Counted from the stretch's first letter, positions 1 through 64,000 are shown. The stretch: 64,000 nucleotides of DNA from Spirochaetia bacterium (GCA_049515135.1 JBEKUJ010000007.1:116888-180887); one strand, 5' to 3'. Program-made: numbers and translations. The notes: generated from the sequence alone by a model not told the origin.

Positions 1-2501
1 GGCCCAAGATCTCCCGCCAAGATCGTCTTGTTCTTCAGAAGCCCTTCCACAAACGCGTCCACGAGTACCCCATCAAATTGCGTTCCCCTGTTGCGTGTCA
101 ATTCGTTGACCGCCTGCCCTGGTGACAAGGCTTTCCGATAGGGGCGGTTGCTGGTCATGGCATGGTACGCGTCGGCAATGGCTATGATCCGCGCGAAGAG
201 GGGAATCTGTTCTCCCGCAAGCCGGTTCGGATAGCCCGTGCCGTCGAAGTGTTCCTGGTGGGCGAGGATGATGGAGCTGATTTCCCGGTAGGATTCGAAA
301 TGTCCCAGCAGGTTTGCTCCCAGCTCCGGATGCTTCTTCATGATCTCCCATTCTTCTTCGGTAAGGGGCGATTCCTTGAGGAGGATCCGGTCCGGGATGC
401 CAAGCTTGCCGATATCGTGCAGCAATAGCGACTCTCTCAGCGTTCGGTCGATGAGGATGCCGTGCGCTTCCGCCAGGATGGTGCCCAGGTTGAGAACATC
501 GCGCGAATGACCCGCGGTGTTTGAGTCGCGAATTTCCAAGGATTGCGAGAAGCTCATGCTAAGCTCTTCCATTCTGGCGCTCAACTCGGCTTCCCGGACG
601 AGAGCCTGCTGGAAGTTCCGCATTGTGATTAGGTTGCGGATGCGGGCGTCCAACTCGCGAATGTTGATCGGTTTGGGAAGGTAATCATCGGCACCCTTCT
701 CCAGCCCTTGGATCTTTGATTCGAGCTCCGGCTTCGCCGTGATCAGGATCACAGGGATATGGCGCGTCTTCTCCGTGGACTTGATCCGTTGCACCAGTTC
801 GTAGCCGTCCATGCGAGGCATCATGACGTCCGAAATCACCACGTCTGGAAGTAGAGTTTGGGCCTGCTCCCAGGCGTCCAGACCATCGATTGCCGTAGAT
901 ATCTTGTATCTGAAGCGCACGAGCATTTTGCTGATGTACGATCTGAGATCGGCATTGTCCTCTACGAGCAGGATGCGGTCTGCACGGGCCTGGGACGGAG
1001 TCTCGGCGAGCCGGGGCTCCGCGTCCTTGAGAGCAATCATATCTCTCTCCATGAGCGCCAGATCGTCAACCGTGATCTTGTCGGTTTCCCTCCGGGCCGG
1101 CCATATCTTCTCCTCGTTTTGGTTCTCTGGGACCTGACGACGCCGCTCTTGGTTACGACGATCGATCAGCGCATCAGGAGACAGCTCTTCTAGATTCTCA
1201 GGCAGCTCGACCCTGAATGTCGAGCCCCTCTTTTCTTCGCTCTCGACGGTTATCCGGCCTCGCAGGATCTCTACCGACTCCTTGACTATTGTAAGCCCCA
1301 GACCTGTGCCCTCATATTTCCTGGTGGAGGAGCTGTCGACTTGCTGGAAGGGCTTGAATATGTTCGGCAGATGTTCGGCGGGAATGCCAATGCCAGTATC
1401 CCTGACCTCAAACCACTGAACGTTATCCGCTGCACCTGTCTTAACGCTGATGGATCCGCTTTCCGTAAACTTGATGGCATTCCGGATGAGGTTGGTCAAG
1501 ATCCGTTCGACTTTATATACGTCGATAAATATGGGTTTCAGTCCACCTTCACTGACGTGCCGGAGCTTCAGCCCTTTCCGCTCCGCAACGTCCTGGAAGG
1601 TTGATGCGACGTCCTGCGTCAGCTCGTCCAGATCCGTCTGTTTGAGCCGCAGCTGCATCTTCCCCGCTTCGAACTTCGAAAAATCAAGCATCTGGTTGAT
1701 CATGTCGAGCAGCTTCAGAGTGTTGCGGTACACCTGGCCGATGAGCTGTTTATGCTCTGGAGCCAGGGAGCCCAGGTCGCCCTGATACATGCTCTGGATG
1801 GGGGAGAGAATGGATGTCAGAGGCGTTCGAACCTCGTGACTCACGTTGGCGAAGAACTGGGACTTCAGCAAGTCGAGCTTCCTCAGCTCCTCGTTGGCTC
1901 TGGCGAGGTTGTATCGACCGGTGAACTCGCGAAACCGCATCTGTGTCGCCAGGTGAGAACTCAGGATGACAAGGGCTATTGTGCACAGGAGAAAAAAGTT
2001 GTTGTTCAGGAAGAGAGGTATGCTGGAAATTCGCCGAAGAACAATCATTGGAATAAGATAGGCCGAGTAGACGATCAAGGAGATTATTGATGTTCTCACT
2101 ATGTCCAGCGGCATCATTGCCAGAAATACGATTAATATTGTTATGATGCCCACATAGTAGGGGCTGGCTGGATCGCCTGTAACGTGGACCATGATGTCAA
2201 CAGCCAGGCAGCATATGAGATACTCTGCCATTCCCAACTCTCGTGAGTTGCGTTTGCCGAATTGAGTCAACGTGAGGGCATAGACACCCATGCTCAGAGC
2301 AATAACAATCAGGCGGATTATCGAAAATGCAGGCAGGAATTGACGGTAAACGAAATAATCCAGAAATGAGAAAGCAGGGAATGCGATGCAAGCAGTGATG
2401 GCAGCGAGACGTGCGTCTCGACAAGCCCTGTCAACGGATTCCTTCTTGAACGAATCAATGAGGCTGCGGTCTGCGGTTTTATCCTCTAATTCCTGAGACA
2501 T
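1..2501 (-). CDS. Membrane sensor hybrid histidine kinase with receiver and C-terminal HD-GYP phosphodiesterase domain (3' end beyond window)
   Basis: Manual translation from ATG 2501 (MSQELEDK...), in frame with the codons at base 1. About 6 hydrophobic helices; H-box KSQFFANVSHEVRTPLT; G2 box YEGTGLGL; REC ILLVEDN...PDVVISDVMMPRMDG; HD motif LLHDIGK; HQEHFDGTGYP; ARIIAIADAYHAMTSNRPYR. Confidence 0.9.
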   Translation of the reverse strand, partial: MSQELEDKTADRSLIDSFKKESVDRACRDARLAAITACIAFPAFSFLDYFVYRQFLPAFSIIRLIVIALSMGVYALTLTQFGKRNSRELGMAEYLICCLAVDIMVHVTGDPASPYYVGIITILIVFLAMMPLDIVRTSIISLIVYSAYLIPMIVLRRISSIPLFLNNNFFLLCTIALVILSSHLATQMRFREFTGRYNLARANEELRKLDLLKSQFFANVSHEVRTPLTSILSPIQSMYQGDLGSLAPEHKQLIGQVYRNTLKLLDMINQMLDFSKFEAGKMQLRLKQTDLDELTQDVASTFQDVAERKGLKLRHVSEGGLKPIFIDVYKVERILTNLIRNAIKFTESGSISVKTGAADNVQWFEVRDTGIGIPAEHLPNIFKPFQQVDSSSTRKYEGTGLGLTIVKESVEILRGRITVESEEKRGSTFRVELPENLEELSPDALIDRRNQERRRQVPENQNEEKIWPARRETDKITVDDLALMERDMIALKDAEPRLAETPSQARADRILLVEDNADLRSYISKMLVRFRYKISTAIDGLDAWEQAQTLLPDVVISDVMMPRMDGYELVQRIKSTEKTRHIPVILITAKPELESKIQGLEKGADDYLPKPINIRELDARIRNLITMRNFQQALVREAELSARMEELSMSFSQSLEIRDSNTAGHSRDVLNLGTILAEAHGILIDRTLRESLLLHDIGKLGIPDRILLKESPLTEEEWEIMKKHPELGANLLGHFESYREISSIILAHQEHFDGTGYPNRLAGEQIPLFARIIAIADAYHAMTSNRPYRKALSPGQAVNELTRNRGTQFDGVLVDAFVEGLLKNKTILAGDLG

Positions 2502-2581
2502 ACGAATGCACCATCTGACGGGAACGTCTGATTCAACGGAAGTCCTCCTTGGGGGAGATCGATACAGAGCGCGGTCTGGGA

Positions 2582-2857
2582 TCAGCCACTCTTTTGCCTC
2601 ATGAGTCTGTCCATTAGATCGTAAAAATCGCCGACTGACTGAATGCTGGCGAAGAGCGTTTCATCAATCTTGATTCCCAGGGCTTTTTCCAACCGGGCGA
2701 TAATTTCCATGGACATGAGGCTGTCAATACCCAGCTCTTCGCGGATCAGAACGTGATCCTGCAACTCGTTGACATCAATTCGCGAAATCCTTGATACGAT
2801 CTGTTTGATCTCGTTCTTAAGGCTTTCCGGATCGTGCTGTTCTTTCAGATTACCCAT
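2582..2857 (-). CDS. Acyl carrier protein
   Basis: LGIDSL phosphopantetheine Ser motif; ~90 aa; AGGAGG upstream of ATG 2857. Confidence 0.9.
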   Translation of the reverse strand: MGNLKEQHDPESLKNEIKQIVSRISRIDVNELQDHVLIREELGIDSLMSMEIIARLEKALGIKIDETLFASIQSVGDFYDLMDRLMRQKSG

Positions 2858-2872
2858 TCCAGACAAACCTCC

Positions 2873-4264
2873 TTAGTCAACTCTTATGTTCTTTGGAATC
2901 TTATACCCCGCAAGAGTACCGCGCAAGAAGGTCTTGATCTGCTTCACTTTCTCTTCGAAATCAATTTTTCTGCTAAGGCCAAGATTTGCGAAGAGCTCGT
3001 TCCGTTCCCAACCCACGTGAACCTCTGCCACATCCGGGTCTAGCCGAATTGCGCGGGAAACCTCTTCCAGATCCACCATATTGCCGTTTATCTTCCGAGT
3101 TTTCTTTAGCTCTCCGTGAAAAACCAAATGATCTCCATCAAATCGGCCCAGATCCCCGGTCCTGAACCAATCATCATTTTGCGCTTCCTGTGACTCCCAG
3201 CGCCTCCCGTAATACGTTGCACCAATTTGGGGCGCCCTAATCAGGATCTCTCCGACGACGTTGGGTTTGGGCGAATCGATCCGGCATGTCACTCCGTTGC
3301 ACACCGGCCCAACGGTTCCAGCGCGAGCTCGACCGCGGATGTTCCGGCTGACAGGGGCGAACTCTGTAAGGCCATAGCCATGCAGCAGGTCGACAGGAAA
3401 AGCTCTTTTGATGTTCATATAGCTGTCCGCCGTCAGGAGGCTGCCGCCGGAGACAAATACCTTGAGAGAAGAGAGGTCCGCGGAAGAATCGTGCAGCCGA
3501 GCCAGCAGCGAGTAAACCTCTGGAACTGACGTCACGTGATCGATTCGGAGATCTTCTATACAATTGAATAGCTGGCGTGGATGCATGGTGTCAGAAATGA
3601 CACAAGACATTCCATAGAGCAAGGGAACCAGGATGCAGCCCACGAGGGTAAAAATGTGAGCCATCGGGAGAACTGTCAGCATCTTTTCTCCCTTGCTTCC
3701 CTGGAGGCCGTCCTGCAGCACTCTGGCTCCATGAAGATACTGCCCGTGCGTGATCATTGCTCCCAGCGGATACCCGTAGCCTCGATATGTGTAATTGACT
3801 GAGGCTAAATCCGGAGGGATGTCTTCCCTGGGCGGCCCTCCGTCGCCACCTTGGAGCGGGGAGAGTGAACCACTCTCCAAAATGATAACAGTAACCCCTT
3901 TCAGGTATGGCTTCAGGACAGGGATATGGTGTCTTTCCGCAATAACCGCTTCCGGTCGGGCATTCCCGAAGATCTCGTCAAGCTCAAGAGAGCGGTATTC
4001 CATTTTGGCCGGCACGGGAACTGCGCGGACCTGGAGCAGCGCAAGGAGGATTGTGATGAAATCTGCGGAGTTGTTGAGGAACAGGGGAATGAAATGCCCT
4101 TTCCGAACTCCCAAGGCCAGGAGTTGAGCGGCGTACTCTGCGACGCGGCGAAACAACTCCTGCGAGCTAGTTGCAGTAGTCCCGTGCTCGCGATTCACTT
4201 CCAGAAGACACGGACGATCTCCCCAATCGCAGAGTGAGTCAGAGAGCGCTTCGCCAATCGTCAT
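2873..4264 (-). CDS. ANL-family adenylate-forming enzyme (acyl-CoA/acyl-ACP ligase-like) with degenerate motifs
   Basis: GYGLTE and FRTGDLG are conserved; the A3 P-loop reads YTYRGYGYPLGA; ATGA overlap with the upstream gene. Confidence 0.8.
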   Translation of the reverse strand: MTIGEALSDSLCDWGDRPCLLEVNREHGTTATSSQELFRRVAEYAAQLLALGVRKGHFIPLFLNNSADFITILLALLQVRAVPVPAKMEYRSLELDEIFGNARPEAVIAERHHIPVLKPYLKGVTVIILESGSLSPLQGGDGGPPREDIPPDLASVNYTYRGYGYPLGAMITHGQYLHGARVLQDGLQGSKGEKMLTVLPMAHIFTLVGCILVPLLYGMSCVISDTMHPRQLFNCIEDLRIDHVTSVPEVYSLLARLHDSSADLSSLKVFVSGGSLLTADSYMNIKRAFPVDLLHGYGLTEFAPVSRNIRGRARAGTVGPVCNGVTCRIDSPKPNVVGEILIRAPQIGATYYGRRWESQEAQNDDWFRTGDLGRFDGDHLVFHGELKKTRKINGNMVDLEEVSRAIRLDPDVAEVHVGWERNELFANLGLSRKIDFEEKVKQIKTFLRGTLAGYKIPKNIRVD

Positions 4265-7200
4265 CTGATTTCCTTTGTTGAGGGACTCTGAAGAAGTCCC
4301 CCCTGGGGGGAGGGGCTGTTATACCTTTCACCTTGTTTTTCTTTTCTTGCAATTGCGATCTGCGCCTGTGGTGGATTGCCCATTGCATTTTGAATCTCTA
4401 TTTCGCGGAAGCCGGCAAAGGACAGCAAGTCCCGTAGCTCTTCGGCGGTGTGAAACCTGAAGAATCCATCCTCTTCCAGCTCGAACAGACTTGCTGCTTC
4501 GTTAAGCATCCCTAATGCGCCGCTCACCCCCGCCTCTTCATTCCTGGTTTTACCCTCGTCGCAGTCCTGTTTCTGCAGTTTTTTGATGAAGTTTATGAAA
4601 ATCTGGGAAATGTCGCCGTCGGGCTTCATTGATGACATGATCAAGAGCCCTCCGGGTTTCAGCATCCGATAAAACTCTGCTACCGCGTACCGGGGATTGA
4701 AGATGTAAGAGATGAACAGGCTTGCAACGATCCTCGTGAAATGGCTGTCGGGGAATTGAAATCCAAGGTTCCGGTCATAATCGCCGAAGTTCAAAGCATT
4801 GAATACCAGGTCGCTCGTGCGAAGCGCATCCGTGGGGAGTCCTTTCGATCCTCCCTGCGGTTGTATATCTCCATCCTCGACTCGATGCGCAAGGAACCGG
4901 GCCGCGCGGTTGAAATCCAGTACGGCAGGCAGATCACTGCTGTCAAGCATTGTTTGGAGGTGGGAGACTGTTTCAGCTGAGGGGGCCCCGCCTCGTATGA
5001 ACGCATACAATTCGGAGGATTCGCATCGCATAAGGCGGTCCAGGGTTGCGTTCGAAAGCCCTTCGACCTTGCCTCTGAGGAAATCGAAAGTCTGGGATCT
5101 CGACCGTATGAAGTCCGTAACGGGAATGAGCCGGTTTGGCTCAAGGTTCCGCTGGATATACTGCATCCGGAGGCCTCGAAGAACAGGGTTTTCCACGATC
5201 AGGCGCTCGCATTTTGCCCTCGTCTTGTCCAAGGCCTCCTGCACGAGATCCACCGCAGTTATTTCATGCTCGGCTTGGAGTTTTCCGTTGTGAGCGAGGG
5301 TATCCAACAGTACTTCAAGGAAAATACCTGTTCCACATCCGAGATCTGCAATGATCTCCCGATCGTTCAGTGCCAGACTCTGGACTTCAGATCTCAAGAA
5401 GGCTGTGAACTCTTCGATGTTCCTATAGAAATCATAGCCGACGCTGCTTCTCTCATTCCCGATAAGGTAGTCTCGCCAATACTCGGAAATCAGCGAGATC
5501 GGTCTGCCCTGCAATCGCTCCCGCTCATTGGTCAACAGGCGTACCATGTCCTCTCTGCAGGGGTCGCGAGGAACGATGCGTACTCCCTGCAGCTTCTCGT
5601 AGATGAAGCCCGCCATCAGCTTGAAGGTCTGAATGGCGTCGTTGCTTGTGCGGAGGTTGTGACCTGTCGGAATTTCAAGAAGCTCACGGCTTCCGCCGGC
5701 GCTGACGGACATGAGGTCTGAGACTTCCTCCTGGTCGATCCACTTGTCAAACCGGCCGTAGATCCAAAGAACAGGAATCCCGATCCGTGACATATCGAGT
5801 CGCGCGTCCGTCACATACGCGTATTTCTCCTCCACGAGATCGTGCGCGGTGCGGTCCATGTCGACAAGATGGCCCAGCAGCCCCAAAATGCCGTTGGGAA
5901 TCCCCGTGCGATAATTGCTGATGACATCGATCCCGCCAAGGACATTTCGAAGGGTTGATTGCGCCGAAGGCGCCCCCATGCAGCTGATCCAAAGCACAAT
6001 CCCGCTCTCTTGCTGAAGGGCTAACAGCCTGCGGGCCTCGATGGCGGACATGCTGAAGGTTATAAGGATTACTTTCTTGGCAGTGAAATACGGATTGTTG
6101 CGAGCAAATGATAGCGCCGCCTCAAGGTCATCGAGACCCTGGCCCCACCGATACGAAAGCATTTCGTAACCGCGCTTCAAGTTGATCTCGTCTTGATGGC
6201 TTTCCCCAGGCCGATTAATTCCATCGTAACGCAGGACGGCAAGCTTCCCGCTATATGCCCAGAAGCTTGCAAGAAGCGTGGCCACAAGGGGAGAGTAGGC
6301 TTCCTTTTTTTTCCCATAGGCTGGCGGAATGATGATTACAGGCGCTTCGACCGATAGCTCAGTAGCATTGATCAGTCCGCAAATCTCTTGCCCTTTCGAA
6401 TTGGCAAAACGAACAAGGACGGATTCAATGGGTCGCGACGGCCCCTCCACACTGGCCTGGTAGGGCATCTCCCGCTCCCATTCATCACCATCGATCCTGC
6501 GGGTGGGGGTCACCCTGCGCGCGATCCCTGCCTCGATTCCGATCTGCAGTCGGATACCCGAGGGTGAGGAAAACGCTTTTATATGTCGGATTTGTCCAAA
6601 ACAATCAAGCCCAAGTCTCTCGTCGGCGATGTAGCGCACGCCTTTCCCCTGCTGAAAGAAAGCCTGACAATCGGGCGAGACGAGAATCTCGCAGAGAAAC
6701 CCCCTGCGGCTGATGTCGATCAAGGGCCCGCGAAACGTTCTCTGCGGACACTCCTCTGCCGAGATGGTGATATCCAGACCGGAGTCTGCGTGAAGGAGTT
6801 TTCTCTGGTAGGAGCGGCTGTCCGACCTCAGGACTAACGCTGGCAGATGGAAGGACGGGAGGTCCGCGCGAGAATCGACTGCCTCCGTCATGAAGAAATA
6901 GCTGTTTCCATTCCACGAAAAAGTGAAGTAAACCGCTCGTCCGGCCATGGTCCCTGCCGACGTAGCCTCATGAGTCAACGTGATCGAGAACTCACGCCGG
7001 TCTTCATTCACCTCAACGATAGTATGCTCCTGAACCGTCAACGAGCTGTCCATCAAAAGGCTGAGGGGAACGCAATGCACCTTCAGAGATTGAAGCGTAC
7101 GAGTGATCTGCTCGGAATCATCAATGCGATGCTCCTTCGCCAGTGGTAGTGCCTCCAGGTGATGGTGCAGGTTGCGGATGGTTCCCCCCATTGAGCGGTC

Positions 7201-7842
7201 CAAGACCAGATTCCTCAGTCGGCGTTCCTCCAACTCTGTCATGCGGGACAATCGGACGCCGGCAGTTCGAGTCCTTCGCAATGCATCATCGATTACATAC
7301 ACGACCTTGCCCTGCAGTCGGAGAGGACGAGGGTCGCCGGGAATGGTAATGCTCAGGTGCAGGAGATCCTCCGCCTGTAATCTGCCGACATAGCTCAGCA
7401 GGAGGCCGTCAACGGAAAGGTTTTCGATCGAGAGGATTTGAACTTCTCGCCTGTCGGTTGAAACGTCCTCAATGTGGCAGGAGGTGCGAGGGAGGTTGCG
7501 AGAATCTCCCTGCTTTCGTTGCAGTTCCTGAATGAACTTATCCACAAGAAGGAGCTGGCTCCCTGCTCTTGCAAGGAACTCAATTCCAAGGAAACGATCT
7601 TCCGAGTCGCCCCGCGCGTGGTTTCGAACTAACCTGCAAGGCAGCTGGATTCGTTCGCCTGATGCAGGGATGGTGAATGCGATGCTGTGAATTGAATCGT
7701 AGGACGCGGGCACTCTTACAACAACCTGTATGCCGGTCCGGCTGATGTCCACCGAAGCGCCCGAGATGGTTCCGGCTTCAGTGGCGATTTCAACAATTCC
7801 CGTGTGACGGATGCGAATCTTTTTTCGTTTTTCCGGCTTCAT
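4261..7842 (-). CDS. Multidomain protein: 3 PilZ domains + LuxD-like alpha/beta hydrolase + class I SAM methyltransferase
   Basis: PilZ motif pairs RKKIR/DISRTG, RNLPR/NLSVDG, RSYQR/DISRRG; hydrolase IIIPPAYG...LRYDG...ITFSMSA...TGHNL; MTase IADLGCGTG and EFYRMLKPGG. Confidence 0.8.
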   Translation of the reverse strand: MKPEKRKKIRIRHTGIVEIATEAGTISGASVDISRTGIQVVVRVPASYDSIHSIAFTIPASGERIQLPCRLVRNHARGDSEDRFLGIEFLARAGSQLLLVDKFIQELQRKQGDSRNLPRTSCHIEDVSTDRREVQILSIENLSVDGLLLSYVGRLQAEDLLHLSITIPGDPRPLRLQGKVVYVIDDALRRTRTAGVRLSRMTELEERRLRNLVLDRSMGGTIRNLHHHLEALPLAKEHRIDDSEQITRTLQSLKVHCVPLSLLMDSSLTVQEHTIVEVNEDRREFSITLTHEATSAGTMAGRAVYFTFSWNGNSYFFMTEAVDSRADLPSFHLPALVLRSDSRSYQRKLLHADSGLDITISAEECPQRTFRGPLIDISRRGFLCEILVSPDCQAFFQQGKGVRYIADERLGLDCFGQIRHIKAFSSPSGIRLQIGIEAGIARRVTPTRRIDGDEWEREMPYQASVEGPSRPIESVLVRFANSKGQEICGLINATELSVEAPVIIIPPAYGKKKEAYSPLVATLLASFWAYSGKLAVLRYDGINRPGESHQDEINLKRGYEMLSYRWGQGLDDLEAALSFARNNPYFTAKKVILITFSMSAIEARRLLALQQESGIVLWISCMGAPSAQSTLRNVLGGIDVISNYRTGIPNGILGLLGHLVDMDRTAHDLVEEKYAYVTDARLDMSRIGIPVLWIYGRFDKWIDQEEVSDLMSVSAGGSRELLEIPTGHNLRTSNDAIQTFKLMAGFIYEKLQGVRIVPRDPCREDMVRLLTNERERLQGRPISLISEYWRDYLIGNERSSVGYDFYRNIEEFTAFLRSEVQSLALNDREIIADLGCGTGIFLEVLLDTLAHNGKLQAEHEITAVDLVQEALDKTRAKCERLIVENPVLRGLRMQYIQRNLEPNRLIPVTDFIRSRSQTFDFLRGKVEGLSNATLDRLMRCESSELYAFIRGGAPSAETVSHLQTMLDSSDLPAVLDFNRAARFLAHRVEDGDIQPQGGSKGLPTDALRTSDLVFNALNFGDYDRNLGFQFPDSHFTRIVASLFISYIFNPRYAVAEFYRMLKPGGLLIMSSMKPDGDISQIFINFIKKLQKQDCDEGKTRNEEAGVSGALGMLNEAASLFELEEDGFFRFHTAEELRDLLSFAGFREIEIQNAMGNPPQAQIAIARKEKQGERYNSPSPQGGLLQSPSTKEIR

Positions 7843-7978
7843 TGGAAGCACTACCCGACAGCCATTCTATAAGGACTCTTCCATGCGGTCAACGATGACG
7901 CTACTTTCGGATCAAGCCAAATCCAGGAACGCTCATGGCAAGGAACCGTCTGGATTGTGTGACTCGCCAATCGGCAGT

Positions 7979-9322
7979 ATGATGCTCACCATGAGCAGCA
8001 AGCTGAAGCGAATATGCCTGATTCACCCGAAACGGGCTGTCTGGTCCAGGAACCCGACGATCACGCAGGCATTGCAAGAAAGTCACCGTCACCTGAGGGC
8101 TTATTCCGCCCCACCGCTAGGTCTGTTGACGGTTGCGGCCTTGACCCCCGCCGATATCGAGGTCGAGTTGATACTGGAAGATTTCGCTCCTATTGACTAT
8201 GACCCGAACTACGACTTGGTTGGCATTTCTGCCATGACACACACGGCGCAGCGAGCATACCAGATAGCAGGGGAGTTCAGGGCCAGGGGAATATATGTCG
8301 TTTTCGGCGGTATTCACGCCACAGTAGTGCCGGAGGAAGCTTCACTCCACGCGGATACAGTTATCGTTGGTGAAGCCGAGGAGCTGTGGCCCCGTTTCTT
8401 GCAGGACTTCAGGAACGGCGAACCGCGCAAGATCTACAGGAATCCTTCGGGATATCGTGTCGACCTTGGGCTTTCACCTGTTCCGAGGTACGATCTGTTA
8501 AAGGGCAAAGCGGCGCAAGGGGACCCTGACTTCTACTATAATCTCGTTCCTGTCCAAGTCAGCCGCGGATGTCCACACGGTTGTGATTTCTGCATCGTCA
8601 CGGACATTTACGGGAAGAAGCCTCGAAAAAAATCCATCGACCAGGTAAGGGCAGAAATCCTGTCTATCAAGCACTATCTTCCGAACCACATCGTCGGGTT
8701 TGCGGACGACAACATCTTCATCGACCGCCAATTCGCGAAGGATTTGCTGCTGGAGGTTGAGAAGCTTGGCATCCGGTGGGTCGGCCAGTCCGACATCTCC
8801 ATCGGCGCGCACGATGAGCTTCTCGAGCTCATATACAGGAGTGGATGCCTCTTCCTGCTGGTTGGGTTCGAAAGCCTGGATCCACAGAATCTGACCGGCA
8901 TGAACCCTAATAATTGGAAACTTCGGCAGCTGGAGAAATATGAGAAAAACGTTAGAAATATCCAAGAACACGGAATCATAGTCCTCGGTTCATTCATCAC
9001 GGGTCTGGACAACGATGATAAAGGAGTTTTCGGGCGAATTGTGGACTTCATGAACCGCAACAGGATTACCGGAGACCTGACGTTCGCAACGCCCCTGCCC
9101 GGCTCGAGATTGTTCGAGCGAATCAAGCGTGAAGGCAGGTTTCTCTACCCTGAGCCATTCTGGGATCGCTGCACCTTCTTCGACGTCATCTTCAAAATGA
9201 AGAAGATGAGCAAGGTCGATGCTGAGGAGGGAATAACCTGGGCCTACCAGCAGATTTCAAATGAAGAAGCTTTCAAGAACCGGGCAGCGTATCTCAAGGA
9301 GGTGTACAAGAGGCTCGCTTGA
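7979..9322 (+). CDS. B12-binding-domain radical SAM protein
   Basis: SRGCPHGCDFC CxxxCxxC motif; N-terminal PPLGLLTVAA...GGIHAT...GEAE pattern. The start is uncertain (7979 or 7991). Confidence 0.85.
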   Translation: MMLTMSSKLKRICLIHPKRAVWSRNPTITQALQESHRHLRAYSAPPLGLLTVAALTPADIEVELILEDFAPIDYDPNYDLVGISAMTHTAQRAYQIAGEFRARGIYVVFGGIHATVVPEEASLHADTVIVGEAEELWPRFLQDFRNGEPRKIYRNPSGYRVDLGLSPVPRYDLLKGKAAQGDPDFYYNLVPVQVSRGCPHGCDFCIVTDIYGKKPRKKSIDQVRAEILSIKHYLPNHIVGFADDNIFIDRQFAKDLLLEVEKLGIRWVGQSDISIGAHDELLELIYRSGCLFLLVGFESLDPQNLTGMNPNNWKLRQLEKYEKNVRNIQEHGIIVLGSFITGLDNDDKGVFGRIVDFMNRNRITGDLTFATPLPGSRLFERIKREGRFLYPEPFWDRCTFFDVIFKMKKMSKVDAEEGITWAYQQISNEEAFKNRAAYLKEVYKRLA

Positions 9323-9404
9323 GAAGAGGTGAAGGCAAGTCGCCTGACAACACGCGTATTGCTTTTCCGACCCTTGCCCCGCACAATCGTGAGGGGCGCC
9401 CCTC

Positions 9405-10239
9405 ATGACTACGATCTACGTTCCGACAATCTTCATGGCCGGCATTTGCTTGTATGTGGGTCTCTAGCACCTTCTGATCCACGCGAGAAGAAAAAATCAC
9501 CCTGAGGATCTCACTTTCGCGCTCCTCTGCCTGGTCACTTGCGTGTACGAGGTGTTGTGCACGGGGCTATACAACGTCACCTCCACGCCGGACGGCGCGC
9601 GGTGGCAGCGGCTGCAGCGGCTGCAGTTCATCTCCCTCGCGCTGTTTGCCACCGCGTTTCTCTGGTTCGTGTCCGATTACACTCACCGCCGGAAGGGCGT
9701 CGTGGTCTATGCCTTCATTCTACCTGGGAGCCGACATCGTCCAGATCGTCGATCGAAGCACCTTCCCGTGGATCCCCGGCCTGCCTTCCATCAAGACTAT
9801 TTCGCTCCCGTTCGGGATGCATATCACTTACTACGAAGTCACGCTGGGGATCTTCTCCGTCATTCAGGGCTTGATGGGTTTGGCAGCCACCGCGTACATC
9901 GTCTGGTGCGGCGTGAGTTTCTACCTCGGCGGCAGCCGGCGGGAGGCAGTCCCCTTGCTCGTCGCGCTGGGGGTCATGACGGCCGTGGCGATCAACGATA
10001 CCGCGGTGAGCAACGGGCTGTATCAGTGCATTTACCTCATCGAGTACGGCTATGTTGCGATGGTTCTCCTGATGGCCTTTTCGCTTTCTCGCACAGTCGT
10101 TGACGCCGCGATGGCGCGCGAGGCACTGCGGCAGATCACAGATCACGGGGTGCTCGACCCGGGCATCGACTTTATACAAAAGCCCTTCAACTCCCAGGAG
10201 TTTCTGGCGAAGGTCCGCGAGATATTGAACAGGCAGTAG
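9405..10239 (+). pseudogene. Decayed multi-TM sensor gene joined to the tail of a receiver domain
   Basis: ATG 9405; in-frame TAG at 9465; frameshift near 9720; hydrophobic helices run directly into DFIQKPFNSQEFLAKVREIL, a REC C-terminus. Confidence 0.65.
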
Positions 10240-10470
10240 AGATCAGATTTCCGGGCGGAGCAGGTCTTTCTCCGGCCTTTTTTGTGGGTTACTCTTTGCA
10301 ATAAGTGTCTCTGGCCTAACAAGCAATAGATAACGGCGTAGACAATAAACACAGTGGCAGCAATGGCGCCTCGCTTGCAATATTTGAAGGAACAATAGTT
10401 CTGCGTCATGAAGGCCCACCATGTGAGTCGTTTCCTGCGCAAAGGGACCGCAGAGTCGGCAGGGGCATGT

Positions 10471-10493
10471 AAAAGCCCCGGTTCCCCGGGCTC
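10471..10493 (-). terminator. Possible intrinsic terminator after the acidic ORF
   Basis: Minus strand reads GAGCCCGG-GGAA-CCGGGGCT-TTT just downstream of the stop at 10504. Confidence 0.4.
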
Positions 10494-10503
10494 ATGATGC
10501 GCT

Positions 10504-10881
10504 TCAGCGCGGATAATCGAGAGGCCATCCGGGCGGTAGCTTGTAATCAGCTCTGTACTCCTCCCAGAGCCGTTCGTTTTGCTCGTTCTCCTCTTCCACC
10601 TCATCCTTTGCATCTTCTTTCATGATCTTGCCTATGTTGGCATGCTCCGTATCCTCCTGCTCTTGCTCTTTTCCTTCCTGCTCCTCGTCGGTGTCATAGT
10701 CCATCCATAGCTCTTCCAGTGAGGTGTGAAGGTCGATCATTTCGCCATCCAAGCCGGTGAACCGCTTGGCGCCTTCAGGGTTTGCCACCTTCATCTCGAC
10801 AAGGAAGTTCATCGCCGCCGTCAATGTGGCGTACAGATGCCGAAAGACTTCATCCGCATCATCTTGACTATACTCTGCCAT
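10504..10881 (-). CDS. Hypothetical acidic protein
   Basis: 125 aa ORF, E/D-rich, GGAGG upstream. Confidence 0.55.
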   Translation of the reverse strand: MAEYSQDDADEVFRHLYATLTAAMNFLVEMKVANPEGAKRFTGLDGEMIDLHTSLEELWMDYDTDEEQEGKEQEQEDTEHANIGKIMKEDAKDEVEEENEQNERLWEEYRADYKLPPGWPLDYPR

Positions 10882-11367
10882 TTCCTTCCTCCGTGTTTCC
10901 CGCCGCCGGACAATTCAAAAAGTGGCGCCGCTGCGCTCTACGGTCCCCTGCGGTTCATCCTGCCAAGACAGTCCAAGAGGCAAGTCCCCACCAGACTGGC
11001 ACTCGGCCAGAGGGGACAGTAATGTCCGTTTTCATTCACCACCTCCATGGTAGCCGCTGCAACGCTGCCTCCACAAGATGCCGTCCCTCGGCGCTCTCCT
11101 GCTGGCTGAAAATCCGATGAACTCCTAATGAACCTTGTGCCGGCGCGTGCTGAGAGCGATAGTGCCGCAAACAAGAAGCCGAACGAGACTCACGGTTGAG
11201 GGGAATATCAAGTACTTTTTCGAGGGGTCAGTTCGCCATCAGGGGGGATCTGCAACGATAGAAAGATCCTCAAAACCAAGCTCGTTCAGGGAGGAGGCGG
11301 GCCATGGCCGCGTCCGGAGCTTGATTCTTCCCCTCCACCTACCTCCAGGACGCCGGATGGAGGGAAA

Positions 11368-11568
11368 TTACTCTATCACATTGACTGTGACTTCGTTCGA
11401 TGGGACCCACTGGAGTGAGTGGTTATCGTCCTCCAGCAGGACATTGGTCTTGTTGAATTCTGTGTCCTGAAAGTGAACGGCGAGGACCTGGTAGATCCTG
11501 CCAATCGCGAAGGTCCGCTCCTTGTGTGGCCCCTGGATGACCTTGACTGAGAAGTTGCGAAAGTACAT
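11368..11568 (-). CDS. Small hypothetical protein
   Basis: 66 aa with AAGGAGG RBS and a protein-like beta-rich composition. Confidence 0.55.
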   Translation of the reverse strand: MYFRNFSVKVIQGPHKERTFAIGRIYQVLAVHFQDTEFNKTNVLLEDDNHSLQWVPSNEVTVNVIE

Positions 11569-11750
11569 CTCTCGTGCCTCCTTGCGTTCGAGCGTTTCAA
11601 AGAAAGACAGGTCTTCGTAAGGTTTCTAACGTTCATAGCGACTTGATTAGCTACTCCGCGGCAGGCCTCCGATAAGCCCGGCGCCGGGGGAGTCAATGTG
11701 AGCTGGCCAGGGTCTTTCGGACACTTCGGCTATGTAGCAAACCAAGTGGG

Positions 11751-12386
11751 CTAATGAACACCGTCAGCTCCTGTCCTTGATCTCTCCAGCGAGGACGGCT
11801 TCAGGATCTTGTCGATGAGACCGTACTCGACGGCCTCCTCGGCGGACATATAGTAGTCTCTCTCGAGGTCCTTCTCCACGGTTTCGGGGGACTTGCCTGT
11901 GTGTCTTGCGAAGTATGACACGATGAGCTTCTTGATCCGGATGAGCTCCCGGGCCTGGATGCTGATGTCAACCGCCTGGCCGGATACCCCGCCCCAGGGC
12001 TGGTGGATGAGGATGCGCGAGGAGGGCAGGGCCATCCTCTTGCCCTTGGCGCCGCAGGCGAGCAGGAGGGCCGCCGAATAGGCGGCCCCCCCGAGACAGA
12101 TGGTCTGCACGTCCGGCTTGATGTACTGGATCGTGTCATAGATGGCGAGACCCGCCGTCACCGCGCCACCTGGGGAGTCGATGTACAGGTGGATGTCCTT
12201 CTCGGGGTCCTGGCTCTCGAGGAACAGGAGCTGGGCGACCACGAGATCGGCGTTCAGGTCGTAGATCTCTCCGTCGACGAAGACGATCCTGTCCTTGAGG
12301 AGACGGGAGTATAGGTCGTACGACTGCTCTCCGCGGCCGGTCTGCTCAATTACTATTGGGACGAGATCGATGTCCTTCTCATCCAT
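11751..12386 (-). CDS. clpP: ClpP-family protease subunit (catalytic Ser apparently replaced)
   Basis: [26 protein letters not shown] and [11 protein letters not shown] motifs; the nucleophile region reads [10 protein letters not shown]. Confidence 0.9.
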
Positions 12387-12621
12387 GAAGCCGATGCCCC
12401 ACCTTCTGAATAAGGGTACAATTCCCTTGCAGGATGTCCAATACGTTCCTCTTTATTTCCATCTCTCCCTACTCCTTGCCCTGTACGCCTCCCAACAGGC
12501 CCCAAGCACTGCACATTGCTTTCTTATGGCCGCCACATTTGTATGGCGTAGCCTTCTCCGCTGACTCCGCGGTGCTTGCCACCTTGAAATGGCTGGTTTA
12601 CAGGCTTAACAGTTCAGCCTG

Positions 12622-12966
12622 TCATTTTCCTGCAATTTTTTTCGTCATAGTTTCTGGGCCACCTGCCTTGATGGCGACCTTCACAGCATCTTCCATCGGA
12701 TCTTTGAAGGGCACCTCGATTCGAAGCAGTCCGTTCTCGTAGGTTGCCTCTGCTTTGTCGGGTTTCACCGGCCAACCCAAAGCCAGCGAGGAAACATACT
12801 CGATGTCCCTCGCTGGCGCTGTCAAGTGGACGCTGTCTTGCAGGATCTTCACATCGATGGTATCCGCTGGCGCGCCTGGGATGGCGAACTCTACTACTAG
12901 CTTGCGGTTCTCCGAGTCAGCATATGCCACAGTATCGGGTGCAACCTTCATTCGATTTTCGGGCAT
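12622..12966 (-). CDS. Hsp20/alpha-crystallin small heat-shock protein
   Basis: AEATYENGLLRIEVP motif; AGGAGG RBS. Confidence 0.85.
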   Translation of the reverse strand: MPENRMKVAPDTVAYADSENRKLVVEFAIPGAPADTIDVKILQDSVHLTAPARDIEYVSSLALGWPVKPDKAEATYENGLLRIEVPFKDPMEDAVKVAIKAGGPETMTKKIAGK

Positions 12967-13210
12967 CTTGGTACCCTCCTTTTTGTTCTAAGGTACAATG
13001 TAACCATGGTGGATGTAGAAAGATAGGAACTTCCGATTTGCTAACATCCAAGGCGGTGAGACTGCGGCGGTAGCCTCTGCACTTGCGACGCCTGCAAGTC
13101 CCAGCCGACGAATAGAGTGTTATACTACCCGATGGATGGCTTCCGTTTGGGAATAATGGTCAGGGCCATTCTGCGGCTCTCGTGGAGCTTGTAGGCCAAA
13201 GGAGAACTCG

Positions 13211-13615
13211 ATGAAAACGAAGGTGGGTCTGTGGATTGACCATAGGAAGGCGATTGTTGTAGCTGTCACTGACAAAGGAGAAGAGATAGGACTAGTAATA
13301 TCTGCGATTGAAAAACAAGCCCGTCGTTCTCCAAGTTCGCGCCATACGGGTCCCTATGAACCACAACACGTACCGGCAGATGATAGTCGACAGAGAGCCT
13401 TTACGGGACATCTCAACATTTACTATGACGCGGTCATCGCGAGCATTCGCGATGCGGAATCCATTCTGATATTCGGCCCTGGTGAGGCAAAGGGAGAACT
13501 GAAGAAACGTCTTGAAAGAATCGACCTTGGCGGACGCATCGTTAGTGTTGAAACAGTTGACAAGATGACGAATCGCCAGATTGCAGCGAAAGTTCGACGG
13601 CACTTTGCAAAATAG
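13211..13615 (+). CDS. baeRF/host-attachment-like (eRF1-related) small protein
   Basis: VGLWIDHRKAIVV and ILIFGPGEAKGEL motifs. Confidence 0.65.
   Translation: MKTKVGLWIDHRKAIVVAVTDKGEEIGLVISAIEKQARRSPSSRHTGPYEPQHVPADDSRQRAFTGHLNIYYDAVIASIRDAESILIFGPGEAKGELKKRLERIDLGGRIVSVETVDKMTNRQIAAKVRRHFAK
13398..13609 (+). repeat. Direct repeat copy 1 (3' half of the baeRF-like gene)
   Basis: Closely matches 61067-61271; both contain the run tgatattcggccctggtgaggcaaagggagaactgaagaaacgtcttgaaagaatcga. Confidence 0.95.
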
Positions 13616-13649
13616 CACTTAGAAATAGGACCGAGGTGGAAACTCAGCC

Positions 13650-13678
13650 TTGACTTTGAACAATTTATATGTTACATT
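13650..13678 (+). promoter_or_regulatory. Putative sigma70 promoter for the recombinase
   Basis: TTGACT, 17 bp spacer, TACATT with an extended -10 TG. Confidence 0.5.
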
Positions 13679-13689
13679 ACACAATATAA

Positions 13690-14673
13690 GTGAGCAATCA
13701 CATGGAGAAGGAGTTGGAGACAGTAACGAAAGAACAGGGGCTGAACCGAGGCCATGACAGGCTCCTTGGCGAGCTCGGAGGTATCCGCGACAGGTACCGA
13801 TTCGACGTGAAGCAATTCATAGAGTTCGTGAAGGGCAGGAGACTATTTATCGTGGACGGGCTCGAACAATATGCCAGGTGGCTGGATGTGGGGGGCAACG
13901 GCAAGAGGTACTCGCCGGCGACCATCAACAGGAAGATCGCGGCCGCGAAGAACCGTATCCGCTATGCCTTCCGGCACAGCGATTATGCGGCGGATTTACG
14001 AAAGAGGTATCAGCTGGAAGATGTACTGAAGTCGGTGCGGCTGAAGAAGGTCGATTCCCTGCCTGTGTCCCCGGACAAGCTCTTGGACGTGAACGAAGCC
14101 AGGCTGCTTGTCGAACGCACAAAGGACAGCACCGTCAGGTTGATGGCAATGTTTCTTGTCGGCACGGGCGTCAGGGTGTCTGAGATGCTGGGAATACTAC
14201 TCACGGACATCAAGGTCGGGAAAGGCAATTTTGCGGAGGTGAAAGTGATAGGAAAGGGATCGAAAGAGAGAGCGATCCACGTCAAGAAAGAGCTCATAGA
14301 GCGCATCAGGAAGCACTTTCACGGTACGACCCGACTGTTCGAGCATCAGGGCAAGCCCTTCAATCGCATATCCGTCACCAATCGTATCAAGCACGAAGCT
14401 CTTCGGACGATAGGAAGGGAAGTGACCGCGCAGCAGCTTCGACATACCTGGGCTGCAATCCAGATTCAGCGGGGCAAGGATATTCAGGCTGTTGCGGCTG
14501 TGCTGGGACATGCGGACCCCGGGGTCACCGCGCGGATGTATGCACGCACCAAGCTCGCGCCGCAGGAAGCCTTCCTGGACTTGGAGGAGAAGGGGCCGGC
14601 AGGTCATGAGAAGCAGACTGTGGCGTCGGCCCCTTCCGGGAAAAGGGGGTTCGCGGTCAAAGGCTTTTCATGA
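13690..14673 (+). CDS. Tyrosine recombinase/integrase
   Basis: TGVRVSE (Arg), GKGSKER (Lys), QQLRH (HxxR with His to Gln), LGH, TARMY (Tyr). Confidence 0.9.
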   Translation: MSNHMEKELETVTKEQGLNRGHDRLLGELGGIRDRYRFDVKQFIEFVKGRRLFIVDGLEQYARWLDVGGNGKRYSPATINRKIAAAKNRIRYAFRHSDYAADLRKRYQLEDVLKSVRLKKVDSLPVSPDKLLDVNEARLLVERTKDSTVRLMAMFLVGTGVRVSEMLGILLTDIKVGKGNFAEVKVIGKGSKERAIHVKKELIERIRKHFHGTTRLFEHQGKPFNRISVTNRIKHEALRTIGREVTAQQLRHTWAAIQIQRGKDIQAVAAVLGHADPGVTARMYARTKLAPQEAFLDLEEKGPAGHEKQTVASAPSGKRGFAVKGFS

Positions 14674-14793
14674 TTGAGATGGCAGACAGGGAAAAGGAGC
14701 GCGTTGAACACGGGATTTTGAAAACGGTAGCGACAACGTGTGTCGTCGTTGCCTTGCACGTCAACGCCCGTTGAATCGGGCGAGGAGGATGTC

Positions 14794-15672
14794 ATGTATT
14801 ATTTGCTGGCTATGGCCATTGTCATTGTTCTTGTGGTCTTTCTTTCCGGGATTAGGGTCGTTCGCCCGACAACCAGGGGGCTCGTTGAGAGGCTTGGGAA
14901 ATACCGTCGCTTTGCCAGCCCGGGATTCAACTGGGTCATGCCCGTTATCGATCGACTTTTCAAGATCAATGTCACGGAGGTCATGGTCAACGCGGAGCCG
15001 CAGGAGATTATTACCAGCGACAAGCTGAATGCAAGCGTGGATGCCCAGGTGTATTTCAAAGTGAAAAGCGACGAGGAGAACGTGAAAAACTCGCAATACG
15101 CCGTGAACAACTACAAATACCAGATTGTCAACCTTGCCCGGACCACCCTGCGAAACATCATTGGCACGATGACCCTTAAATCGGCCAACAGTGAACGCGG
15201 GATGATCAACAGCGAGCTCCAGAAGACGCTGCGCAACGAAACGGGTCACTGGGGAATCGATATCGTGAGGACAGAGTTGAAGGAGATCGATCCTCCCGAG
15301 GATGTGCAGGCAACCATGAACAAGGTCGTGAAGGCGGAAAACGAAAAGGTGGCGGCAATCGATTTTGCCACGGCAACGGAGACCATGGCGGACGGAGCGC
15401 GGCGCGCAGAGATCAAGAAGGCGGAGGGGATCAGGCAGGCAAAAATACTCGAAGCGGAGGGCGAAGCACAGGCCATCAAACTGGTCAACGAGGCCGCGGA
15501 CAAGTATTTCGTTGGGAATGCCCAGCTGCTCAGGAGATTGATGGCGGTGGAAGTAGCGCTTTCAACGAACGCAAAGATCGTCGTCCCTTCGAACACGGAG
15601 CTGGTGAATGTCATCGGCGAAATGGCAGGGATCCTGCCGTGGAGCAAGGCCCCCGTGGCGGCCAAGCCCTAG
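14794..15672 (+). CDS. SPFH/Band 7 (stomatin/QmcA-like) membrane protein
   Basis: N-terminal TM; VERLGKY; ARTTLRNIIG; AEGEAQAI coiled coil; GAGGAGG RBS. Confidence 0.9.
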   Translation: MYYLLAMAIVIVLVVFLSGIRVVRPTTRGLVERLGKYRRFASPGFNWVMPVIDRLFKINVTEVMVNAEPQEIITSDKLNASVDAQVYFKVKSDEENVKNSQYAVNNYKYQIVNLARTTLRNIIGTMTLKSANSERGMINSELQKTLRNETGHWGIDIVRTELKEIDPPEDVQATMNKVVKAENEKVAAIDFATATETMADGARRAEIKKAEGIRQAKILEAEGEAQAIKLVNEAADKYFVGNAQLLRRLMAVEVALSTNAKIVVPSNTELVNVIGEMAGILPWSKAPVAAKP

Positions 15673-15690
15673 AGAGGAAAGAGGAGAGTT

Positions 15691-16356
15691 ATGAAAAGGT
15701 TTGCTGGAATTGCAGGGTTTCTTCTCATCGGTTCTCTTCTGTTTGCGCAAAACTCGACTTCGGCTGCCAGCGCATTCCTCCGGCTGATCAGGACCGGCAG
15801 CCCGGATCAGGTGCTGGGAGCAATCAAGGAGGGAGCAGACGTCATGCAGAGGGATGCAACGGGTCTGACGCCCCTGATGTCTGCTGCACAGGACAATCCA
15901 AACCCCGAGGTGGTGAAAGTGCTTATCACGGCCGGCGCGAACATCGAAGACAGAGACGCCCTGGGTTTCACGCCGTTGATGTGGGCAGCGGGAGGCAATT
16001 CGAACCCACAGGTAATGAATGCGTTGCTTACTGCAGGCGCGAATGTCATGGCTAAGAGCAGAGAGGGCGAAACATCGCTGATCTGGTGCGCGAACAATAA
16101 CCCGAACCCCGAGGTGATGCGGATGCTGCTCGCCGCAGGGGCAAGCGTAAATGACGCTGATAGCTCCGGCATGACTGCGCTAATGTGGGCTGCGAAGGCC
16201 AACTCGAACCCCAAAATTGTCACGCTCCTGCTCGGCGCGGGCGCCAACGGCAAGACAGTCAACTTCAGCGGAAAAACGGCTTTCGACTATGCCGGGGACA
16301 ACGGAAAGCTGAAGGGAACCTCGGCGTACTGGGCCTTGAACAATGCAGGATACTAA
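15691..16356 (+). CDS. Exported ankyrin-repeat protein
   Basis: Signal peptide followed by repeated GxTPLMxAA...NPEV..LL.AGA units. Confidence 0.9.
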   Translation: MKRFAGIAGFLLIGSLLFAQNSTSAASAFLRLIRTGSPDQVLGAIKEGADVMQRDATGLTPLMSAAQDNPNPEVVKVLITAGANIEDRDALGFTPLMWAAGGNSNPQVMNALLTAGANVMAKSREGETSLIWCANNNPNPEVMRMLLAAGASVNDADSSGMTALMWAAKANSNPKIVTLLLGAGANGKTVNFSGKTAFDYAGDNGKLKGTSAYWALNNAGY

Positions 16357-16394
16357 GAGCGGAACGTCCCGCGGTGGAGGAACCCGGGCGCGAC

Positions 16395-16709
16395 ATGGAG
16401 CTTCTCATGATCGAGCTTGAGGTTTTAGGGATCGGACAAATGCCGAAACTGAAGCCCGCGCACCAGCCTGAGATAACGCACACGCCTTGCGTGGGGACAC
16501 ACGTTTTTATTTGGAGTGACACGGTAGCGGAGAAGGGTCCTCCCGAAGGACTGAGCTGCAAATGCGGAATGTTCGAGCTGCATTACGCGATCTGTGAGTG
16601 CGGGTGCGGCTGTGTAACCATGTCTTTGCGTTTCAAGCAGCAGAGAATCGACCTTGAAGGAGCAGCAACGGTCCAAAGTCGAGAGCGGGGCAGTGGGGCT
16701 CCTGGATGA
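16395..16709 (+). CDS. Hypothetical Cys-rich protein
   Basis: CKCG and CECGCGC clusters; GGAGG upstream at long spacing. Confidence 0.3.
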   Translation: MELLMIELEVLGIGQMPKLKPAHQPEITHTPCVGTHVFIWSDTVAEKGPPEGLSCKCGMFELHYAICECGCGCVTMSLRFKQQRIDLEGAATVQSRERGSGAPG

Positions 16710-17150
16710 TGCTGCCAACCAAGGCCTTGTCTTTGTGCCTGAGACCCTGGGCAAACTCCACGCTGATGTAGCAAAAGATGGGAAAGGATCACTTCGGTTG
16801 GATCATACCCATTTACTGAAGATGGTTTCGGGCTACATCAAGAGAATCGATCCGCTCACCGGTGAGGATCTTCATGGCGGTCCTCGATGCAGAGTTCGAG
16901 ATTGTCAGCACATCCCGGGAGCTCCCCGGCTGAGAGCGCTGCATCGGGCATTTCACCGATGCCAGCATGGTGCCGTGTCCGACGGGGCGGACCGCTCTTC
17001 CGCCGGTTTCGCTCGGCGCGGAAAAGGGCTACCTTCCAATTCATCCGTGGGAAGCCATGAAAGGACCCGGACGCGCATTCCGGGCGCGGAAACTCACAGG
17101 CCTCTTCAGCGCCCAGCTCTCTGACACCCGCCAGACCGCGGTCTGGCGCG

Positions 17151-17363
17151 GTGTCGGTGTCGTCCGCCTTAGCGGTCATCGGGTTGCCTCACCCATCGCG
17201 TTGGAAGCTGCCGCCGATATCGCCTATGGGCTCGCCGAGCAGCGCAGCATCGACGACCATGCGACACCGCGCCGCGACGGCGGACGCGGAGCCTCGCATC
17301 GAGAGGCTCCCGCCGGGTACCCGGATCTCATGTCGCATCGACAGCTCCCAAGGAGATTTCTGA
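17151..17363 (+). pseudogene. C-terminal remnant of a NarX-type histidine kinase
   Basis: MRHRAATADAEPRIERLPPGTRISCRI resembles an HATPase C-terminus; its stop overlaps the regulator start. Confidence 0.45.
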
Positions 17364-18169
17364 TGGTAAGGCCCGTCACGTTTCTCGTCGTCGACGATCA
17401 TCCCGTGTTCAGGCAGGGCCTCGTCGCCCTCATCAGGAGCAACAAGCGCTACCATGTATGCGCTGAGGCAGGCACTGTGGCCGAATCCCTTGCGGCGCTG
17501 GAGAAGGCGGTACCTGATATTGCACTCGTGGACATATCACTCGTAGGCCAGAACGGTCTGGATCTTGTGAAGACACTGAAGTCGGCGCATCCCGAGGTGC
17601 TGGTGCTTATCATTTCCATGCATGACGAGGTCATCTACGCGGAGCTGGCGCTGAAAGCGGGGGCCAGGGGCTACATGATGAAGCAGGAAGCTGCCTCGGT
17701 CATGCTGGACGCCATCGAGACGGTGATTTCCGGCAATATCTATGTTTCCGCCATCATGCGTGACAGGCTCCTGGAAACGATGTTCAGCCGTCGGGAGGGA
17801 GTCGAGGCAACTTCAGTCTCGCGCCTCAGCGACAGGGAGCTGGAGGTGCTGGAGCTGATGGGGCAGGGCTATGGCGCGGCGGAGACCGCGAAGGCGCTGA
17901 ACCTGTCGGTGAAGACGATATATGAGTACCGCGACCATATCAAGGAGAAGCTCCAGATCGTGGGAGCAGGAGCGAGCGCGCCTGCGCCATCAGAAGCCTA
18001 CCCTACGTCGGAACCGGCTAGAATCGGACAAAGGTCGAATTCCCAAATAGGTTGTATTACCTATCCCGCTCTGCCCAAACAAGTGGTACAAAAACCAGGG
18101 GCAGGTCACAATTGTATTCCAGGTAAGCCGCAAGCCTTTCACGGAACGTTCTTGGCGGAACGTTCTTGA
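17363..18169 (+). CDS. NarL/LuxR-family response regulator, C-terminus disrupted
   Basis: LVVDDHPVFRQGL, PDIALVDISL, LSDRELEVL...NLSVKTI. Homology ends at KEKLQI (~17960), then the frame reads into unrelated sequence. Confidence 0.75.
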   Translation: MVRPVTFLVVDDHPVFRQGLVALIRSNKRYHVCAEAGTVAESLAALEKAVPDIALVDISLVGQNGLDLVKTLKSAHPEVLVLIISMHDEVIYAELALKAGARGYMMKQEAASVMLDAIETVISGNIYVSAIMRDRLLETMFSRREGVEATSVSRLSDRELEVLELMGQGYGAAETAKALNLSVKTIYEYRDHIKEKLQIVGAGASAPAPSEAYPTSEPARIGQRSNSQIGCITYPALPKQVVQKPGAGHNCIPGKPQAFHGTFLAERS

Positions 18170-18203
18170 TCGTTAGAATAGTGCGGTCCACGGAGGGTGC
18201 AAG

Positions 18204-18400
18204 GTGAAAAAGCGAACAGGGCGCCTCAAGAAGAGTCCTAAGCAGGAAGGGGTGACGCTGCGCACGCTGATCGACAATTTGCCTGACGGCATCTTTCTGA
18301 AGGACAATGAAAGCCGCTTCGTCTTTGCGAATCAAGTCATCGCGGAGCTGATGGGCGCCCCTGATCCTTCGGCGCTCACCGGCAAGACAGACCACCCGCA
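18204..18400 (+). pseudogene. Truncated PAS-domain gene fragment
   Basis: LRTLIDNLPDGIFLKDNESRFVFANQ...GKTD, cut off where the next minus-strand gene ends. Confidence 0.65.
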
Positions 18401-19402
18401 TCAAGAAGAGCACACCGCCATTGGCAGATCCTTGACAGTGAGGAGTCCTGGATTTGCATGGACTACTCGTAGTATGGAGTTGACGACGGTGGCAGCTGTG
18501 CCAATATCGCCGTTGATCCCGCCATGAACCGTCGCGCGAACGTCCGGAATGCCATAGAGACATACTTCGTCATATGTCTCGCGAGCTCCAAGATACGCAA
18601 CAAACTCGAGAATAATCCGAATTTTGCCCTCCACAGATCCATAGCCCATTTGCCTGACTCCGGCTACTTGGCCTGGCTCAACTGTTAGGTATTGGCTTGA
18701 GGCCTTTGCCTCAGCGATGACAGGATCTATTTTTTCAGCTACTTCATCTAGCTGCCATCCCATTCCGCCGGCTATCATGCCGATGGACTCCTGTATCCCT
18801 ACGTGACGGATTCTCCCACCATCCACCAGCGCTTGAAACTCCCGAATAGAACAACCGGCGCCGATCTTCTTCTGAAAGGGCAATCGCCTCAACGAGGCGT
18901 CTTGAACTCGCGCAACTTTCACAAGGTCTACCTTTTGGCAAACCCCGCTCATGAAAAGGGGCCAGGCATCCATGAGAAAGCCCGGGTTTATGCCGGTGGC
19001 AAGAACAGTGACGTTATGCTCAAGGGCTGTACGGTTTATCCGATTGGACAGCTCGGGATGCTTTTTATAAGGAAAGGAGAGTTCTTCACAAGTTGAGATT
19101 ACATCGCAACCGGCCTCAACTATCTGCTGAAGTTGGTCGACAACGCGAGTCAGTTGCGATGAGGTGCAGTGAAGCACGACATCTGCAGAATTGAGACCAG
19201 CGACTGCTCCCAGATCATTTGATATGGAGACTCCGATCTTTTGATTCTGTCCGGCAAGCTCACCGAGGTCTTTTCCCACCTTGTCTTTCGCGGTATCGAC
19301 CGCACCAATTAAAGTCAAGTACGACCTCTGCAAAGCGAGCTTTGCGACGCTGCACCCAATTGGCCCACAGCCGTACTGGATGACGTTGATTTTGTTCTTC
19401 AA
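18401..19402 (-). CDS. NAD(P)-dependent amine dehydrogenase (2,4-diaminopentanoate dehydrogenase/DapB-like family)
   Basis: IQYGCGPIG Rossmann motif; VISTCEEL; TGINPGF; RRLPFQKKIG. Confidence 0.75.
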   Translation of the reverse strand: MKNKINVIQYGCGPIGCSVAKLALQRSYLTLIGAVDTAKDKVGKDLGELAGQNQKIGVSISNDLGAVAGLNSADVVLHCTSSQLTRVVDQLQQIVEAGCDVISTCEELSFPYKKHPELSNRINRTALEHNVTVLATGINPGFLMDAWPLFMSGVCQKVDLVKVARVQDASLRRLPFQKKIGAGCSIREFQALVDGGRIRHVGIQESIGMIAGGMGWQLDEVAEKIDPVIAEAKASSQYLTVEPGQVAGVRQMGYGSVEGKIRIILEFVAYLGARETYDEVCLYGIPDVRATVHGGINGDIGTAATVVNSILRVVHANPGLLTVKDLPMAVCSS

Positions 19403-19753
19403 TGATGTTTCCCCCTTTTCTCTTGGTCAGACTCGCCCGAAAGTGTAAAAGTCAGCCGCTTAGAATTCATTGAATGCGCCTTCGGTTTTCATGCGATGAA
19501 GTACTTTTTCGAACGCTTGGAGACGGCCGAGTTGGCAGGGATAATTGGGTCCAGACAAGCCTTCCCTCTGGCGAGAAACAGCTACAAAATCCAGGTACTA
19601 AAAGGACTCGTGGGTCTTCGAGTAACAAACCTTCTGTTCAACCTTGTGCTTCATACCTTTCATGGAACTACTCCCCTTACAGAACGCGCTTCAGGCCTGC
19701 CTCGATGCTCGGCAGCGAAGCCCTTCACGATCCGCTCAAATGGTTCTCCGCGA

Positions 19754-22447
19754 TCACAAGCACATCCGAAGTCTCTCGCAAAGAGCCAGAGCCTCGGCGT
19801 GCGGCAGGCAGTACTGCATCTCCGTAAACTGTTCGCGGAAACGCGAAACCTTATCCCGCACATCTCGACCGTTCAGGATGACTTCCTCCATAAACCCGGC
19901 TAGCTCGGTGAAATCCTTCGGCCCCATTCCAAATCGGGTCATCTCCTGGACTCCCATGCGCAGACAACTTGCAGCTGTGAAGCTTTCGTCGTCCGGAGCA
20001 GCCTGGTAGTTGACGATAATGTTGTTCGCTTCGAGGGCTTCTGCCACTAAGGGTCCCTTGCCGTATCCAACACGTATAATTACCTGATGAGTCTCAGTGT
20101 ATCCCGCTCGTGGATCTCCTTCGACGGCTAATCCAGCATTCTTCAAGGCTTTGGCGAATGCCTTTGCATTCGTGATTACCGCCTTCTGGTATTCGGACTT
20201 AAAAGCATTCATCTCGTACGCGGCCATCAGCAAGCCGACAAGAGTGCCAAGGTGGTGGTTGCTGACACTTCCCGGGAAGACCCGCCTCACAATTGCGGCC
20301 CATAGAGCTTCCAGATCACTGCCGGTAGACATGTTGCTCGCAATAAGACCTCTTTGCGGCCCGAAGAAGGTCTTGTGGGTTGAGCCTGTCACAATGTCCA
20401 CGCCTTCCATGAACGGTTGCTGGAAATCAGGCCCGAGCAGACCCAGAACATGTGCCGTGTCATACATAAGGATTGGGCGAGGGGCCATATTTGTGATCAT
20501 TTTTGAGATCTCTGAAACCGGTTCCCGGTACAGGGTCATGCTCTTGCCTAGAATAATAAGCTCCGGCTTGTGAAGCCAGATCAGCTCTTCTGTACGAGGC
20601 AAATCTATATTGTAGGGATTTTCCCGAAGCATGGGAAAAGGGATCACAGCCGGCCTATCCGTTGCAGGATCTATAGCGACGAAGGACCGAAGCGCGCCCA
20701 TCGGTTGGGCACTTAGGTGTCCACCGCGGCTAAGGTGATGATTCATCACCTTGCGGAGTCGGCGTGGCTCAGCTTTCCTGTCCATTCGGTTGAGATAGTC
20801 GACGAGGCCGCCAAAAACCGCTGTGTTGGCCATCTGGCCACTTATAGTCCTCAATTCAACCTCAGAGCAGCCGAGATAGGCAGTAAGCTCTGCCACTAAC
20901 AGTTGCTCCAACTCTTCGATCATCCGCGTTCCCTGGTAGTAAAATATCTCCTTCTCCCCCAAGGACGCCATCGCACGGTGTTCGGCGTACCGGTGAGATG
21001 CGTCCGTAATGGATAGCCACGAAACGAGAGGGGAGACGGTTTGCTCTGAAGGGATAAGGTTTATTGTTTGCCGCTGTCGCCAGATTGTGTTCTGCACAGT
21101 CTTTTCTACAAGAAGCTCCGCCGCCATAGAAAGTCCTATTGCAGGGCTTCTCGTTGATTGACATTTTGGCTTTACCAGAACCGGCCTAGCGTACGGGGGT
21201 GCCGCGCTTGAGAGATGCCGCACCACGATCACGGCCTCAAGAGTGCGCTCGCTCTGCTTTATCTCCAGAGTCTGCCCCGCCTCAAGGGCGGCGTCGAGAT
21301 ATGCCAAGGCAATCGCCCGCATCCCCTTCTCTTCGGATGGTACCGCGAACAAACCTTGGCCTGTGAAATTCCAATAGGGAACCATGGTGCCACTGGTCAC
21401 ATGGCCGACAAGACGACTCCCGACAAAAACTTCATACCCCTGACGCGCTATTCCGGGGCCGGTCATGGCGACAGGAACTATGACTTTCCTCAGAGTGTCC
21501 GTTTGTCCGGAATGACAGCCCTTGTGCTCTGCCCTCCTCTTCAGTTCTTCCTTCTGCCTTAACAGCGCGGCCCGTCCAATGAAATCGCCCTTTTCGGAGG
21601 AGAAGCTGACAGCCGTCACAGTCGAAGGGGCCGCGAGGATGGGGATGCCTTTCCCTTCTCTGTCTGTCCCAAGTTCGTGCCCAAAGAGGGGAAGGCCAGC
21701 CTCGAGGCGCAAAGTGTCCCGGGCGCCCAGCCCCACTGGAGCCACGCCTTGACTTGCGGCGAGGATCCTCTCCCAGACTAAGACCGCCCTCTGCGCCGGC
21801 AGAAACAGCTCGAAGCACAAGGGTTCCCCGGTGTAGCCCGTGCGGGAGACCGTCAAGGGAATGTTTTCTCCTTCGATGCGGCACTCCCGCAATCGGTTTC
21901 TCCAGGGATCTGGGAGAGCAATCAGCCCCTCTTCGAGAATAGACCCCAAGACACACTTGGCGGAAGGACCCTGCAGGGCGATCATCGCAAGCTCTTGACT
22001 AGCATCTTCGAGGCTGACCGCATCAAAGCGGGACTTCAGATTGTTGAGCCAAACCCAGTCCTTCTCTACGTTGGACGCGTTGACTACCAGGAGAAAGTTC
22101 GGTTCTTCCTCCGCGAGTCCATCATCCAATCGGTACAAATAGGCATCATCCACAGCGCACCCGTTCTCGTCGGGAATCACCGTATATTGAGCCATTCCAG
22201 AATCGAGGCCGGCGCAATTATTCGTCAGCGCGTATTGAAGAAATCGTACAGCATCTTTACCACGTATGGCGAAACGCCCCATGTGTGAGATATCAAAAAG
22301 TCCAGCGCTTCTGCGAGTTGCCAAGTGCTCCTGAAGAATCCCCGCTGCGTACGCTACTGGCATATCCCAGCCGCCAAACTCTACCATTTGGCCGCCATGA
22401 TTCCGGTGCCAGGAGTTGAGGACCGTCCTCTTCAAGGAATCACTCAT
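19754..22447 (-). CDS. GcvT aminomethyltransferase fused to a serine hydroxymethyltransferase-like domain
   Basis: FGGWDMP, LFDISHMG, SRTGYTGE, GLGARDTLRLEAG, then INLIPSE, GGHLS and GSTHKTFFGPQRG (PLP Lys), all in one 897-aa frame. Confidence 0.9.
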   Translation of the reverse strand: MSDSLKRTVLNSWHRNHGGQMVEFGGWDMPVAYAAGILQEHLATRRSAGLFDISHMGRFAIRGKDAVRFLQYALTNNCAGLDSGMAQYTVIPDENGCAVDDAYLYRLDDGLAEEEPNFLLVVNASNVEKDWVWLNNLKSRFDAVSLEDASQELAMIALQGPSAKCVLGSILEEGLIALPDPWRNRLRECRIEGENIPLTVSRTGYTGEPLCFELFLPAQRAVLVWERILAASQGVAPVGLGARDTLRLEAGLPLFGHELGTDREGKGIPILAAPSTVTAVSFSSEKGDFIGRAALLRQKEELKRRAEHKGCHSGQTDTLRKVIVPVAMTGPGIARQGYEVFVGSRLVGHVTSGTMVPYWNFTGQGLFAVPSEEKGMRAIALAYLDAALEAGQTLEIKQSERTLEAVIVVRHLSSAAPPYARPVLVKPKCQSTRSPAIGLSMAAELLVEKTVQNTIWRQRQTINLIPSEQTVSPLVSWLSITDASHRYAEHRAMASLGEKEIFYYQGTRMIEELEQLLVAELTAYLGCSEVELRTISGQMANTAVFGGLVDYLNRMDRKAEPRRLRKVMNHHLSRGGHLSAQPMGALRSFVAIDPATDRPAVIPFPMLRENPYNIDLPRTEELIWLHKPELIILGKSMTLYREPVSEISKMITNMAPRPILMYDTAHVLGLLGPDFQQPFMEGVDIVTGSTHKTFFGPQRGLIASNMSTGSDLEALWAAIVRRVFPGSVSNHHLGTLVGLLMAAYEMNAFKSEYQKAVITNAKAFAKALKNAGLAVEGDPRAGYTETHQVIIRVGYGKGPLVAEALEANNIIVNYQAAPDDESFTAASCLRMGVQEMTRFGMGPKDFTELAGFMEEVILNGRDVRDKVSRFREQFTEMQYCLPHAEALALCERLRMCL

Positions 22448-23123
22448 GGGTTTCGTCCTTTCAAGCGTCCACTATCCAGACATCGCCGGAAAGCTGCTGC
22501 ATTACTGTCACAAAATGCACTCCATCAGGGTAGTGCTCAATTTTCGGTTCTTCGACTTCCCCTCGTGCCACTTCGAACTGTGCCTCCGTTCGGCATCACT
22601 GAAATACTCCCCATACATTGATCCTCCAAAATGATAGCTTGGCGCGTCGAATTGTCAACAAGAAACCTTTCACAAAAGGCCTTCAGGAGTTTGAACAGAA
22701 GATGCAGACGAAGACTCAAGTCTGTTTTTCGGCCACTCGCAGTCTCGTCTGAGCGCGCAAACAGCCGTTGGGCTACCTTCGCCAGAGCCATTACTAGATA
22801 GAGAGTCCCCGAGCATGTTGCTCACGTGAAAGGATTTGTCGAGCTGGTGTGCCGTCTCCTCGATCCGGGACCACACTGGAGCTGATCGAGAGGCCACACG
22901 TCATGCCTTTCCTCGCCTTGCTGCCTCCATGACTCCTCTGCGGGTTGTTGACTGGACAATCTTCTTGTTGTTCACTATGGTACATTAGCGATACGGAACA
23001 GGCGAGATAATCTATCTTTGCAGTGAAAGGAGGTGGCGCGATGTCAAGTGCCCCGCGTAACATAGATCTGCACAGATGTTGCGCCGAGGCAATTCCTAGT
23101 TTCTAGACAAGGAGGAGAATCCT

Positions 23124-24290
23124 ATGAAAAGAGCATTCTGTGTTCTTGTCCTATGCATTGGCGCTAGCAGCATCCTTGTCGCAGGCGGCAAAGCCGAAGC
23201 CCCTACGATCAGAGTCGGCGTGGTGGCTGAGCTGACCGGCGACATTCCGGCAGTGGGCGCATCGTGCAAGAACGCGGCCGAAATGGCTGTCAAGGAAGTC
23301 AACGATGCGGGCGGTTTGGAAGTCGGCGGCAATAAGTACAATGTTGATCTGTTCATTGAAGACAACGCTGGTAAGGCCGACCAGTCCGCCTCGGCGGCGC
23401 AAAAGCTCATAACCCAAAACAACGTTGTGGCTATCATCGGCCCGAATGCCAGCCGCTACGCCATTCCAGCCTCGGAAATCTCAGAGAGCTCCAAGGTCGT
23501 CTTGATCACGCCATGGTCCACCAACCCCAAGACTACGCTGGACGCCAGGACCGGCGCGCCCAAGAAGTACGTCTTCCGCTCTTGCTTCATCGATCCCTTC
23601 CAGGGACGCGTAGTCGCCAAATTCGCCATGGACAATCTGAAGGCCAAGAAGGCTGCTGTGCTCTACGATGTGGCCTCGGAATACAACAAGGGCATCGCCG
23701 AGTTCTTCAAGCAGACCTTTGAACAAATCGGTGGACAGGTGGTGGCTTTCGAGACCTACACCACCGGCGACAAGGACTTCTCAGCGCAGCTGACCAAGAT
23801 CAAGGAGACCAACCCGGATGTAATCTTCCTGCCCAATTACTACAGTGAGGTGCCGTTGCAGATTCAGCAAGCGCATCGGCTGGGCATAACGACGCCGTTC
23901 CTGGGCAGCGACTCCTGGGGTAGCGCGGATCTGCTCAAGTTGGGTGGCCAGGATCTGGAAGGCTATTACTTCAGCACCCACTATGCCGCCGATGCGGCCA
24001 CGCCCATCGCCACCAAGTTCATTGCGGCATACAAGGCCAAATACAGCAGCACGCCAGACGATGTGGCCGCGCTCACCTACGACGCGTTCGGACTGCTATG
24101 GACAGCGCTCAAGAACGCCGGCAAAGTGGACCGGCAGGCCGTGCGCGATGCACTGGCCAAAGTTCCCCAGTACGAAGGAGTAACCGGCAATATGAAATTC
24201 CAGGAAGGTTCCGGTGATCCGATCAAGAGCGCCGTGATCCTGCAGATCAAGAACGGCCAGTTCGTCTGGTTCGCCAACGCCAACCCGTAA
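23124..24290 (+). CDS. Branched-chain amino acid-type ABC substrate-binding protein (LivK/J-like)
   Basis: Signal peptide; AELTG; VFRSCFIDPFQG; DFSAQLTKIK. Confidence 0.9.
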   Translation: MKRAFCVLVLCIGASSILVAGGKAEAPTIRVGVVAELTGDIPAVGASCKNAAEMAVKEVNDAGGLEVGGNKYNVDLFIEDNAGKADQSASAAQKLITQNNVVAIIGPNASRYAIPASEISESSKVVLITPWSTNPKTTLDARTGAPKKYVFRSCFIDPFQGRVVAKFAMDNLKAKKAAVLYDVASEYNKGIAEFFKQTFEQIGGQVVAFETYTTGDKDFSAQLTKIKETNPDVIFLPNYYSEVPLQIQQAHRLGITTPFLGSDSWGSADLLKLGGQDLEGYYFSTHYAADAATPIATKFIAAYKAKYSSTPDDVAALTYDAFGLLWTALKNAGKVDRQAVRDALAKVPQYEGVTGNMKFQEGSGDPIKSAVILQIKNGQFVWFANANP

Positions 24291-24297
24291 TCCTATT

Positions 24298-24337
24298 GCA
24301 GTGACAAGGTGGCCCTCACCTTGTCACTGCTTTTTTT
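24298..24337 (+). terminator. Intrinsic terminator-like hairpin between binding protein and permease
   Basis: GCAGTGACAAGGT / ACCTTGTCACTGC perfect 13-bp stem followed by T7. Confidence 0.8.
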
Positions 24338-24347
24338 GGCGGCAGGT

Positions 24348-25229
24348 ATGACCTACATCCTCCAGCAAACACTCAACGCCCTTCAATTGGGAAGTATCTA
24401 TGCGCTTATCGCTCTGGGCTACACTATGGTCTACGGCATCCTGACCATGATCAACTTTGCCCACGGCGATCTATTCATGATCGGCGCGTTTTTTTGCCTG
24501 GTCGCGGCCACGTTTCTCAGGCTCCCGTTTGTACCCACACTGCTTCTCTCAATGGCCGGTGTGGCAGTGTTGGGTGTAGTGATAGAGCGGCTGGCCTATA
24601 AGCCGCTTCGCCAGGCCCCCCGTGTCTCGGCCATCATTACGGCCTTGGGCGTGGGTATCTTTCTGGAAAACTTCACGCTGGCCCTCAGTCCGTATCCCCA
24701 ACACATTCCTACGCTTATCGCCAATACCACCTGGACAGTCGGCGGTGTATCCATCTCGTCGCTGCAGATCATCATCATCACGCTGTCGCTGGCGCTGATG
24801 GTGCTGCTGGATTTTATTGTGCGCCGCACAATGGTTGGCATGGCCATGCGCGCCATCTCGTGGGACAAGACGATTGTGCCGCTTATGGGCGTGCCGGTGA
24901 ACCGGATCATATCGATTACGTTTGCCCTTGGCACCGGTCTGGGCGGGGCAGCCGGCACCATGTACGCGTTGGCCTACCCAGTGATTGATCCCTATATGGG
25001 GATTTTGGTCGGATGGAAAGCCTTTATCTGTGCAGTGGTAGGCGGCATCGGCAGTATCCGGGGTGCGATGCTTGGCGGTTTTATCCTGGGTGCGGTGGAG
25101 ATTCTGGTGGTTGCCTCAAAGGTATTGCCGTCCACCTACCGTGATTTTGTCGCCTTTGGGTTGTTGCTCGTCCTGTTGATTTTTCGACCGTACGGCATTC
25201 TGGGCAAGCCTCGCCCGCAAAAGGTATAG
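24348..25229 (+). CDS. livH: Branched-chain amino acid ABC permease
   Basis: GSIYALIALGYTMVYG; INFAHG; GGIGSIRGA. Confidence 0.9.
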   Translation: MTYILQQTLNALQLGSIYALIALGYTMVYGILTMINFAHGDLFMIGAFFCLVAATFLRLPFVPTLLLSMAGVAVLGVVIERLAYKPLRQAPRVSAIITALGVGIFLENFTLALSPYPQHIPTLIANTTWTVGGVSISSLQIIIITLSLALMVLLDFIVRRTMVGMAMRAISWDKTIVPLMGVPVNRIISITFALGTGLGGAAGTMYALAYPVIDPYMGILVGWKAFICAVVGGIGSIRGAMLGGFILGAVEILVVASKVLPSTYRDFVAFGLLLVLLIFRPYGILGKPRPQKV

Positions 25230-25234
25230 GAATC

Positions 25235-26236
25235 GTGAATCAGGCAACAACCATGGGGATCTGGCGTACGTTGTGGGAATCTCTCATGGCCAAACGCTGG
25301 CTGTTACCCGTCTTGCTGGCGCTGGGTTTTTTGCTGTCCTTTGCCATCCCCTTGCTGGGTCTGCTCAATCAGTATGTCCAGCTTATCCTGATGTACGTGG
25401 GCATCAATATCATTCTGGCGTCGAGCCTCAATCTGATCAATGGTTATATGGGCGAGTTTTCGGTAGGACACGCCGGTTTCATGGCCATCGGAGCATATAT
25501 CGCCTCCATTTTCACGGTCGCAGTTTTTCCCTCCGGCGCGGGTGCCTGGCTGTTCCCTATAGCTGTGATTGCGGGGGGGGTGGGCGCTGCGTTGGTCGGG
25601 ATGGCGGTCGCCATCCCGTCGTTCAAAACCCGAGGAGATTACCTGGCGATTGTGACCCTGGCGTTCAATATGATAGTCAAGTCAGTCCTTGAAAACATCG
25701 AGGCGGTCGGAGGTCCGCGCGGTTTCTTGGGAATGGAAAAGCTCACCACGCTCCCGTGGGTATTTTTCTGGACAGTGGTCAGCCTGTGGATCATACGCAA
25801 TCTGGTTTATTCGAACTTCGGGCGTGGGGTAATCTCGATCCGTGAAGACGAAATTGCCAGCGACTTGATGAGTGTGAATACGCGCCAAGTCAAGTTGGTC
25901 GCCTTTGTCACCTCGTCGTTTTTCGCGGGGATTGCGGGCGGGCTGTTCGCACACCTGTTGCAGTTCATCAATCCGCGGATGTTCGACATCCTCAAGTCCA
26001 CAGATATATTGATCATGGTATACCTCGGCGGTATCGGCTCGATGGCCGGCTCGATCCTTGGCGCTACCATATATACGGTGCTGTTGGAGTGGCTCAGGCC
26101 ACTGGGGATATGGCGCATGGTGTTGATGCCGCTGGTGTTGGTGCTGCTGATGATATACCGCCCTCGCGGCATCATGGGGCTGCGTGAAGCTCGGTGGTTC
26201 GTGCCAGCGCGCGACCTTGTGGCCGGCAAGCGGTAG
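25235..26236 (+). CDS. livM: Branched-chain amino acid ABC permease
   Basis: SLNLINGYMGEFSVGHAGF; RGDYLAIVTL; IREDEIA. Confidence 0.9.
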   Translation: MNQATTMGIWRTLWESLMAKRWLLPVLLALGFLLSFAIPLLGLLNQYVQLILMYVGINIILASSLNLINGYMGEFSVGHAGFMAIGAYIASIFTVAVFPSGAGAWLFPIAVIAGGVGAALVGMAVAIPSFKTRGDYLAIVTLAFNMIVKSVLENIEAVGGPRGFLGMEKLTTLPWVFFWTVVSLWIIRNLVYSNFGRGVISIREDEIASDLMSVNTRQVKLVAFVTSSFFAGIAGGLFAHLLQFINPRMFDILKSTDILIMVYLGGIGSMAGSILGATIYTVLLEWLRPLGIWRMVLMPLVLVLLMIYRPRGIMGLREARWFVPARDLVAGKR

Positions 26237-26264
26237 CGGGAGCTGAAGTGCGAGGACATGACTG

Positions 26265-27035
26265 ATGCCTCTCCTGCAAGCCAAGAATGTCACACACTAC
26301 TTCGGCGGACTGTGCGCCGTATCGGACTTCAATCTCGACCTCCAGGCGCACGAGTTGGTGGGCCTTATCGGCCCCAACGGCTCGGGCAAGACCACCCTTT
26401 TCAACCTGATCACCGGCGTTTATCGCGCAAGCCAGGGCAGCATCGTGTTCAATGGCACCCAGCTTGTCGGCAAGAGCTCCAACCAGATTACACAGTTGGG
26501 TATTGCACGGACATTCCAGAATATTCGACTGTTCAATGACATGACGGTGTTGGACAACGTGCGCACCGCTCACTACGCTCAGACGAGCTACAGCCCCGTC
26601 GAGGCGCTGCTGCACGTTGGGCACTACCGCGTGGAGGAAGAGCGCGTCGCGCGAAACTCGATGGACTTGTTGCGCGTGTTGAAATTGGACAACTACTCTA
26701 ATGAGCTCTCCAAAAACCTTCCGTATGGGCTGCAACGGCGCCTTGAAATCGGACGTGCGCTTGCCACGAAACCTCAGGTGTTGCTCCTGGATGAACCTGC
26801 AGCGGGGATGAATCCCAACGAGATCAATCAACTGATGGACCTTGTTCAGTGGGTGCGCAAAGAGTTTGCCCTTACCATCATCTTGATTGAGCATCAAATG
26901 CGGCTGGTAATGGGCATTTGCGAGCGAATCAAGGTACTGGACTTTGGCGCGACGATTGCGGAGGGGTTGCCGCGCGAGATCCAAAACAATCCCCGGGTCT
27001 TGGAAGCCTATCTGGGCGAGGAGGCTCGAGCATGA
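26265..27035 (+). CDS. livG: Branched-chain amino acid ABC ATPase
   Basis: GPNGSGKTT; ARTFQNIRLF; LPYG; LLLDEPAAG. Confidence 0.9.
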   Translation: MPLLQAKNVTHYFGGLCAVSDFNLDLQAHELVGLIGPNGSGKTTLFNLITGVYRASQGSIVFNGTQLVGKSSNQITQLGIARTFQNIRLFNDMTVLDNVRTAHYAQTSYSPVEALLHVGHYRVEEERVARNSMDLLRVLKLDNYSNELSKNLPYGLQRRLEIGRALATKPQVLLLDEPAAGMNPNEINQLMDLVQWVRKEFALTIILIEHQMRLVMGICERIKVLDFGATIAEGLPREIQNNPRVLEAYLGEEARA

Positions 27036-27757
27036 ACCGGGATAGCATAGTGCTCGCGGTCCAGGACCTCACTGTGTCCTATGGCAACATCAAAGCCGTT
27101 CGGGGAATTTCCTTTGAGATACGCGAAGGAGAAATCGTTACCTTGATCGGCGCCAACGGCGCTGGTAAGTCTTCCACGCTGCGGGCCATATCCGGTGTCG
27201 TTCCCTATGCCGGTCGCATTTCTTACCAGGGACAGGAGCTGCGCAATATTCCGGCAGACAGACTCGTGGCGATGGGTATAGCCCAGGTGCCTGAGGGTCG
27301 TGGCATCTTCGGCAATTTGACGGTAATGGAAAACCTCAAGCTGGCCACCTGGCAGCGCAAAGCCAAACGCGCAACCGAGATTGCACAAGACTACCGGCGC
27401 GTCTTTGACCTTTTTCCGCGTCTGAAGGAGCGTATGAATCAACTCGGCGGTACGCTTTCAGGCGGCGAACAACAAATGCTGGCGGTGGGACGGGCGCTCA
27501 TGAGCCGTAGCAAGATTCTGTTGCTGGATGAGCCTTCAATGGGGTTGGCGCCGGTGCTGGTGCGAGACATCTTCCGCGTGTTGACCGAAATCAACCAAGC
27601 CGGTATTACAGTTCTTTTGGTCGAGCAAAACGCGAACATGGCCTTACGGGTAGCTTCGCGCGGCTACGTGCTGGAGACAGGCACGATTGCCCTGTCCGGC
27701 ACCGGGCAGGAACTGATGGGAAATCCAAAAGTCAAGGAAGCATATCTGGGCGGGTAA
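27032..27757 (+). CDS. livF: Branched-chain amino acid ABC ATPase
   Basis: GANGAGKS; VPEGRGIF; LSGGEQQML; ATGA overlap with livG. Confidence 0.9.
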   Translation: MNRDSIVLAVQDLTVSYGNIKAVRGISFEIREGEIVTLIGANGAGKSSTLRAISGVVPYAGRISYQGQELRNIPADRLVAMGIAQVPEGRGIFGNLTVMENLKLATWQRKAKRATEIAQDYRRVFDLFPRLKERMNQLGGTLSGGEQQMLAVGRALMSRSKILLLDEPSMGLAPVLVRDIFRVLTEINQAGITVLLVEQNANMALRVASRGYVLETGTIALSGTGQELMGNPKVKEAYLGG

Positions 27758-27826
27758 CGGAGAGCGCAAGCGGCGGGCCTTTTGCTTGACATCACAGAGA
27801 CGTTCATGCCAATCGGTGGAGCAGCC

Positions 27827-28984
27827 ATGTTAGCGGGAATTGTTACCTGGGCAGAAATCGACCTGGATGCCATTGCGTCCAACGTATGCGCTTTCAAAAA
27901 GCATGTAGGCGAAAAGGTTGAGATTATCGCAGTAGTCAAAGCCAATGCGTACGGCCACGGTGCAATCCCGGCGGCGAAGGCGGCCCTGGATGCCGGGGCG
28001 ACGCGTCTTGCCGTGCATCGCGCTATGGAGGGCGTGGAATTGCGCCAGGCCGGCATCGAAGCGCCTATCCTGGTCATGGGCTACACCCCGCCTGATGGTG
28101 CCAAGATGGTTGTACGCTGGCGACTTACCCCCAGCCTTATCACCCTCGAAGCCGCCCGCTCACTCTCTCTTGAGGCCGCCGCTGTGGGAGCGGCCGTACC
28201 CGTACACATCAAAGTGGACACCGGCATGAGCCGATGGGGTCTCTTGCCCGATGAGGTAGTGGAGTTTGTGCGCGGCTTGCGCGACCTGCCCTGCCTCCGC
28301 CTCGAAGGGATGTTTACCCACTTCGCCACCGCGGATTGGGTGGACACGAAGCACCTGCTCGGCCAACTGGAGGTCTTCAAGGGTGTATTGGCTGATGTAC
28401 AGCAGGCCGGTTTTGATGTGTCCATAGTCCACGCAGCAAACAGCGCTGCCACAATGCGGCTGCCCGCGGCGCACTTTGATGCAGTACGGATCGGAATTGC
28501 TATGTACGGGATGGAACCTTCCGGCGAATGGCCACCTGTGTTCCAGATTCGCCCGGCATTAACCCTCAAAAGTACTGTGAACCGTGTCCGGAAGTTGCCT
28601 CCCGGTTCGGGCATCAGCTACGGTCGCGCATTTGTCACCCAACAGTCAACCCTGGTAGCGCTTGTACCTGTGGGCTACGGAGATGGATATCATCGCATTC
28701 TTTCCAACAAAGGCTGTGTGCTCATCCATGGGCAACGCGCACCAATCCTGGGACGCGTGTCTATGGATCAGATTGTGGTGGATGTCACTCATATCCCCAA
28801 AGTGCAGCAGGACGATGAGGTGGTACTGATAGGCCGGCAGGGGCAAGGGGTTATCCGTGCTGAAGAAGTGGCGCAACTGGCTGGTACAATCAACTATGAA
28901 GTGACAACCTCCCTCCTCCCACGCGTGAGCCGAGTGTATCTGCGGAAGGGGCAGATCGTATCTGTCACTCCATTCGCCGACTGA
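27827..28984 (+). CDS. alr: Alanine racemase
   Basis: AVVKANAYGHG (PLP Lys); KVDTGMSR; GISYG; GTINYEV. Confidence 0.9.
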   Translation: MLAGIVTWAEIDLDAIASNVCAFKKHVGEKVEIIAVVKANAYGHGAIPAAKAALDAGATRLAVHRAMEGVELRQAGIEAPILVMGYTPPDGAKMVVRWRLTPSLITLEAARSLSLEAAAVGAAVPVHIKVDTGMSRWGLLPDEVVEFVRGLRDLPCLRLEGMFTHFATADWVDTKHLLGQLEVFKGVLADVQQAGFDVSIVHAANSAATMRLPAAHFDAVRIGIAMYGMEPSGEWPPVFQIRPALTLKSTVNRVRKLPPGSGISYGRAFVTQQSTLVALVPVGYGDGYHRILSNKGCVLIHGQRAPILGRVSMDQIVVDVTHIPKVQQDDEVVLIGRQGQGVIRAEEVAQLAGTINYEVTTSLLPRVSRVYLRKGQIVSVTPFAD

Positions 28985-29143
28985 AGGGTATATCCGTCGC
29001 GAATACTTTCGGGGGGTCTGCAAGCTATCCCTCGTGGCTTTTCGTCTTCGGCATCCGCCCCAGCAGCAAGAAGCATCGTTATTACCTCTGTGCCAGAGAC
29101 CTCCGCAGCCAGCGCGCCAGAGGCGAGGCGTTTCGCCGTCAGA

Positions 29144-30223
29144 TCACGGACTTACCTTGCGGATACGCTGGTTGAGACTGTCGGCGATGTAGAGGTTGCC
29201 GGAAGAGTCCCGAGCCACCCCGTACGGCGAGGCCAACTTTGCCGAGGTTGCTGCGATGTTGTCACCGTTGTAGCCAAACGTCCCGTTGCCCGCCACGATA
29301 GTAAGGACGCTCGAGGTGTTCACCTTCACGATCCGGCCGACATTTGTATCGGCAATGTACAGGTTGCCTGAGGAGTCAACTGCAACGTTCGACGGGGCGG
29401 AAAGCTCAACCGAAGTCGCAGCACTACCGTCAGCCAGATCACCCGTTCCGCCACCCGCAACCGTGGTGATAATACCCAAGGTGCTTACCTTGCGGATGCG
29501 ATTGTTTCCCTGATCGGCGATGTACAAGTTGCCCGATGAGTCCACAGCGACACTAGTCGGGATGGCAATCTCGGCGGAGGTGGCGATGATGCGATCGCCA
29601 TTGAATGCAGCTGTGCCATCGCCTGCCACTGTGCTGATAACGCCCTTTGCATCCACCTTGCGGATGCGGTAGTTGTCCCTGTCCGCGATGAATAGGTTAC
29701 CCGCGGAGTCCAGCGCTATAGCACACGGCATGGTAAGTTCGGCCGAAGTAGCGGCACCGCCATCGCCGCTGAAGCCTGGAGTCCCCTTACCCGCAACCGT
29801 GGTGATAATGCCCGAGGTGCTTACCCTGCGGATGCGACTGTTTTCAAAATCGGCAATATAGATGTTGCCCGCAGCGTCAATCGCAACATCAGTGGGGGTA
29901 TTGAGCTCAGCCGAGGTGGCAGGAATGTTGTCACCGTTGTAGCCTTCAGTCCCATTGCCGGCGACCGTTGTGATTATTCCGGCGGTGCTCACCTTTCGGA
30001 TGCGGTGGTTGTGCGTGTCTGCGATGTACAAATTACCCGCGGAGTCTAGTGTGACACCATAAGGGGTGGAAATCTGGGCCGAGGTGGCTGCGCCGCCATC
30101 GCCACTGTAGCCTGGGGTCCCGCTGCCCGCGACCGTAGTGATAATGGCTGCTGAGGGACCCGAGGCGATAAGAAGCGTGCTCACGGCCGCTATGATGACT
30201 CCGAACAGAAATCGCTTGTTCAT
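29144..30223 (-). CDS. Exported NHL-repeat beta-propeller protein
   Basis: Signal peptide plus about six repeats of P..VA.DS.GNLYIAD..N.RIRKV. Confidence 0.9.
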   Translation of the reverse strand: MNKRFLFGVIIAAVSTLLIASGPSAAIITTVAGSGTPGYSGDGGAATSAQISTPYGVTLDSAGNLYIADTHNHRIRKVSTAGIITTVAGNGTEGYNGDNIPATSAELNTPTDVAIDAAGNIYIADFENSRIRRVSTSGIITTVAGKGTPGFSGDGGAATSAELTMPCAIALDSAGNLFIADRDNYRIRKVDAKGVISTVAGDGTAAFNGDRIIATSAEIAIPTSVAVDSSGNLYIADQGNNRIRKVSTLGIITTVAGGGTGDLADGSAATSVELSAPSNVAVDSSGNLYIADTNVGRIVKVNTSSVLTIVAGNGTFGYNGDNIAATSAKLASPYGVARDSSGNLYIADSLNQRIRKVSP

Positions 30224-30289
30224 GAACTTTGTCCTCCTGTTCTCGCTTTACTTAGACGCTTCTTCGAGCTTCACAAGGGCGTCGGTGCC

Positions 30290-30424
30290 TTTCAGGTCTG
30301 TCTGACTGTCCCTCGTTGTTTCTCGCTTTCACGTCAGCACCAGCTTTCAGCAGCACGGCGACCACCTCAGGATTTTTGTTGTGCAAAACTCGAACAATGA
30401 TTCTTGCTGTCCTAATTCATACAT
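30290..30424 (-). pseudogene. Ankyrin-repeat gene fragment
   Basis: Minus strand gives NKNPEVVAVLLKAGADVKARNNEG, resembling the repeats of 15691-16356. Confidence 0.5.
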
Positions 30425-30765
30425 ATCCTCCTTCACCTCCTCTTGTTGGTTTCTTGGATGAAATTGACAGGTTGCCGGACAGGCCGACAAGGATTGGCTG
30501 ACGATTTGATTAGACTATACACCCTCGGTCAAGCAAGCCCGCCGGCTGGAAAGTAGGACGGCATCGGCGCGCAGGGATGTTGATCCCTGCTCGGAGAGGG
30601 GGATCCTGCCTCCCTAAGGACGCAACGGCATGGTCCAATGGGGTGAGGGGAGCGCCGGGGCGCTTTTTGGTGTAGGGCTGGTCAGCTCTCCATCCCTAAC
30701 GATCGCGGGTACGTTTTAGTGACCGCTCAAAGCGGCCGTTCTTGCTCCCAGAGGTACCATCGGGC

Positions 30766-31130
30766 ACTAGCCCCTCAAACTAGAAACACCATTGCCATCC
30801 GTTGCCGTCCGTTGCGGATCACGTGTCTCGGGGGCGGTCATCAGCGGTTTGCGGTCATCCTTCCCTGCGATGACAAATACGATCTTGTCCAGCTTCAGGA
30901 AGGCCATGACCGCAAGACCGACAAGTATATGTCCTCAATACATAGGATTTGCCGCAAGGGGATAAATCCCGATCCGCAGGATTCGGTCGGCAATTGACGC
31001 AATCTCGTGAAGACAGGAACGACATTCGGGATCGGAAACCCACTGCATCATTCCCGTGAGATGTGCGTGAGCCATGGAGCGGATCGTGTGAACGGCCGCG
31101 GTATCCGTCTCGAAAGAGAACGGCATTCAT
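30766..31130 (-). pseudogene. NadD-like (HxGH nucleotidyltransferase) remnant
   Basis: RIGIYPLAANPMY*GHILVGLAVMAFLKLDKIVFVIAG, with TGA at 30935-30937 inside the HxGH motif. Confidence 0.5.
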
Positions 31131-31167
31131 TCCCCATGATCCGCCGGATCCGAAGGCATGAGTCCTG

Positions 31168-31632
31168 CTAAACCACCGAGTAAAGAAAGAGCTCGAATCG
31201 AGGCATGGCGATTCTTGCAGTTCCAATCGCTACTATCCGATTCAGCCAGCCGTATTTTTCCGCAGCGGTCTCGAAGAACGCGGCGGGACAGAAGTAGAGT
31301 TCTGGGGGAGCAATGGGCTTGCCTTGAAACGTCTCCTGCATTCTCTCGGGTTTCGCATGCATCAGCCCTCGATAGTTCATGTAGATGAGCTGTTCGTCAT
31401 TCGTCTTAATGGTCGTTCGAATGTCGAGCTCGGCCACGCCATCGGGGCGGAGGAGCATCCAATCACCCGACATGGGAAGGGTGGTTCCATTTATTTTCGG
31501 CCCTTCGACTTTCCCATTCACGACTCGAATAATCTGGCGGTTTCCATGCGGGCCCATTCCAACGTTCTGCGGCATGTCAAGCGTGAGGTCGGCATAGAAC
31601 AGAAACTCGGTTCTTACTGCCAGCTGTTCCAT
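31168..31632 (-). CDS. DUF3237-like protein
   Basis: G.V.GP...G....SGDW..RPDG...LD.R and FETAAEKYGWLNR patterns. Confidence 0.75.
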   Translation of the reverse strand: MEQLAVRTEFLFYADLTLDMPQNVGMGPHGNRQIIRVVNGKVEGPKINGTTLPMSGDWMLLRPDGVAELDIRTTIKTNDEQLIYMNYRGLMHAKPERMQETFQGKPIAPPELYFCPAAFFETAAEKYGWLNRIVAIGTARIAMPRFELFLYSVV

Positions 31633-31911
31633 AGGGACTACCTCCTTGTATGATTTTGATGAAACGGAGAAAGCGGGATCTTCCTGCAGAATCTGACGCC
31701 CCGCCCATACTCCTGGAAGTTACCAACGCGATAGACGGGAGGCAACCGGGAAGTTGCCATTTTGAAACTATTTTGTTGACTGTCGTTTTTATCGTCAGTA
31801 CCTATTGTGCATGCTGGCGAGCTGCATGCTGCAATCTCATCGAACACCTCTCCGGCGGATCGCCACAATCAGATCGCAATCCTTAAAAATCTCGCACAAA
31901 AGGAGAATCGG

Positions 31912-32670
31912 ATGAAAGGGATCAAGGGCAAGGTCGCATTGGTGACAGGAGGCGGTTCGGGCATCGGGCGTGCAACGGCTCTCATATTCGGGCGCGAAGG
32001 CGCCAAGGTCGTTGTTGCCAATCGCAGCGCCGCCAAGGGTGAAGACACCGTGAAAGCAATCAAGGCCGCCGGCGGGGAGGCGACTTTCATCAAGACGGAC
32101 GTCACCAACTCCAAGGAGGTTCAGGCGCTCGTCAACCAGATCGTTCGTACTTTCGGCAGGCTCGATATCGCCTTCAACAATGCAGGGATCGCAGGGAAAC
32201 TGGATACGACAGCCGATTGTACCGAGGAAGACTGGGACATCTCGATGAACGTCAACCTCAGGAGCGTGTTCCTCTGCATGAAGTACGAGCTGCAGCAGAT
32301 GCTCAAGCAGGGCGGCGGAGCGATTGTCAACACGGCCTCGGCGGCCGGGCTGGTAGCGTTGCCGGGGGCTGTGGCGTACAACGCAGCCAAGTTTGCAACC
32401 GTGGGGCTGACCAAGACGGCGGCCATGGATTATGTCAAATCCAACATTCGCGTCAACTGCGTATGCCCCTCTTTCGTGAAGACGCCCATAACAGACGGGC
32501 TTGCGGCCCAATACCCCGAAATGATCCAGAAGATGTTCCCCTACCAGCCGATCGGGCGCCTCGGTGTGCCGGAGGAGATCGGGGAGGCCGTGGTCTGGCT
32601 TTCCTCGGAGGATGCGAGCTTTGTGACCGGCGCATCGTTCTCTGTCGACGGCGGCTACACGGCGATGTGA
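31912..32670 (+). CDS. Short-chain dehydrogenase/reductase
   Basis: TGGGSGIG, NNAG, YNAAK; AGGAG RBS. Confidence 0.95.
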   Translation: MKGIKGKVALVTGGGSGIGRATALIFGREGAKVVVANRSAAKGEDTVKAIKAAGGEATFIKTDVTNSKEVQALVNQIVRTFGRLDIAFNNAGIAGKLDTTADCTEEDWDISMNVNLRSVFLCMKYELQQMLKQGGGAIVNTASAAGLVALPGAVAYNAAKFATVGLTKTAAMDYVKSNIRVNCVCPSFVKTPITDGLAAQYPEMIQKMFPYQPIGRLGVPEEIGEAVVWLSSEDASFVTGASFSVDGGYTAM

Positions 32671-32754
32671 GGTCGGCCTTTTCGACGGTGCCGCTGCGGG
32701 CCGCGCGTGTCTGAATTGGACAGCGCGTGCCCGCATTTGTAGACTGACAGTCGC

Positions 32755-34038
32755 ATGAGCATCCTGGGACCGATTGCGCTGATCGTGTTCTGGGTGGCTA
32801 TCATCCTGGTCACTGCCAAGCTTGGCGCGGAGATCGCGCTGCGTGTCGGCCAGCCTCCGGTCCTGGGAGAGCTCATTGTCGGCATTGTTCTCGGGAACCT
32901 CGGGCTTCTGGGGTTTCATGCGCTGGATGCCGTGAAGACGGACGCAGTCGTCAACGCCCTTGCCCAGATCGGCGTTCTCATACTTGTCTTCACCATCGGG
33001 CTCAGATCGACCATCGCTCAAATGATAGAAGTGGGAACCTCTTCCCTTCTCGCAGCGGTGCTCGGGGTGGCGGTGCCCTTCGCCCTCGGCTGGGGAGTGA
33101 GCGCGTGGCTTCTCCCCGATGCAAGTCCCTATGTACATCTGTTTCTCGGCGCAGCCATAACCGCCACCGGAGTCGCGGTCATCGGACGGGCCTTGCATGA
33201 TATCGGACTCACTCATATGCCGGAAGCCCGTGTCATCATGGGGGCCGCCGTCATCGACGACATTATAGGTTTCATCATTCTTGCGACCCTGAGCGGGCTC
33301 ATTTCTGCCGTGGGCAAAAGTGCTTTTTCCCTCCTTTCCGTCGGAATCGTAACGGCGAAAGCTCTCGGTTTTCTCGCAGGTGCGTTGATCTTTGGGCGCT
33401 ATCTCTTTGCAAAGCTCCTGCAATTTGCCTCGAAACTGAAGGGCGAGGGGATTCTCCTTCTGGCGGGAATCGCGTTTTGTTTCATCATGTCCTTCCTGGC
33501 CAGCCTTGCAGGGCTCGAGCCCGTGATTGGCGCGTTTGCCGCCGGGCTGAGCCTCGAAGAACGTCATTACCGGAGCTTCCTGCAAAAGGGCGATCTCCCC
33601 CTGGAGGAATCGATAAAGCCGATCGCCGCTACCCTTGTTCCCATTTTCTTCGTACTCATGGGGATGCGCACGGACCTGAAGGCGCTTTCCGATCCGGGAA
33701 TCCTCGGATTCGCCGCCCTCCTCACCGCGGTCGCCGTTATGGGAAAGCTCGCATCCGGCCTGGGAGTGCTTGGAAAAGGGGTCGACCGCCTTACGGTCGG
33801 CATCGGCATGGTCCCGCGGGGCGCCGTCGGGCTGATATTCGCCGGCGTCGGCCTTACCCTCTCGGTGGAAGGACTGCCGATTGTGACTCCGTCGACTTTT
33901 TCCGCTTTGGTGATAATGGTGATTCTTACGACGCTCGTGGCTCTCCCGCTCATGAAGCGGCGGATGGATCTTCTGCAGCGCAGAAGGGAGACTGACCATT
34001 CACGGCGTGGCAAGGGCGCGCCCGTGGACCGGGTCTGA
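32755..34038 (+). CDS. CPA2-family cation:proton antiporter
   Basis: GQPPVLGEL; GAAVIDD; GMVPRG; many TM helices. Confidence 0.9.
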   Translation: MSILGPIALIVFWVAIILVTAKLGAEIALRVGQPPVLGELIVGIVLGNLGLLGFHALDAVKTDAVVNALAQIGVLILVFTIGLRSTIAQMIEVGTSSLLAAVLGVAVPFALGWGVSAWLLPDASPYVHLFLGAAITATGVAVIGRALHDIGLTHMPEARVIMGAAVIDDIIGFIILATLSGLISAVGKSAFSLLSVGIVTAKALGFLAGALIFGRYLFAKLLQFASKLKGEGILLLAGIAFCFIMSFLASLAGLEPVIGAFAAGLSLEERHYRSFLQKGDLPLEESIKPIAATLVPIFFVLMGMRTDLKALSDPGILGFAALLTAVAVMGKLASGLGVLGKGVDRLTVGIGMVPRGAVGLIFAGVGLTLSVEGLPIVTPSTFSALVIMVILTTLVALPLMKRRMDLLQRRRETDHSRRGKGAPVDRV

Positions 34039-34436
34039 GCCATGCGGGAGAAGCAGGTGAATGGCAGTGTTCGGCGGAGAGATAACGTTTTTGTTGACTG
34101 TTCGCTTCTTCGATCAGTAATCTATAGCATGCCGCGTGGGCCGAAAAATGTTTGTTCTCGTCTGTTCCGGTGCTCGAATGCCATGCAACTGCCTGGACTG
34201 CGATTCGAACAAGCGTATGGTGAAAGTAATCGTGGCGCCGCCACACCTTCTGTGACCGGCCAATGAAAACCACAGGGCTCTTGGATGCGTTTCGTTGCAT
34301 TGCATGCGAGAAACCTCGATCGGCTCTCTTGGAAAATGAACAGAACGGTTCCCGGTTGAAGCGGGGGCCAGGATATTAAAAACGGGTCTTGCGATCCGGC
34401 TGTGTGTCGGCGCGCAACCCGTGAGGAGTGAATGCC

Positions 34437-35258
34437 ATGAGCAAGATTCTTGTGGTTTTATCGCAGTGGGGATATTGGGGCGAAGAGCTTATCGGCCCCC
34501 TGGATGTTCTGGAGGCAAAAGGGTACGAACCGGTCTTCATGACCTCCAAGGGCAAGAAGCCGCCGGCGCTTCCTCCGAGCATGGACGAGAACTATCTCGA
34601 TCCTCCGCTTGATACCAAGGTAACCAGTGAGTACTACGCGCGTAAGACCAGAGAAATGGATAAGTCGACGCGTCTTTCGAAGCCCCTCAACCTTTCAGAG
34701 TGGTTCCCCGAGCGGCCCTACTACAGCGCCAAAAGCTATCTTCGGGATCTGGAAGCCTATAACGATGCACGAGACAAAGCGCAGGCTTCTCTGGCGGAGT
34801 ACGCCGCCCTCCTGCTGGTGGGCGGGAGCGGCCCTATCGTCGATATGGTCAACAACCAGCGGCTCCACGACGTGATTCTCGGATTCTACAAGATGAACAA
34901 GCCCATCGCTGCCGAATGCTACGGCGTCACCTGTCTTGCCTTTGCGCGGGACTGGTACGACCGTAAGAGTCTCATCTGGGGCAAGCACGTGACGGGACAT
35001 CCATTGGAGTACGACTACAAGGACGGCACCGGCTTCATGGGAACGGATTTCAACATGGGCCCCCCTCCCTACCCTCTGGAGTACATCCTGCGTGATGCAA
35101 CCGGACCGGAGGGCGGGTACCACAGCGGAGTCGGGAGACGGCTCTCTGCCATCGTGGACTACCCGTTCGTCACGAGCCGCTCGACGGCTGATTCCAAGAA
35201 ATGCGGCGAGCTGCTCGTCGAAGTCCTGGAAAACGGGCTCAAACGTTGGGGATGGTAG
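34437..35258 (+). CDS. DJ-1/PfpI (class I glutamine amidotransferase-like) protein
   Basis: GYWGEEL; LLVGGSG; AAECYG nucleophile elbow. Confidence 0.8.
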   Translation: MSKILVVLSQWGYWGEELIGPLDVLEAKGYEPVFMTSKGKKPPALPPSMDENYLDPPLDTKVTSEYYARKTREMDKSTRLSKPLNLSEWFPERPYYSAKSYLRDLEAYNDARDKAQASLAEYAALLLVGGSGPIVDMVNNQRLHDVILGFYKMNKPIAAECYGVTCLAFARDWYDRKSLIWGKHVTGHPLEYDYKDGTGFMGTDFNMGPPPYPLEYILRDATGPEGGYHSGVGRRLSAIVDYPFVTSRSTADSKKCGELLVEVLENGLKRWGW

Positions 35259-35296
35259 GGAGCGAGACTGAAGGACCTCGGAAAGGGCGCTAATCC

Positions 35297-37003
35297 ATGA
35301 GCAGTGGCGAGATGGCGGAAAAAACAGGACGCTTCGCGATCATCGAGCAATTGCTTGCCGACGGCATCGAGTACATGTTCGGCAATCCGGGCACCGTCGA
35401 ACAAGGATTCCTCGACGCCATTCGGGCTTATCCGCGGATGAAGTACATCCTCGCTCTGCAGGAATCGGTGGCGCTCATGATCGGAGACGGGTATGCCCGC
35501 GCGACCAGGAAACCGGCCCTCGTTCAGATACACAGCACCCCCGGTCTGGGCAATGCGATCGGTGCAATGTACCAGGCCATGCGCGGGCACGCGCCGCTCG
35601 TGGTCATCGGTTCTGACGCCGGACTGAGATATATGCCTCTCGATGCCCAGATGGCGGGTGATCTGGTGGCATTTGCGAGGCCCGTTACGAAATGGTCGGC
35701 AATGGTGCTGGATTCGTCGTCGCTTCTGCGAATGCTGCGCCGTGCAATAAAGATCGCCGGCACGCCCCCCATGGGGCCGGTGTACCTGTGCATGCCGGCT
35801 GACGTCCTGGACAGCCCCACGGTGGAGGAGGTCGTGCCCACGTCCACCCCTTCAACGCGCGTGGCCCCGGAGGAAAGCTTCATCCGGGAGGCAGCACAGA
35901 TCCTCGCGGCGGCGAAAAATCCCATGATCTTCGTGGGCGACGGGGTCGCTTTCTCGGGGGCGCAGGGTGAGCTTGAGAGAGTTGCGGAGCTCCTGGGGGC
36001 GGAAATCTGGGGCGTGGATGCGGGAGAGTTGAATGTGAGCTACTCCCATCCCCTCTATCAGGGACAGACCGGCCACATGTTCGGTGCAAGCAGCCTGCCC
36101 ATCACCACGCGGGGGGACGCCAACCTGGTCTGCGGGACGTACATGCTGCCGGAAGTGTTTCCTCATCTCGGAGACATCTTCGCTCCGGCGGCGAAGGTCA
36201 TTCATATCGACTTGAACGTCTATGAGATCGCCAAGAATCACAGGGTCGACCTTGGGGTTGCAAGCGATCCCCGGTTGACCCTCGCGCTGCTTGCTTCCGC
36301 CCTCGAGTCGGTGATGAGCGGCGGGCAGAAAGAAGCTGCCCGGAGCCGAGCGGCAAGAATCGGGGCGGAAAACGAGAAAAAGCGCGCTCGCCAGATGGGT
36401 GTGGACAAGGCGGTGCGGGAGGAGGTGCCTCTGCATGCCTCGCGCTTCATGGAAGAGCTGGCCCGCCTCGTGCCCCAGGATTCGGTGATCTTCGACGAAG
36501 CTTTGACCAGCTCGCCTGAGCTGACCCGCTACCTGCCGCCATCGAAGCCGGGGCAGTTCTTTCAGACCCGAGGAGGCTCTCTTGGAGTGGGCATCCCCGG
36601 CGCCCTGGGCCTCAAGCTGGCCAACCCGGAAAAAACGGTGATCGGTTTCACAGGGGATGGGGGAAGCCTCTATACCATTCAAGCGCTGTGGACAGCCGCC
36701 CACCACCGGATCGGGAGCAAGTTTGTCGTTGTGAACAACCAGAGTTACATGCTCCTGGAGCTCAATATCCTTCAGTACTGGAAGGAACGGGGCATCGAGG
36801 AGCACGCTTTCCCGGATTCTTTTCTGCTGAGCAACCCCGTGGTCGATTTCGCGGGCCTGTCGCGCTCTCTGGGAGTTCCCGCGGTTCGTGTGACGAAACC
36901 TGAAGAGATCGCGCCGGCCATTCATACGATGCTCGAAACGGACGGGCCGTTCCTGATAGATCTTGTAGTGACGAGCCGCGTTCCGGGCGCCAAAGGCGGT
37001 TGA
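35297..37003 (+). CDS. ThDP-dependent enzyme (benzoylformate decarboxylase/acetolactate synthase-like)
   Basis: FGNPGTVE; LQESVA; GDGG...VVNNQSY ThDP motif. Confidence 0.9.
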   Translation: MSSGEMAEKTGRFAIIEQLLADGIEYMFGNPGTVEQGFLDAIRAYPRMKYILALQESVALMIGDGYARATRKPALVQIHSTPGLGNAIGAMYQAMRGHAPLVVIGSDAGLRYMPLDAQMAGDLVAFARPVTKWSAMVLDSSSLLRMLRRAIKIAGTPPMGPVYLCMPADVLDSPTVEEVVPTSTPSTRVAPEESFIREAAQILAAAKNPMIFVGDGVAFSGAQGELERVAELLGAEIWGVDAGELNVSYSHPLYQGQTGHMFGASSLPITTRGDANLVCGTYMLPEVFPHLGDIFAPAAKVIHIDLNVYEIAKNHRVDLGVASDPRLTLALLASALESVMSGGQKEAARSRAARIGAENEKKRARQMGVDKAVREEVPLHASRFMEELARLVPQDSVIFDEALTSSPELTRYLPPSKPGQFFQTRGGSLGVGIPGALGLKLANPEKTVIGFTGDGGSLYTIQALWTAAHHRIGSKFVVVNNQSYMLLELNILQYWKERGIEEHAFPDSFLLSNPVVDFAGLSRSLGVPAVRVTKPEEIAPAIHTMLETDGPFLIDLVVTSRVPGAKGG

Positions 37004-37051
37004 GGATATGAGCGAGTGGGAAATCTTTATTTCAGATGATGGAGGGAAACT

Positions 37052-37495
37052 ATGAGCAATACCAACCCCCTCACCCAGGAGGAGGTACGGAGTCTCGCAA
37101 AGGATTGGTACTTGAAGCTCGACGTGCACGCTCCCATGGTCGAGCTCCTGCCGATGCTCCTGGACAAGGGTCTGGAGATGAGGTTCCCCGAGGCCACGCT
37201 GTATGGCCACGGCCAGTTCGAGGGCTGGTACCAGGGAGTGATCCGGATCTTCTTCGATGAGGTTCACGAGCTGAAGGAGGTGACGGCCAAGATCAGCGGG
37301 GACACCGCATCGGTGAAGGTGGTCGTGAACTGGCAGGCCCACAGGTGGAAGCCTCCTGCGGCCAAGAGCGAGCTTCTGTGGTTCGATGCCTACCAGACAT
37401 GGGAGGTGAAACGGTCGCCGGACACGGGGAAGGCGGTGATCGCGATCTACAAGGTCGATGAGCTGAAGCCAATGAAAGGTTCGGTTGCGCTGTGA
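37052..37495 (+). CDS. NTF2/SnoaL-like protein
   Basis: 147 aa alpha+beta pattern within the operon; GGAGG RBS. Confidence 0.65.
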   Translation: MSNTNPLTQEEVRSLAKDWYLKLDVHAPMVELLPMLLDKGLEMRFPEATLYGHGQFEGWYQGVIRIFFDEVHELKEVTAKISGDTASVKVVVNWQAHRWKPPAAKSELLWFDAYQTWEVKRSPDTGKAVIAIYKVDELKPMKGSVAL

Positions 37496-37543
37496 TCTGC
37501 TTCGTCCTCGCAGAGGACGAAAACATACGTGGAGGAGGGAGAA

Positions 37544-37993
37544 ATGGCTGACCAATTGAGCAAGGAAGAGCAGAACGCTCTGGACGTCGTCAAGAAGATG
37601 TACGCCGCGTTCGCCAAGGGCGACATGAACGCCGTGCTGGATCTCCAGGCAGATGACGTGGTCTGGTACGTCGGAGAAGGGGACCGGGGGGCGAAGACGA
37701 GCCCCGATCCGCGCCTGCCGTATGCCGGCACCTTCAAGGGCCGCGACGGCCTGCAGCGTTTTTTCAAAATCCTGGATGAAACCACCCGATTCAGGTCGTA
37801 CGAACAGACGGAGTTTGTCGTCCAGGGTCAGACCGTCGTTGTCATTCTCCACGACCAGGCTCATGCCAAGCCCACGCAGACGGATTACGACACGTGGCTG
37901 GTCCACAAATGCGTCGTGAGGGGCGGCAAGATCGCCTCCCTGTGGAACCACATCGACACCGGACCCATCTGGGCTGCCTTCGGCAAGAAGTAA
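37544..37993 (+). CDS. NTF2/SnoaL-like (ketosteroid isomerase-like) protein
   Basis: VVKKMYAAFAKGD..., LPYAGTFKGRDG...FF. Confidence 0.8.
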   Translation: MADQLSKEEQNALDVVKKMYAAFAKGDMNAVLDLQADDVVWYVGEGDRGAKTSPDPRLPYAGTFKGRDGLQRFFKILDETTRFRSYEQTEFVVQGQTVVVILHDQAHAKPTQTDYDTWLVHKCVVRGGKIASLWNHIDTGPIWAAFGKK

Positions 37994-38042
37994 TGGACGC
38001 GGGCCTGGAAGTCGCTCTCTAAGGCTGCGCAGGAGGGATGCA

Positions 38043-38873
38043 ATGGGAAAACCGCCCGACTCGGTTCTGGGGAAGATGTACACGAAGCACATCGGGTTCA
38101 TTCTGGCCAGAGATGTGGCCGCCCTTCTTGACCAGTATGCCGGGGACTGCCTGCTCATCAGCACATTGACGCCGGACCGCAGTCCTCTCTACGTGCGGGG
38201 ACACGGTGAACTTGAACAGTTCTTCAGGAGCCGCATCTTCAGCCTCGAAGATCTCGAAACGGACATCAATCAATGGGCGGAGACGGAAAACACCCTTATG
38301 ATCGTGGAAGAGATCCGCACAAAGGGCACTGACGGTTCCACCGGATCGGTCGAGTTCTATGATAATTGGTTCCTGCGCGGGGGCAGAATAGCCATACATT
38401 TCGCCGGCACAGTCCGCTATCCGGACGGGACGTATGCGGACGGAACGGGATTCCCTCCGGGCAAGGCACCGCAAAAGAGAGAGCCTCCCGACACCCCGCT
38501 GGGCAGGCTCTACAATGAGCACATCGGCTTCATCAAGTCGAAGAACGTCAAAGGGATCCTGAATCAATACGCGGACGATGCCCTGTTGATCGGCACGCTC
38601 ACGGAGGGTCGCAAGCCTCGCTACGTGCGAGGCCGCGCCCAGCTGGAGGATTTCTTCACGGGCAATTTCATGGGCCTCAAGAGCCTGAGCTCCCGCATCG
38701 ACCAGTGGGCGGAGACCGAGAACACCCTCATGATCGTGGAGAGCGTCGATGTGGTCACCACTGATGGCTCGGCGGTCGCCATGAGCTTCTACGACAACTG
38801 GGTGCTGGAAAAGGGAAAGATCGCCGTGCATTTCGCGGGGGTTGTGCGTTATCCGGATGGCTCCTATGCATGA
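38043..38873 (+). CDS. Tandem-duplicated NTF2-like protein
   Basis: Two internal copies of LG.LY..HIGFI...QWAETENTLMIVE...FYDNW.L..G.IA.HFAG.VRYPDG.YA. Confidence 0.7.
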   Translation: MGKPPDSVLGKMYTKHIGFILARDVAALLDQYAGDCLLISTLTPDRSPLYVRGHGELEQFFRSRIFSLEDLETDINQWAETENTLMIVEEIRTKGTDGSTGSVEFYDNWFLRGGRIAIHFAGTVRYPDGTYADGTGFPPGKAPQKREPPDTPLGRLYNEHIGFIKSKNVKGILNQYADDALLIGTLTEGRKPRYVRGRAQLEDFFTGNFMGLKSLSSRIDQWAETENTLMIVESVDVVTTDGSAVAMSFYDNWVLEKGKIAVHFAGVVRYPDGSYA

Positions 38874-39447
38874 GGGTTTGAAGCTGAAGGGGAAGAAGAT
38901 CGCCGTCCTCATCGAAAGCGACTTCTACGAAAAGGAAATCTTCTATTACAGGATGCGATTTCCCGAGGAGGGAGCCGAGCTTCACTTTCTGAGCCGGCTC
39001 TGGGGCCAGGAAATGCTGACCTTCAAGGGGCACGAGTACCATATTCCCTTCGAGTGCCGCGAAAGCTTCGAGAACATGGATGACGCGACGCTTCGGAGCT
39101 ACTCCGCGCTTATCGTCCCTTCCGCGATGGTCTCCGACAGGCTTCGCTACACGGAGGATGTGAACGAGGTTCCTCCCGCCACGAAGCTGCTGAAGCGCGC
39201 GTTCGCCGAAAAAGGAATCATCAAGGGGATCATCTGCCATGGCCTGTGGCTGGTTGCCCCGTCGCCGGAGCTGGTGCGGGGCCGCCGTGTCGTAGCCCAC
39301 AACAATCTGATCGGCGATGTCAGGAACATGGGCGCGATCTACACGAACGAGGATGTTGTGATCGACAACGATCTGGTCACGGCGCGGACCGGCGACCACT
39401 GTCACGTGTTTGCGCGGACAATAATCGAGATGCTGGCCAGGGAGTAA
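38866..39447 (+). CDS. DJ-1/PfpI (ThiJ) family protein
   Basis: KIAVLIESDFYEKE; IICHG; DLVTAR. Confidence 0.85.
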   Translation: MHEGLKLKGKKIAVLIESDFYEKEIFYYRMRFPEEGAELHFLSRLWGQEMLTFKGHEYHIPFECRESFENMDDATLRSYSALIVPSAMVSDRLRYTEDVNEVPPATKLLKRAFAEKGIIKGIICHGLWLVAPSPELVRGRRVVAHNNLIGDVRNMGAIYTNEDVVIDNDLVTARTGDHCHVFARTIIEMLARE

Positions 39448-39462
39448 GGGGGAGAACGATCG

Positions 39463-39903
39463 ATGCTGCCACTCAGTTTTTCCCACGTGTCACTCAACTG
39501 CAATGATCCCCTTGCGGTGGAGCGGTATTACAGCAGGCACTTCGGATTCACACGTGCCCGGGTCATACCCCTCGGCCAGCAACAGATCGTCTTCATCAAA
39601 TCGGGCGGCATGTATATCGAGCTGTTCAACGCCACGGAGAGCAGGCCGGCCCCGATTGCAGGGAAGGACGGGCCCGGCTACCCCGGCGTCCGTCACATCG
39701 CGTTCAAGGTGGACAATGTCGACGCAAAGCTCCGTGAAATGGGTGACGATGCGCGGATCACGCTGGGCCCCCTGGATTTCGACGATTTCATTCCGGGATG
39801 GCGGACCGTCTGGCTGGCGGATCCGGAGGGAAACGTCGTCGAGATAAGCCAGGGTTATGTCGATCAGCCGAACCCGCCGCAGCTGGATTCAGCCAGGGAG
39901 TGA
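39463..39903 (+). CDS. VOC/glyoxalase family protein
   Basis: SHVSL...IELF...RHIAFKVD...DPEGNVVE. Confidence 0.9.
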   Translation: MLPLSFSHVSLNCNDPLAVERYYSRHFGFTRARVIPLGQQQIVFIKSGGMYIELFNATESRPAPIAGKDGPGYPGVRHIAFKVDNVDAKLREMGDDARITLGPLDFDDFIPGWRTVWLADPEGNVVEISQGYVDQPNPPQLDSARE

Positions 39904-39916
39904 AAAGAGGGAAGCC

Positions 39917-41743
39917 ATGGGAAATACGATGTCATTCACCTTTTCGGACACCGTCGCGGGTTATGTGTCCCGTTTCGACGAGAAAACCGATACCCTCGCC
40001 CTTGCAACAACGGACGGCCGCAATTTCCAGGTCCATCTCAAAAGCAATACCTATGCGCAGGTGATCCGAAACCTCGAGCAACCCTATCAGGACTGCACCC
40101 AGCAGATGAGAAGCATGCTTGTTCCCGGCCGCTACCTCTATGTCTACGGGATCTACTACCCCGAGCACGGGGAGTTCACCCTGGAGGCGCAGTACCTGGT
40201 CTTTCCCGGACGCAAGGAAGGGGAGTTCCTTTTCGAAAAGCAGGACTGGTGGATCAGGCAGATTGCCTCCATCGGCAACTTCTGGCTCAAGGCGCAATTC
40301 GGCGGACAGCCGGTGGACTATCGCAACTACCGCACCACGATCAAGCTTTCCGGAGAAAAGGAAACCGACAACTTCCGCCAGGAGACAGACACCATCTCGC
40401 GGCTGGTCTACGGGTTTGCCACCGCGTATCTCTTGACGGGAGATGACCGCTACCTCGAGGGAGCCGAGAAAGGCACCGAGTACCTCAGGGAGCACATGCG
40501 CTTCTATGACTCCGACGAGCGCATTGTGTACTGGTATCACGGCATCGACGTCCGGGGTGATCGGGAGGACAAGGTCTTTGCCTCCGAGTTCGGTGATGAC
40601 TTCGACGCCATCCCCGCCTACGAGCAGATATACGCCCTTGCCGGCCCCATCCAGACGTACCGCGTCACCGGCGACCCCGCGATCCTTCGTGACGCCGAGA
40701 TGACGGTGGATCTTTTCGACAGGTTTTTCCTGGACAAGGCCAAGGGGGGCTATTTTTCCCACCTCGATCCTATAGCCCTCGATGCGCGAAGCGACGCCCT
40801 GGGCCCGAACAAAGGAAAGAAGAACTGGAACTCTGTCGGAGACCACGCCCCCGCCTATCTGATCAACCTATACCTTGCAACCGGCGAAAAAAGGTACGCC
40901 GATTTCCTCGAGTACACATTCGACACGATCGAGCAGCACTTTCCGGACTATGAGCACAGCCCTTTCGTGCAGGAGAAGTTCCACGAAGACTGGTCTCACG
41001 ACACAAAGCACATGTGGCAGCAGAATCGCGCCGTGGTGGGCCACAACCTGAAGATCGCCTGGAACATCATGCGCATGAACAGCCTTAAAACCAAGGACAG
41101 GTATGTTGCGCTGGCGCGGAAGATCGGCGAGGAAATGCCGAAGGTTGGAATGGACAAACAGCGCGGGGGATGGTACGACGTCATGGAGCGGCAGCTCGGG
41201 GAAGGACAGGAGCTGCGCCGGTTTGCCTTCCACGACCGCAAAGCCTGGTGGCAGCAGGAACAGGGGATCCTCGCGTACCTCATCATGCACGGGGTGCTCG
41301 GGGACGAGGAGTACTTGAAGCGGGCTCGGGAATCATCCTCCTTCTATAACGCTTTCTTTCTCGACCACGACGATGGCGCCACATATTTCAACGTGCTGGC
41401 AAGTGGCCTTCCCTACCTGATGGGCACCGAACGGTTCAAGGGAAGTCACTCCAGCAGCGGCTACCATACCACCGAGCTCTGCTACCTGGCTGCCGTGTAC
41501 ACGAACCTTCTCATTACACGCCAGCCCATGGATTTCCACTTCAAACCCACCCCGGGGGGGTTCCCAAGGAACACCCTGCGTGTTTCCCCTGATATCCTGC
41601 CGCCCGGCAGCATCCGGGTCGGGGAGGTATGGGTGAACGACGAGCCGTACAAGAGCTTTGACGCGGAAAACCTGACCGTGAAGATTCCGGATACGAAGGA
41701 CGCCCCACGCATCAAGGTGAGGCTGGTCCCCAGAGCGAAGTAG
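39917..41743 (+). CDS. AGE-family (N-acylglucosamine 2-epimerase-like) protein with extra terminal domains
   Basis: SRLVYGFA; NSVGDH; GHNLKIAW; KAWWQQEQ; GYHTTEL. Confidence 0.75.
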   Translation: MGNTMSFTFSDTVAGYVSRFDEKTDTLALATTDGRNFQVHLKSNTYAQVIRNLEQPYQDCTQQMRSMLVPGRYLYVYGIYYPEHGEFTLEAQYLVFPGRKEGEFLFEKQDWWIRQIASIGNFWLKAQFGGQPVDYRNYRTTIKLSGEKETDNFRQETDTISRLVYGFATAYLLTGDDRYLEGAEKGTEYLREHMRFYDSDERIVYWYHGIDVRGDREDKVFASEFGDDFDAIPAYEQIYALAGPIQTYRVTGDPAILRDAEMTVDLFDRFFLDKAKGGYFSHLDPIALDARSDALGPNKGKKNWNSVGDHAPAYLINLYLATGEKRYADFLEYTFDTIEQHFPDYEHSPFVQEKFHEDWSHDTKHMWQQNRAVVGHNLKIAWNIMRMNSLKTKDRYVALARKIGEEMPKVGMDKQRGGWYDVMERQLGEGQELRRFAFHDRKAWWQQEQGILAYLIMHGVLGDEEYLKRARESSSFYNAFFLDHDDGATYFNVLASGLPYLMGTERFKGSHSSSGYHTTELCYLAAVYTNLLITRQPMDFHFKPTPGGFPRNTLRVSPDILPPGSIRVGEVWVNDEPYKSFDAENLTVKIPDTKDAPRIKVRLVPRAK

Positions 41744-41754
41744 GAGCGTACGAC

Positions 41755-42090
41755 ATGGAAGTCAACGTCAGGACTGTCAAGAAGGTCATGGTTGTCGAGC
41801 TGACAGGCGAGCTGGACGGAAAGACCGCCCCCGAGGTTCAGGAGAAAATCCTGCCACAAGTTCAGTCAGGCGCCAAAGTCCTCCTCGACATGAGCAAAGT
41901 GCCGTACATGTCGAGCGCAGGCCTGCGGATGCTTCTGTCCCTGTACCGCCAGGTAACAGGCAAGGGCGGTAGCATTGTGCTTTCCGGAGTCGTCGAAGAA
42001 ATTCGGGACACCATGTCCGTCACGGGATTCCTCAAGTTCTTTGTTATACACGACACGGTTGAGGCAGGCGTGGCGGCGCTCGGAGGATAG
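41755..42090 (+). CDS. STAS anti-sigma-factor antagonist
   Basis: GELDG; YMSSAGLR phospho-Ser motif. Confidence 0.9.
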   Translation: MEVNVRTVKKVMVVELTGELDGKTAPEVQEKILPQVQSGAKVLLDMSKVPYMSSAGLRMLLSLYRQVTGKGGSIVLSGVVEEIRDTMSVTGFLKFFVIHDTVEAGVAALGG

Positions 42091-42095
42091 GAAAA

Positions 42096-44312
42096 GTGGA
42101 CCGCATCGACGTCTACCCCACCCACCAGTTCGAAGGCTTCAAGCTTCGCCCGGGTCGCGCGTATCCCTTCGGCGCAAATCTGGTGCCAGGCGGCGTCAAT
42201 TTCGCGATCTTCTCGAAACACGCGAACTACTGCGTGCTGGTTCTTTTCGAGAAGGGCAAACCGAAACCACTGGCAGAAATACCGTTTCGCGGCGTGTTCC
42301 AGAAACCTGGAACAGGGGAACCTGTGTGGGCTGATTTCAGGGTCGGGAACGTCTTTTCGATGGTTGTCTTCGATCTCGACTACGAAAACATCGAGTACGG
42401 GTTCCGCATGGACGGACCGGGTCCACGTCCTGAAAAAGGAAAGCCCGCGCTGCATCGGTTTGATCCTTCAACAATCCTCACGGACCCGTACGCAAAGGCC
42501 GTCGGCGGCAGGGACGCCTGGGGCGAGAAACCGAACTGGGCTGATGAATACCCGCATCGCGCCCGGATTGTGCAGGACGATTTTGACTGGGAGTCGGATC
42601 GGCCGCTGGAGATACCGACCGAGGACCTGATCATCTACGAGATGCACGTGCGCGGTTTCACGCGTCATCCGTCGTCGAAGACGAAGCACCCGGGCACTTT
42701 CGCGGCAATCCGTGAGAAGATTCCGTACCTCAAGGAGCTCGGCGTCAACTGCATTGAGCTCATGCCCATTTACGAGTTCGACGAGTTCGAGAACAGCCGC
42801 CAGAGCAAGGATACGGGCGAGCTGCTGATGAACTACTGGGGCTACAGCACGGTGGGCTTCTTTGCGCCCAAAGCCGGATTCGCCGCATCCGGAAAGATGA
42901 AAGACGGAACGATGGTGGCGGACGAGCTGAAGACCCTCGTCAAAGAGTTGCACGAAAACGGCATCGAGGTCATCCTTGACGTTGTTTTCAACCACACGGC
43001 GGAAGGCAATGAAGAGGGGCTGGCCATCTCCTTCCGGGGGATCGACAATGCGACCTACTACATGCTGACCCCGGAGGGATACTACTTCAATTTCAGCGGC
43101 ACAGGAAACACGCTGAACTGCAACAACCCTATTGTGCGTACAATGGTGTTGGAGTGTCTTCGTTACTGGGCCGCAGAGTTTCACATCGATGGTTTCCGCT
43201 TCGACCTTGCCGCCATCCTGGGGCGCGACCCGTGGGGAGCGCCGCTTGCCAATCCGCCGCTCCTGGAGACCCTCGCTTTCGACCCGATTCTGGCAAAGTG
43301 CAAGCTCATTGCCGAAGCCTGGGACGCTGGCGGCTTGTACCAGGTGGGGTCCTTCCCGGCCTACGGCCGCTGGGCGGAATGGAACGGCAAATACCGTGAC
43401 ACTGTCCGCTGCTTCCTGAGGGGGGATCCGGACCAGGCAGGGGGAATGGCTCAGCGACTGCAGGGCTCCCCCGACCTGTATGCACGGGGAGGACGCGGGC
43501 CGACAGCCTCCATCAACTTCGTTACCTGTCACGACGGCTTCACCCTGGCTGATCTTGTTTCGTACGACGGGAAGCACAATGAGGCCAACGGAGAAAACAA
43601 CAACGACGGCGCCAACGACAACTACAGCTGGAACTGCGGCAGGGAAGGCTCCACCGACGACCCGCAGGTGAACGACCTGCGCAGAAGGCAGATGAAGAAC
43701 GCCCTTGCGATGCTGATGGTCAGTCGCGGAGTCCCGATGCTGCTCATGGGCGATGAAATAGGCCGGACGCAAAAAGGGAACAACAACGCGTACTGCCACG
43801 ACAATGAGTTCAGCTGGCTCGACTGGACGCTGCAGAAGCCCAACGAAGAGATATTCCGCTTCGCCCGTGCGTGCGTTGCCTTTCGCAAGACTCACCCGGT
43901 CCTGAGAGGCAGCACATATTTCCGAAACGAGGATTATGCGGGCAGCGGCTTCGCCGACATAACATGGCACGGCACACGCGCGTGGAACGCAGACTGGTCC
44001 AGCGACAGCCGGGTTGTGGCTTTCATGCTGTGCGGCATGCACGCTAAAGATGCGACGGTGAAGGACGATACCATCTACGTTGCCATGAACATGTATTGGG
44101 AATCTCTTCCTTTTGAGCTGCCGGAGCTGCACCAGGAATCATGCTGGCGCGTCTTCGCGAACACTGGCGCGCCTTCCCCGCAGGATATCTGGGAGCCGGG
44201 CGCGGAGCCCGTGCTCTCAGATCAACGGCAGTTCATTGTGGGCGCGCGGTCGGTCGCTATTCTGGTGAGCGGCTCTTCCGCCGCCGGCAGCACGGGGAAA
44301 CGCGAAGGGTAG
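42096..44312 (+). CDS. glgX: Glycogen debranching enzyme (isoamylase, GH13)
   Basis: NYWGY; DVVFNHTAEG; DGFRFDLA; IAEAWD; NFVTCHDGFTL. Confidence 0.95.
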   Translation: MDRIDVYPTHQFEGFKLRPGRAYPFGANLVPGGVNFAIFSKHANYCVLVLFEKGKPKPLAEIPFRGVFQKPGTGEPVWADFRVGNVFSMVVFDLDYENIEYGFRMDGPGPRPEKGKPALHRFDPSTILTDPYAKAVGGRDAWGEKPNWADEYPHRARIVQDDFDWESDRPLEIPTEDLIIYEMHVRGFTRHPSSKTKHPGTFAAIREKIPYLKELGVNCIELMPIYEFDEFENSRQSKDTGELLMNYWGYSTVGFFAPKAGFAASGKMKDGTMVADELKTLVKELHENGIEVILDVVFNHTAEGNEEGLAISFRGIDNATYYMLTPEGYYFNFSGTGNTLNCNNPIVRTMVLECLRYWAAEFHIDGFRFDLAAILGRDPWGAPLANPPLLETLAFDPILAKCKLIAEAWDAGGLYQVGSFPAYGRWAEWNGKYRDTVRCFLRGDPDQAGGMAQRLQGSPDLYARGGRGPTASINFVTCHDGFTLADLVSYDGKHNEANGENNNDGANDNYSWNCGREGSTDDPQVNDLRRRQMKNALAMLMVSRGVPMLLMGDEIGRTQKGNNNAYCHDNEFSWLDWTLQKPNEEIFRFARACVAFRKTHPVLRGSTYFRNEDYAGSGFADITWHGTRAWNADWSSDSRVVAFMLCGMHAKDATVKDDTIYVAMNMYWESLPFELPELHQESCWRVFANTGAPSPQDIWEPGAEPVLSDQRQFIVGARSVAILVSGSSAAGSTGKREG

Positions 44313-44321
44313 GGGGGAACA

Positions 44322-44663
44322 ATGGCTTTCAATGTACGCTTTGAGATGCTCGACAAGGGAATTGCCAGGATCACCCTGGCGGGTGAGCTCGACGCCGGCA
44401 CGGCGCCCCTGTTCCAGAAGGAAGTAGAGAAGGCGACCGCGGAGAACGCGAAACGTCTCGTCCTCGTGGTCTCCGAACTGGAATATATCGCGAGCGCCGG
44501 CTTGAGGGTCCTCGTCTTTGCGAAACAGAAGATGGGACGACAGGTCGACGTGTACGTCGTGGGCGCGCAGGAACAGGTGATGGACACTATCCGCAAGACC
44601 GGACTGCACAACAGCGTCATTTCAGTGAAGAGCTACGACCCCGCCGTGATCGAAAACATTTGA
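44322..44663 (+). CDS. STAS anti-sigma-factor antagonist
   Basis: GELDA; YIASAGLR. Confidence 0.9.
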   Translation: MAFNVRFEMLDKGIARITLAGELDAGTAPLFQKEVEKATAENAKRLVLVVSELEYIASAGLRVLVFAKQKMGRQVDVYVVGAQEQVMDTIRKTGLHNSVISVKSYDPAVIENI

Positions 44664-44691
44664 GCCCCGAGTCGCGTGACGGTCGAGAGGG

Positions 44692-45132
44692 GTGACTATG
44701 GAGACCTTGATCCTTCCAGCCAGCCTCGATTCCCTCGCGGTCATACGGAAGCACGTGCAGACTGCGGCCTCCGATGCCGGATTGGAGAAAAAGGATTCGT
44801 ACCGGCTCCTGCTTGCCGTCGACGAGGTGGCAACCAATATCATCACGCATGGCTACCTGGAAACCGGCATTGATGGCAGGCTCGAGGTGAGAGCGGAGGT
44901 CGATGGCGAGCACCTGACGATCGCCCTGGGCGACTCGGGGCCGGCATTCGATCCGACACAGGTTTCGGAACCGGATGTCAATCAGCCGGTGGAGGATCGT
45001 AAGGTCGGAGGCATGGGCCTCTACCTGGCGATCCGAAACGTGGACCAGTTCAAGTACCAGCGCGTGGGAGATCAGAACAGGAACATTTTCATCATGAATC
45101 GAAAACACATGCACTCCGGAGGCAGCGGATGA
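44692..45132 (+). CDS. Anti-sigma factor / Ser kinase (RsbW/SpoIIAB-like)
   Basis: LAVDEVATNII; D.G..FDP; GGMGL. Confidence 0.9.
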   Translation: MTMETLILPASLDSLAVIRKHVQTAASDAGLEKKDSYRLLLAVDEVATNIITHGYLETGIDGRLEVRAEVDGEHLTIALGDSGPAFDPTQVSEPDVNQPVEDRKVGGMGLYLAIRNVDQFKYQRVGDQNRNIFIMNRKHMHSGGSG

Positions 45133-47069
45133 GGCCATCACGTTCCTCAGTTAGTGCTGCTCGGAAACGAGCCGGCGACAGGAAAGGGAATGCCGGCAAG
45201 GAGCACGGACACGGGCACCTGATAGTGCTCGGGACCAGCCGGGAGTTGACAGGATCTTTTGCCTCTCTCCTCAAGGGGTTGGGCTACTCGGTCGAGGCGA
45301 CGCAGGAAGAAGCTGATGCATTTGACCTGCTCCGCGCGGGGAGCTGCGATCTGATCCTGGTGGAGCTTGCGCTTGCGAAATCCGACAGCTACGGGCTTCT
45401 GAAGCGCCTCAGCTTGACGCCACCCGCCCAACGCGTTCCGATTATCGTCTACGGCGCATCAGAGGAGATTACGAATGCCGACAGGTGCATTAAGAATGGC
45501 GCTGACGACTACCTGACGGAGCTTCTCAACCCGGCGGTAGTCGCTGCACGGATGGAGGGACTTCTTTCTCACCGGCGTCTCGTACGCGCGCTCGAGTCGT
45601 CTTCCGAGCAGCTTGCAGGTCTCACAAAGCTTTCCGATGATTTCACGAAAGTGATCATTCCCATTGGGATTGCGCTTTCTGCCGAGAAGGACCCGGACCT
45701 TCTCATTGAGAAGATCCTGGTAGAGGCGAAGGGGGTCTGCAATGCGGACGCAGGGACACTCTACCTGCGAACGGAAGAAGACTGCCTCAAGTTCGAGATC
45801 ATGCACACGGATTCACTCAAGATCAGGATTGGTGGGCCAAGCGGACCGGAGATACTTATTCCGCCTCTGCCCCTGCACGATCCGGCGAGCGGCGCGCCGA
45901 ATCACCATAATGTCGCTACACACGTCGCCCTGGAAGGAATATCGATCAACATCCCTGATATATACAATGCGGAGGGCTTCGATTTCACGGGTACCAAGGC
46001 TTTCGATCAGCGCAACCACTACCGCTCGATATCGAGCCTCACCGTCCCGTTGAAGGATCACGACACGAAGGTCATCGGTGTGCTGCAGCTCCTGAACGCG
46101 CAGGATCCTGCCACGGGAAAGGTGAAGCCGTTCGATGCGTACTTGCAGCAGATTGTAGAGCTTCTCTCCTCACAGGCGGCCATTGCCCTGAGCAATCAGA
46201 TCCTCATGCACCGGGAAAAGAAGCTCCTGAAGTTCGAGAACGACGTGCAAATTGGCCGCAAGATCCAGACGGACTTTCTTCCCGACAAGCTGCCGCAGCC
46301 CCCCGGTTGCGAGGTGGTATCCTGCTTCCACCCGGCACGAGAGGTGAGCGGGGACTTCTACGATGCGTTCCTGCTGCCCGGCAGCAGCCACATGGGTTTT
46401 GTCATCGCAGACGTCTGCGACAAGGGCGTTCCCGCGGCACTCTTCATGGCCGTGATTCGCAGCCTGATACGGGCTTTCTCCGAACAGCATTCCTCTTTCG
46501 GGCTCCCCATTCTGGCGGACCACAAAACATCGGCCCCCAACTCTGTCGAGCACAGGCTTGCCACTCTGTTCGAAGATTTGAACGCCCTGAACACGGTCGT
46601 GATGGCCAACAACTACATTGCCCGCACGCATGGGAACCTGAACATGTTCGCCACTCTCTTCCTCGGCGTGCTCGATCCAGATACGGGCCTGCTGACCTAT
46701 GTCAACGGCGGGCATGAGGCGCCGGTGATCATCGGGGCCAACGGGATAGAGAGCCGTCTGGGACAGACGGGGCCGGCGGTGGGGATGATGCCGGATTCGA
46801 CGTTCGAGCTCCAGCAGTACCAGCTGAAAGACAAAGACATCCTTTTTGCATACACCGACGGTGTCCCTGAGAGCCGCAACCGAACCGGTGGTTTTTTCAC
46901 GGAGAAGAGACTGTTTGCCTTGCTGGAACAACCTGTCACCTCAGCTGCGCAGCTTGTCCAGCGCGTCGAGACGGGCCTCCGCGACCACCTCGCCCAGGCC
47001 GACCAATTTGATGATATCACCATGATTGCAATACGATGGTCCAGCCAGCCCCCTGCAGAGGTGTCCTGA
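45129..47069 (+). CDS. REC(pseudo)-GAF-PP2C/SpoIIE phosphatase (RsbU-like)
   Basis: GADDYL; NADAGTLY...VIGVLQL; VSGDFYD; ADVCDKG; YTDG; DDIT. Confidence 0.9.
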   Translation: MRPSRSSVSAARKRAGDRKGNAGKEHGHGHLIVLGTSRELTGSFASLLKGLGYSVEATQEEADAFDLLRAGSCDLILVELALAKSDSYGLLKRLSLTPPAQRVPIIVYGASEEITNADRCIKNGADDYLTELLNPAVVAARMEGLLSHRRLVRALESSSEQLAGLTKLSDDFTKVIIPIGIALSAEKDPDLLIEKILVEAKGVCNADAGTLYLRTEEDCLKFEIMHTDSLKIRIGGPSGPEILIPPLPLHDPASGAPNHHNVATHVALEGISINIPDIYNAEGFDFTGTKAFDQRNHYRSISSLTVPLKDHDTKVIGVLQLLNAQDPATGKVKPFDAYLQQIVELLSSQAAIALSNQILMHREKKLLKFENDVQIGRKIQTDFLPDKLPQPPGCEVVSCFHPAREVSGDFYDAFLLPGSSHMGFVIADVCDKGVPAALFMAVIRSLIRAFSEQHSSFGLPILADHKTSAPNSVEHRLATLFEDLNALNTVVMANNYIARTHGNLNMFATLFLGVLDPDTGLLTYVNGGHEAPVIIGANGIESRLGQTGPAVGMMPDSTFELQQYQLKDKDILFAYTDGVPESRNRTGGFFTEKRLFALLEQPVTSAAQLVQRVETGLRDHLAQADQFDDITMIAIRWSSQPPAEVS

Positions 47070-47171
47070 ACCGGCGCCCTTCAGGGGAAGCGGTCCTGCC
47101 GGCGCCGAGGTTGCAGAGGTGGCTCAAAGTGGATATTGACTCTAGGGCGTCTAGGGGGGATTTTGACTTGC

Positions 47172-47438
47172 ATGAAATCTCTCTACTTCCTAACTGACCA
47201 AAGTGGCAAGCTCTGTTTGGCTTCCACTATCATACAGCGCGCGATCATTGAGGTCCTCGACATTCCGGAGGAGTACACTGATACAGAGGTATTGGCCATC
47301 GTCGATACCGTCTACAAAGCAGGTGTGCTGAAGGCTCCGGGTCGCAGCGGTGTCGCGGGAGGGCCGGTGCGTATCACCTGGGCGGCGCTTGTTGAGAAGG
47401 GGAAGGCTGCTGGAGTATTGGCCGAAGAGAATTTGTGA
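47172..47438 (+). CDS. Hypothetical protein
   Basis: Open frame directly upstream of the wHTH gene. Confidence 0.4.
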   Translation: MKSLYFLTDQSGKLCLASTIIQRAIIEVLDIPEEYTDTEVLAIVDTVYKAGVLKAPGRSGVAGGPVRITWAALVEKGKAAGVLAEENL

Positions 47439-47458
47439 GGGTTCAAGGAGGTGATCGG

Positions 47459-47659
47459 ATGGTCAACGAGATTGGCGAGGCGGCTGGAGAAATCTGGGAG
47501 ACCCTGGTTGACGAAAACAAGGCGGTGACTATCAATCAGCTTAAAAAAAAGACCAAGCTGCCGGAAGATCTGCTTTGCATGGGAATAGGCTGGTTGGCAC
47601 GCGAGGACAAACTTCTGTTCTCCGGTACGTCTGAGATCATGGAAGTTTCGCTCAAGTAG
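47459..47659 (+). CDS. Small winged-helix protein (DUF2582-like)
   Basis: IGEAAGEIW...IGWLAREDK; AGGAGG RBS. Confidence 0.8.
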   Translation: MVNEIGEAAGEIWETLVDENKAVTINQLKKKTKLPEDLLCMGIGWLAREDKLLFSGTSEIMEVSLK

Positions 47660-47908
47660 CCGAAACGGTTCGCTCGAAGGCTGTTTTCTCCACGTTACTT
47701 CGAGGGCGTTGTCGCGTACGGTCATCGATTGAAGAGCTCCAGACCGACAATGATGCGTGGATCAAGATAAGCTGAGCTTCGGTGGGAATACTCCAAGAAT
47801 TGCATCAGCCAAGAATATAGAAACCGCGGTGTCCAAGATGGTGGTCGAATAGCCCGCATTTGGTCAGATGCGAAGCCGGCTTTCAAGACAACACTTTTTA
47901 GAAAACCG

Positions 47909-47937
47909 TTGACATGTAATATATTACATGCTACACT
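47909..47937 (+). promoter_or_regulatory. Sigma70 promoter with an overlapping palindromic operator
   Basis: TTGACA, 17 bp spacer, TACACT; perfect palindrome CATGTAATATATTACATG at 47913-47930. Confidence 0.8.
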
Positions 47938-47959
47938 TCACATACTGGACAGCAGGGAT

Positions 47960-48637
47960 ATGGATGGAAGTGATCTTAAAAAACCGCAGGAATTGAAAGA
48001 TTGGGCTTATGCCACAATCAAAAGGGACGTCCTGACTGGCAAATACATCCCCGGCGAGCAACTCCGCGTGGAGGAGCTGGCTGAAGCAATGAAGATAAGC
48101 AGGACCCCTGTTCGCGAAGCCCTGCTCATGCTTGAGCACGAGAGTCTGATAAACGTTGCCCCCCGCGTAGGATTTTTCGTCAAGGGAATCACGAAGCAGG
48201 AAATACAAGAGCTCTTCGAGCTCCGCGAACTCATCGAGGGCTATGCTGCGGAAAAGGCGGCCACGCACATGGAGCCAAAAGACTTGGAAGGGATGGAAGC
48301 GCTTCTCAGAGAAGGTCAAGCTGCATTCGATCGCGGCGACCTGCCCGGCTTTCTCCAAACCGAGATCAAATTGCATTCCTCGATCCAGGAGCATGCGCAG
48401 AACAAACATCTGCTTCGCATGATCGAGAGTCTGAAAGACCTCACGTACAGGGAGCGGGTCCTTTCCTTGTCATCCACCGAAAACGTGAAAGAGTCGCTGC
48501 GTGAACACGAAAGGATTGTGAATGCCCTTCGCCGGAGAGACGGCCGCTTGGCGATGAGCATGATGCGGGAGCATATCAGCAACGTGAAGAATCGCCTGCT
48601 GGCGCTTCTCGACAAGATGGAGGAACACCACGACTAA
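47960..48637 (+). CDS. GntR/FadR-family (FCD) transcriptional regulator
   Basis: LAEAMKISRTPVREAL; EHERIVNAL...MREHI. Confidence 0.95.
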   Translation: MDGSDLKKPQELKDWAYATIKRDVLTGKYIPGEQLRVEELAEAMKISRTPVREALLMLEHESLINVAPRVGFFVKGITKQEIQELFELRELIEGYAAEKAATHMEPKDLEGMEALLREGQAAFDRGDLPGFLQTEIKLHSSIQEHAQNKHLLRMIESLKDLTYRERVLSLSSTENVKESLREHERIVNALRRRDGRLAMSMMREHISNVKNRLLALLDKMEEHHD

Positions 48638-48731
48638 TGCAGCGCAGGGAAGAAAGGAGGAGAAACGGGACAGAGATGACAGGAAATTTGATCGGAGAAT
48701 ACGCTGAAACTGAACAGGAAAGGAGAAGAGA

Positions 48732-49751
48732 ATGAAAAGAACCTTTGGTTTCGCTCTGCTTGTCGCCCTGACCGTGGCCTCGACAGCATTCGCCACAGGG
48801 ACATCGGAAGGGACGGCAGCCTCCCAGGCGACCTCTGTCGGTGCCAAGCATTACAAGTTTGCCTGGATCATGCCGGACATGTTCAACCCCTTCTGGACCT
48901 ACATGCGGCAGGGGGCGGAGAAAGCCGCTCTCGAATATATGAACAAAGGGATAAAGGTGGACATCCAGCAGATGGCGCCGATCCAGACATTCAACGTGGA
49001 AGAGCAGGTCGGGCTGTTCGAGAACGCAATCCAGATGAAAGTGGATGGCGTCGGGATCTGCGTCATTGACCAGACAGCCGTTATCCAACAGGTGAACAAG
49101 GCCAAGGCAGCTGGCATTCCGACGGTTGCCTTGAGCACGGACATTCCGAACTCCGATCGTCTTGCATTCTCCGGCGTGAAGGATCGCCAGTGGGCAATGA
49201 ATGTCGCCGAGGTTGCCATCAAGCACAACAACGGCGCAGGCGGCTATATCGTGTTGGAAGGAATCCCGGGGAACCTCATCAGCGAGCAGCGATTGCTGGG
49301 AGGCAAGGACGCCATCGCAAAGTACCCGAATGCGAAGCTTCTCGACGTGCAGCCGTCTAACTTCAACCGCAAGGATGGCATGTCCGCGATGGAGAACATG
49401 CTGACCAAATACCCCAAGGGACAAATCCAGGGAATCTTCTGCGTCAACGACGAGGCTGCGCTGGGAGCCATCGAAGCCATCGAAGCGGCGGGCCGCGCAA
49501 GCGAGATCTCGGTTGTGAGCATCGACGGAAACAAGGATGCGGCGCAGGCAATTCTCAATGGACGCATTCTGGCGACTGTGGCCGATGACCCGTGGGCAAA
49601 AGGATATGAGGCGGTCAAGGCGCTCGTTGGGTTTGCCCAAGGGGAGAAGGTTCCGGACACCCTCCCAATCGTGGCCAAGATCGTCGATAAGTCGAATGCG
49701 GCCGAATATCTGAAAAAGTTCCCTCAGATGGACGCCTACTATAAGCCGTAG
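48732..49751 (+). CDS. Sugar/polyol ABC substrate-binding protein (RbsB-like)
   Basis: Signal peptide; NPFW; NDEAALGA; VVSIDG. Confidence 0.9.
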   Translation: MKRTFGFALLVALTVASTAFATGTSEGTAASQATSVGAKHYKFAWIMPDMFNPFWTYMRQGAEKAALEYMNKGIKVDIQQMAPIQTFNVEEQVGLFENAIQMKVDGVGICVIDQTAVIQQVNKAKAAGIPTVALSTDIPNSDRLAFSGVKDRQWAMNVAEVAIKHNNGAGGYIVLEGIPGNLISEQRLLGGKDAIAKYPNAKLLDVQPSNFNRKDGMSAMENMLTKYPKGQIQGIFCVNDEAALGAIEAIEAAGRASEISVVSIDGNKDAAQAILNGRILATVADDPWAKGYEAVKALVGFAQGEKVPDTLPIVAKIVDKSNAAEYLKKFPQMDAYYKP

Positions 49752-49860
49752 AGTGAATTGAAAACAGGTTGTTGAAATCTCGGTGGACGAGGGGCCGGGA
49801 AGCAGATCAGCCCCCCGCCTGCCGAGACGAGATGCCCTATAGGCTTGGCGGAGGATAAAA

Positions 49861-50754
49861 TTGGTCGTTGACTTTCATGTTCACCTGGAATACGAGGCAG
49901 CGGGGAGAAAGCACGATGCGGCCGCGATAGTGGCCGCGATGGATGGGGCGGGCGTCGATGTGTCGGTTCTCCTTGGCAATGACCAGGCTGATGCCGGAGA
50001 AAACCCTCCCTGGGCGGACCCTTCGCGAATGACAGAGGATGTCAACCGCGCGGACGAAGAGATGGCCGCATATTGCGGGCTCTATCCCACACGCTTCGTC
50101 GGGTTCACCTCGGTGCATCCTGACCGGTACCAGCCTCACCGCAAGTTGCGGCGGGCAGTACAAGAGTTCGGGATGAAAGGGGTGAAGCTGTACCCCCATG
50201 CCGGTTTCTTTCCGAATGATCCACGGCTCAATCGTGTGTTTGAGCAGTGTATCGAGCTGGATATTCCGGTAATGATCCACTCCGGTATCAAGGCGGTGCA
50301 ATGGCAGCGCTTGAAGTATAACGATCCGGTGTTTGTGGACGATGTCGCAGTTGCCTTTCCCGAGTTGAAGATCGTGCTCTGTCATGGAGGCTATCCCTGG
50401 ACGGAGCAGTTTCTCTGTGTGGCATATTCCAACCCGAACATCTGGGTGGATTTGACTTTCCTCGACTCCATCGAGAGGACATACATGGTTCCCGATCTCG
50501 TTGAAACGACTATCCGCAGGCTGAAGGGGACCATAGGGACACGGCGCCTCCTCTGGGGCACGGAAGGCCCTTTCATGAATCTTCCTCTGTTCGGCCAGCA
50601 TGGCCCAAAATATTGCCGTGAATCGCAGCACTCTCTTGTACGCAGACTCCCTTTCCTCTCGGAAGCGGAGAAGGACGACATCCTGGGCAACAATGCGGCC
50701 CGGCTGCTGAAGCTGGGGCCGTCGGGGAAAGAGGCTCCCAGCGATGGAAAGTGA
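49861..50754 (+). CDS. Amidohydrolase-family protein
   Basis: DFHVH; GVKLYP; IHSG; LCHGG; LGNNAARL. Confidence 0.85.
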   Translation: MVVDFHVHLEYEAAGRKHDAAAIVAAMDGAGVDVSVLLGNDQADAGENPPWADPSRMTEDVNRADEEMAAYCGLYPTRFVGFTSVHPDRYQPHRKLRRAVQEFGMKGVKLYPHAGFFPNDPRLNRVFEQCIELDIPVMIHSGIKAVQWQRLKYNDPVFVDDVAVAFPELKIVLCHGGYPWTEQFLCVAYSNPNIWVDLTFLDSIERTYMVPDLVETTIRRLKGTIGTRRLLWGTEGPFMNLPLFGQHGPKYCRESQHSLVRRLPFLSEAEKDDILGNNAARLLKLGPSGKEAPSDGK

Positions 50755-50787
50755 TGAATCTGCCGTTCAACCAAAGGAGGCGCTCCT

Positions 50788-51201
50788 GTGGACAGCCTGA
50801 AGAAGTTTCACGTTTCAACTTCCGATATTTCACCGCTCCCAGTCGGAGAGGAAGAAGGTTTCCGCGGGGTCGATTCTCGCTTGCTCATCTGCGACGCGAC
50901 CGTAGCACAAACCACCTCGTGTCTTTTTCGCGCCGTCTTCCCTCCCGGTGGGTACCACGGAACACACGTCCACCACAAGTCCGACGAGCTTCTTTTCTGT
51001 ATCGCGGGGGAGGCCATCCAGGCGATCGACGGGGTGGAATACCGGATGAAACCGAATGACGCCATGTTCATTCCCAAGGGAGTGCCGCATTGGATGAAGA
51101 ATGACGGCACGAAACCCTTTGTCGTTCTTGGCGTCTACCCGGATGCACGCAACTTCGAGGAGACTGACCAGCAGCTGGTCGATGGCGGCAGAGTAGGTTG
51201 A
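50788..51201 (+). CDS. Cupin-domain protein
   Basis: HVHHKSDE...IPKGVPH. Confidence 0.85.
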   Translation: MDSLKKFHVSTSDISPLPVGEEEGFRGVDSRLLICDATVAQTTSCLFRAVFPPGGYHGTHVHHKSDELLFCIAGEAIQAIDGVEYRMKPNDAMFIPKGVPHWMKNDGTKPFVVLGVYPDARNFEETDQQLVDGGRVG

Positions 51202-51230
51202 TAGCGCATGCCGTAGAGAGCGAGGTGATC

Positions 51231-52214
51231 ATGTCAGAAAATGAATCGTTCGAGCTTTCTCTCGAGCCGCAGTGGCAGGAGGATGCAAGGCGGGCCTATA
51301 CCACCATTCTCAGCATGGGGGATAAGGTAAAGATGATAACGGAAGCAGATGCCATCGAGCTCCTTCAGGGGGCTGTTGACATCCATGTCCATGCGGCACC
51401 CGATCCCGAGATCGATGTCGGATGGGATCAGCTGGAGATCGCCAAGAAGGCCACGGATATCGGCATGGGCGCGGTGCTCTTCAAGGCTCACACGATACCG
51501 ACTGCGGCAACGGCGTTCTTTGTGCAGAAAGCGGTCGATGAATACGCGGCCGCTTCGCAAAAGAAAGCAGTGAAAGTTTTTGGCGGCGTGACCTTGAACT
51601 ACTACCAGGGCGGGCTCAACCCCGCTGCTGTGGAAATGTGTGCGCAGTTGAAGGGAAAGATTGTCTGGCTGCCCAGCCATGATTCGGCGCACCATCATCG
51701 CGTCATGGGCACCCCGGGGGGTATCGAGCTTCTGGATCAGAACGACAAACCGGTGCCTGCGCTCTACGAGATCATGAAGATTGTGGCGGAAAACGACATG
51801 ATCCTCGATCCCTGTCACGCGGGGACCAAACAGAGGTTTGTGGTCATCCGGGAAGCCAAGAAGCTCGGGGTTAAAAAGTTCGTCATCACGCATCCCAATT
51901 GGAACGTAACGAAGGCCACGCACGAACAGATGGCGGAAATGGGCCGCATGGGGGCTTACGTCGGACTCTTCATGTATGGAGACGTGCCCAACTTCAACAA
52001 TCCGCATTGCGATCCGATGGAGTTGTTCCAGATCATCAAGACGGTCGGACCGGACCATATCGTCCTCGCCTCCGACCTGGGCACCGTGGTCAACATGCCT
52101 CCCTGGGAGGGCATGAAGCTCTTCATGCGGATTCTTCTTGCCTACGGGATCCGCCGGGAGGATATCCGTACGATGTGCAGAGACAACGCCGCCCGGCTCC
52201 TGGATCTGACGTGA
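51231..52214 (+). CDS. Metal-dependent TIM-barrel hydrolase (amidohydrolase-like, DUF6282-type)
   Basis: DIHVHAAPD; FKAH; GGLNP; ITHP; SDLG. Confidence 0.7.
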   Translation: MSENESFELSLEPQWQEDARRAYTTILSMGDKVKMITEADAIELLQGAVDIHVHAAPDPEIDVGWDQLEIAKKATDIGMGAVLFKAHTIPTAATAFFVQKAVDEYAAASQKKAVKVFGGVTLNYYQGGLNPAAVEMCAQLKGKIVWLPSHDSAHHHRVMGTPGGIELLDQNDKPVPALYEIMKIVAENDMILDPCHAGTKQRFVVIREAKKLGVKKFVITHPNWNVTKATHEQMAEMGRMGAYVGLFMYGDVPNFNNPHCDPMELFQIIKTVGPDHIVLASDLGTVVNMPPWEGMKLFMRILLAYGIRREDIRTMCRDNAARLLDLT

Positions 52215-52239
52215 AAGGTCATGAGAAGGGCTCTCTGGA

Positions 52240-53781
52240 ATGGCAATACGGGAGGGCGGGGTGATTGAAGAGCGTCAGGGCGGCGATAGTCTGCTCGAAG
52301 CGCGCGCCATCTCCAAGTCATGGCCCGGCGTGCGCGCCCTCGATCAGGTGAGCATCAATATTCGGGCAGGCGAAATACACGCGCTGGTGGGAGAAAACGG
52401 AGCGGGGAAATCCACTCTCATGAAAATACTCGCAGGCATTGTCCAGCCCGACGAGGGATCGCTCTTCCTTGATGGCGCCCGCCGGCAGCTTTCCAATCCT
52501 GTGGCCGCGCAAAAGGCTGGGATCGGCATGGTCTTTCAGGAGCTCAACCTCGTTCCCACCCTCGACATTGCAACCAATATTTACCTTTCCCATGAGTTCG
52601 TGAGAGGAGGGGTGTTTCTAAACAAGCGGCACGCCAAGCTGGAGACCGAGAGGGTCCTGCAAAAGATGGGGATCACGTTGTCCCCCAACACTCTCGTGCA
52701 GACTCTCAGCATCGCGCAGATTCAAATGATCGCCATCGCACGCGCCTTATCGTTTTATCCTCGCGTCCTCTTGTTGGACGAACCGACCTCCTCTCTGTCT
52801 GAGGGAGAGATCGAGAAGCTCTACCAGACCCTGCGCGTCCTGCGCGCCCAGGGCGTTGGCATCCTGTATGTATCGCATCGACTGGAAGAGATCTCGCAAA
52901 TCGCCGATTGCGTCACCGTCCTCCGGGACGGCAAGCTGGTGGATACGAAGCCCATAGGAGAAACCACAATTGACAGCATCATCACAATGATGGTCGGCCG
53001 CGCGATCGTCACCATGTATCCCAAGGAAAGCGCACCCCGGGGTGAGGAGACCCTACGCGTCCTTAATGTGAGTAGGCGCAACGTGGTCGATTCGATCTCC
53101 CTTACTGTGAGATCAGGGGAGGTTGTCGGCCTGTTCGGCCTCGTGGGTGCCGGCCGCACGGAGCTGGCCCGGCTGATCTTTGGCCTGGACTCGCCCGACA
53201 GCGGAGAAATTTATCTCTACGGAAAGCGGATTACTCATCCTTCTCCAAGCGGTTCCATAGAGAGGAGATTAGGATATCTTTCCGAGAACCGCCAGGGTGA
53301 GGGGTTATGTCCTCCGTTGACTGTTCGACAGAACATCGTGCGGGCATCTTTGCATCGGATGTTTCCCTCGGGCATGAAGAACCTGCGCAAGGAGAGGTTA
53401 ACCGCCCAGAAGCAGGTGGCGGAGCTGGACATTGCCACACCCTCCCTTGATCGGGCTGTGCAGTTCTTGAGCGGGGGAACTCAGCAGAAAGTGGTCTTCG
53501 CACACTGGATGTGCGCCGGCTCCCGCATGCTTATCCTCGACGAGCCAACGCGTGGAATCGATGTAGGGACGAAGGTGGAAATCTATAAGATGATGAACCG
53601 GCTTGCGAAGGCTGGGGCTTCGATTCTTCTCATCTCTTCTGACCTGCCCGAGTTGCAGAATATGAGCGACCGCGTGTATGTGATGTACAAAGGAAAGATC
53701 ACGGAAATGCTCGAGGGTGCGGAGATGAACGCGGAGAAGATCATTGCCGCCGCGATCGGGGTCGGGAGAGAAACAGCATGA
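52240..53781 (+). CDS. Sugar ABC ATPase (RbsA-like, two NBDs)
   Basis: GENGAGKS; DEPTS; LSGGTQQKV; DEPTRGIDVG. Confidence 0.95.
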   Translation: MAIREGGVIEERQGGDSLLEARAISKSWPGVRALDQVSINIRAGEIHALVGENGAGKSTLMKILAGIVQPDEGSLFLDGARRQLSNPVAAQKAGIGMVFQELNLVPTLDIATNIYLSHEFVRGGVFLNKRHAKLETERVLQKMGITLSPNTLVQTLSIAQIQMIAIARALSFYPRVLLLDEPTSSLSEGEIEKLYQTLRVLRAQGVGILYVSHRLEEISQIADCVTVLRDGKLVDTKPIGETTIDSIITMMVGRAIVTMYPKESAPRGEETLRVLNVSRRNVVDSISLTVRSGEVVGLFGLVGAGRTELARLIFGLDSPDSGEIYLYGKRITHPSPSGSIERRLGYLSENRQGEGLCPPLTVRQNIVRASLHRMFPSGMKNLRKERLTAQKQVAELDIATPSLDRAVQFLSGGTQQKVVFAHWMCAGSRMLILDEPTRGIDVGTKVEIYKMMNRLAKAGASILLISSDLPELQNMSDRVYVMYKGKITEMLEGAEMNAEKIIAAAIGVGRETA

Positions 53782-54737
53782 GGAAAGCACTGTCCGTCGT
53801 GCTGAAGCGTCTTCGCGCGCTACCGAGCATTTCCTACGTCCTGCTGGCCGTTGTGCTTCTTTTCTCCCTGCTTTCGCGAGACTTCTACACCTGGACGAAT
53901 GTTGTGAACATCATCCGGCAGGGCACGGTACTCGTGATCGTCTCGATGGGGATGATGATCGTGATCGTCTGCGCCGGAATCGATCTGTCAGTGGGCGCAA
54001 TGCTCGGGCTTGCCGGGACGGTCATCGCGGTCCTTCTGCAACAAGGATTCAGCCTTGCTGCAGCAGTTCCCCTCAGTCTTCTTGCCTGCTGCTTCTGCGG
54101 CCTGGTTGCCGGGGTGATTGTGGCCAAAGGCAGGATCTTTCCCTTCATAGTGACCTTTGGGATGCTCTTCATGGTCCGGAGCGTCAGCTTGGGAATTACA
54201 AAAGGCGGCTCGGTCCATATTCCCAACACCTCGTTCATCGTATTCGGCAACGCAATGTATCTTGGCGTTCCCGCAGCCTTCTGGATTACCCTCTTTCTCG
54301 TTGTCCTCATCAGCGTTGTCATGCGCCGAACGCCCTTTGGCACCCACGCGTACGCTATTGGCATCAATGCGGAAAACGCCCGGGCGCTGGGAATCCGCGT
54401 AGATGTGTCGGTTATCGCCGCGTACATTGCCAGTGCATTTCTTGCCGCTGTAGCCGGGATCATTCTTGCCAGCAGGGTAGCAACGGGAAATGCGCTCGTG
54501 GGCATGGGGACAGAGTTCGAAGCTGTGGCCGCAGTTGTGGTCGGGGGCACGCCCATTACCGGGGGTCGCGGCAGCCTGGCTGGCACCGTGATGGGGGCGA
54601 TTTTTATCACGCTCCTTCGTAACGGCATGAACCTCATGGGCCTGCCCTCACAAGTGGTGGCCGTGGTCATCGGCGTGAGCATTATGGCGGCCGTGGTCGG
54701 CGCACAACTCTTGTATCGAGGAGCCGTCCTTGAATAG
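53778..54737 (+). CDS. Sugar ABC permease
   Basis: GIDLSVG; EAVAAVVVGG. Confidence 0.9.
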   Translation: MRKALSVVLKRLRALPSISYVLLAVVLLFSLLSRDFYTWTNVVNIIRQGTVLVIVSMGMMIVIVCAGIDLSVGAMLGLAGTVIAVLLQQGFSLAAAVPLSLLACCFCGLVAGVIVAKGRIFPFIVTFGMLFMVRSVSLGITKGGSVHIPNTSFIVFGNAMYLGVPAAFWITLFLVVLISVVMRRTPFGTHAYAIGINAENARALGIRVDVSVIAAYIASAFLAAVAGIILASRVATGNALVGMGTEFEAVAAVVVGGTPITGGRGSLAGTVMGAIFITLLRNGMNLMGLPSQVVAVVIGVSIMAAVVGAQLLYRGAVLE

Positions 54738-55740
54738 CGCCACCCAAGGCACTGAGGTGGTTGCAGCTCGGGCCAGGGAACAGGGAAGGCGCCCCGCGGA
54801 AACTCTCATAAGGCATTCCCGACTCGTGATTCTGCTTCTGATGTGCATTGTGCTGTCTCTCATCAGTCGCGCCTTTCTTACTTGGGACAACCTGCTGAAC
54901 GTGTTGCGCCAGGCGACCCCCATCTTCGTTCTCGGTGCGGGACAGACCCTCGTTATTCTCTCCCGTGGCATTGACGTCTCCATGGGAAGCTGCGGGGCGC
55001 TTGCAGGGGTCGTGGCCGCGCTCTTGATGAGCACCAAAGTGCCCGTATTGGTCGCCGTCCTGGTAGGGCTCGCCATCGGCGCCGCTTTCGGCCTGATGAA
55101 CGGATTAATCGTGACGCGCGTTGGCCTTCCACCATTCATTACGACATTTGGCACATACCTGCTGGGCAAAGGGCTCGTGGTCCTCTACATCGACGGAAAA
55201 GTTATCTGGGGATTCCCGGATTCCTTCCGTCTTCTGGGCGCCGCACGAGTGGGAGGGATTCCGTTCATCATTTTCATCGGCGCGGCAATTTTCGCGCTGT
55301 TTGCCTGGCTGTTGAAATACACGAACTTCGGCAGCGCCATCTATTCAGTGGGAGCAAATCCCACTGCAAGTGCGGTCTCCGGCATCAAGACCCGGCGAGT
55401 CATCACGTTAACCTTCGTGATATCAGGCTTGATGGCCGCCTTCGCGTGTCTTCTTTTCGTATCCCGTCTGAACTCCGCGAAGAGCGACATCGGCGAAGGT
55501 TTCGAACTGGACGCAATCGCGGCAACGTTAATCGGCGGAACATCTTTTGCGGGGGGGACTGGAACGATCAGCGGAACAGTCGTCGGGGCGCTCATCATCA
55601 TTCTCCTACGCAACATGATGAACCTCCTCGGTATCTCGCCCTTGTGGCAAGGCTTCGCCACGGGGCTTGTCATGGTGCTTTTAATTCTGGCGGACGAGAT
55701 GTTCAAGCGTTTTCTCGGGAGGCAACGAGCGGCTGCATGA
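54730..55740 (+). CDS. Sugar ABC permease
   Basis: GIDVSMG; PPFITTFG; ELDAIAATLIGG. Confidence 0.9.
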   Translation: MNSATQGTEVVAARAREQGRRPAETLIRHSRLVILLLMCIVLSLISRAFLTWDNLLNVLRQATPIFVLGAGQTLVILSRGIDVSMGSCGALAGVVAALLMSTKVPVLVAVLVGLAIGAAFGLMNGLIVTRVGLPPFITTFGTYLLGKGLVVLYIDGKVIWGFPDSFRLLGAARVGGIPFIIFIGAAIFALFAWLLKYTNFGSAIYSVGANPTASAVSGIKTRRVITLTFVISGLMAAFACLLFVSRLNSAKSDIGEGFELDAIAATLIGGTSFAGGTGTISGTVVGALIIILLRNMMNLLGISPLWQGFATGLVMVLLILADEMFKRFLGRQRAAA

Positions 55741-55766
55741 AAACTGCGCAAAGGGAGGACAGCGAA

Positions 55767-56732
55767 ATGGGAAAATGGGAAATACCCCCCAAGGGCGGGC
55801 AAATGGATTTGCCGAGCGGCATTTATTACCAGACAATGACGGGTCATCAGGTGAAAGAACGCCTGAAGAAGAACGATCTCATTATTATTCCCGTTGGAAG
55901 CACCGAGAATCATGGCGATCACGCCTGTCCGGGCGAGGATACTTTCCTGGTAACCCGAATGGCCGAACAAGTGGCGAAGGTCACTGGCTGCACTGTGGCC
56001 GAACCTATCTGGTATGGTTCGCATCCGTTTCATCATCTCGGGATGCCGGGAACAATTGTAATTCCCGAGGAAGACCTCTCTGCATATCTTCGAGCAGTCA
56101 TCGCGGGATTTTGGAACAGCGGCTTTCGAAAGCAAATTCTGCTCAACGGCCATGGTCAGGACTACGTCATCCCCCTCGCTATCCATCAATTTGCGAAAAA
56201 ATACCAGGTACCCGCAATTGTGGTCAATGTCAACTGGTGGTTCGTGATTCCGCAACACATCAGGGACAAGGCACATGGGGGGCCTTTCGAGACGCCCTTC
56301 ATTCATGGTGACGAATGCGAGACTTCTTTTTCAATGGCGCTCTTCCCAGAGATGATCGACCAAAAATACGCTCCGTCAACCACACCAATCAAGATTTTCC
56401 CCGACGGACACATAAACAAGTCTGGGAGCGCTTACGATCTTCCTATCGACTTCTGGCTCCAAGTGGGAGCCTCAGCAATCGAGGTAGTCTCAACGCCGGA
56501 GGGCGTGGTCGGCAATGCGACCTTGGCAGATCCTGAAAAGGCCCGACCCGGGCTCGTGGCAATCATGGATTACCTTGAGAAGCTCGTGACCGACATTCTT
56601 GCCATGTACCCTGCGGGCAAGCTTCCGCCAATAGCCGCTATGACAATGCGCAAGAAAGACGAGATCGAAGCCGTTCTGAAAGGCCCATTAAATGGCGGGA
56701 CTCATCTTTACACCTTGGGATATCCCACATAG
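55767..56732 (+). CDS. iolN: Creatininase-family hydrolase, IolN-like (3-dehydro-scyllo-inosose hydrolase)
   Basis: PVGSTENHG; GED; NGHGQ; HGDECETS; the N-terminus WEIPPKGG...GIYYQ recalls Thermotoga IolN. Confidence 0.7.
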   Translation: MGKWEIPPKGGQMDLPSGIYYQTMTGHQVKERLKKNDLIIIPVGSTENHGDHACPGEDTFLVTRMAEQVAKVTGCTVAEPIWYGSHPFHHLGMPGTIVIPEEDLSAYLRAVIAGFWNSGFRKQILLNGHGQDYVIPLAIHQFAKKYQVPAIVVNVNWWFVIPQHIRDKAHGGPFETPFIHGDECETSFSMALFPEMIDQKYAPSTTPIKIFPDGHINKSGSAYDLPIDFWLQVGASAIEVVSTPEGVVGNATLADPEKARPGLVAIMDYLEKLVTDILAMYPAGKLPPIAAMTMRKKDEIEAVLKGPLNGGTHLYTLGYPT

Positions 56733-56785
56733 CGTCATTCGTTGAAAGTAAACACAACACGAATAGCTTGCGAGGAGGCGGTAAA

Positions 56786-57949
56786 ATGGAAAAACCAGGG
56801 AAGGTAAAAGCAGTCGTAATGACCGGCCCTGGGCAGGTCGAATGGAAGGAGCTGCCGTATCCTGATCATCTTGAGGAGGGTGCGGTTGTTATCAAAGTTG
56901 AGATGTCGGGAATTTGCGGCACCGACAAACACGCTTTCGACGGTGACGTAACGTTATACGGCGGCACAGAGACCGAGCAGGACATGGTCTATCCCAGCGT
57001 ACACGGACATGAGAACGCTGGGATTGTGTTCGAAATGAACGGAAAAGGCAAGGACATCGAATATAGTGGAAAGGAACTGAGGATTGGAGACAGGGTGACA
57101 AATTGTCCCAATGTTATCTGCGGAACGTGTTGGTACTGTCGTCGAATCCACGCTTTCCCTTTCTGTGTGAATCATCAGGGAATTGGCATGACCTATCGGA
57201 GCGACGTCTTTCCATACATTACCGGAGGATGGTCAGAATACCTTTATCTACCTCCGAACGCTTGGGTTTACAAGGTCCCGGAGGAGTCGACCGTCGAGGA
57301 GACAGCACTTTCTGAATTGTTTGTCGTTACATCCTTGCTTGATCGGGCAAAGATGTATTCGCAGACAGACGGACGAGGGGGGTTCAATTTCGACGACACC
57401 GTCGTGATCCAAGGGTTGGGCGGCATAGGACTCATGATGGCGGCGAAAGCTCGTCTCTTAGGGGCAGGAAAGATCATCGGCCTGGATACTAACGCGTCGC
57501 GAATGAAGATCGCCAAAGAATTCGGGGCAGACATGACGATTGATGTTTCCAAGCTTTCAGATGATGAGCTGGTAGAGAGAATCCGCGCGGAAACAGATGG
57601 TCATGGGGCAGATGTCGTGGTCGAGGTTGTTGGTCGACCTGAGGTCCTGGACGTCGGACTCCGAATGCTCCGCCGTGGAGGCACATACTGCGAAACCGGC
57701 AATTTTGTGGATACTGGAACGGTGACACTGAACGTTCATCGGCACCTGGCGGCAAAGAACGTTCTTTTTATAGGAAACACAAATCATCCCCATGACATGT
57801 ACTATGCGCACTTGGATATGATGATACGCCATCGAAAAGATTTTCCCTGGTACAAACTTGTGAGTCACCGCTACCGATTGGATCAATGCAAGGAAGCGAT
57901 GAAAAAGGCATACGCCGAAGATGCTTTGAAGGTTGTCTTTACTCCGTAA
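56786..57949 (+). CDS. Zn-dependent (MDR) alcohol/polyol dehydrogenase
   Basis: GICGTD; GHE; CGTCWYC...C; GLGGIG. Confidence 0.9.
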   Translation: MEKPGKVKAVVMTGPGQVEWKELPYPDHLEEGAVVIKVEMSGICGTDKHAFDGDVTLYGGTETEQDMVYPSVHGHENAGIVFEMNGKGKDIEYSGKELRIGDRVTNCPNVICGTCWYCRRIHAFPFCVNHQGIGMTYRSDVFPYITGGWSEYLYLPPNAWVYKVPEESTVEETALSELFVVTSLLDRAKMYSQTDGRGGFNFDDTVVIQGLGGIGLMMAAKARLLGAGKIIGLDTNASRMKIAKEFGADMTIDVSKLSDDELVERIRAETDGHGADVVVEVVGRPEVLDVGLRMLRRGGTYCETGNFVDTGTVTLNVHRHLAAKNVLFIGNTNHPHDMYYAHLDMMIRHRKDFPWYKLVSHRYRLDQCKEAMKKAYAEDALKVVFTP

Positions 57950-57968
57950 GTGACTAGGAAAACGCATA

Positions 57969-58787
57969 GTGGCAGCACGAAGAATTGGAATTAGTCTGTC
58001 GCCTTTGAAATCTGAGTTCGGACCTTTGCTCTATTCTGGGAATCTGGAGTTGGGGCTTCGGACTGCGAGTTCCCTTGGATATTCTGGCGTTGAATTAAGC
58101 CTCTTGGACTCTTCATCGATTGATCATGAGCAGCTCGCGGATAAACTGGAGGAATATAAACTAACGGCATATACTATCGCGACAGGGCAGACCTACTATG
58201 CCGACGGATACTCATTGTTCAACGCTGACAAAAGCAAACGCGAAAAATGCGTGGAAAGGCTGTTTGGGCACATCGATCTTGCCAAGAGCTTGAAGTGCAT
58301 GGTTATCGTCGGCGGCATTCGTGGAACGATCCTAGCGACGGGAGGGGAGCGCTCGGAGCAGGAAAGAGAAGGTCGTGAGTGCTTACGAAGGTGCGTGGTG
58401 TATGCAGGGGAGAGGAATGTGGTCCTTCTCCTTGAGCCAGTGAACCGTTACGAGACGAATGTGGTGAACACGATCGACGAGGGACTTGCACTTATCTCGC
58501 AGATCGACCTCCCGAACCTGATGCTGCTTCCGGACACTTTTCACATGAACATCGAAGAAGCCAGCATGGCGGACGGACTGCTTCGCGCTTCTTCGTTAGT
58601 GGGCTATGTGCATTTCGCGGATAGTAATAGGCTCGCTCCGGGATGGGGACATATCGACTTCGCGAGTCTGCTTTCTGCACTGAGCAAGATTGGATACACA
58701 AGGCCGATCGGCGTAGAAATATTGCCGAAGCCGGATGATCGTGCCGCAGCGGGACAGGCTATAAAGCACCTGATGGAATTGCACTAA
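57969..58787 (+). CDS. iolO: Sugar phosphate isomerase/epimerase, IolO-like (5-keto-L-gluconate epimerase)
   Basis: TGQTYYADG; EPVNRYE; DTFHMNIEE; HFADSNR. Confidence 0.65.
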   Translation: MAARRIGISLSPLKSEFGPLLYSGNLELGLRTASSLGYSGVELSLLDSSSIDHEQLADKLEEYKLTAYTIATGQTYYADGYSLFNADKSKREKCVERLFGHIDLAKSLKCMVIVGGIRGTILATGGERSEQEREGRECLRRCVVYAGERNVVLLLEPVNRYETNVVNTIDEGLALISQIDLPNLMLLPDTFHMNIEEASMADGLLRASSLVGYVHFADSNRLAPGWGHIDFASLLSALSKIGYTRPIGVEILPKPDDRAAAGQAIKHLMELH

Positions 58788-58818
58788 CACTGGATAGTTT
58801 GGTGGGGAAACGGCTGCC

Positions 58819-59028
58819 ATGAAGGATCGAAAAAGGAATACGGTAGAATCGTCTGAGGCCGGCGATTTTGTATGGTCCATGCTTGGCAATAAGATGATTA
58901 TAGAAGAACTAAAGAAGGACTTGGCCCGATGCACTTGGACGGATGCGAATGGGAAGTCCAAGTCACGATGGTATAAACTTGCTTTGCTGGTAAAAGATGA
59001 ACCGCATGGTTTTAGCTTCTGGTTTTAG
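58819..59028 (+). CDS. Hypothetical small protein
   Basis: 69 aa ORF following the operon. Confidence 0.25.
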   Translation: MKDRKRNTVESSEAGDFVWSMLGNKMIIEELKKDLARCTWTDANGKSKSRWYKLALLVKDEPHGFSFWF

Positions 59029-59437
59029 TTGTTTCAACTCATACCTGTCGCTTTTTGCGGTGGCCTGGATTGTTTCGAAAAGTCTCTCTATTCAACAGCC
59101 AACCAACAAAGCTCAATATGACCACCGCGATCACACAAACAAGCAGTTCCATATTCGCTGAAAGCCATTTCATTTGTGAAATCCCGAAGGCGCTCTTAGA
59201 TTTCAATTTAGTATAGGGTCCCCCTTGGGATCCCTTCAACTCCACATTGGGCATTGACTGGAAATGGCCCGACCTGCCTGGGATCCGTTCTGTCGTCGCT
59301 ACCAATAGGTCATCTATGAAAAAGGACTGTGGTCCCGGAATCCTTGCGTTCTATTATTCACCCTTTACTGAATCATTCTCGCGATCGAAGATTCTTTGAA
59401 GAAATGATTTTTCCCTGCATCCTGTCAGGGTGGGACT

Positions 59438-60187
59438 TTAGAAAAACATCATCACACCGGACACGAGGGTCAGTATCTGCACGGCAATCATAAAACCTTT
59501 CTCAGGAATGCGGTGGGCAAGAGCGAGCCCTGCCAGCGCACCAGCTACAACCCCGACTGAGAGCACTGCGTCGAAGAGGAGAGAAGGGCCCGAGATTAGC
59601 CTTAGGCTCAGGCTGAATGGGACCTTGATCCAATTGACAACAAAAAAGAACCACGCGCACGTGCCGATGAATTGCTTCTTTGGAAGGCGCATCGACAGAA
59701 GGTAAATCATGGTGACAGGTCCGCCTGCGTTTGCAACCATTGTGGTAGCTCCAGCGAGGAAGCCAGCGATCGATGCAAACCACCACGATGTGGGTAGCGG
59801 GGTTTCGATGCCAAGTATGTATTGCCGGTAGACGCTTACTCCGAGCATGACGATGACGATGGCGCCTATGATGTAACGCAGTTGTTGGTCATTGATCCTG
59901 CCCATGGCGAAGTAGCCAGCGACGATCCCCACGAAAGCCAAAGGGAAAAGCCGCACGAGGTGTTTCCAGGACCCATGACGTCTCCAAAAAAGAATAGCAA
60001 AGATATCCGCCATTATGATGAGCGGCAGGAGCGCGCCGGTTGATGCGCGAGAAGGGAGCACGTCGGCAAAGAGCGGTGCAAAAAGAATGCCGAGGACGGG
60101 CAAGCCCGTTTTAGAGATCCCCACAATTAGCACTGTGACGAAGGCCAGCATCCAACCGCTGACGGAAAGGGCGTAAATTCCATGCAT
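59438..60187 (-). CDS. TauE/SafE-family membrane transporter
   Basis: GISKTG; LLPLIIMAD; TMVANAGGP; NWIKVPF. Confidence 0.85.
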   Translation of the reverse strand: MHGIYALSVSGWMLAFVTVLIVGISKTGLPVLGILFAPLFADVLPSRASTGALLPLIIMADIFAILFWRRHGSWKHLVRLFPLAFVGIVAGYFAMGRINDQQLRYIIGAIVIVMLGVSVYRQYILGIETPLPTSWWFASIAGFLAGATTMVANAGGPVTMIYLLSMRLPKKQFIGTCAWFFFVVNWIKVPFSLSLRLISGPSLLFDAVLSVGVVAGALAGLALAHRIPEKGFMIAVQILTLVSGVMMFF

Positions 60188-60354
60188 GGAGCGCAATGTG
60201 TCACCTATTTCCGTACCGCTGTCAAGAGGAGGGGAGTGTATTGTGAATGCACATCGGACATGAGATGATGCGCTTTTCGGTCAGACGTGTGAGCAGCAAC
60301 CCGACAGCTTCCAAGACTGGCAAATCGCTCTTCAACAGGCCAAGGGGTGAATGA

Positions 60355-60740
60355 ATGAATCTTTCTTCCTTCCTGACCAGGAACATGGTCGCCGCGAAGC
60401 TCTCATCTGTCTCGCCGCGCGAGGCGATTGAGCAAATAGTCGGCAGTATTTGTAGCCGAAAGGGCCTTCGAAATAAGAAAGAGATTCTCAGCTCAATTCT
60501 TTCGCGTGAGGAACAGCTGGGCACTGTGATTGGAGAATGGGTTGCCGCTCCCCATGCGCGAATTGAGAACCTTCTGGAGCCTATCCTTTTCGTTGCGACT
60601 CTCAAGCCGAGCATCGGTTTTTGAGGGAACGCTCAGGAGCCTGCGGACATTATTTTCCTGTTCATTACTCCTGCTGCCGCGAGCAATACCCATCTCACGA
60701 TGCTTTCCAAGGATTTTTGGGTTCATTCTGCCATAGAAGA
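60355..60740 (+). pseudogene. PTS EIIA (fructose/nitrogen type) remnant
   Basis: REEQLGT...VAAPHAR; frameshift/stop at ~60620, then EPADIIFLFITP...HLTMLSK in another frame. Confidence 0.7.
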
Positions 60741-60819
60741 CATTAGTGTCCTTGCAAAAAAGACCAGAGAAGTGGACTTGCAAGGACTCGAAAGCTGTTG
60801 AGCTAAGTGGGAATATCCC

Positions 60820-60960
60820 TCAAGAAGGGGAGAAAGCGGTGACGTCGTTCCTGTTCACTTTTGCTTGACGAGAAATGTCTCGAATTGTGGCCGAATCAAG
60901 GCCTTCTTTGGAAATGAAAGCCACAAGCGCACTTTGGATTGAATCGAGTGAACTCTGATC
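60820..60960 (-). pseudogene. TetR-type HTH fragment
   Basis: KEGLDSATIRDISRQAKVNR, then truncated. Confidence 0.45.
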
Positions 60961-61066
60961 GGCCTGTTGCTCATGCGGGAAGATGCTTGGCACAGGCAAC
61001 CGCTCTTGCAATGATGACTTCAATCGTGCCAAGGAGCTCACTGTGGATATCAGCATCGTGAGCTGT

Positions 61067-61271
61067 CCTTTACGAGACATCTCAACATTTACTATGATGC
61101 GGTTATCGCGATCATTCATGATGCGGAATCCATCCTGATATTCGGCCCTGGTGAGGCAAAGGGAGAACTGAAGAAACGTCTTGAAAGAATCGAACTTGGC
61201 TGACGCATCGTAAGTGTTGAAACTGTTGACAAGATCGCCAGATTGCAGCGAAAGTCCGACGGCGCTTTGCA
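61067..61271 (+). repeat. Direct repeat copy 2 (decayed 3' half of the baeRF-like gene)
   Basis: Matches 13398-13609 with substitutions, a GGA-to-TGA stop at 61201 and a 7-bp deletion. Confidence 0.95.
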
Positions 61272-61278
61272 GAAATGA

Positions 61279-62004
61279 TCACTTCACGGTCGCGTCAGGG
61301 AGCAGGCGGTGGAATTCCTTCCTGACAACATCGTAGCATTCGCACACCCGCTTTTCCAGTCGCGGTCTATCCAGTACCATAATGCGGCCCCGGCTGTAGT
61401 GAATCAACCCGGCATCCTGTAGTCTGCCGGCAGCTTCTGTCACGCCCTCGCGCCGCACCCCCAGCATGTTGGCAATCAATTCCTGGGTCATGCTCAGCTC
61501 GTTCGCTGGCAGCCGGTCGAGACTAAGCAAGAGCCAGCGGCAGAGTTGCTGGTCTACCGAGTGGTGCCGATTGCATACTGCGGTCTGCGCCATCTGGGTC
61601 AGCATCGCGAGGGTGTAACGCAGCAACAGATGCTGCAACGCCCCGGCGCGGTTGAACTCTTGCTTGAGCAGCTGTCCACTGAGCCGATAGCCATGGCCCG
61701 CGCTCTGCACTACGGCCCGATTCGGCACGGTATCGCCACCCATGAAAAGAGCGATGCCAACGATGCCCTCGTAGCCGATCACGGCAATTTCGGCCGACGA
61801 GCCATTTTCCAATTCATACAGCAGGGACACAATGGCGGTAGCAGGGAAAAAGACGTGATCCAAGCGGTCCCCTGACTCATACAGGGCTTTACCGAGCGGC
61901 AACGGAACCAGTTCCAGATAGGGAGACAGGCGCACGAATTCCGTTTTAGGAAGTCTTGCCAGCAGGTGGTTTTGGCGCGGATTAGGGTTGTCCATTTCGG
62001 CCAT
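61279..62004 (-). CDS. Crp/Fnr-family transcriptional regulator
   Basis: NHLLA; cNMP-binding-like IGYEGIVG; TQELIANMLGVRREGVT; CECY. Confidence 0.9.
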   Translation of the reverse strand: MAEMDNPNPRQNHLLARLPKTEFVRLSPYLELVPLPLGKALYESGDRLDHVFFPATAIVSLLYELENGSSAEIAVIGYEGIVGIALFMGGDTVPNRAVVQSAGHGYRLSGQLLKQEFNRAGALQHLLLRYTLAMLTQMAQTAVCNRHHSVDQQLCRWLLLSLDRLPANELSMTQELIANMLGVRREGVTEAAGRLQDAGLIHYSRGRIMVLDRPRLEKRVCECYDVVRKEFHRLLPDATVK

Positions 62005-62377
62005 GAGCAACCTCCAAGAGTGTTCTCAAGGAAATGTTCTACCGAATCTTGCTGATAAAAACAAGAAGCTGTCAAGACAGCCATCAATACTAGGCTCGCC
62101 GGGGGCGGGGCCTTGAGACCTGAGGAAATGGTCCAGGGAGCCCGGGATCGGATCGTCGTGCTTTCTTCTCCTTCATATCTGATGGGTTACTTCCAGCTAT
62201 GTATGCCAGCGCACAGAAGTATTTCGGGTTGTATGCTAACTTCTGCTATCAGAAGCCTAAGAACCCGGTCCACGCGCAATAGTGGATAGATACTTCGTCT
62301 CAGGGCATTTGGGGTCCCAGAAGCGCGTTCGGCTCATGAGGTATCGACTTTGATTGCTTTGATGAAAAGAGGCTGCT

Positions 62378-62620
62378 TTGAAAACTATCGAACGTGAAGA
62401 AGAGAAGCGTGACGTCATAGAAATCCTTGAGTCCGGCGATCCGGATACTCTTTCTGAAGCCATTGCGCGCTTCCAGCATCTACGGGTCCAATTCAAAACA
62501 AGTTATCGGTATTTAGTCGGCGAATGGAGTGATGCTCGCAGGGCGAAGGACACTCAAAATGGACAATTTGTTACCAAGGCAGAAGTAGTAAGTTATCTTG
62601 AAGGCAACGTGAAAGAATAG
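62378..62620 (+). CDS. Hypothetical protein
   Basis: 80 aa ORF with GAGG upstream of the TTG start. Confidence 0.3.
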   Translation: MKTIEREEEKRDVIEILESGDPDTLSEAIARFQHLRVQFKTSYRYLVGEWSDARRAKDTQNGQFVTKAEVVSYLEGNVKE

Positions 62621-63317
62621 GGAACGAAACTAAACGCTGAAGCCATTCATTCATAGAAACTTCGGAGGGGTAAGACTATTCTGCGAATTTACAAAAGAAG
62701 ATATGGCCTGCAAGACGAGTCCTGTGAATGGTTCCTGCAAAGGGAGCATGAAAAGGGTGGAACTGCATCAGGAACAGGTTTCACACGCGTGAACAGTAAG
62801 CTGGTGCCACAAAACTTTCTTATGCCCTTTCAGCGACTAAGTATGAATTTTGTCTCTGCCAAAGGGATAGCTAAAATATGGTTTCTGGCAAAAATACTTT
62901 TTGCTTATCCCAAATCTATCGTTGACAATCGATCGCGCTGAAATGATTTCAAAGCCATAGATACACCTAGTTCATGACTTTTCGAAGTGAGGTCGGTGAC
63001 GATGCCGCCCAACGGCATGATCATGCACGTGATGATGACGTTCCGGTACGGCGCGGCGTAAGAGAGACAGACGATTGCTTGCGCCTCTTTCTGAGAGCGC
63101 GCGGGAGGATAGAAGTACGGCCCACTCATGCAACGAGCACGCTTTGCTAGTGGTCGGCCGTTAACACTGAAATCGCGATGTGCGGCAGCGTACAGAGCGC
63201 GAGAGGTCTTGTTGATATTCTTAGTCATCGTTGCCGTGGGTGTTTCTCAGCGGACAGTCGACGTCCTGGGCTCACCTGTAGGTGGCAGCATGCTATTCTT
63301 CGCGGGGGGGTGCAAAG

Positions 63318-63536
63318 ATGAGTATTGGCAGGGTTTTTGGAGCGGTTCTGCTGATTGCTGGAGTCGTGTTGATCATCGTTGGTGTCGTCGAGTCCCGCTC
63401 TCTGGCCAACAGCCTGAGCAGTATGTTCCTGGGACGACTCACGCAGCACACGATGTTGTACATCTTCGGTGGCATCGCATCAGCTGTCGTTGGCCTGATT
63501 CTCACGACTGGCGTCTTCGGCCGGGCCAGATCGTAA
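63318..63536 (+). CDS. Small two-TM membrane protein (DUF3185-like)
   Basis: Two hydrophobic helices flanking S.SLAN.LSS.F.G..T..T. Confidence 0.7.
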   Translation: MSIGRVFGAVLLIAGVVLIIVGVVESRSLANSLSSMFLGRLTQHTMLYIFGGIASAVVGLILTTGVFGRARS

Positions 63537-63709
63537 GCCCCAACGTTCGGGTGTACGCGACCGGATTGCTTCAATACAACTTGACATGACAGACCCCCCG
63601 GGACGGAATTCAACTGCATAGAGTGCATTGGACCGTGGTCTTGGTCGATACTGCCCGAAAATAGTCTACGTCTTTGTCGGGAGGCCACGCGCCCGCAGAC
63701 GGCTCCATC

Positions 63710-64000
63710 ATGTCGAACCTTCCAGTCCGGGAAGCTCGAACGCTTCTTGCTGGACAGGAGGCCTTCTTCGGCGGGTCCGATGTGTCTGCGCCGGTTCAAC
63801 TCTCTGACGATGACCTCTCGACCGTGGAGCTTGTCCTCAGGCTCCTCGAATTGTCCGCAAGGAGTAAGCAATATGTTGACCGGGATCTCGTCGACGTACT
63901 GCTGCAGCCCGTGGAACGTTCCTACCCCTGGTCTTCGTTCGGCGAGTACAAAGAATTCTTCACCCTTGGTCGGCGGTACTTGACCAAGGAACGTCTGGCA
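63710..64000 (+). CDS. Hypothetical protein, runs off the window end
   Basis: Open frame MSNLPVREARTLL...KERLA reaching base 64000; no motif recognised. Confidence 0.35.
   Translation, partial: MSNLPVREARTLLAGQEAFFGGSDVSAPVQLSDDDLSTVELVLRLLELSARSKQYVDRDLVDVLLQPVERSYPWSSFGEYKEFFTLGRRYLTKERLA

Follow-up and report, generated by a model that had tools for sequence, protein, structure and literature searches.

The window analysed here, a 64,000-nucleotide stretch of a Spirochaetia genome, carries at 4261..7842 on the minus strand a single open reading frame that joins two PilZ domains, a third PilZ paired with a divergent PilZ-like (xPilZ) domain, a LuxD-like hydrolase and a split SAM methyltransferase. 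The frame is unbroken over 4261..7851 (minus strand) and encodes 1196 residues when read from a GTG at 7851. An in-frame ATG at 7842, residue 4 of that reading, would instead give 1193 residues. The ESM Atlas record begins at this ATG, and a homolog 98% identical to the fusion protein (P0002) is likewise 1193 residues long, which also suggests the ATG start. A consensus scan found a sigma-70-like promoter match, TTGACC-17-TAGAAT (7864..7892, minus strand, 10/12 matches), just upstream of the gene within a 148-nt divergent intergenic region; it is a pattern match only. The fusion gene is present in a single copy in its own genome. The host is a peat-soil spirochaete.

Four genes surround the fusion gene. 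Downstream on the same strand, a 463-aa ANL-superfamily (AMP-binding) ligase (2873..4264, minus strand; Pfam AMP-binding 3.6e-53) overlaps the fusion-gene stop by 4 nt at its start. It is followed by a 94-aa acyl carrier protein with a DSL serine motif (2582..2866, minus strand; Pfam PP-binding 8.9e-14) and by an 840-aa hybrid sensor kinase (1..2501, minus strand), whose final 7 codons run past the window start. By Pfam, the kinase consists of an N-terminal sensor of about six transmembrane segments (6-TM), HisKA, HATPase, REC and HD-GYP, and the HD-GYP motifs HDIGK and HFDGTGYP are intact. At this locus the fusion, ligase, ACP and kinase genes share one strand and either overlap or adjoin one another. 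A B12-binding radical-SAM enzyme (rSAM; Pfam B12-binding and Radical_SAM) is transcribed divergently at 7991..9322 (plus strand), probably from the in-frame ATG at 7991 rather than from 7811. Within this genome it is the best match to the in-operon rSAM of a related cassette, L047 (E 5e-111, 42% identity; next paralog 1e-65), and judged by sequence it is the ortholog of the rSAM that related cassettes carry inside the operon. The genome also has 14 GGDEF matches, so c-di-GMP can be made.

The same architecture recurs. The fusion is found in 54 related loci, 46 of them labelled spirochaetes, and the usual cassette has five genes: fusion enzyme, ANL ligase, ACP, B12 radical-SAM and a membrane-sensor histidine kinase-REC-HD-GYP. 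Among loci with enough flanking sequence, the ligase lies downstream of the fusion gene on the same strand in 41/43, the ACP is present in 38/40, the rSAM lies in the operon in 31/36 and the kinase-REC-HD-GYP occurs in 29/32. The recurrence bears on whether so long a frame could have arisen when separate genes for PilZ, hydrolase and methyltransferase were joined by an error of assembly or annotation, as the short homologs in databases (160-650 aa) might suggest. The full-length architecture occurs in those 54 independent loci, in different assemblies and with no internal stops, and at least 120 database proteins cover 86-100% of the query. Most of the short homologs come from contigs that are themselves short, about 1-9 kb, and appear to be fragments. 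The recurrent full-length loci and high-coverage homologs refute the artefactual reading, whose probability we consider negligible. We regard the domain assignments within the protein as solid.

Its N-terminal part is built of PilZ modules. PilZ domain 1 (residues 7-93; 7573..7833, minus strand; motifs RKKIR9 and DISRTG35) and PilZ domain 2 (residues 118-217; 7201..7500, minus strand; RNLPR118 and NLSVDG144) scored 37.2 and 35.3 bits as isolated pieces, above the Pfam PilZ (PF07238) gathering cut-off of 22.5 bits, and domain 2 has an additional TIGR02266 match at residues 142-216. PilZ domain 3 (residues 341-452; 6496..6831, minus strand) carries the linker RSDSRSYQR at 342-350 and DISRRG379, and its isolated piece, residues 346-436, reached 14.9 bits, under the cut-off. 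The third motif pair is thus RSDSR342-RSYQR346 with DISRRG379. Three pairs of RxxxR and [D/N]hSxxG, 20-40 residues apart, are beyond chance: among 20,000 residue shuffles none gave three or more, 15 gave two and 758 gave one. In a conservation set of 42 homologs (39-70% identity), the motifs are intact in 40 for PilZ 1, 41 for PilZ 2 and 39 for PilZ 3, in which R346, R350 and G384 are invariant. The three RxxxR/(D/N)xSxxG pairs that an earlier note had read from the DNA are therefore present and conserved in homologs.

That note had also placed a YcgR-like N-domain ahead of the third PilZ. A divergent PilZ-like domain does precede it (residues ~232-340; 6832..7158, minus strand): positions 249-432 of the 42-sequence family profile match residues 18-208 of PP4397 (2gjg, E 9.5e-5; 3kyf, 1.1e-4). 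This similarity supports a third module made of a YcgR-like N-domain and a PilZ domain, with the RxxxR in the predicted inter-domain linker. Neither PilZN (PF07317) nor PilZNR (PF12945) was listed for residues 231-454 at E up to 10, and the N-domain is therefore best called an unclassified xPilZ variant.

The hydrolase (residues ~475-770; 5542..6429, minus strand) contains LRYDG540 and, in place of a GxSxG nucleophile elbow, ITFSMSA597. The proposed kinship to LuxD was borne out by both sequence and fold. Searching with phmmer against all PDB sequences returned LuxD (1THT) first (E 7.6e-4), with LuxD LIAASLSA set on LITFSMSA, and an AlphaFold2 (AF2) model (pLDDT 91.4) has 1THT as its top Foldseek match (E 8.9e-16, TM 0.73/0.79). 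In the phmmer alignment LuxD positions 114, 211 and 241 fall on S600, D702 and H731; we take D211 and H241 to complete the LuxD triad. Ser114 of LuxD is the residue that is acylated as it unloads acyl-ACP (PMC6279958). The three aligned residues are invariant in 42/42 homologs and intact in 142/145 superfamily representatives. The Ser-Asp-His triad that was to be sought by structure prediction can thus be located by alignment within a predicted LuxD fold, and S600/D702/H731, with the serine in a non-GxSxG elbow, is our candidate. Acyl_transf_2 (PF02273) gave a borderline match: 20.3 bits, exactly its cut-off, for the isolated hydrolase, with the alignment spanning positions 100-221 of the 294 in the profile, and 16.7 bits for the whole fusion protein; it appears in the precomputed annotation of some homologs, and P0207 scores 28.5 bits. 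The NCBIfam LuxD equivalog for the fatty acid reductase transferase subunit (NF052253) gave 14.9 bits against a cut-off of 420. Of the families named for a profile scan in the earlier note, PilZ (domains 1 and 2) and Methyltransf were recovered, while the third PilZ stayed below its threshold and Acyl_transf_2 only touched it.

The methyltransferase is interrupted, as had been proposed, by an insertion of more than 100 residues, which the Pfam halves and an AF2 model (pLDDT 86.2) put at about 137. The N-terminal half (residues ~815-900; 5152..5409, minus strand; Methyltransf_25/31) contains DLGCGTG836-842 and the acidic D868; the C-terminal half (residues ~1038-1165; 4357..4740, minus strand) was assigned from Methyltransf_11 and AF2 strands. 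Methyltransf_25 covers residues 834-883 (profile 1-43) and Methyltransf_11 residues 1032-1072 (profile 55-95), the latter at 40.7-44.2 bits against a cut-off of 21.2. In the model, Rossmann strands run to residue 900 (58-62, 88-93 and 120-125 in model numbering) and the next strand begins at 1038 (263-268, then 289-297). Helices fill this gap, which defines the insertion between Rossmann strands 3 and 4 (residues ~901-1037; 4741..5151, minus strand). Its conserved residues are P905, R907, P910, G931, G954 and A983/R985. It is absent from a clade of ~820-aa proteins, in which the Methyltransf_11 match is contiguous. DLGCGTG836-842 and D868 are intact in 42/42 homologs and in 141/146 superfamily representatives. 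From sequence and model, the domain is a class I SAM-dependent methyltransferase with a Rossmann fold. Its Foldseek neighbours (E ~1e-6) are class I enzymes that differ in the atom they methylate, N, C, O or S, with no specific structural relative among the matches.

The hydrolase-methyltransferase core is more widespread than the three-PilZ fusion and carries 0, 1, 2 or 3 PilZ modules. Clustered at 50%, the family comprises 758 representatives, of which 335 match at E<=1e-30, and ESM Atlas labels include Nitrospirota, Myxococcota, Verrucomicrobiota and Omnitrophota in addition to spirochaetes. The combination had been called unusual. No description of a PilZ-hydrolase-methyltransferase fusion was found in a literature search, and to that extent the word stands; with hundreds of database members, however, the protein is no singleton. 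In a one-PilZ clade, R116, R120, D146 and G151 are invariant in 25/25 sequences. In 21/36 eligible loci of this clade the next gene encodes a transporter of the MMPL family, which is known chiefly for exporting lipids. In 16/20 there follows a kinase that shares its 6-TM sensor with the cassette kinase and is built here of HisKA-HATPase-REC and a second HATPase. This clade has no ACP neighbour, the exporter taking its place. Since ligase, ACP and rSAM are all missing from the neighbourhood of the gene in the ~820-aa clade, they are not essential partners of the core.

What the two catalytic domains do can be considered against this background. Our preferred reading, to which we give an even chance, is that the protein is a bifunctional enzyme, gated by c-di-GMP, whose two activities release an acyl group and then methylate it, and that the operon's own HD-GYP protein sets c-di-GMP. 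We infer both its chemistry and its c-di-GMP binding. Gated acyl release and methylation is consistent with the ligase and ACP neighbours, the HD-GYP, the MMPL of the one-PilZ clade and the docking of the third PilZ described below. A different substrate would be implied if the hydrolase used (lyso)glycerolipids, as a lipase or an acyltransferase, and the methyltransferase modified a head group or chain, for example by N-methylation of phosphoethanolamine lipids, all under c-di-GMP control and without both domains needing to act on the same acyl chain. Close behind LuxD, Foldseek ranks monoacylglycerol lipases and further esterases as well as PKS thioesterases, so that the hydrolase may be specific for either thioesters or oxyesters; the lipases (7ozm, 6eic, 7l50; E ~1e-11) fit such lipid remodelling, as do the phosphoethanolamine/phosphatidylethanolamine N-methyltransferases among the top fold and profile matches of the methyltransferase (5wp5, 3uj7, 8ys9) and the MMPL transporter and membrane-embedded sensor kinase as neighbours. 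However, those methyltransferase matches are generic Rossmann ones (TM 0.19-0.39), LuxD outranks the lipases by sequence and fold, the conserved ligase-ACP-rSAM trio points to carrier-protein chemistry, and no membrane segment was noticed in passing in the fusion protein. We consider lipid remodelling unlikely.

More doubtful still is a sequence of events like that of BioC and BioH, in which the methyltransferase would first mask a dicarboxylate carried on ACP, by O-methylating its free carboxylate, for processing (elongation or radical-SAM modification) and the hydrolase would act last, as a methyl-ester esterase. BioC is the best NCBIfam methyltransferase equivalog (E 3.9e-7, 30.1 bits), BioH is among the weak hydrolase matches, some homologs are annotated at source as 'pimeloyl-ACP methyl ester carboxylesterase', and the cassette includes an ACP gene. 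Yet both equivalogs are far under their cut-offs (TIGR02072 for BioC, 30.1 against 184.95; TIGR01738 for BioH, 11.2 against 206.95), and the BioC match is limited to generic motifs at residues 1032-1077. The hydrolase is nearest, by sequence and fold, to LuxD, an acyl-ACP acyltransferase, and the one-PilZ clade has an exporter where an ACP neighbour might be expected.

Whether the PilZ modules gate the enzyme was approached with a complex model that pairs the third module and the catalytic core in the presence of c-di-GMP. The model passed with a score of 0.66, and the best of 3 controls reached 0.21. The mark for such scores is reached by 58/80 solved complexes and 2/110 mismatched pairs, a calibration that is only rough here because our own alignment was used and the ligand was included. 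Contacts agree in at least 80% across the runs, with a partner pLDDT of 76. The predicted interface involves PilZ3 residues 341-348, 383 and 440-452 and hydrolase residues 642-649, 678-688 and 711-727, and both the RxxxR linker and the DISRRG loop fall within it. The model thus places the predicted c-di-GMP-binding face of PilZ3 on hydrolase loops near D702 and H731. The two modelled chains belong to one polypeptide in nature, with 22 residues between them, and part of the contact, at residues 440-452, is therefore expected in any case.

Alternatively, the PilZ modules could serve localisation, oligomerisation or partner recruitment, with or without c-di-GMP, on a constitutively active enzyme. 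Core-only forms (9/146 representatives with 30 or fewer residues ahead of the hydrolase) indicate that the catalytic core can work without PilZ, and PilZ C-terminal helices are known as protein-interaction elements (10.1101/814665). Against this, the c-di-GMP-binding residues are kept in all three modules and in the one-PilZ clade, the complex model puts the RxxxR linker and DISRRG loop at the hydrolase interface, and the operon carries an HD-GYP gene. We judge a purely non-gating role improbable.

Returning to gated acyl release and methylation, we envisage the following. The N-terminal receiver would be the two PilZ domains and the YcgR-like xPilZ-PilZ module, with their conserved c-di-GMP motifs. 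As LuxD does, the hydrolase would transfer an acyl group from acyl-ACP to S600 and release it; the source could be the ACP of fatty-acid synthase, which is that of LuxD, or the cassette's own ACP. The methyltransferase, whose conserved helical insertion may act like a lid, would then methylate the released product. Our guess at the acceptor atom is the simplest one, at the carboxylate, which would give a methyl ester. The ligase, dedicated ACP and B12 radical-SAM enzyme of the spirochaete cassette may activate and tailor the same acyl chain. The part of the ligase as an adenylating loader is uncertain from its sequence: the P-loop is degenerate (YTYRGYGYPLG versus YTSGSTGRPKG in 8wev), and at its C-terminus the protein falls ~23 residues short of that template, so that what we take to be the A10 lysine region is missing. 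Binding of c-di-GMP at the RxxxR/DxSxxG sites would alter the packing of PilZ3 on the hydrolase loops carrying D702 and H731 and thereby switch substrate entry. How much c-di-GMP is present locally would be determined by the membrane-sensor kinase-REC-HD-GYP of the operon.

A more speculative extension, which we hold to be rather unlikely, is that the core is a PhcB-like autoinducer synthase whose product, a lipid methyl ester, diffuses or is exported as a signal, with the co-inherited 6-TM kinase as the receptor of that signal and the spirochaete REC-HD-GYP lowering the c-di-GMP that the synthase's three PilZ modules read. If so, cell-cell signalling and c-di-GMP would be tied into a feedback loop within one operon; we know of no description of a circuit of that type. 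With a sensor kinase of its own conserved beside it, and an HD-GYP or MMPL exporter as well, the enzyme belongs to a compact, testable signalling-plus-chemistry module, and the whole cassette could be expressed in a laboratory organism. Because the family is large, a single biochemical characterisation would annotate many genes.

Several known systems share parts of this design. LuxD of Vibrio harveyi, a myristoyl-ACP thioesterase/acyltransferase (1THT), has the same kind of non-GxSxG elbow (ASLSA versus FSMSA); its Ser, Asp and His align with similar spacing, at an identity of only about 16-17%. LuxD passes the released acid to an ATP-dependent synthetase (PMC6279958), and the next gene here encodes an ANL enzyme, a partner that is not of the LuxE family. 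Unlike LuxD, the hydrolase shares its polypeptide with PilZ domains and a methyltransferase and lies outside a lux operon; no lux family was found among the scanned neighbours (ligase, ACP, kinase, rSAM). BioC, a malonyl-ACP O-methyltransferase, and BioH, a pimeloyl-ACP methyl ester esterase, are likewise a class I methyltransferase and an alpha/beta hydrolase paired on ACP-bound acyl chains, whereas here there is no biotin context and the hydrolase is LuxD-like rather than BioH-like. BcsA cellulose synthase also holds its c-di-GMP receptor in the same polypeptide, and its active site is allosterically gated. It has one C-terminal PilZ and a glycosyltransferase and is membrane-embedded, whereas the fusion enzyme has three N-terminal modules with a hydrolase and a methyltransferase and looks soluble. 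The PilZ of BcsA packs against the catalytic domain (10.1101/814665). YcgR/PP4397-type proteins share the divergent N-domain, RxxxR linker and PilZ barrel of the third module, which, unlike them, is neither stand-alone nor linked to flagellar genes.

In the Ralstonia quorum-sensing operon phcBSRQ, the methyltransferase PhcB makes methyl 3-hydroxymyristate, PhcS is a sensor kinase and PhcR combines receiver and kinase domains (PMC8578825). The likeness, a putative fatty-acid methyl ester methyltransferase beside a membrane sensor kinase, is an analogy of operon logic only, and the domain set of the one-PilZ clade kinase equals PhcS and PhcR combined as that source presents them; the description of phcBSRQ consulted here mentions no PilZ, LuxD-like domain, HD-GYP, ACP or radical-SAM. 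In Pseudomonas aeruginosa, the PilZ protein MapZ controls a SAM methyltransferase, CheR1, in trans (10.1101/814665). CheR1 differs in being a CheR protein-glutamate methyltransferase, whereas the fusion enzyme has PilZ in cis, with PilZ3 predicted to dock on the hydrolase rather than on the methyltransferase. As known PilZ outputs, the survey in the same source lists synthases of polysaccharides, proteins of secretion, flagellar brakes, chemoreceptors, transcription factors and signalling domains. A PilZ-gated acyl hydrolase-methyltransferase, if confirmed, would extend direct c-di-GMP control to acyl or lipid metabolism.

The fusion gene is one open frame (window 4261..7851, minus strand) that encodes 1196 aa when begun at GTG. 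GTG 7851 was weighed as the start, but the homologs and the ESM Atlas record better suit the in-frame ATG 7842, the end coordinate of the earlier note. ATG 7842 is the likelier start, since that record begins there and the 98%-identical homolog P0002 is 1193 aa long. The motifs that the note had listed were all found: RKKIR9/DISRTG35, RNLPR118/NLSVDG144, and RSDSR342-RSYQR346/DISRRG379 in the PilZ modules, and LRYDG540, ITFSMSA597, and DLGCGTG836 in the catalytic parts. Three RxxxR...[D/N]hSxxG pairs are beyond chance. Of 20,000 shuffled versions of the sequence, none contained three pairs, 15 contained two, and 758 contained one. Scanned piecewise, the Pfam PilZ model scored 37.2 bits at aa 7-93 and 35.3 bits at aa 118-217, both above the cut-off of 22.5, and 14.9 bits, below it, on the third piece (aa 346-436). 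Pfam assigned no family to the N-domain of the third module, and neither PilZN nor PilZNR matched it. A profile from 42 full-length homologs matches PP4397 (2gjg, E 9.5e-5; 3kyf, E 1.1e-4), which we take to be a YcgR-like two-domain protein, with profile positions 249-432 set against chain residues 18-208. The third module thus pairs a divergent N-domain with a PilZ domain and carries RxxxR in its linker, in agreement with the note. In some family members (P0072, P0284) a REC domain apparently precedes the PilZ modules; the REC match in P0284 is weak and below the cut-off.

Structure models were made for single domains, the hydrolase piece (aa 455-775; pLDDT 91.4) and the methyltransferase piece. 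Utilizing Foldseek against the PDB, the hydrolase model ranks LuxD (1THT) first (E 8.9e-16; TM 0.73/0.79), followed by an uncharacterised hydrolase, the thioesterase DcsB, feruloyl esterases, the CurM thioesterase, and monoacylglycerol lipases. Phmmer of the same piece against PDB sequences also returns 1THT at the top (E 7.6e-4). Its alignment pairs LuxD LIAASLSA with LITFSMSA of the fusion protein, and LuxD residues 114, 211, and 241 with S600, D702, and H731. D211 and H241 presumably complete the LuxD triad. The acylated nucleophile of LuxD is Ser114, according to PMC6279958. With 1THT first by both fold and sequence and the candidate triad aligned, the proposed LuxD-like hydrolase with Ser-Asp-His appears sound. 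The model of the methyltransferase piece (aa 776-1165; METHYLTRANSFERASE; pLDDT 86.2) has Rossmann strands at aa 833-837, 863-868, and 895-900 and later strands at 1038-1043 and 1064-1072, with about 137 residues of helices between strands 895-900 and 1038-1043. Foldseek of this model returned generic class I methyltransferases only (E ~1e-6; TM 0.19-0.39), from which the methyl acceptor is not inferable. Weak fold neighbours are what would speak for lipid remodelling, with lipase and head-group methylation as independent activities, a reading we consider unlikely.

We are highly confident in the domain assignments. Among 42 aligned homologs (39-70% identity), PilZ motif sets 1, 2, and 3 are intact in 40, 41, and 39, respectively; the candidate triad S600/D702/H731 and methyltransferase motif I with D868 are intact in all 42. 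The protein probably binds c-di-GMP. Matches to the whole protein come from at least 263 database clusters. The 120 best range from 827 to 1328 aa in length (mostly ~1160-1220 aa) and share 39-98% identity with it; their source names, where given, are of the type 'PilZ domain-containing protein' or 'UbiE'. Scanning one genome per species gave 56 loci, 54 of which are true relatives. Two loci with weak matches to the methyltransferase alone (L056, L057) were left out of every locus count. The possibility that the open frame is an assembly artefact is refuted by the 54 independent loci that carry the fusion. Their labels, like all taxon labels here taken from record titles and Atlas summaries, are 46 spirochaetes, 4 Desulfobacterota, 2 'Eubacteriales', and 2 unclassified. 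Full-length relatives in Desulfobacterota or 'Eubacteriales' bins (L013, L018, L020, L025, L035, L050) could reflect gene transfer or mis-binning. A search for shorter homologs returned 61 matches, nearly all short-contig fragments; of two 654-aa matches on long contigs, one is the copy at L053, where ORF clustering yielded just a shortened frame. Naturally split forms are thus unsupported.

The 4.5-Mb genome of origin holds one copy of the fusion gene, along with 14 GGDEF and 9 PilZ matches. Peat, soil, and wetland metagenome runs of four further studies (P3-P6) contain DNA almost identical to window 2582-7851, with at least half of the sampled words present; two possible source runs are not counted. 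Of 301 genomes sampled evenly from the same phylum, 7, this genome included, have the hydrolase-methyltransferase at E<=1e-30; they belong to 2 of 126 genera. Exhaustive phmmer with aa 455-1196 as the query gave 758 representatives at E<=1e-3, 335 of them at E<=1e-30. Domain HMMs from our own alignment were run on 146 of these representatives, and the residues preceding the hydrolase fall into discrete ranges: 30 or fewer in 9 proteins (core only, some possibly fragments), 100-139 in 3, 185-286 in 64 (total ~820 aa), 334-416 in 43, and 459-509 in 27, the last taking in the fusion protein of the window. Among the representatives, 142 of 145 keep the triad and 141 of 146 the methyltransferase motif. 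Pfam places PilZ at about aa 115-200 of the ~820-aa class, whose methyltransferase is unsplit, and R116, R120, D146, G151, S384, D486, and H515 are invariant among 25 members. ESM Atlas labels suggest, as a lead only, that Nitrospirota, Myxococcota, Verrucomicrobiota, and Omnitrophota carry forms of the wider family.

The fusion-gene stop overlaps the start of a gene for a 463-aa ANL (AMP-binding) enzyme on the same strand (window 2873-4264, minus), followed on that strand by a 94-aa ACP and then an 840-aa kinase protein. In the latter, about six membrane helices at the N-terminus precede HisKA, HATPase, REC, and an HD-GYP domain in which HDIGK and HFDGTGYP are intact. Gene presence was counted by ORF clustering at loci with sufficient downstream sequence. 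The ANL ligase is present at 41 of 43 loci and the ACP at 38 of 40 (both absent from L008 and L042), an in-operon B12 radical-SAM enzyme at 31 of 36 (absent from L011, L028, L030, L042, and L053), and the kinase-REC-HD-GYP at 29 of 32 (absent from L028, L042, and L053; L028 and L053 give partial kinase matches by tblastn). The P-loop of the ANL enzyme reads YTYRGYGYPLG versus YTSGSTGRPKG in the closest structure, 8wev, and the protein stops right after YKIPK, ~23 residues short of the template end. The absent C-terminal segment is, by nomenclature, presumably the normal place of the A10 lysine. Both the degenerate P-loop and the short C-terminus are kept across 41 orthologs (430-506 aa).

No in-operon radical-SAM gene is found in the window; a B12-binding radical-SAM gene there is divergent from the fusion gene. 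It is the best match of its genome to the in-operon enzyme (E 5e-111, 42% identity), ahead of seven paralogs that score 1e-65 or weaker, and is therefore a relocated ortholog; loss of the gene is ruled out. In related cassettes (L003, L047, and others) the usual place is between the ACP and kinase genes, and in the window and at L053 the gene lies upstream and is divergently transcribed. Its listed ORF (window 7811-9322, plus) would overlap the fusion gene at start 7811; the in-frame ATG 7991 gives a 443-aa product, the usual ortholog size. On another contig of the genome, a ~10-kb stretch (G000:C27:2665-12483) holds five paralogous B12-binding radical-SAM genes on one strand. Mobile-element genes lie on both flanks of the cassette region: a phage-integrase-family gene ~6 kb away (window 13690-14673, plus) and, outside the window ~2.4 kb past the kinase gene (L058:7184-9530, minus), an IstB-like ATPase with a transposase-like ORF (Mu-transposase C-terminal match). 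The window also encodes an 897-aa protein with glycine-cleavage T-protein (GCV_T) and serine hydroxymethyltransferase (SHMT) domains (19754-22447, minus), a REC-GAF-SpoIIE (PP2C phosphatase) protein (45129-47069, plus), and a REC-GerE response regulator (16967-18169, plus).

Across 80 metagenome loci of the ~820-aa, one-PilZ class, no ligase, ACP, or radical-SAM gene was seen in cassette position; one ligase-like and one radical-SAM-like match lie outside it. Directly after the enzyme gene, 21 of 36 eligible loci (e.g. L060, L087, L108, L124) have an MMPL-family transporter (~750 aa). The genome of the window has 4 MMPL matches, none beside the cassette, and the MMPL link is confined to the one-PilZ clade. 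Two more neighbours recur around the enzyme gene, a 335-aa kinase/deaminase-like protein encoded upstream (25 loci) and a regulator of Trans_reg_C-AAA_16-TPR type (22 loci). A ~930-aa kinase lies downstream in 16 of 20, with HisKA-HATPase-REC and a second HATPase and without HD-GYP. An HMM built from residues 1-205 of 30 kinases of the spirochaete clade matches 18 of 18 one-PilZ-clade kinases with its whole length aligned (E 1e-12 to 1e-31), and therefore the same membrane sensor accompanies the enzyme in both clades. The output behind this common sensor is HD-GYP in the spirochaete clade and a second HATPase in the one-PilZ clade. The sensor itself, the first ~205 aa with ~6 TM helices (window 1-2501, minus, and L058:11979-14501; kinases of L059-L138), belongs to no Pfam family.

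The third PilZ module (aa 236-452) was modeled together with the catalytic core (aa 475-1165) and c-di-GMP. The complex scored 0.66, and its three controls at most 0.21. Of 80 solved complexes, 58 reach the same mark, as do 2 of 110 mismatched pairs, a comparison that is rough here because the alignment was our own and a ligand was present. Runs share at least 80% of contacts, and partner pLDDT is 76. The confident interface comprises 317, 341-348 (the RxxxR linker), 383 (in DISRRG), and 440-452 of the module and 642-649, 678-688, and 711-727 of the hydrolase, the last segment falling between D702 and H731. The methyltransferase contributes nothing to this interface. Part of this contact is expected, since the two parts are covalently joined, 22 residues apart. 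The model supports, short of proof, a defined packing of module on hydrolase. That the PilZ modules localise the enzyme instead of gating it seems improbable to us.

From these domain identities, conserved residues, and gene partnerships we infer a gated enzyme. The PilZ sites would take up c-di-GMP, and c-di-GMP at the linker of the third module may shift that module on the hydrolase, altering access to or geometry of S600/D702/H731. The hydrolase would then unload the acyl group from acyl-ACP, LuxD-fashion, and the fused methyltransferase would methylate the freed molecule, a methyl ester being the simplest product. A BioC/BioH-like order, with methylation first and de-esterification last, has sub-threshold NCBIfam matches as its sole basis and is rather improbable. 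In spirochaetes the ligase, ACP, and radical-SAM enzyme could re-activate and tailor the chain, reminiscent of the LuxD to LuxE hand-over, and the kinase-REC-HD-GYP would set the c-di-GMP level seen by the enzyme. The degenerate P-loop and short C-terminus of the ANL enzyme weaken this scheme. Given near-secure domain assignments and a good chance of c-di-GMP binding, we regard the whole chain, c-di-GMP-gated acyl unloading plus methylation, as evenly balanced.

We rate the fusion protein as an enzyme under probable PilZ control whose output is new, already in databases and unstudied. We found no description in the literature of a PilZ-hydrolase-methyltransferase fusion or of the cassette, and nothing relevant on PilZ with methyltransferase, hydrolase, thioesterase, ACP, MMPL, or LuxD; supplementary domain-architecture tables could still list the fusion. 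In the accessible part of a PilZ survey (10.1101/814665), 'hydrolase' is absent and the one mention of 'methyltransferase' is CheR (MapZ). Among known systems, BcsA shares the principle of PilZ fused to an enzyme under its control, and YcgR/PP4397 is the nearest known counterpart of the third module. LuxD is the nearest fold to the hydrolase, but the fusion protein is not a LuxD equivalog (14.9 versus 420 bits). Ralstonia phcBSRQ encodes a methyl-ester synthase beside its sensor kinase (PMC8578825), a likeness of operon logic only.
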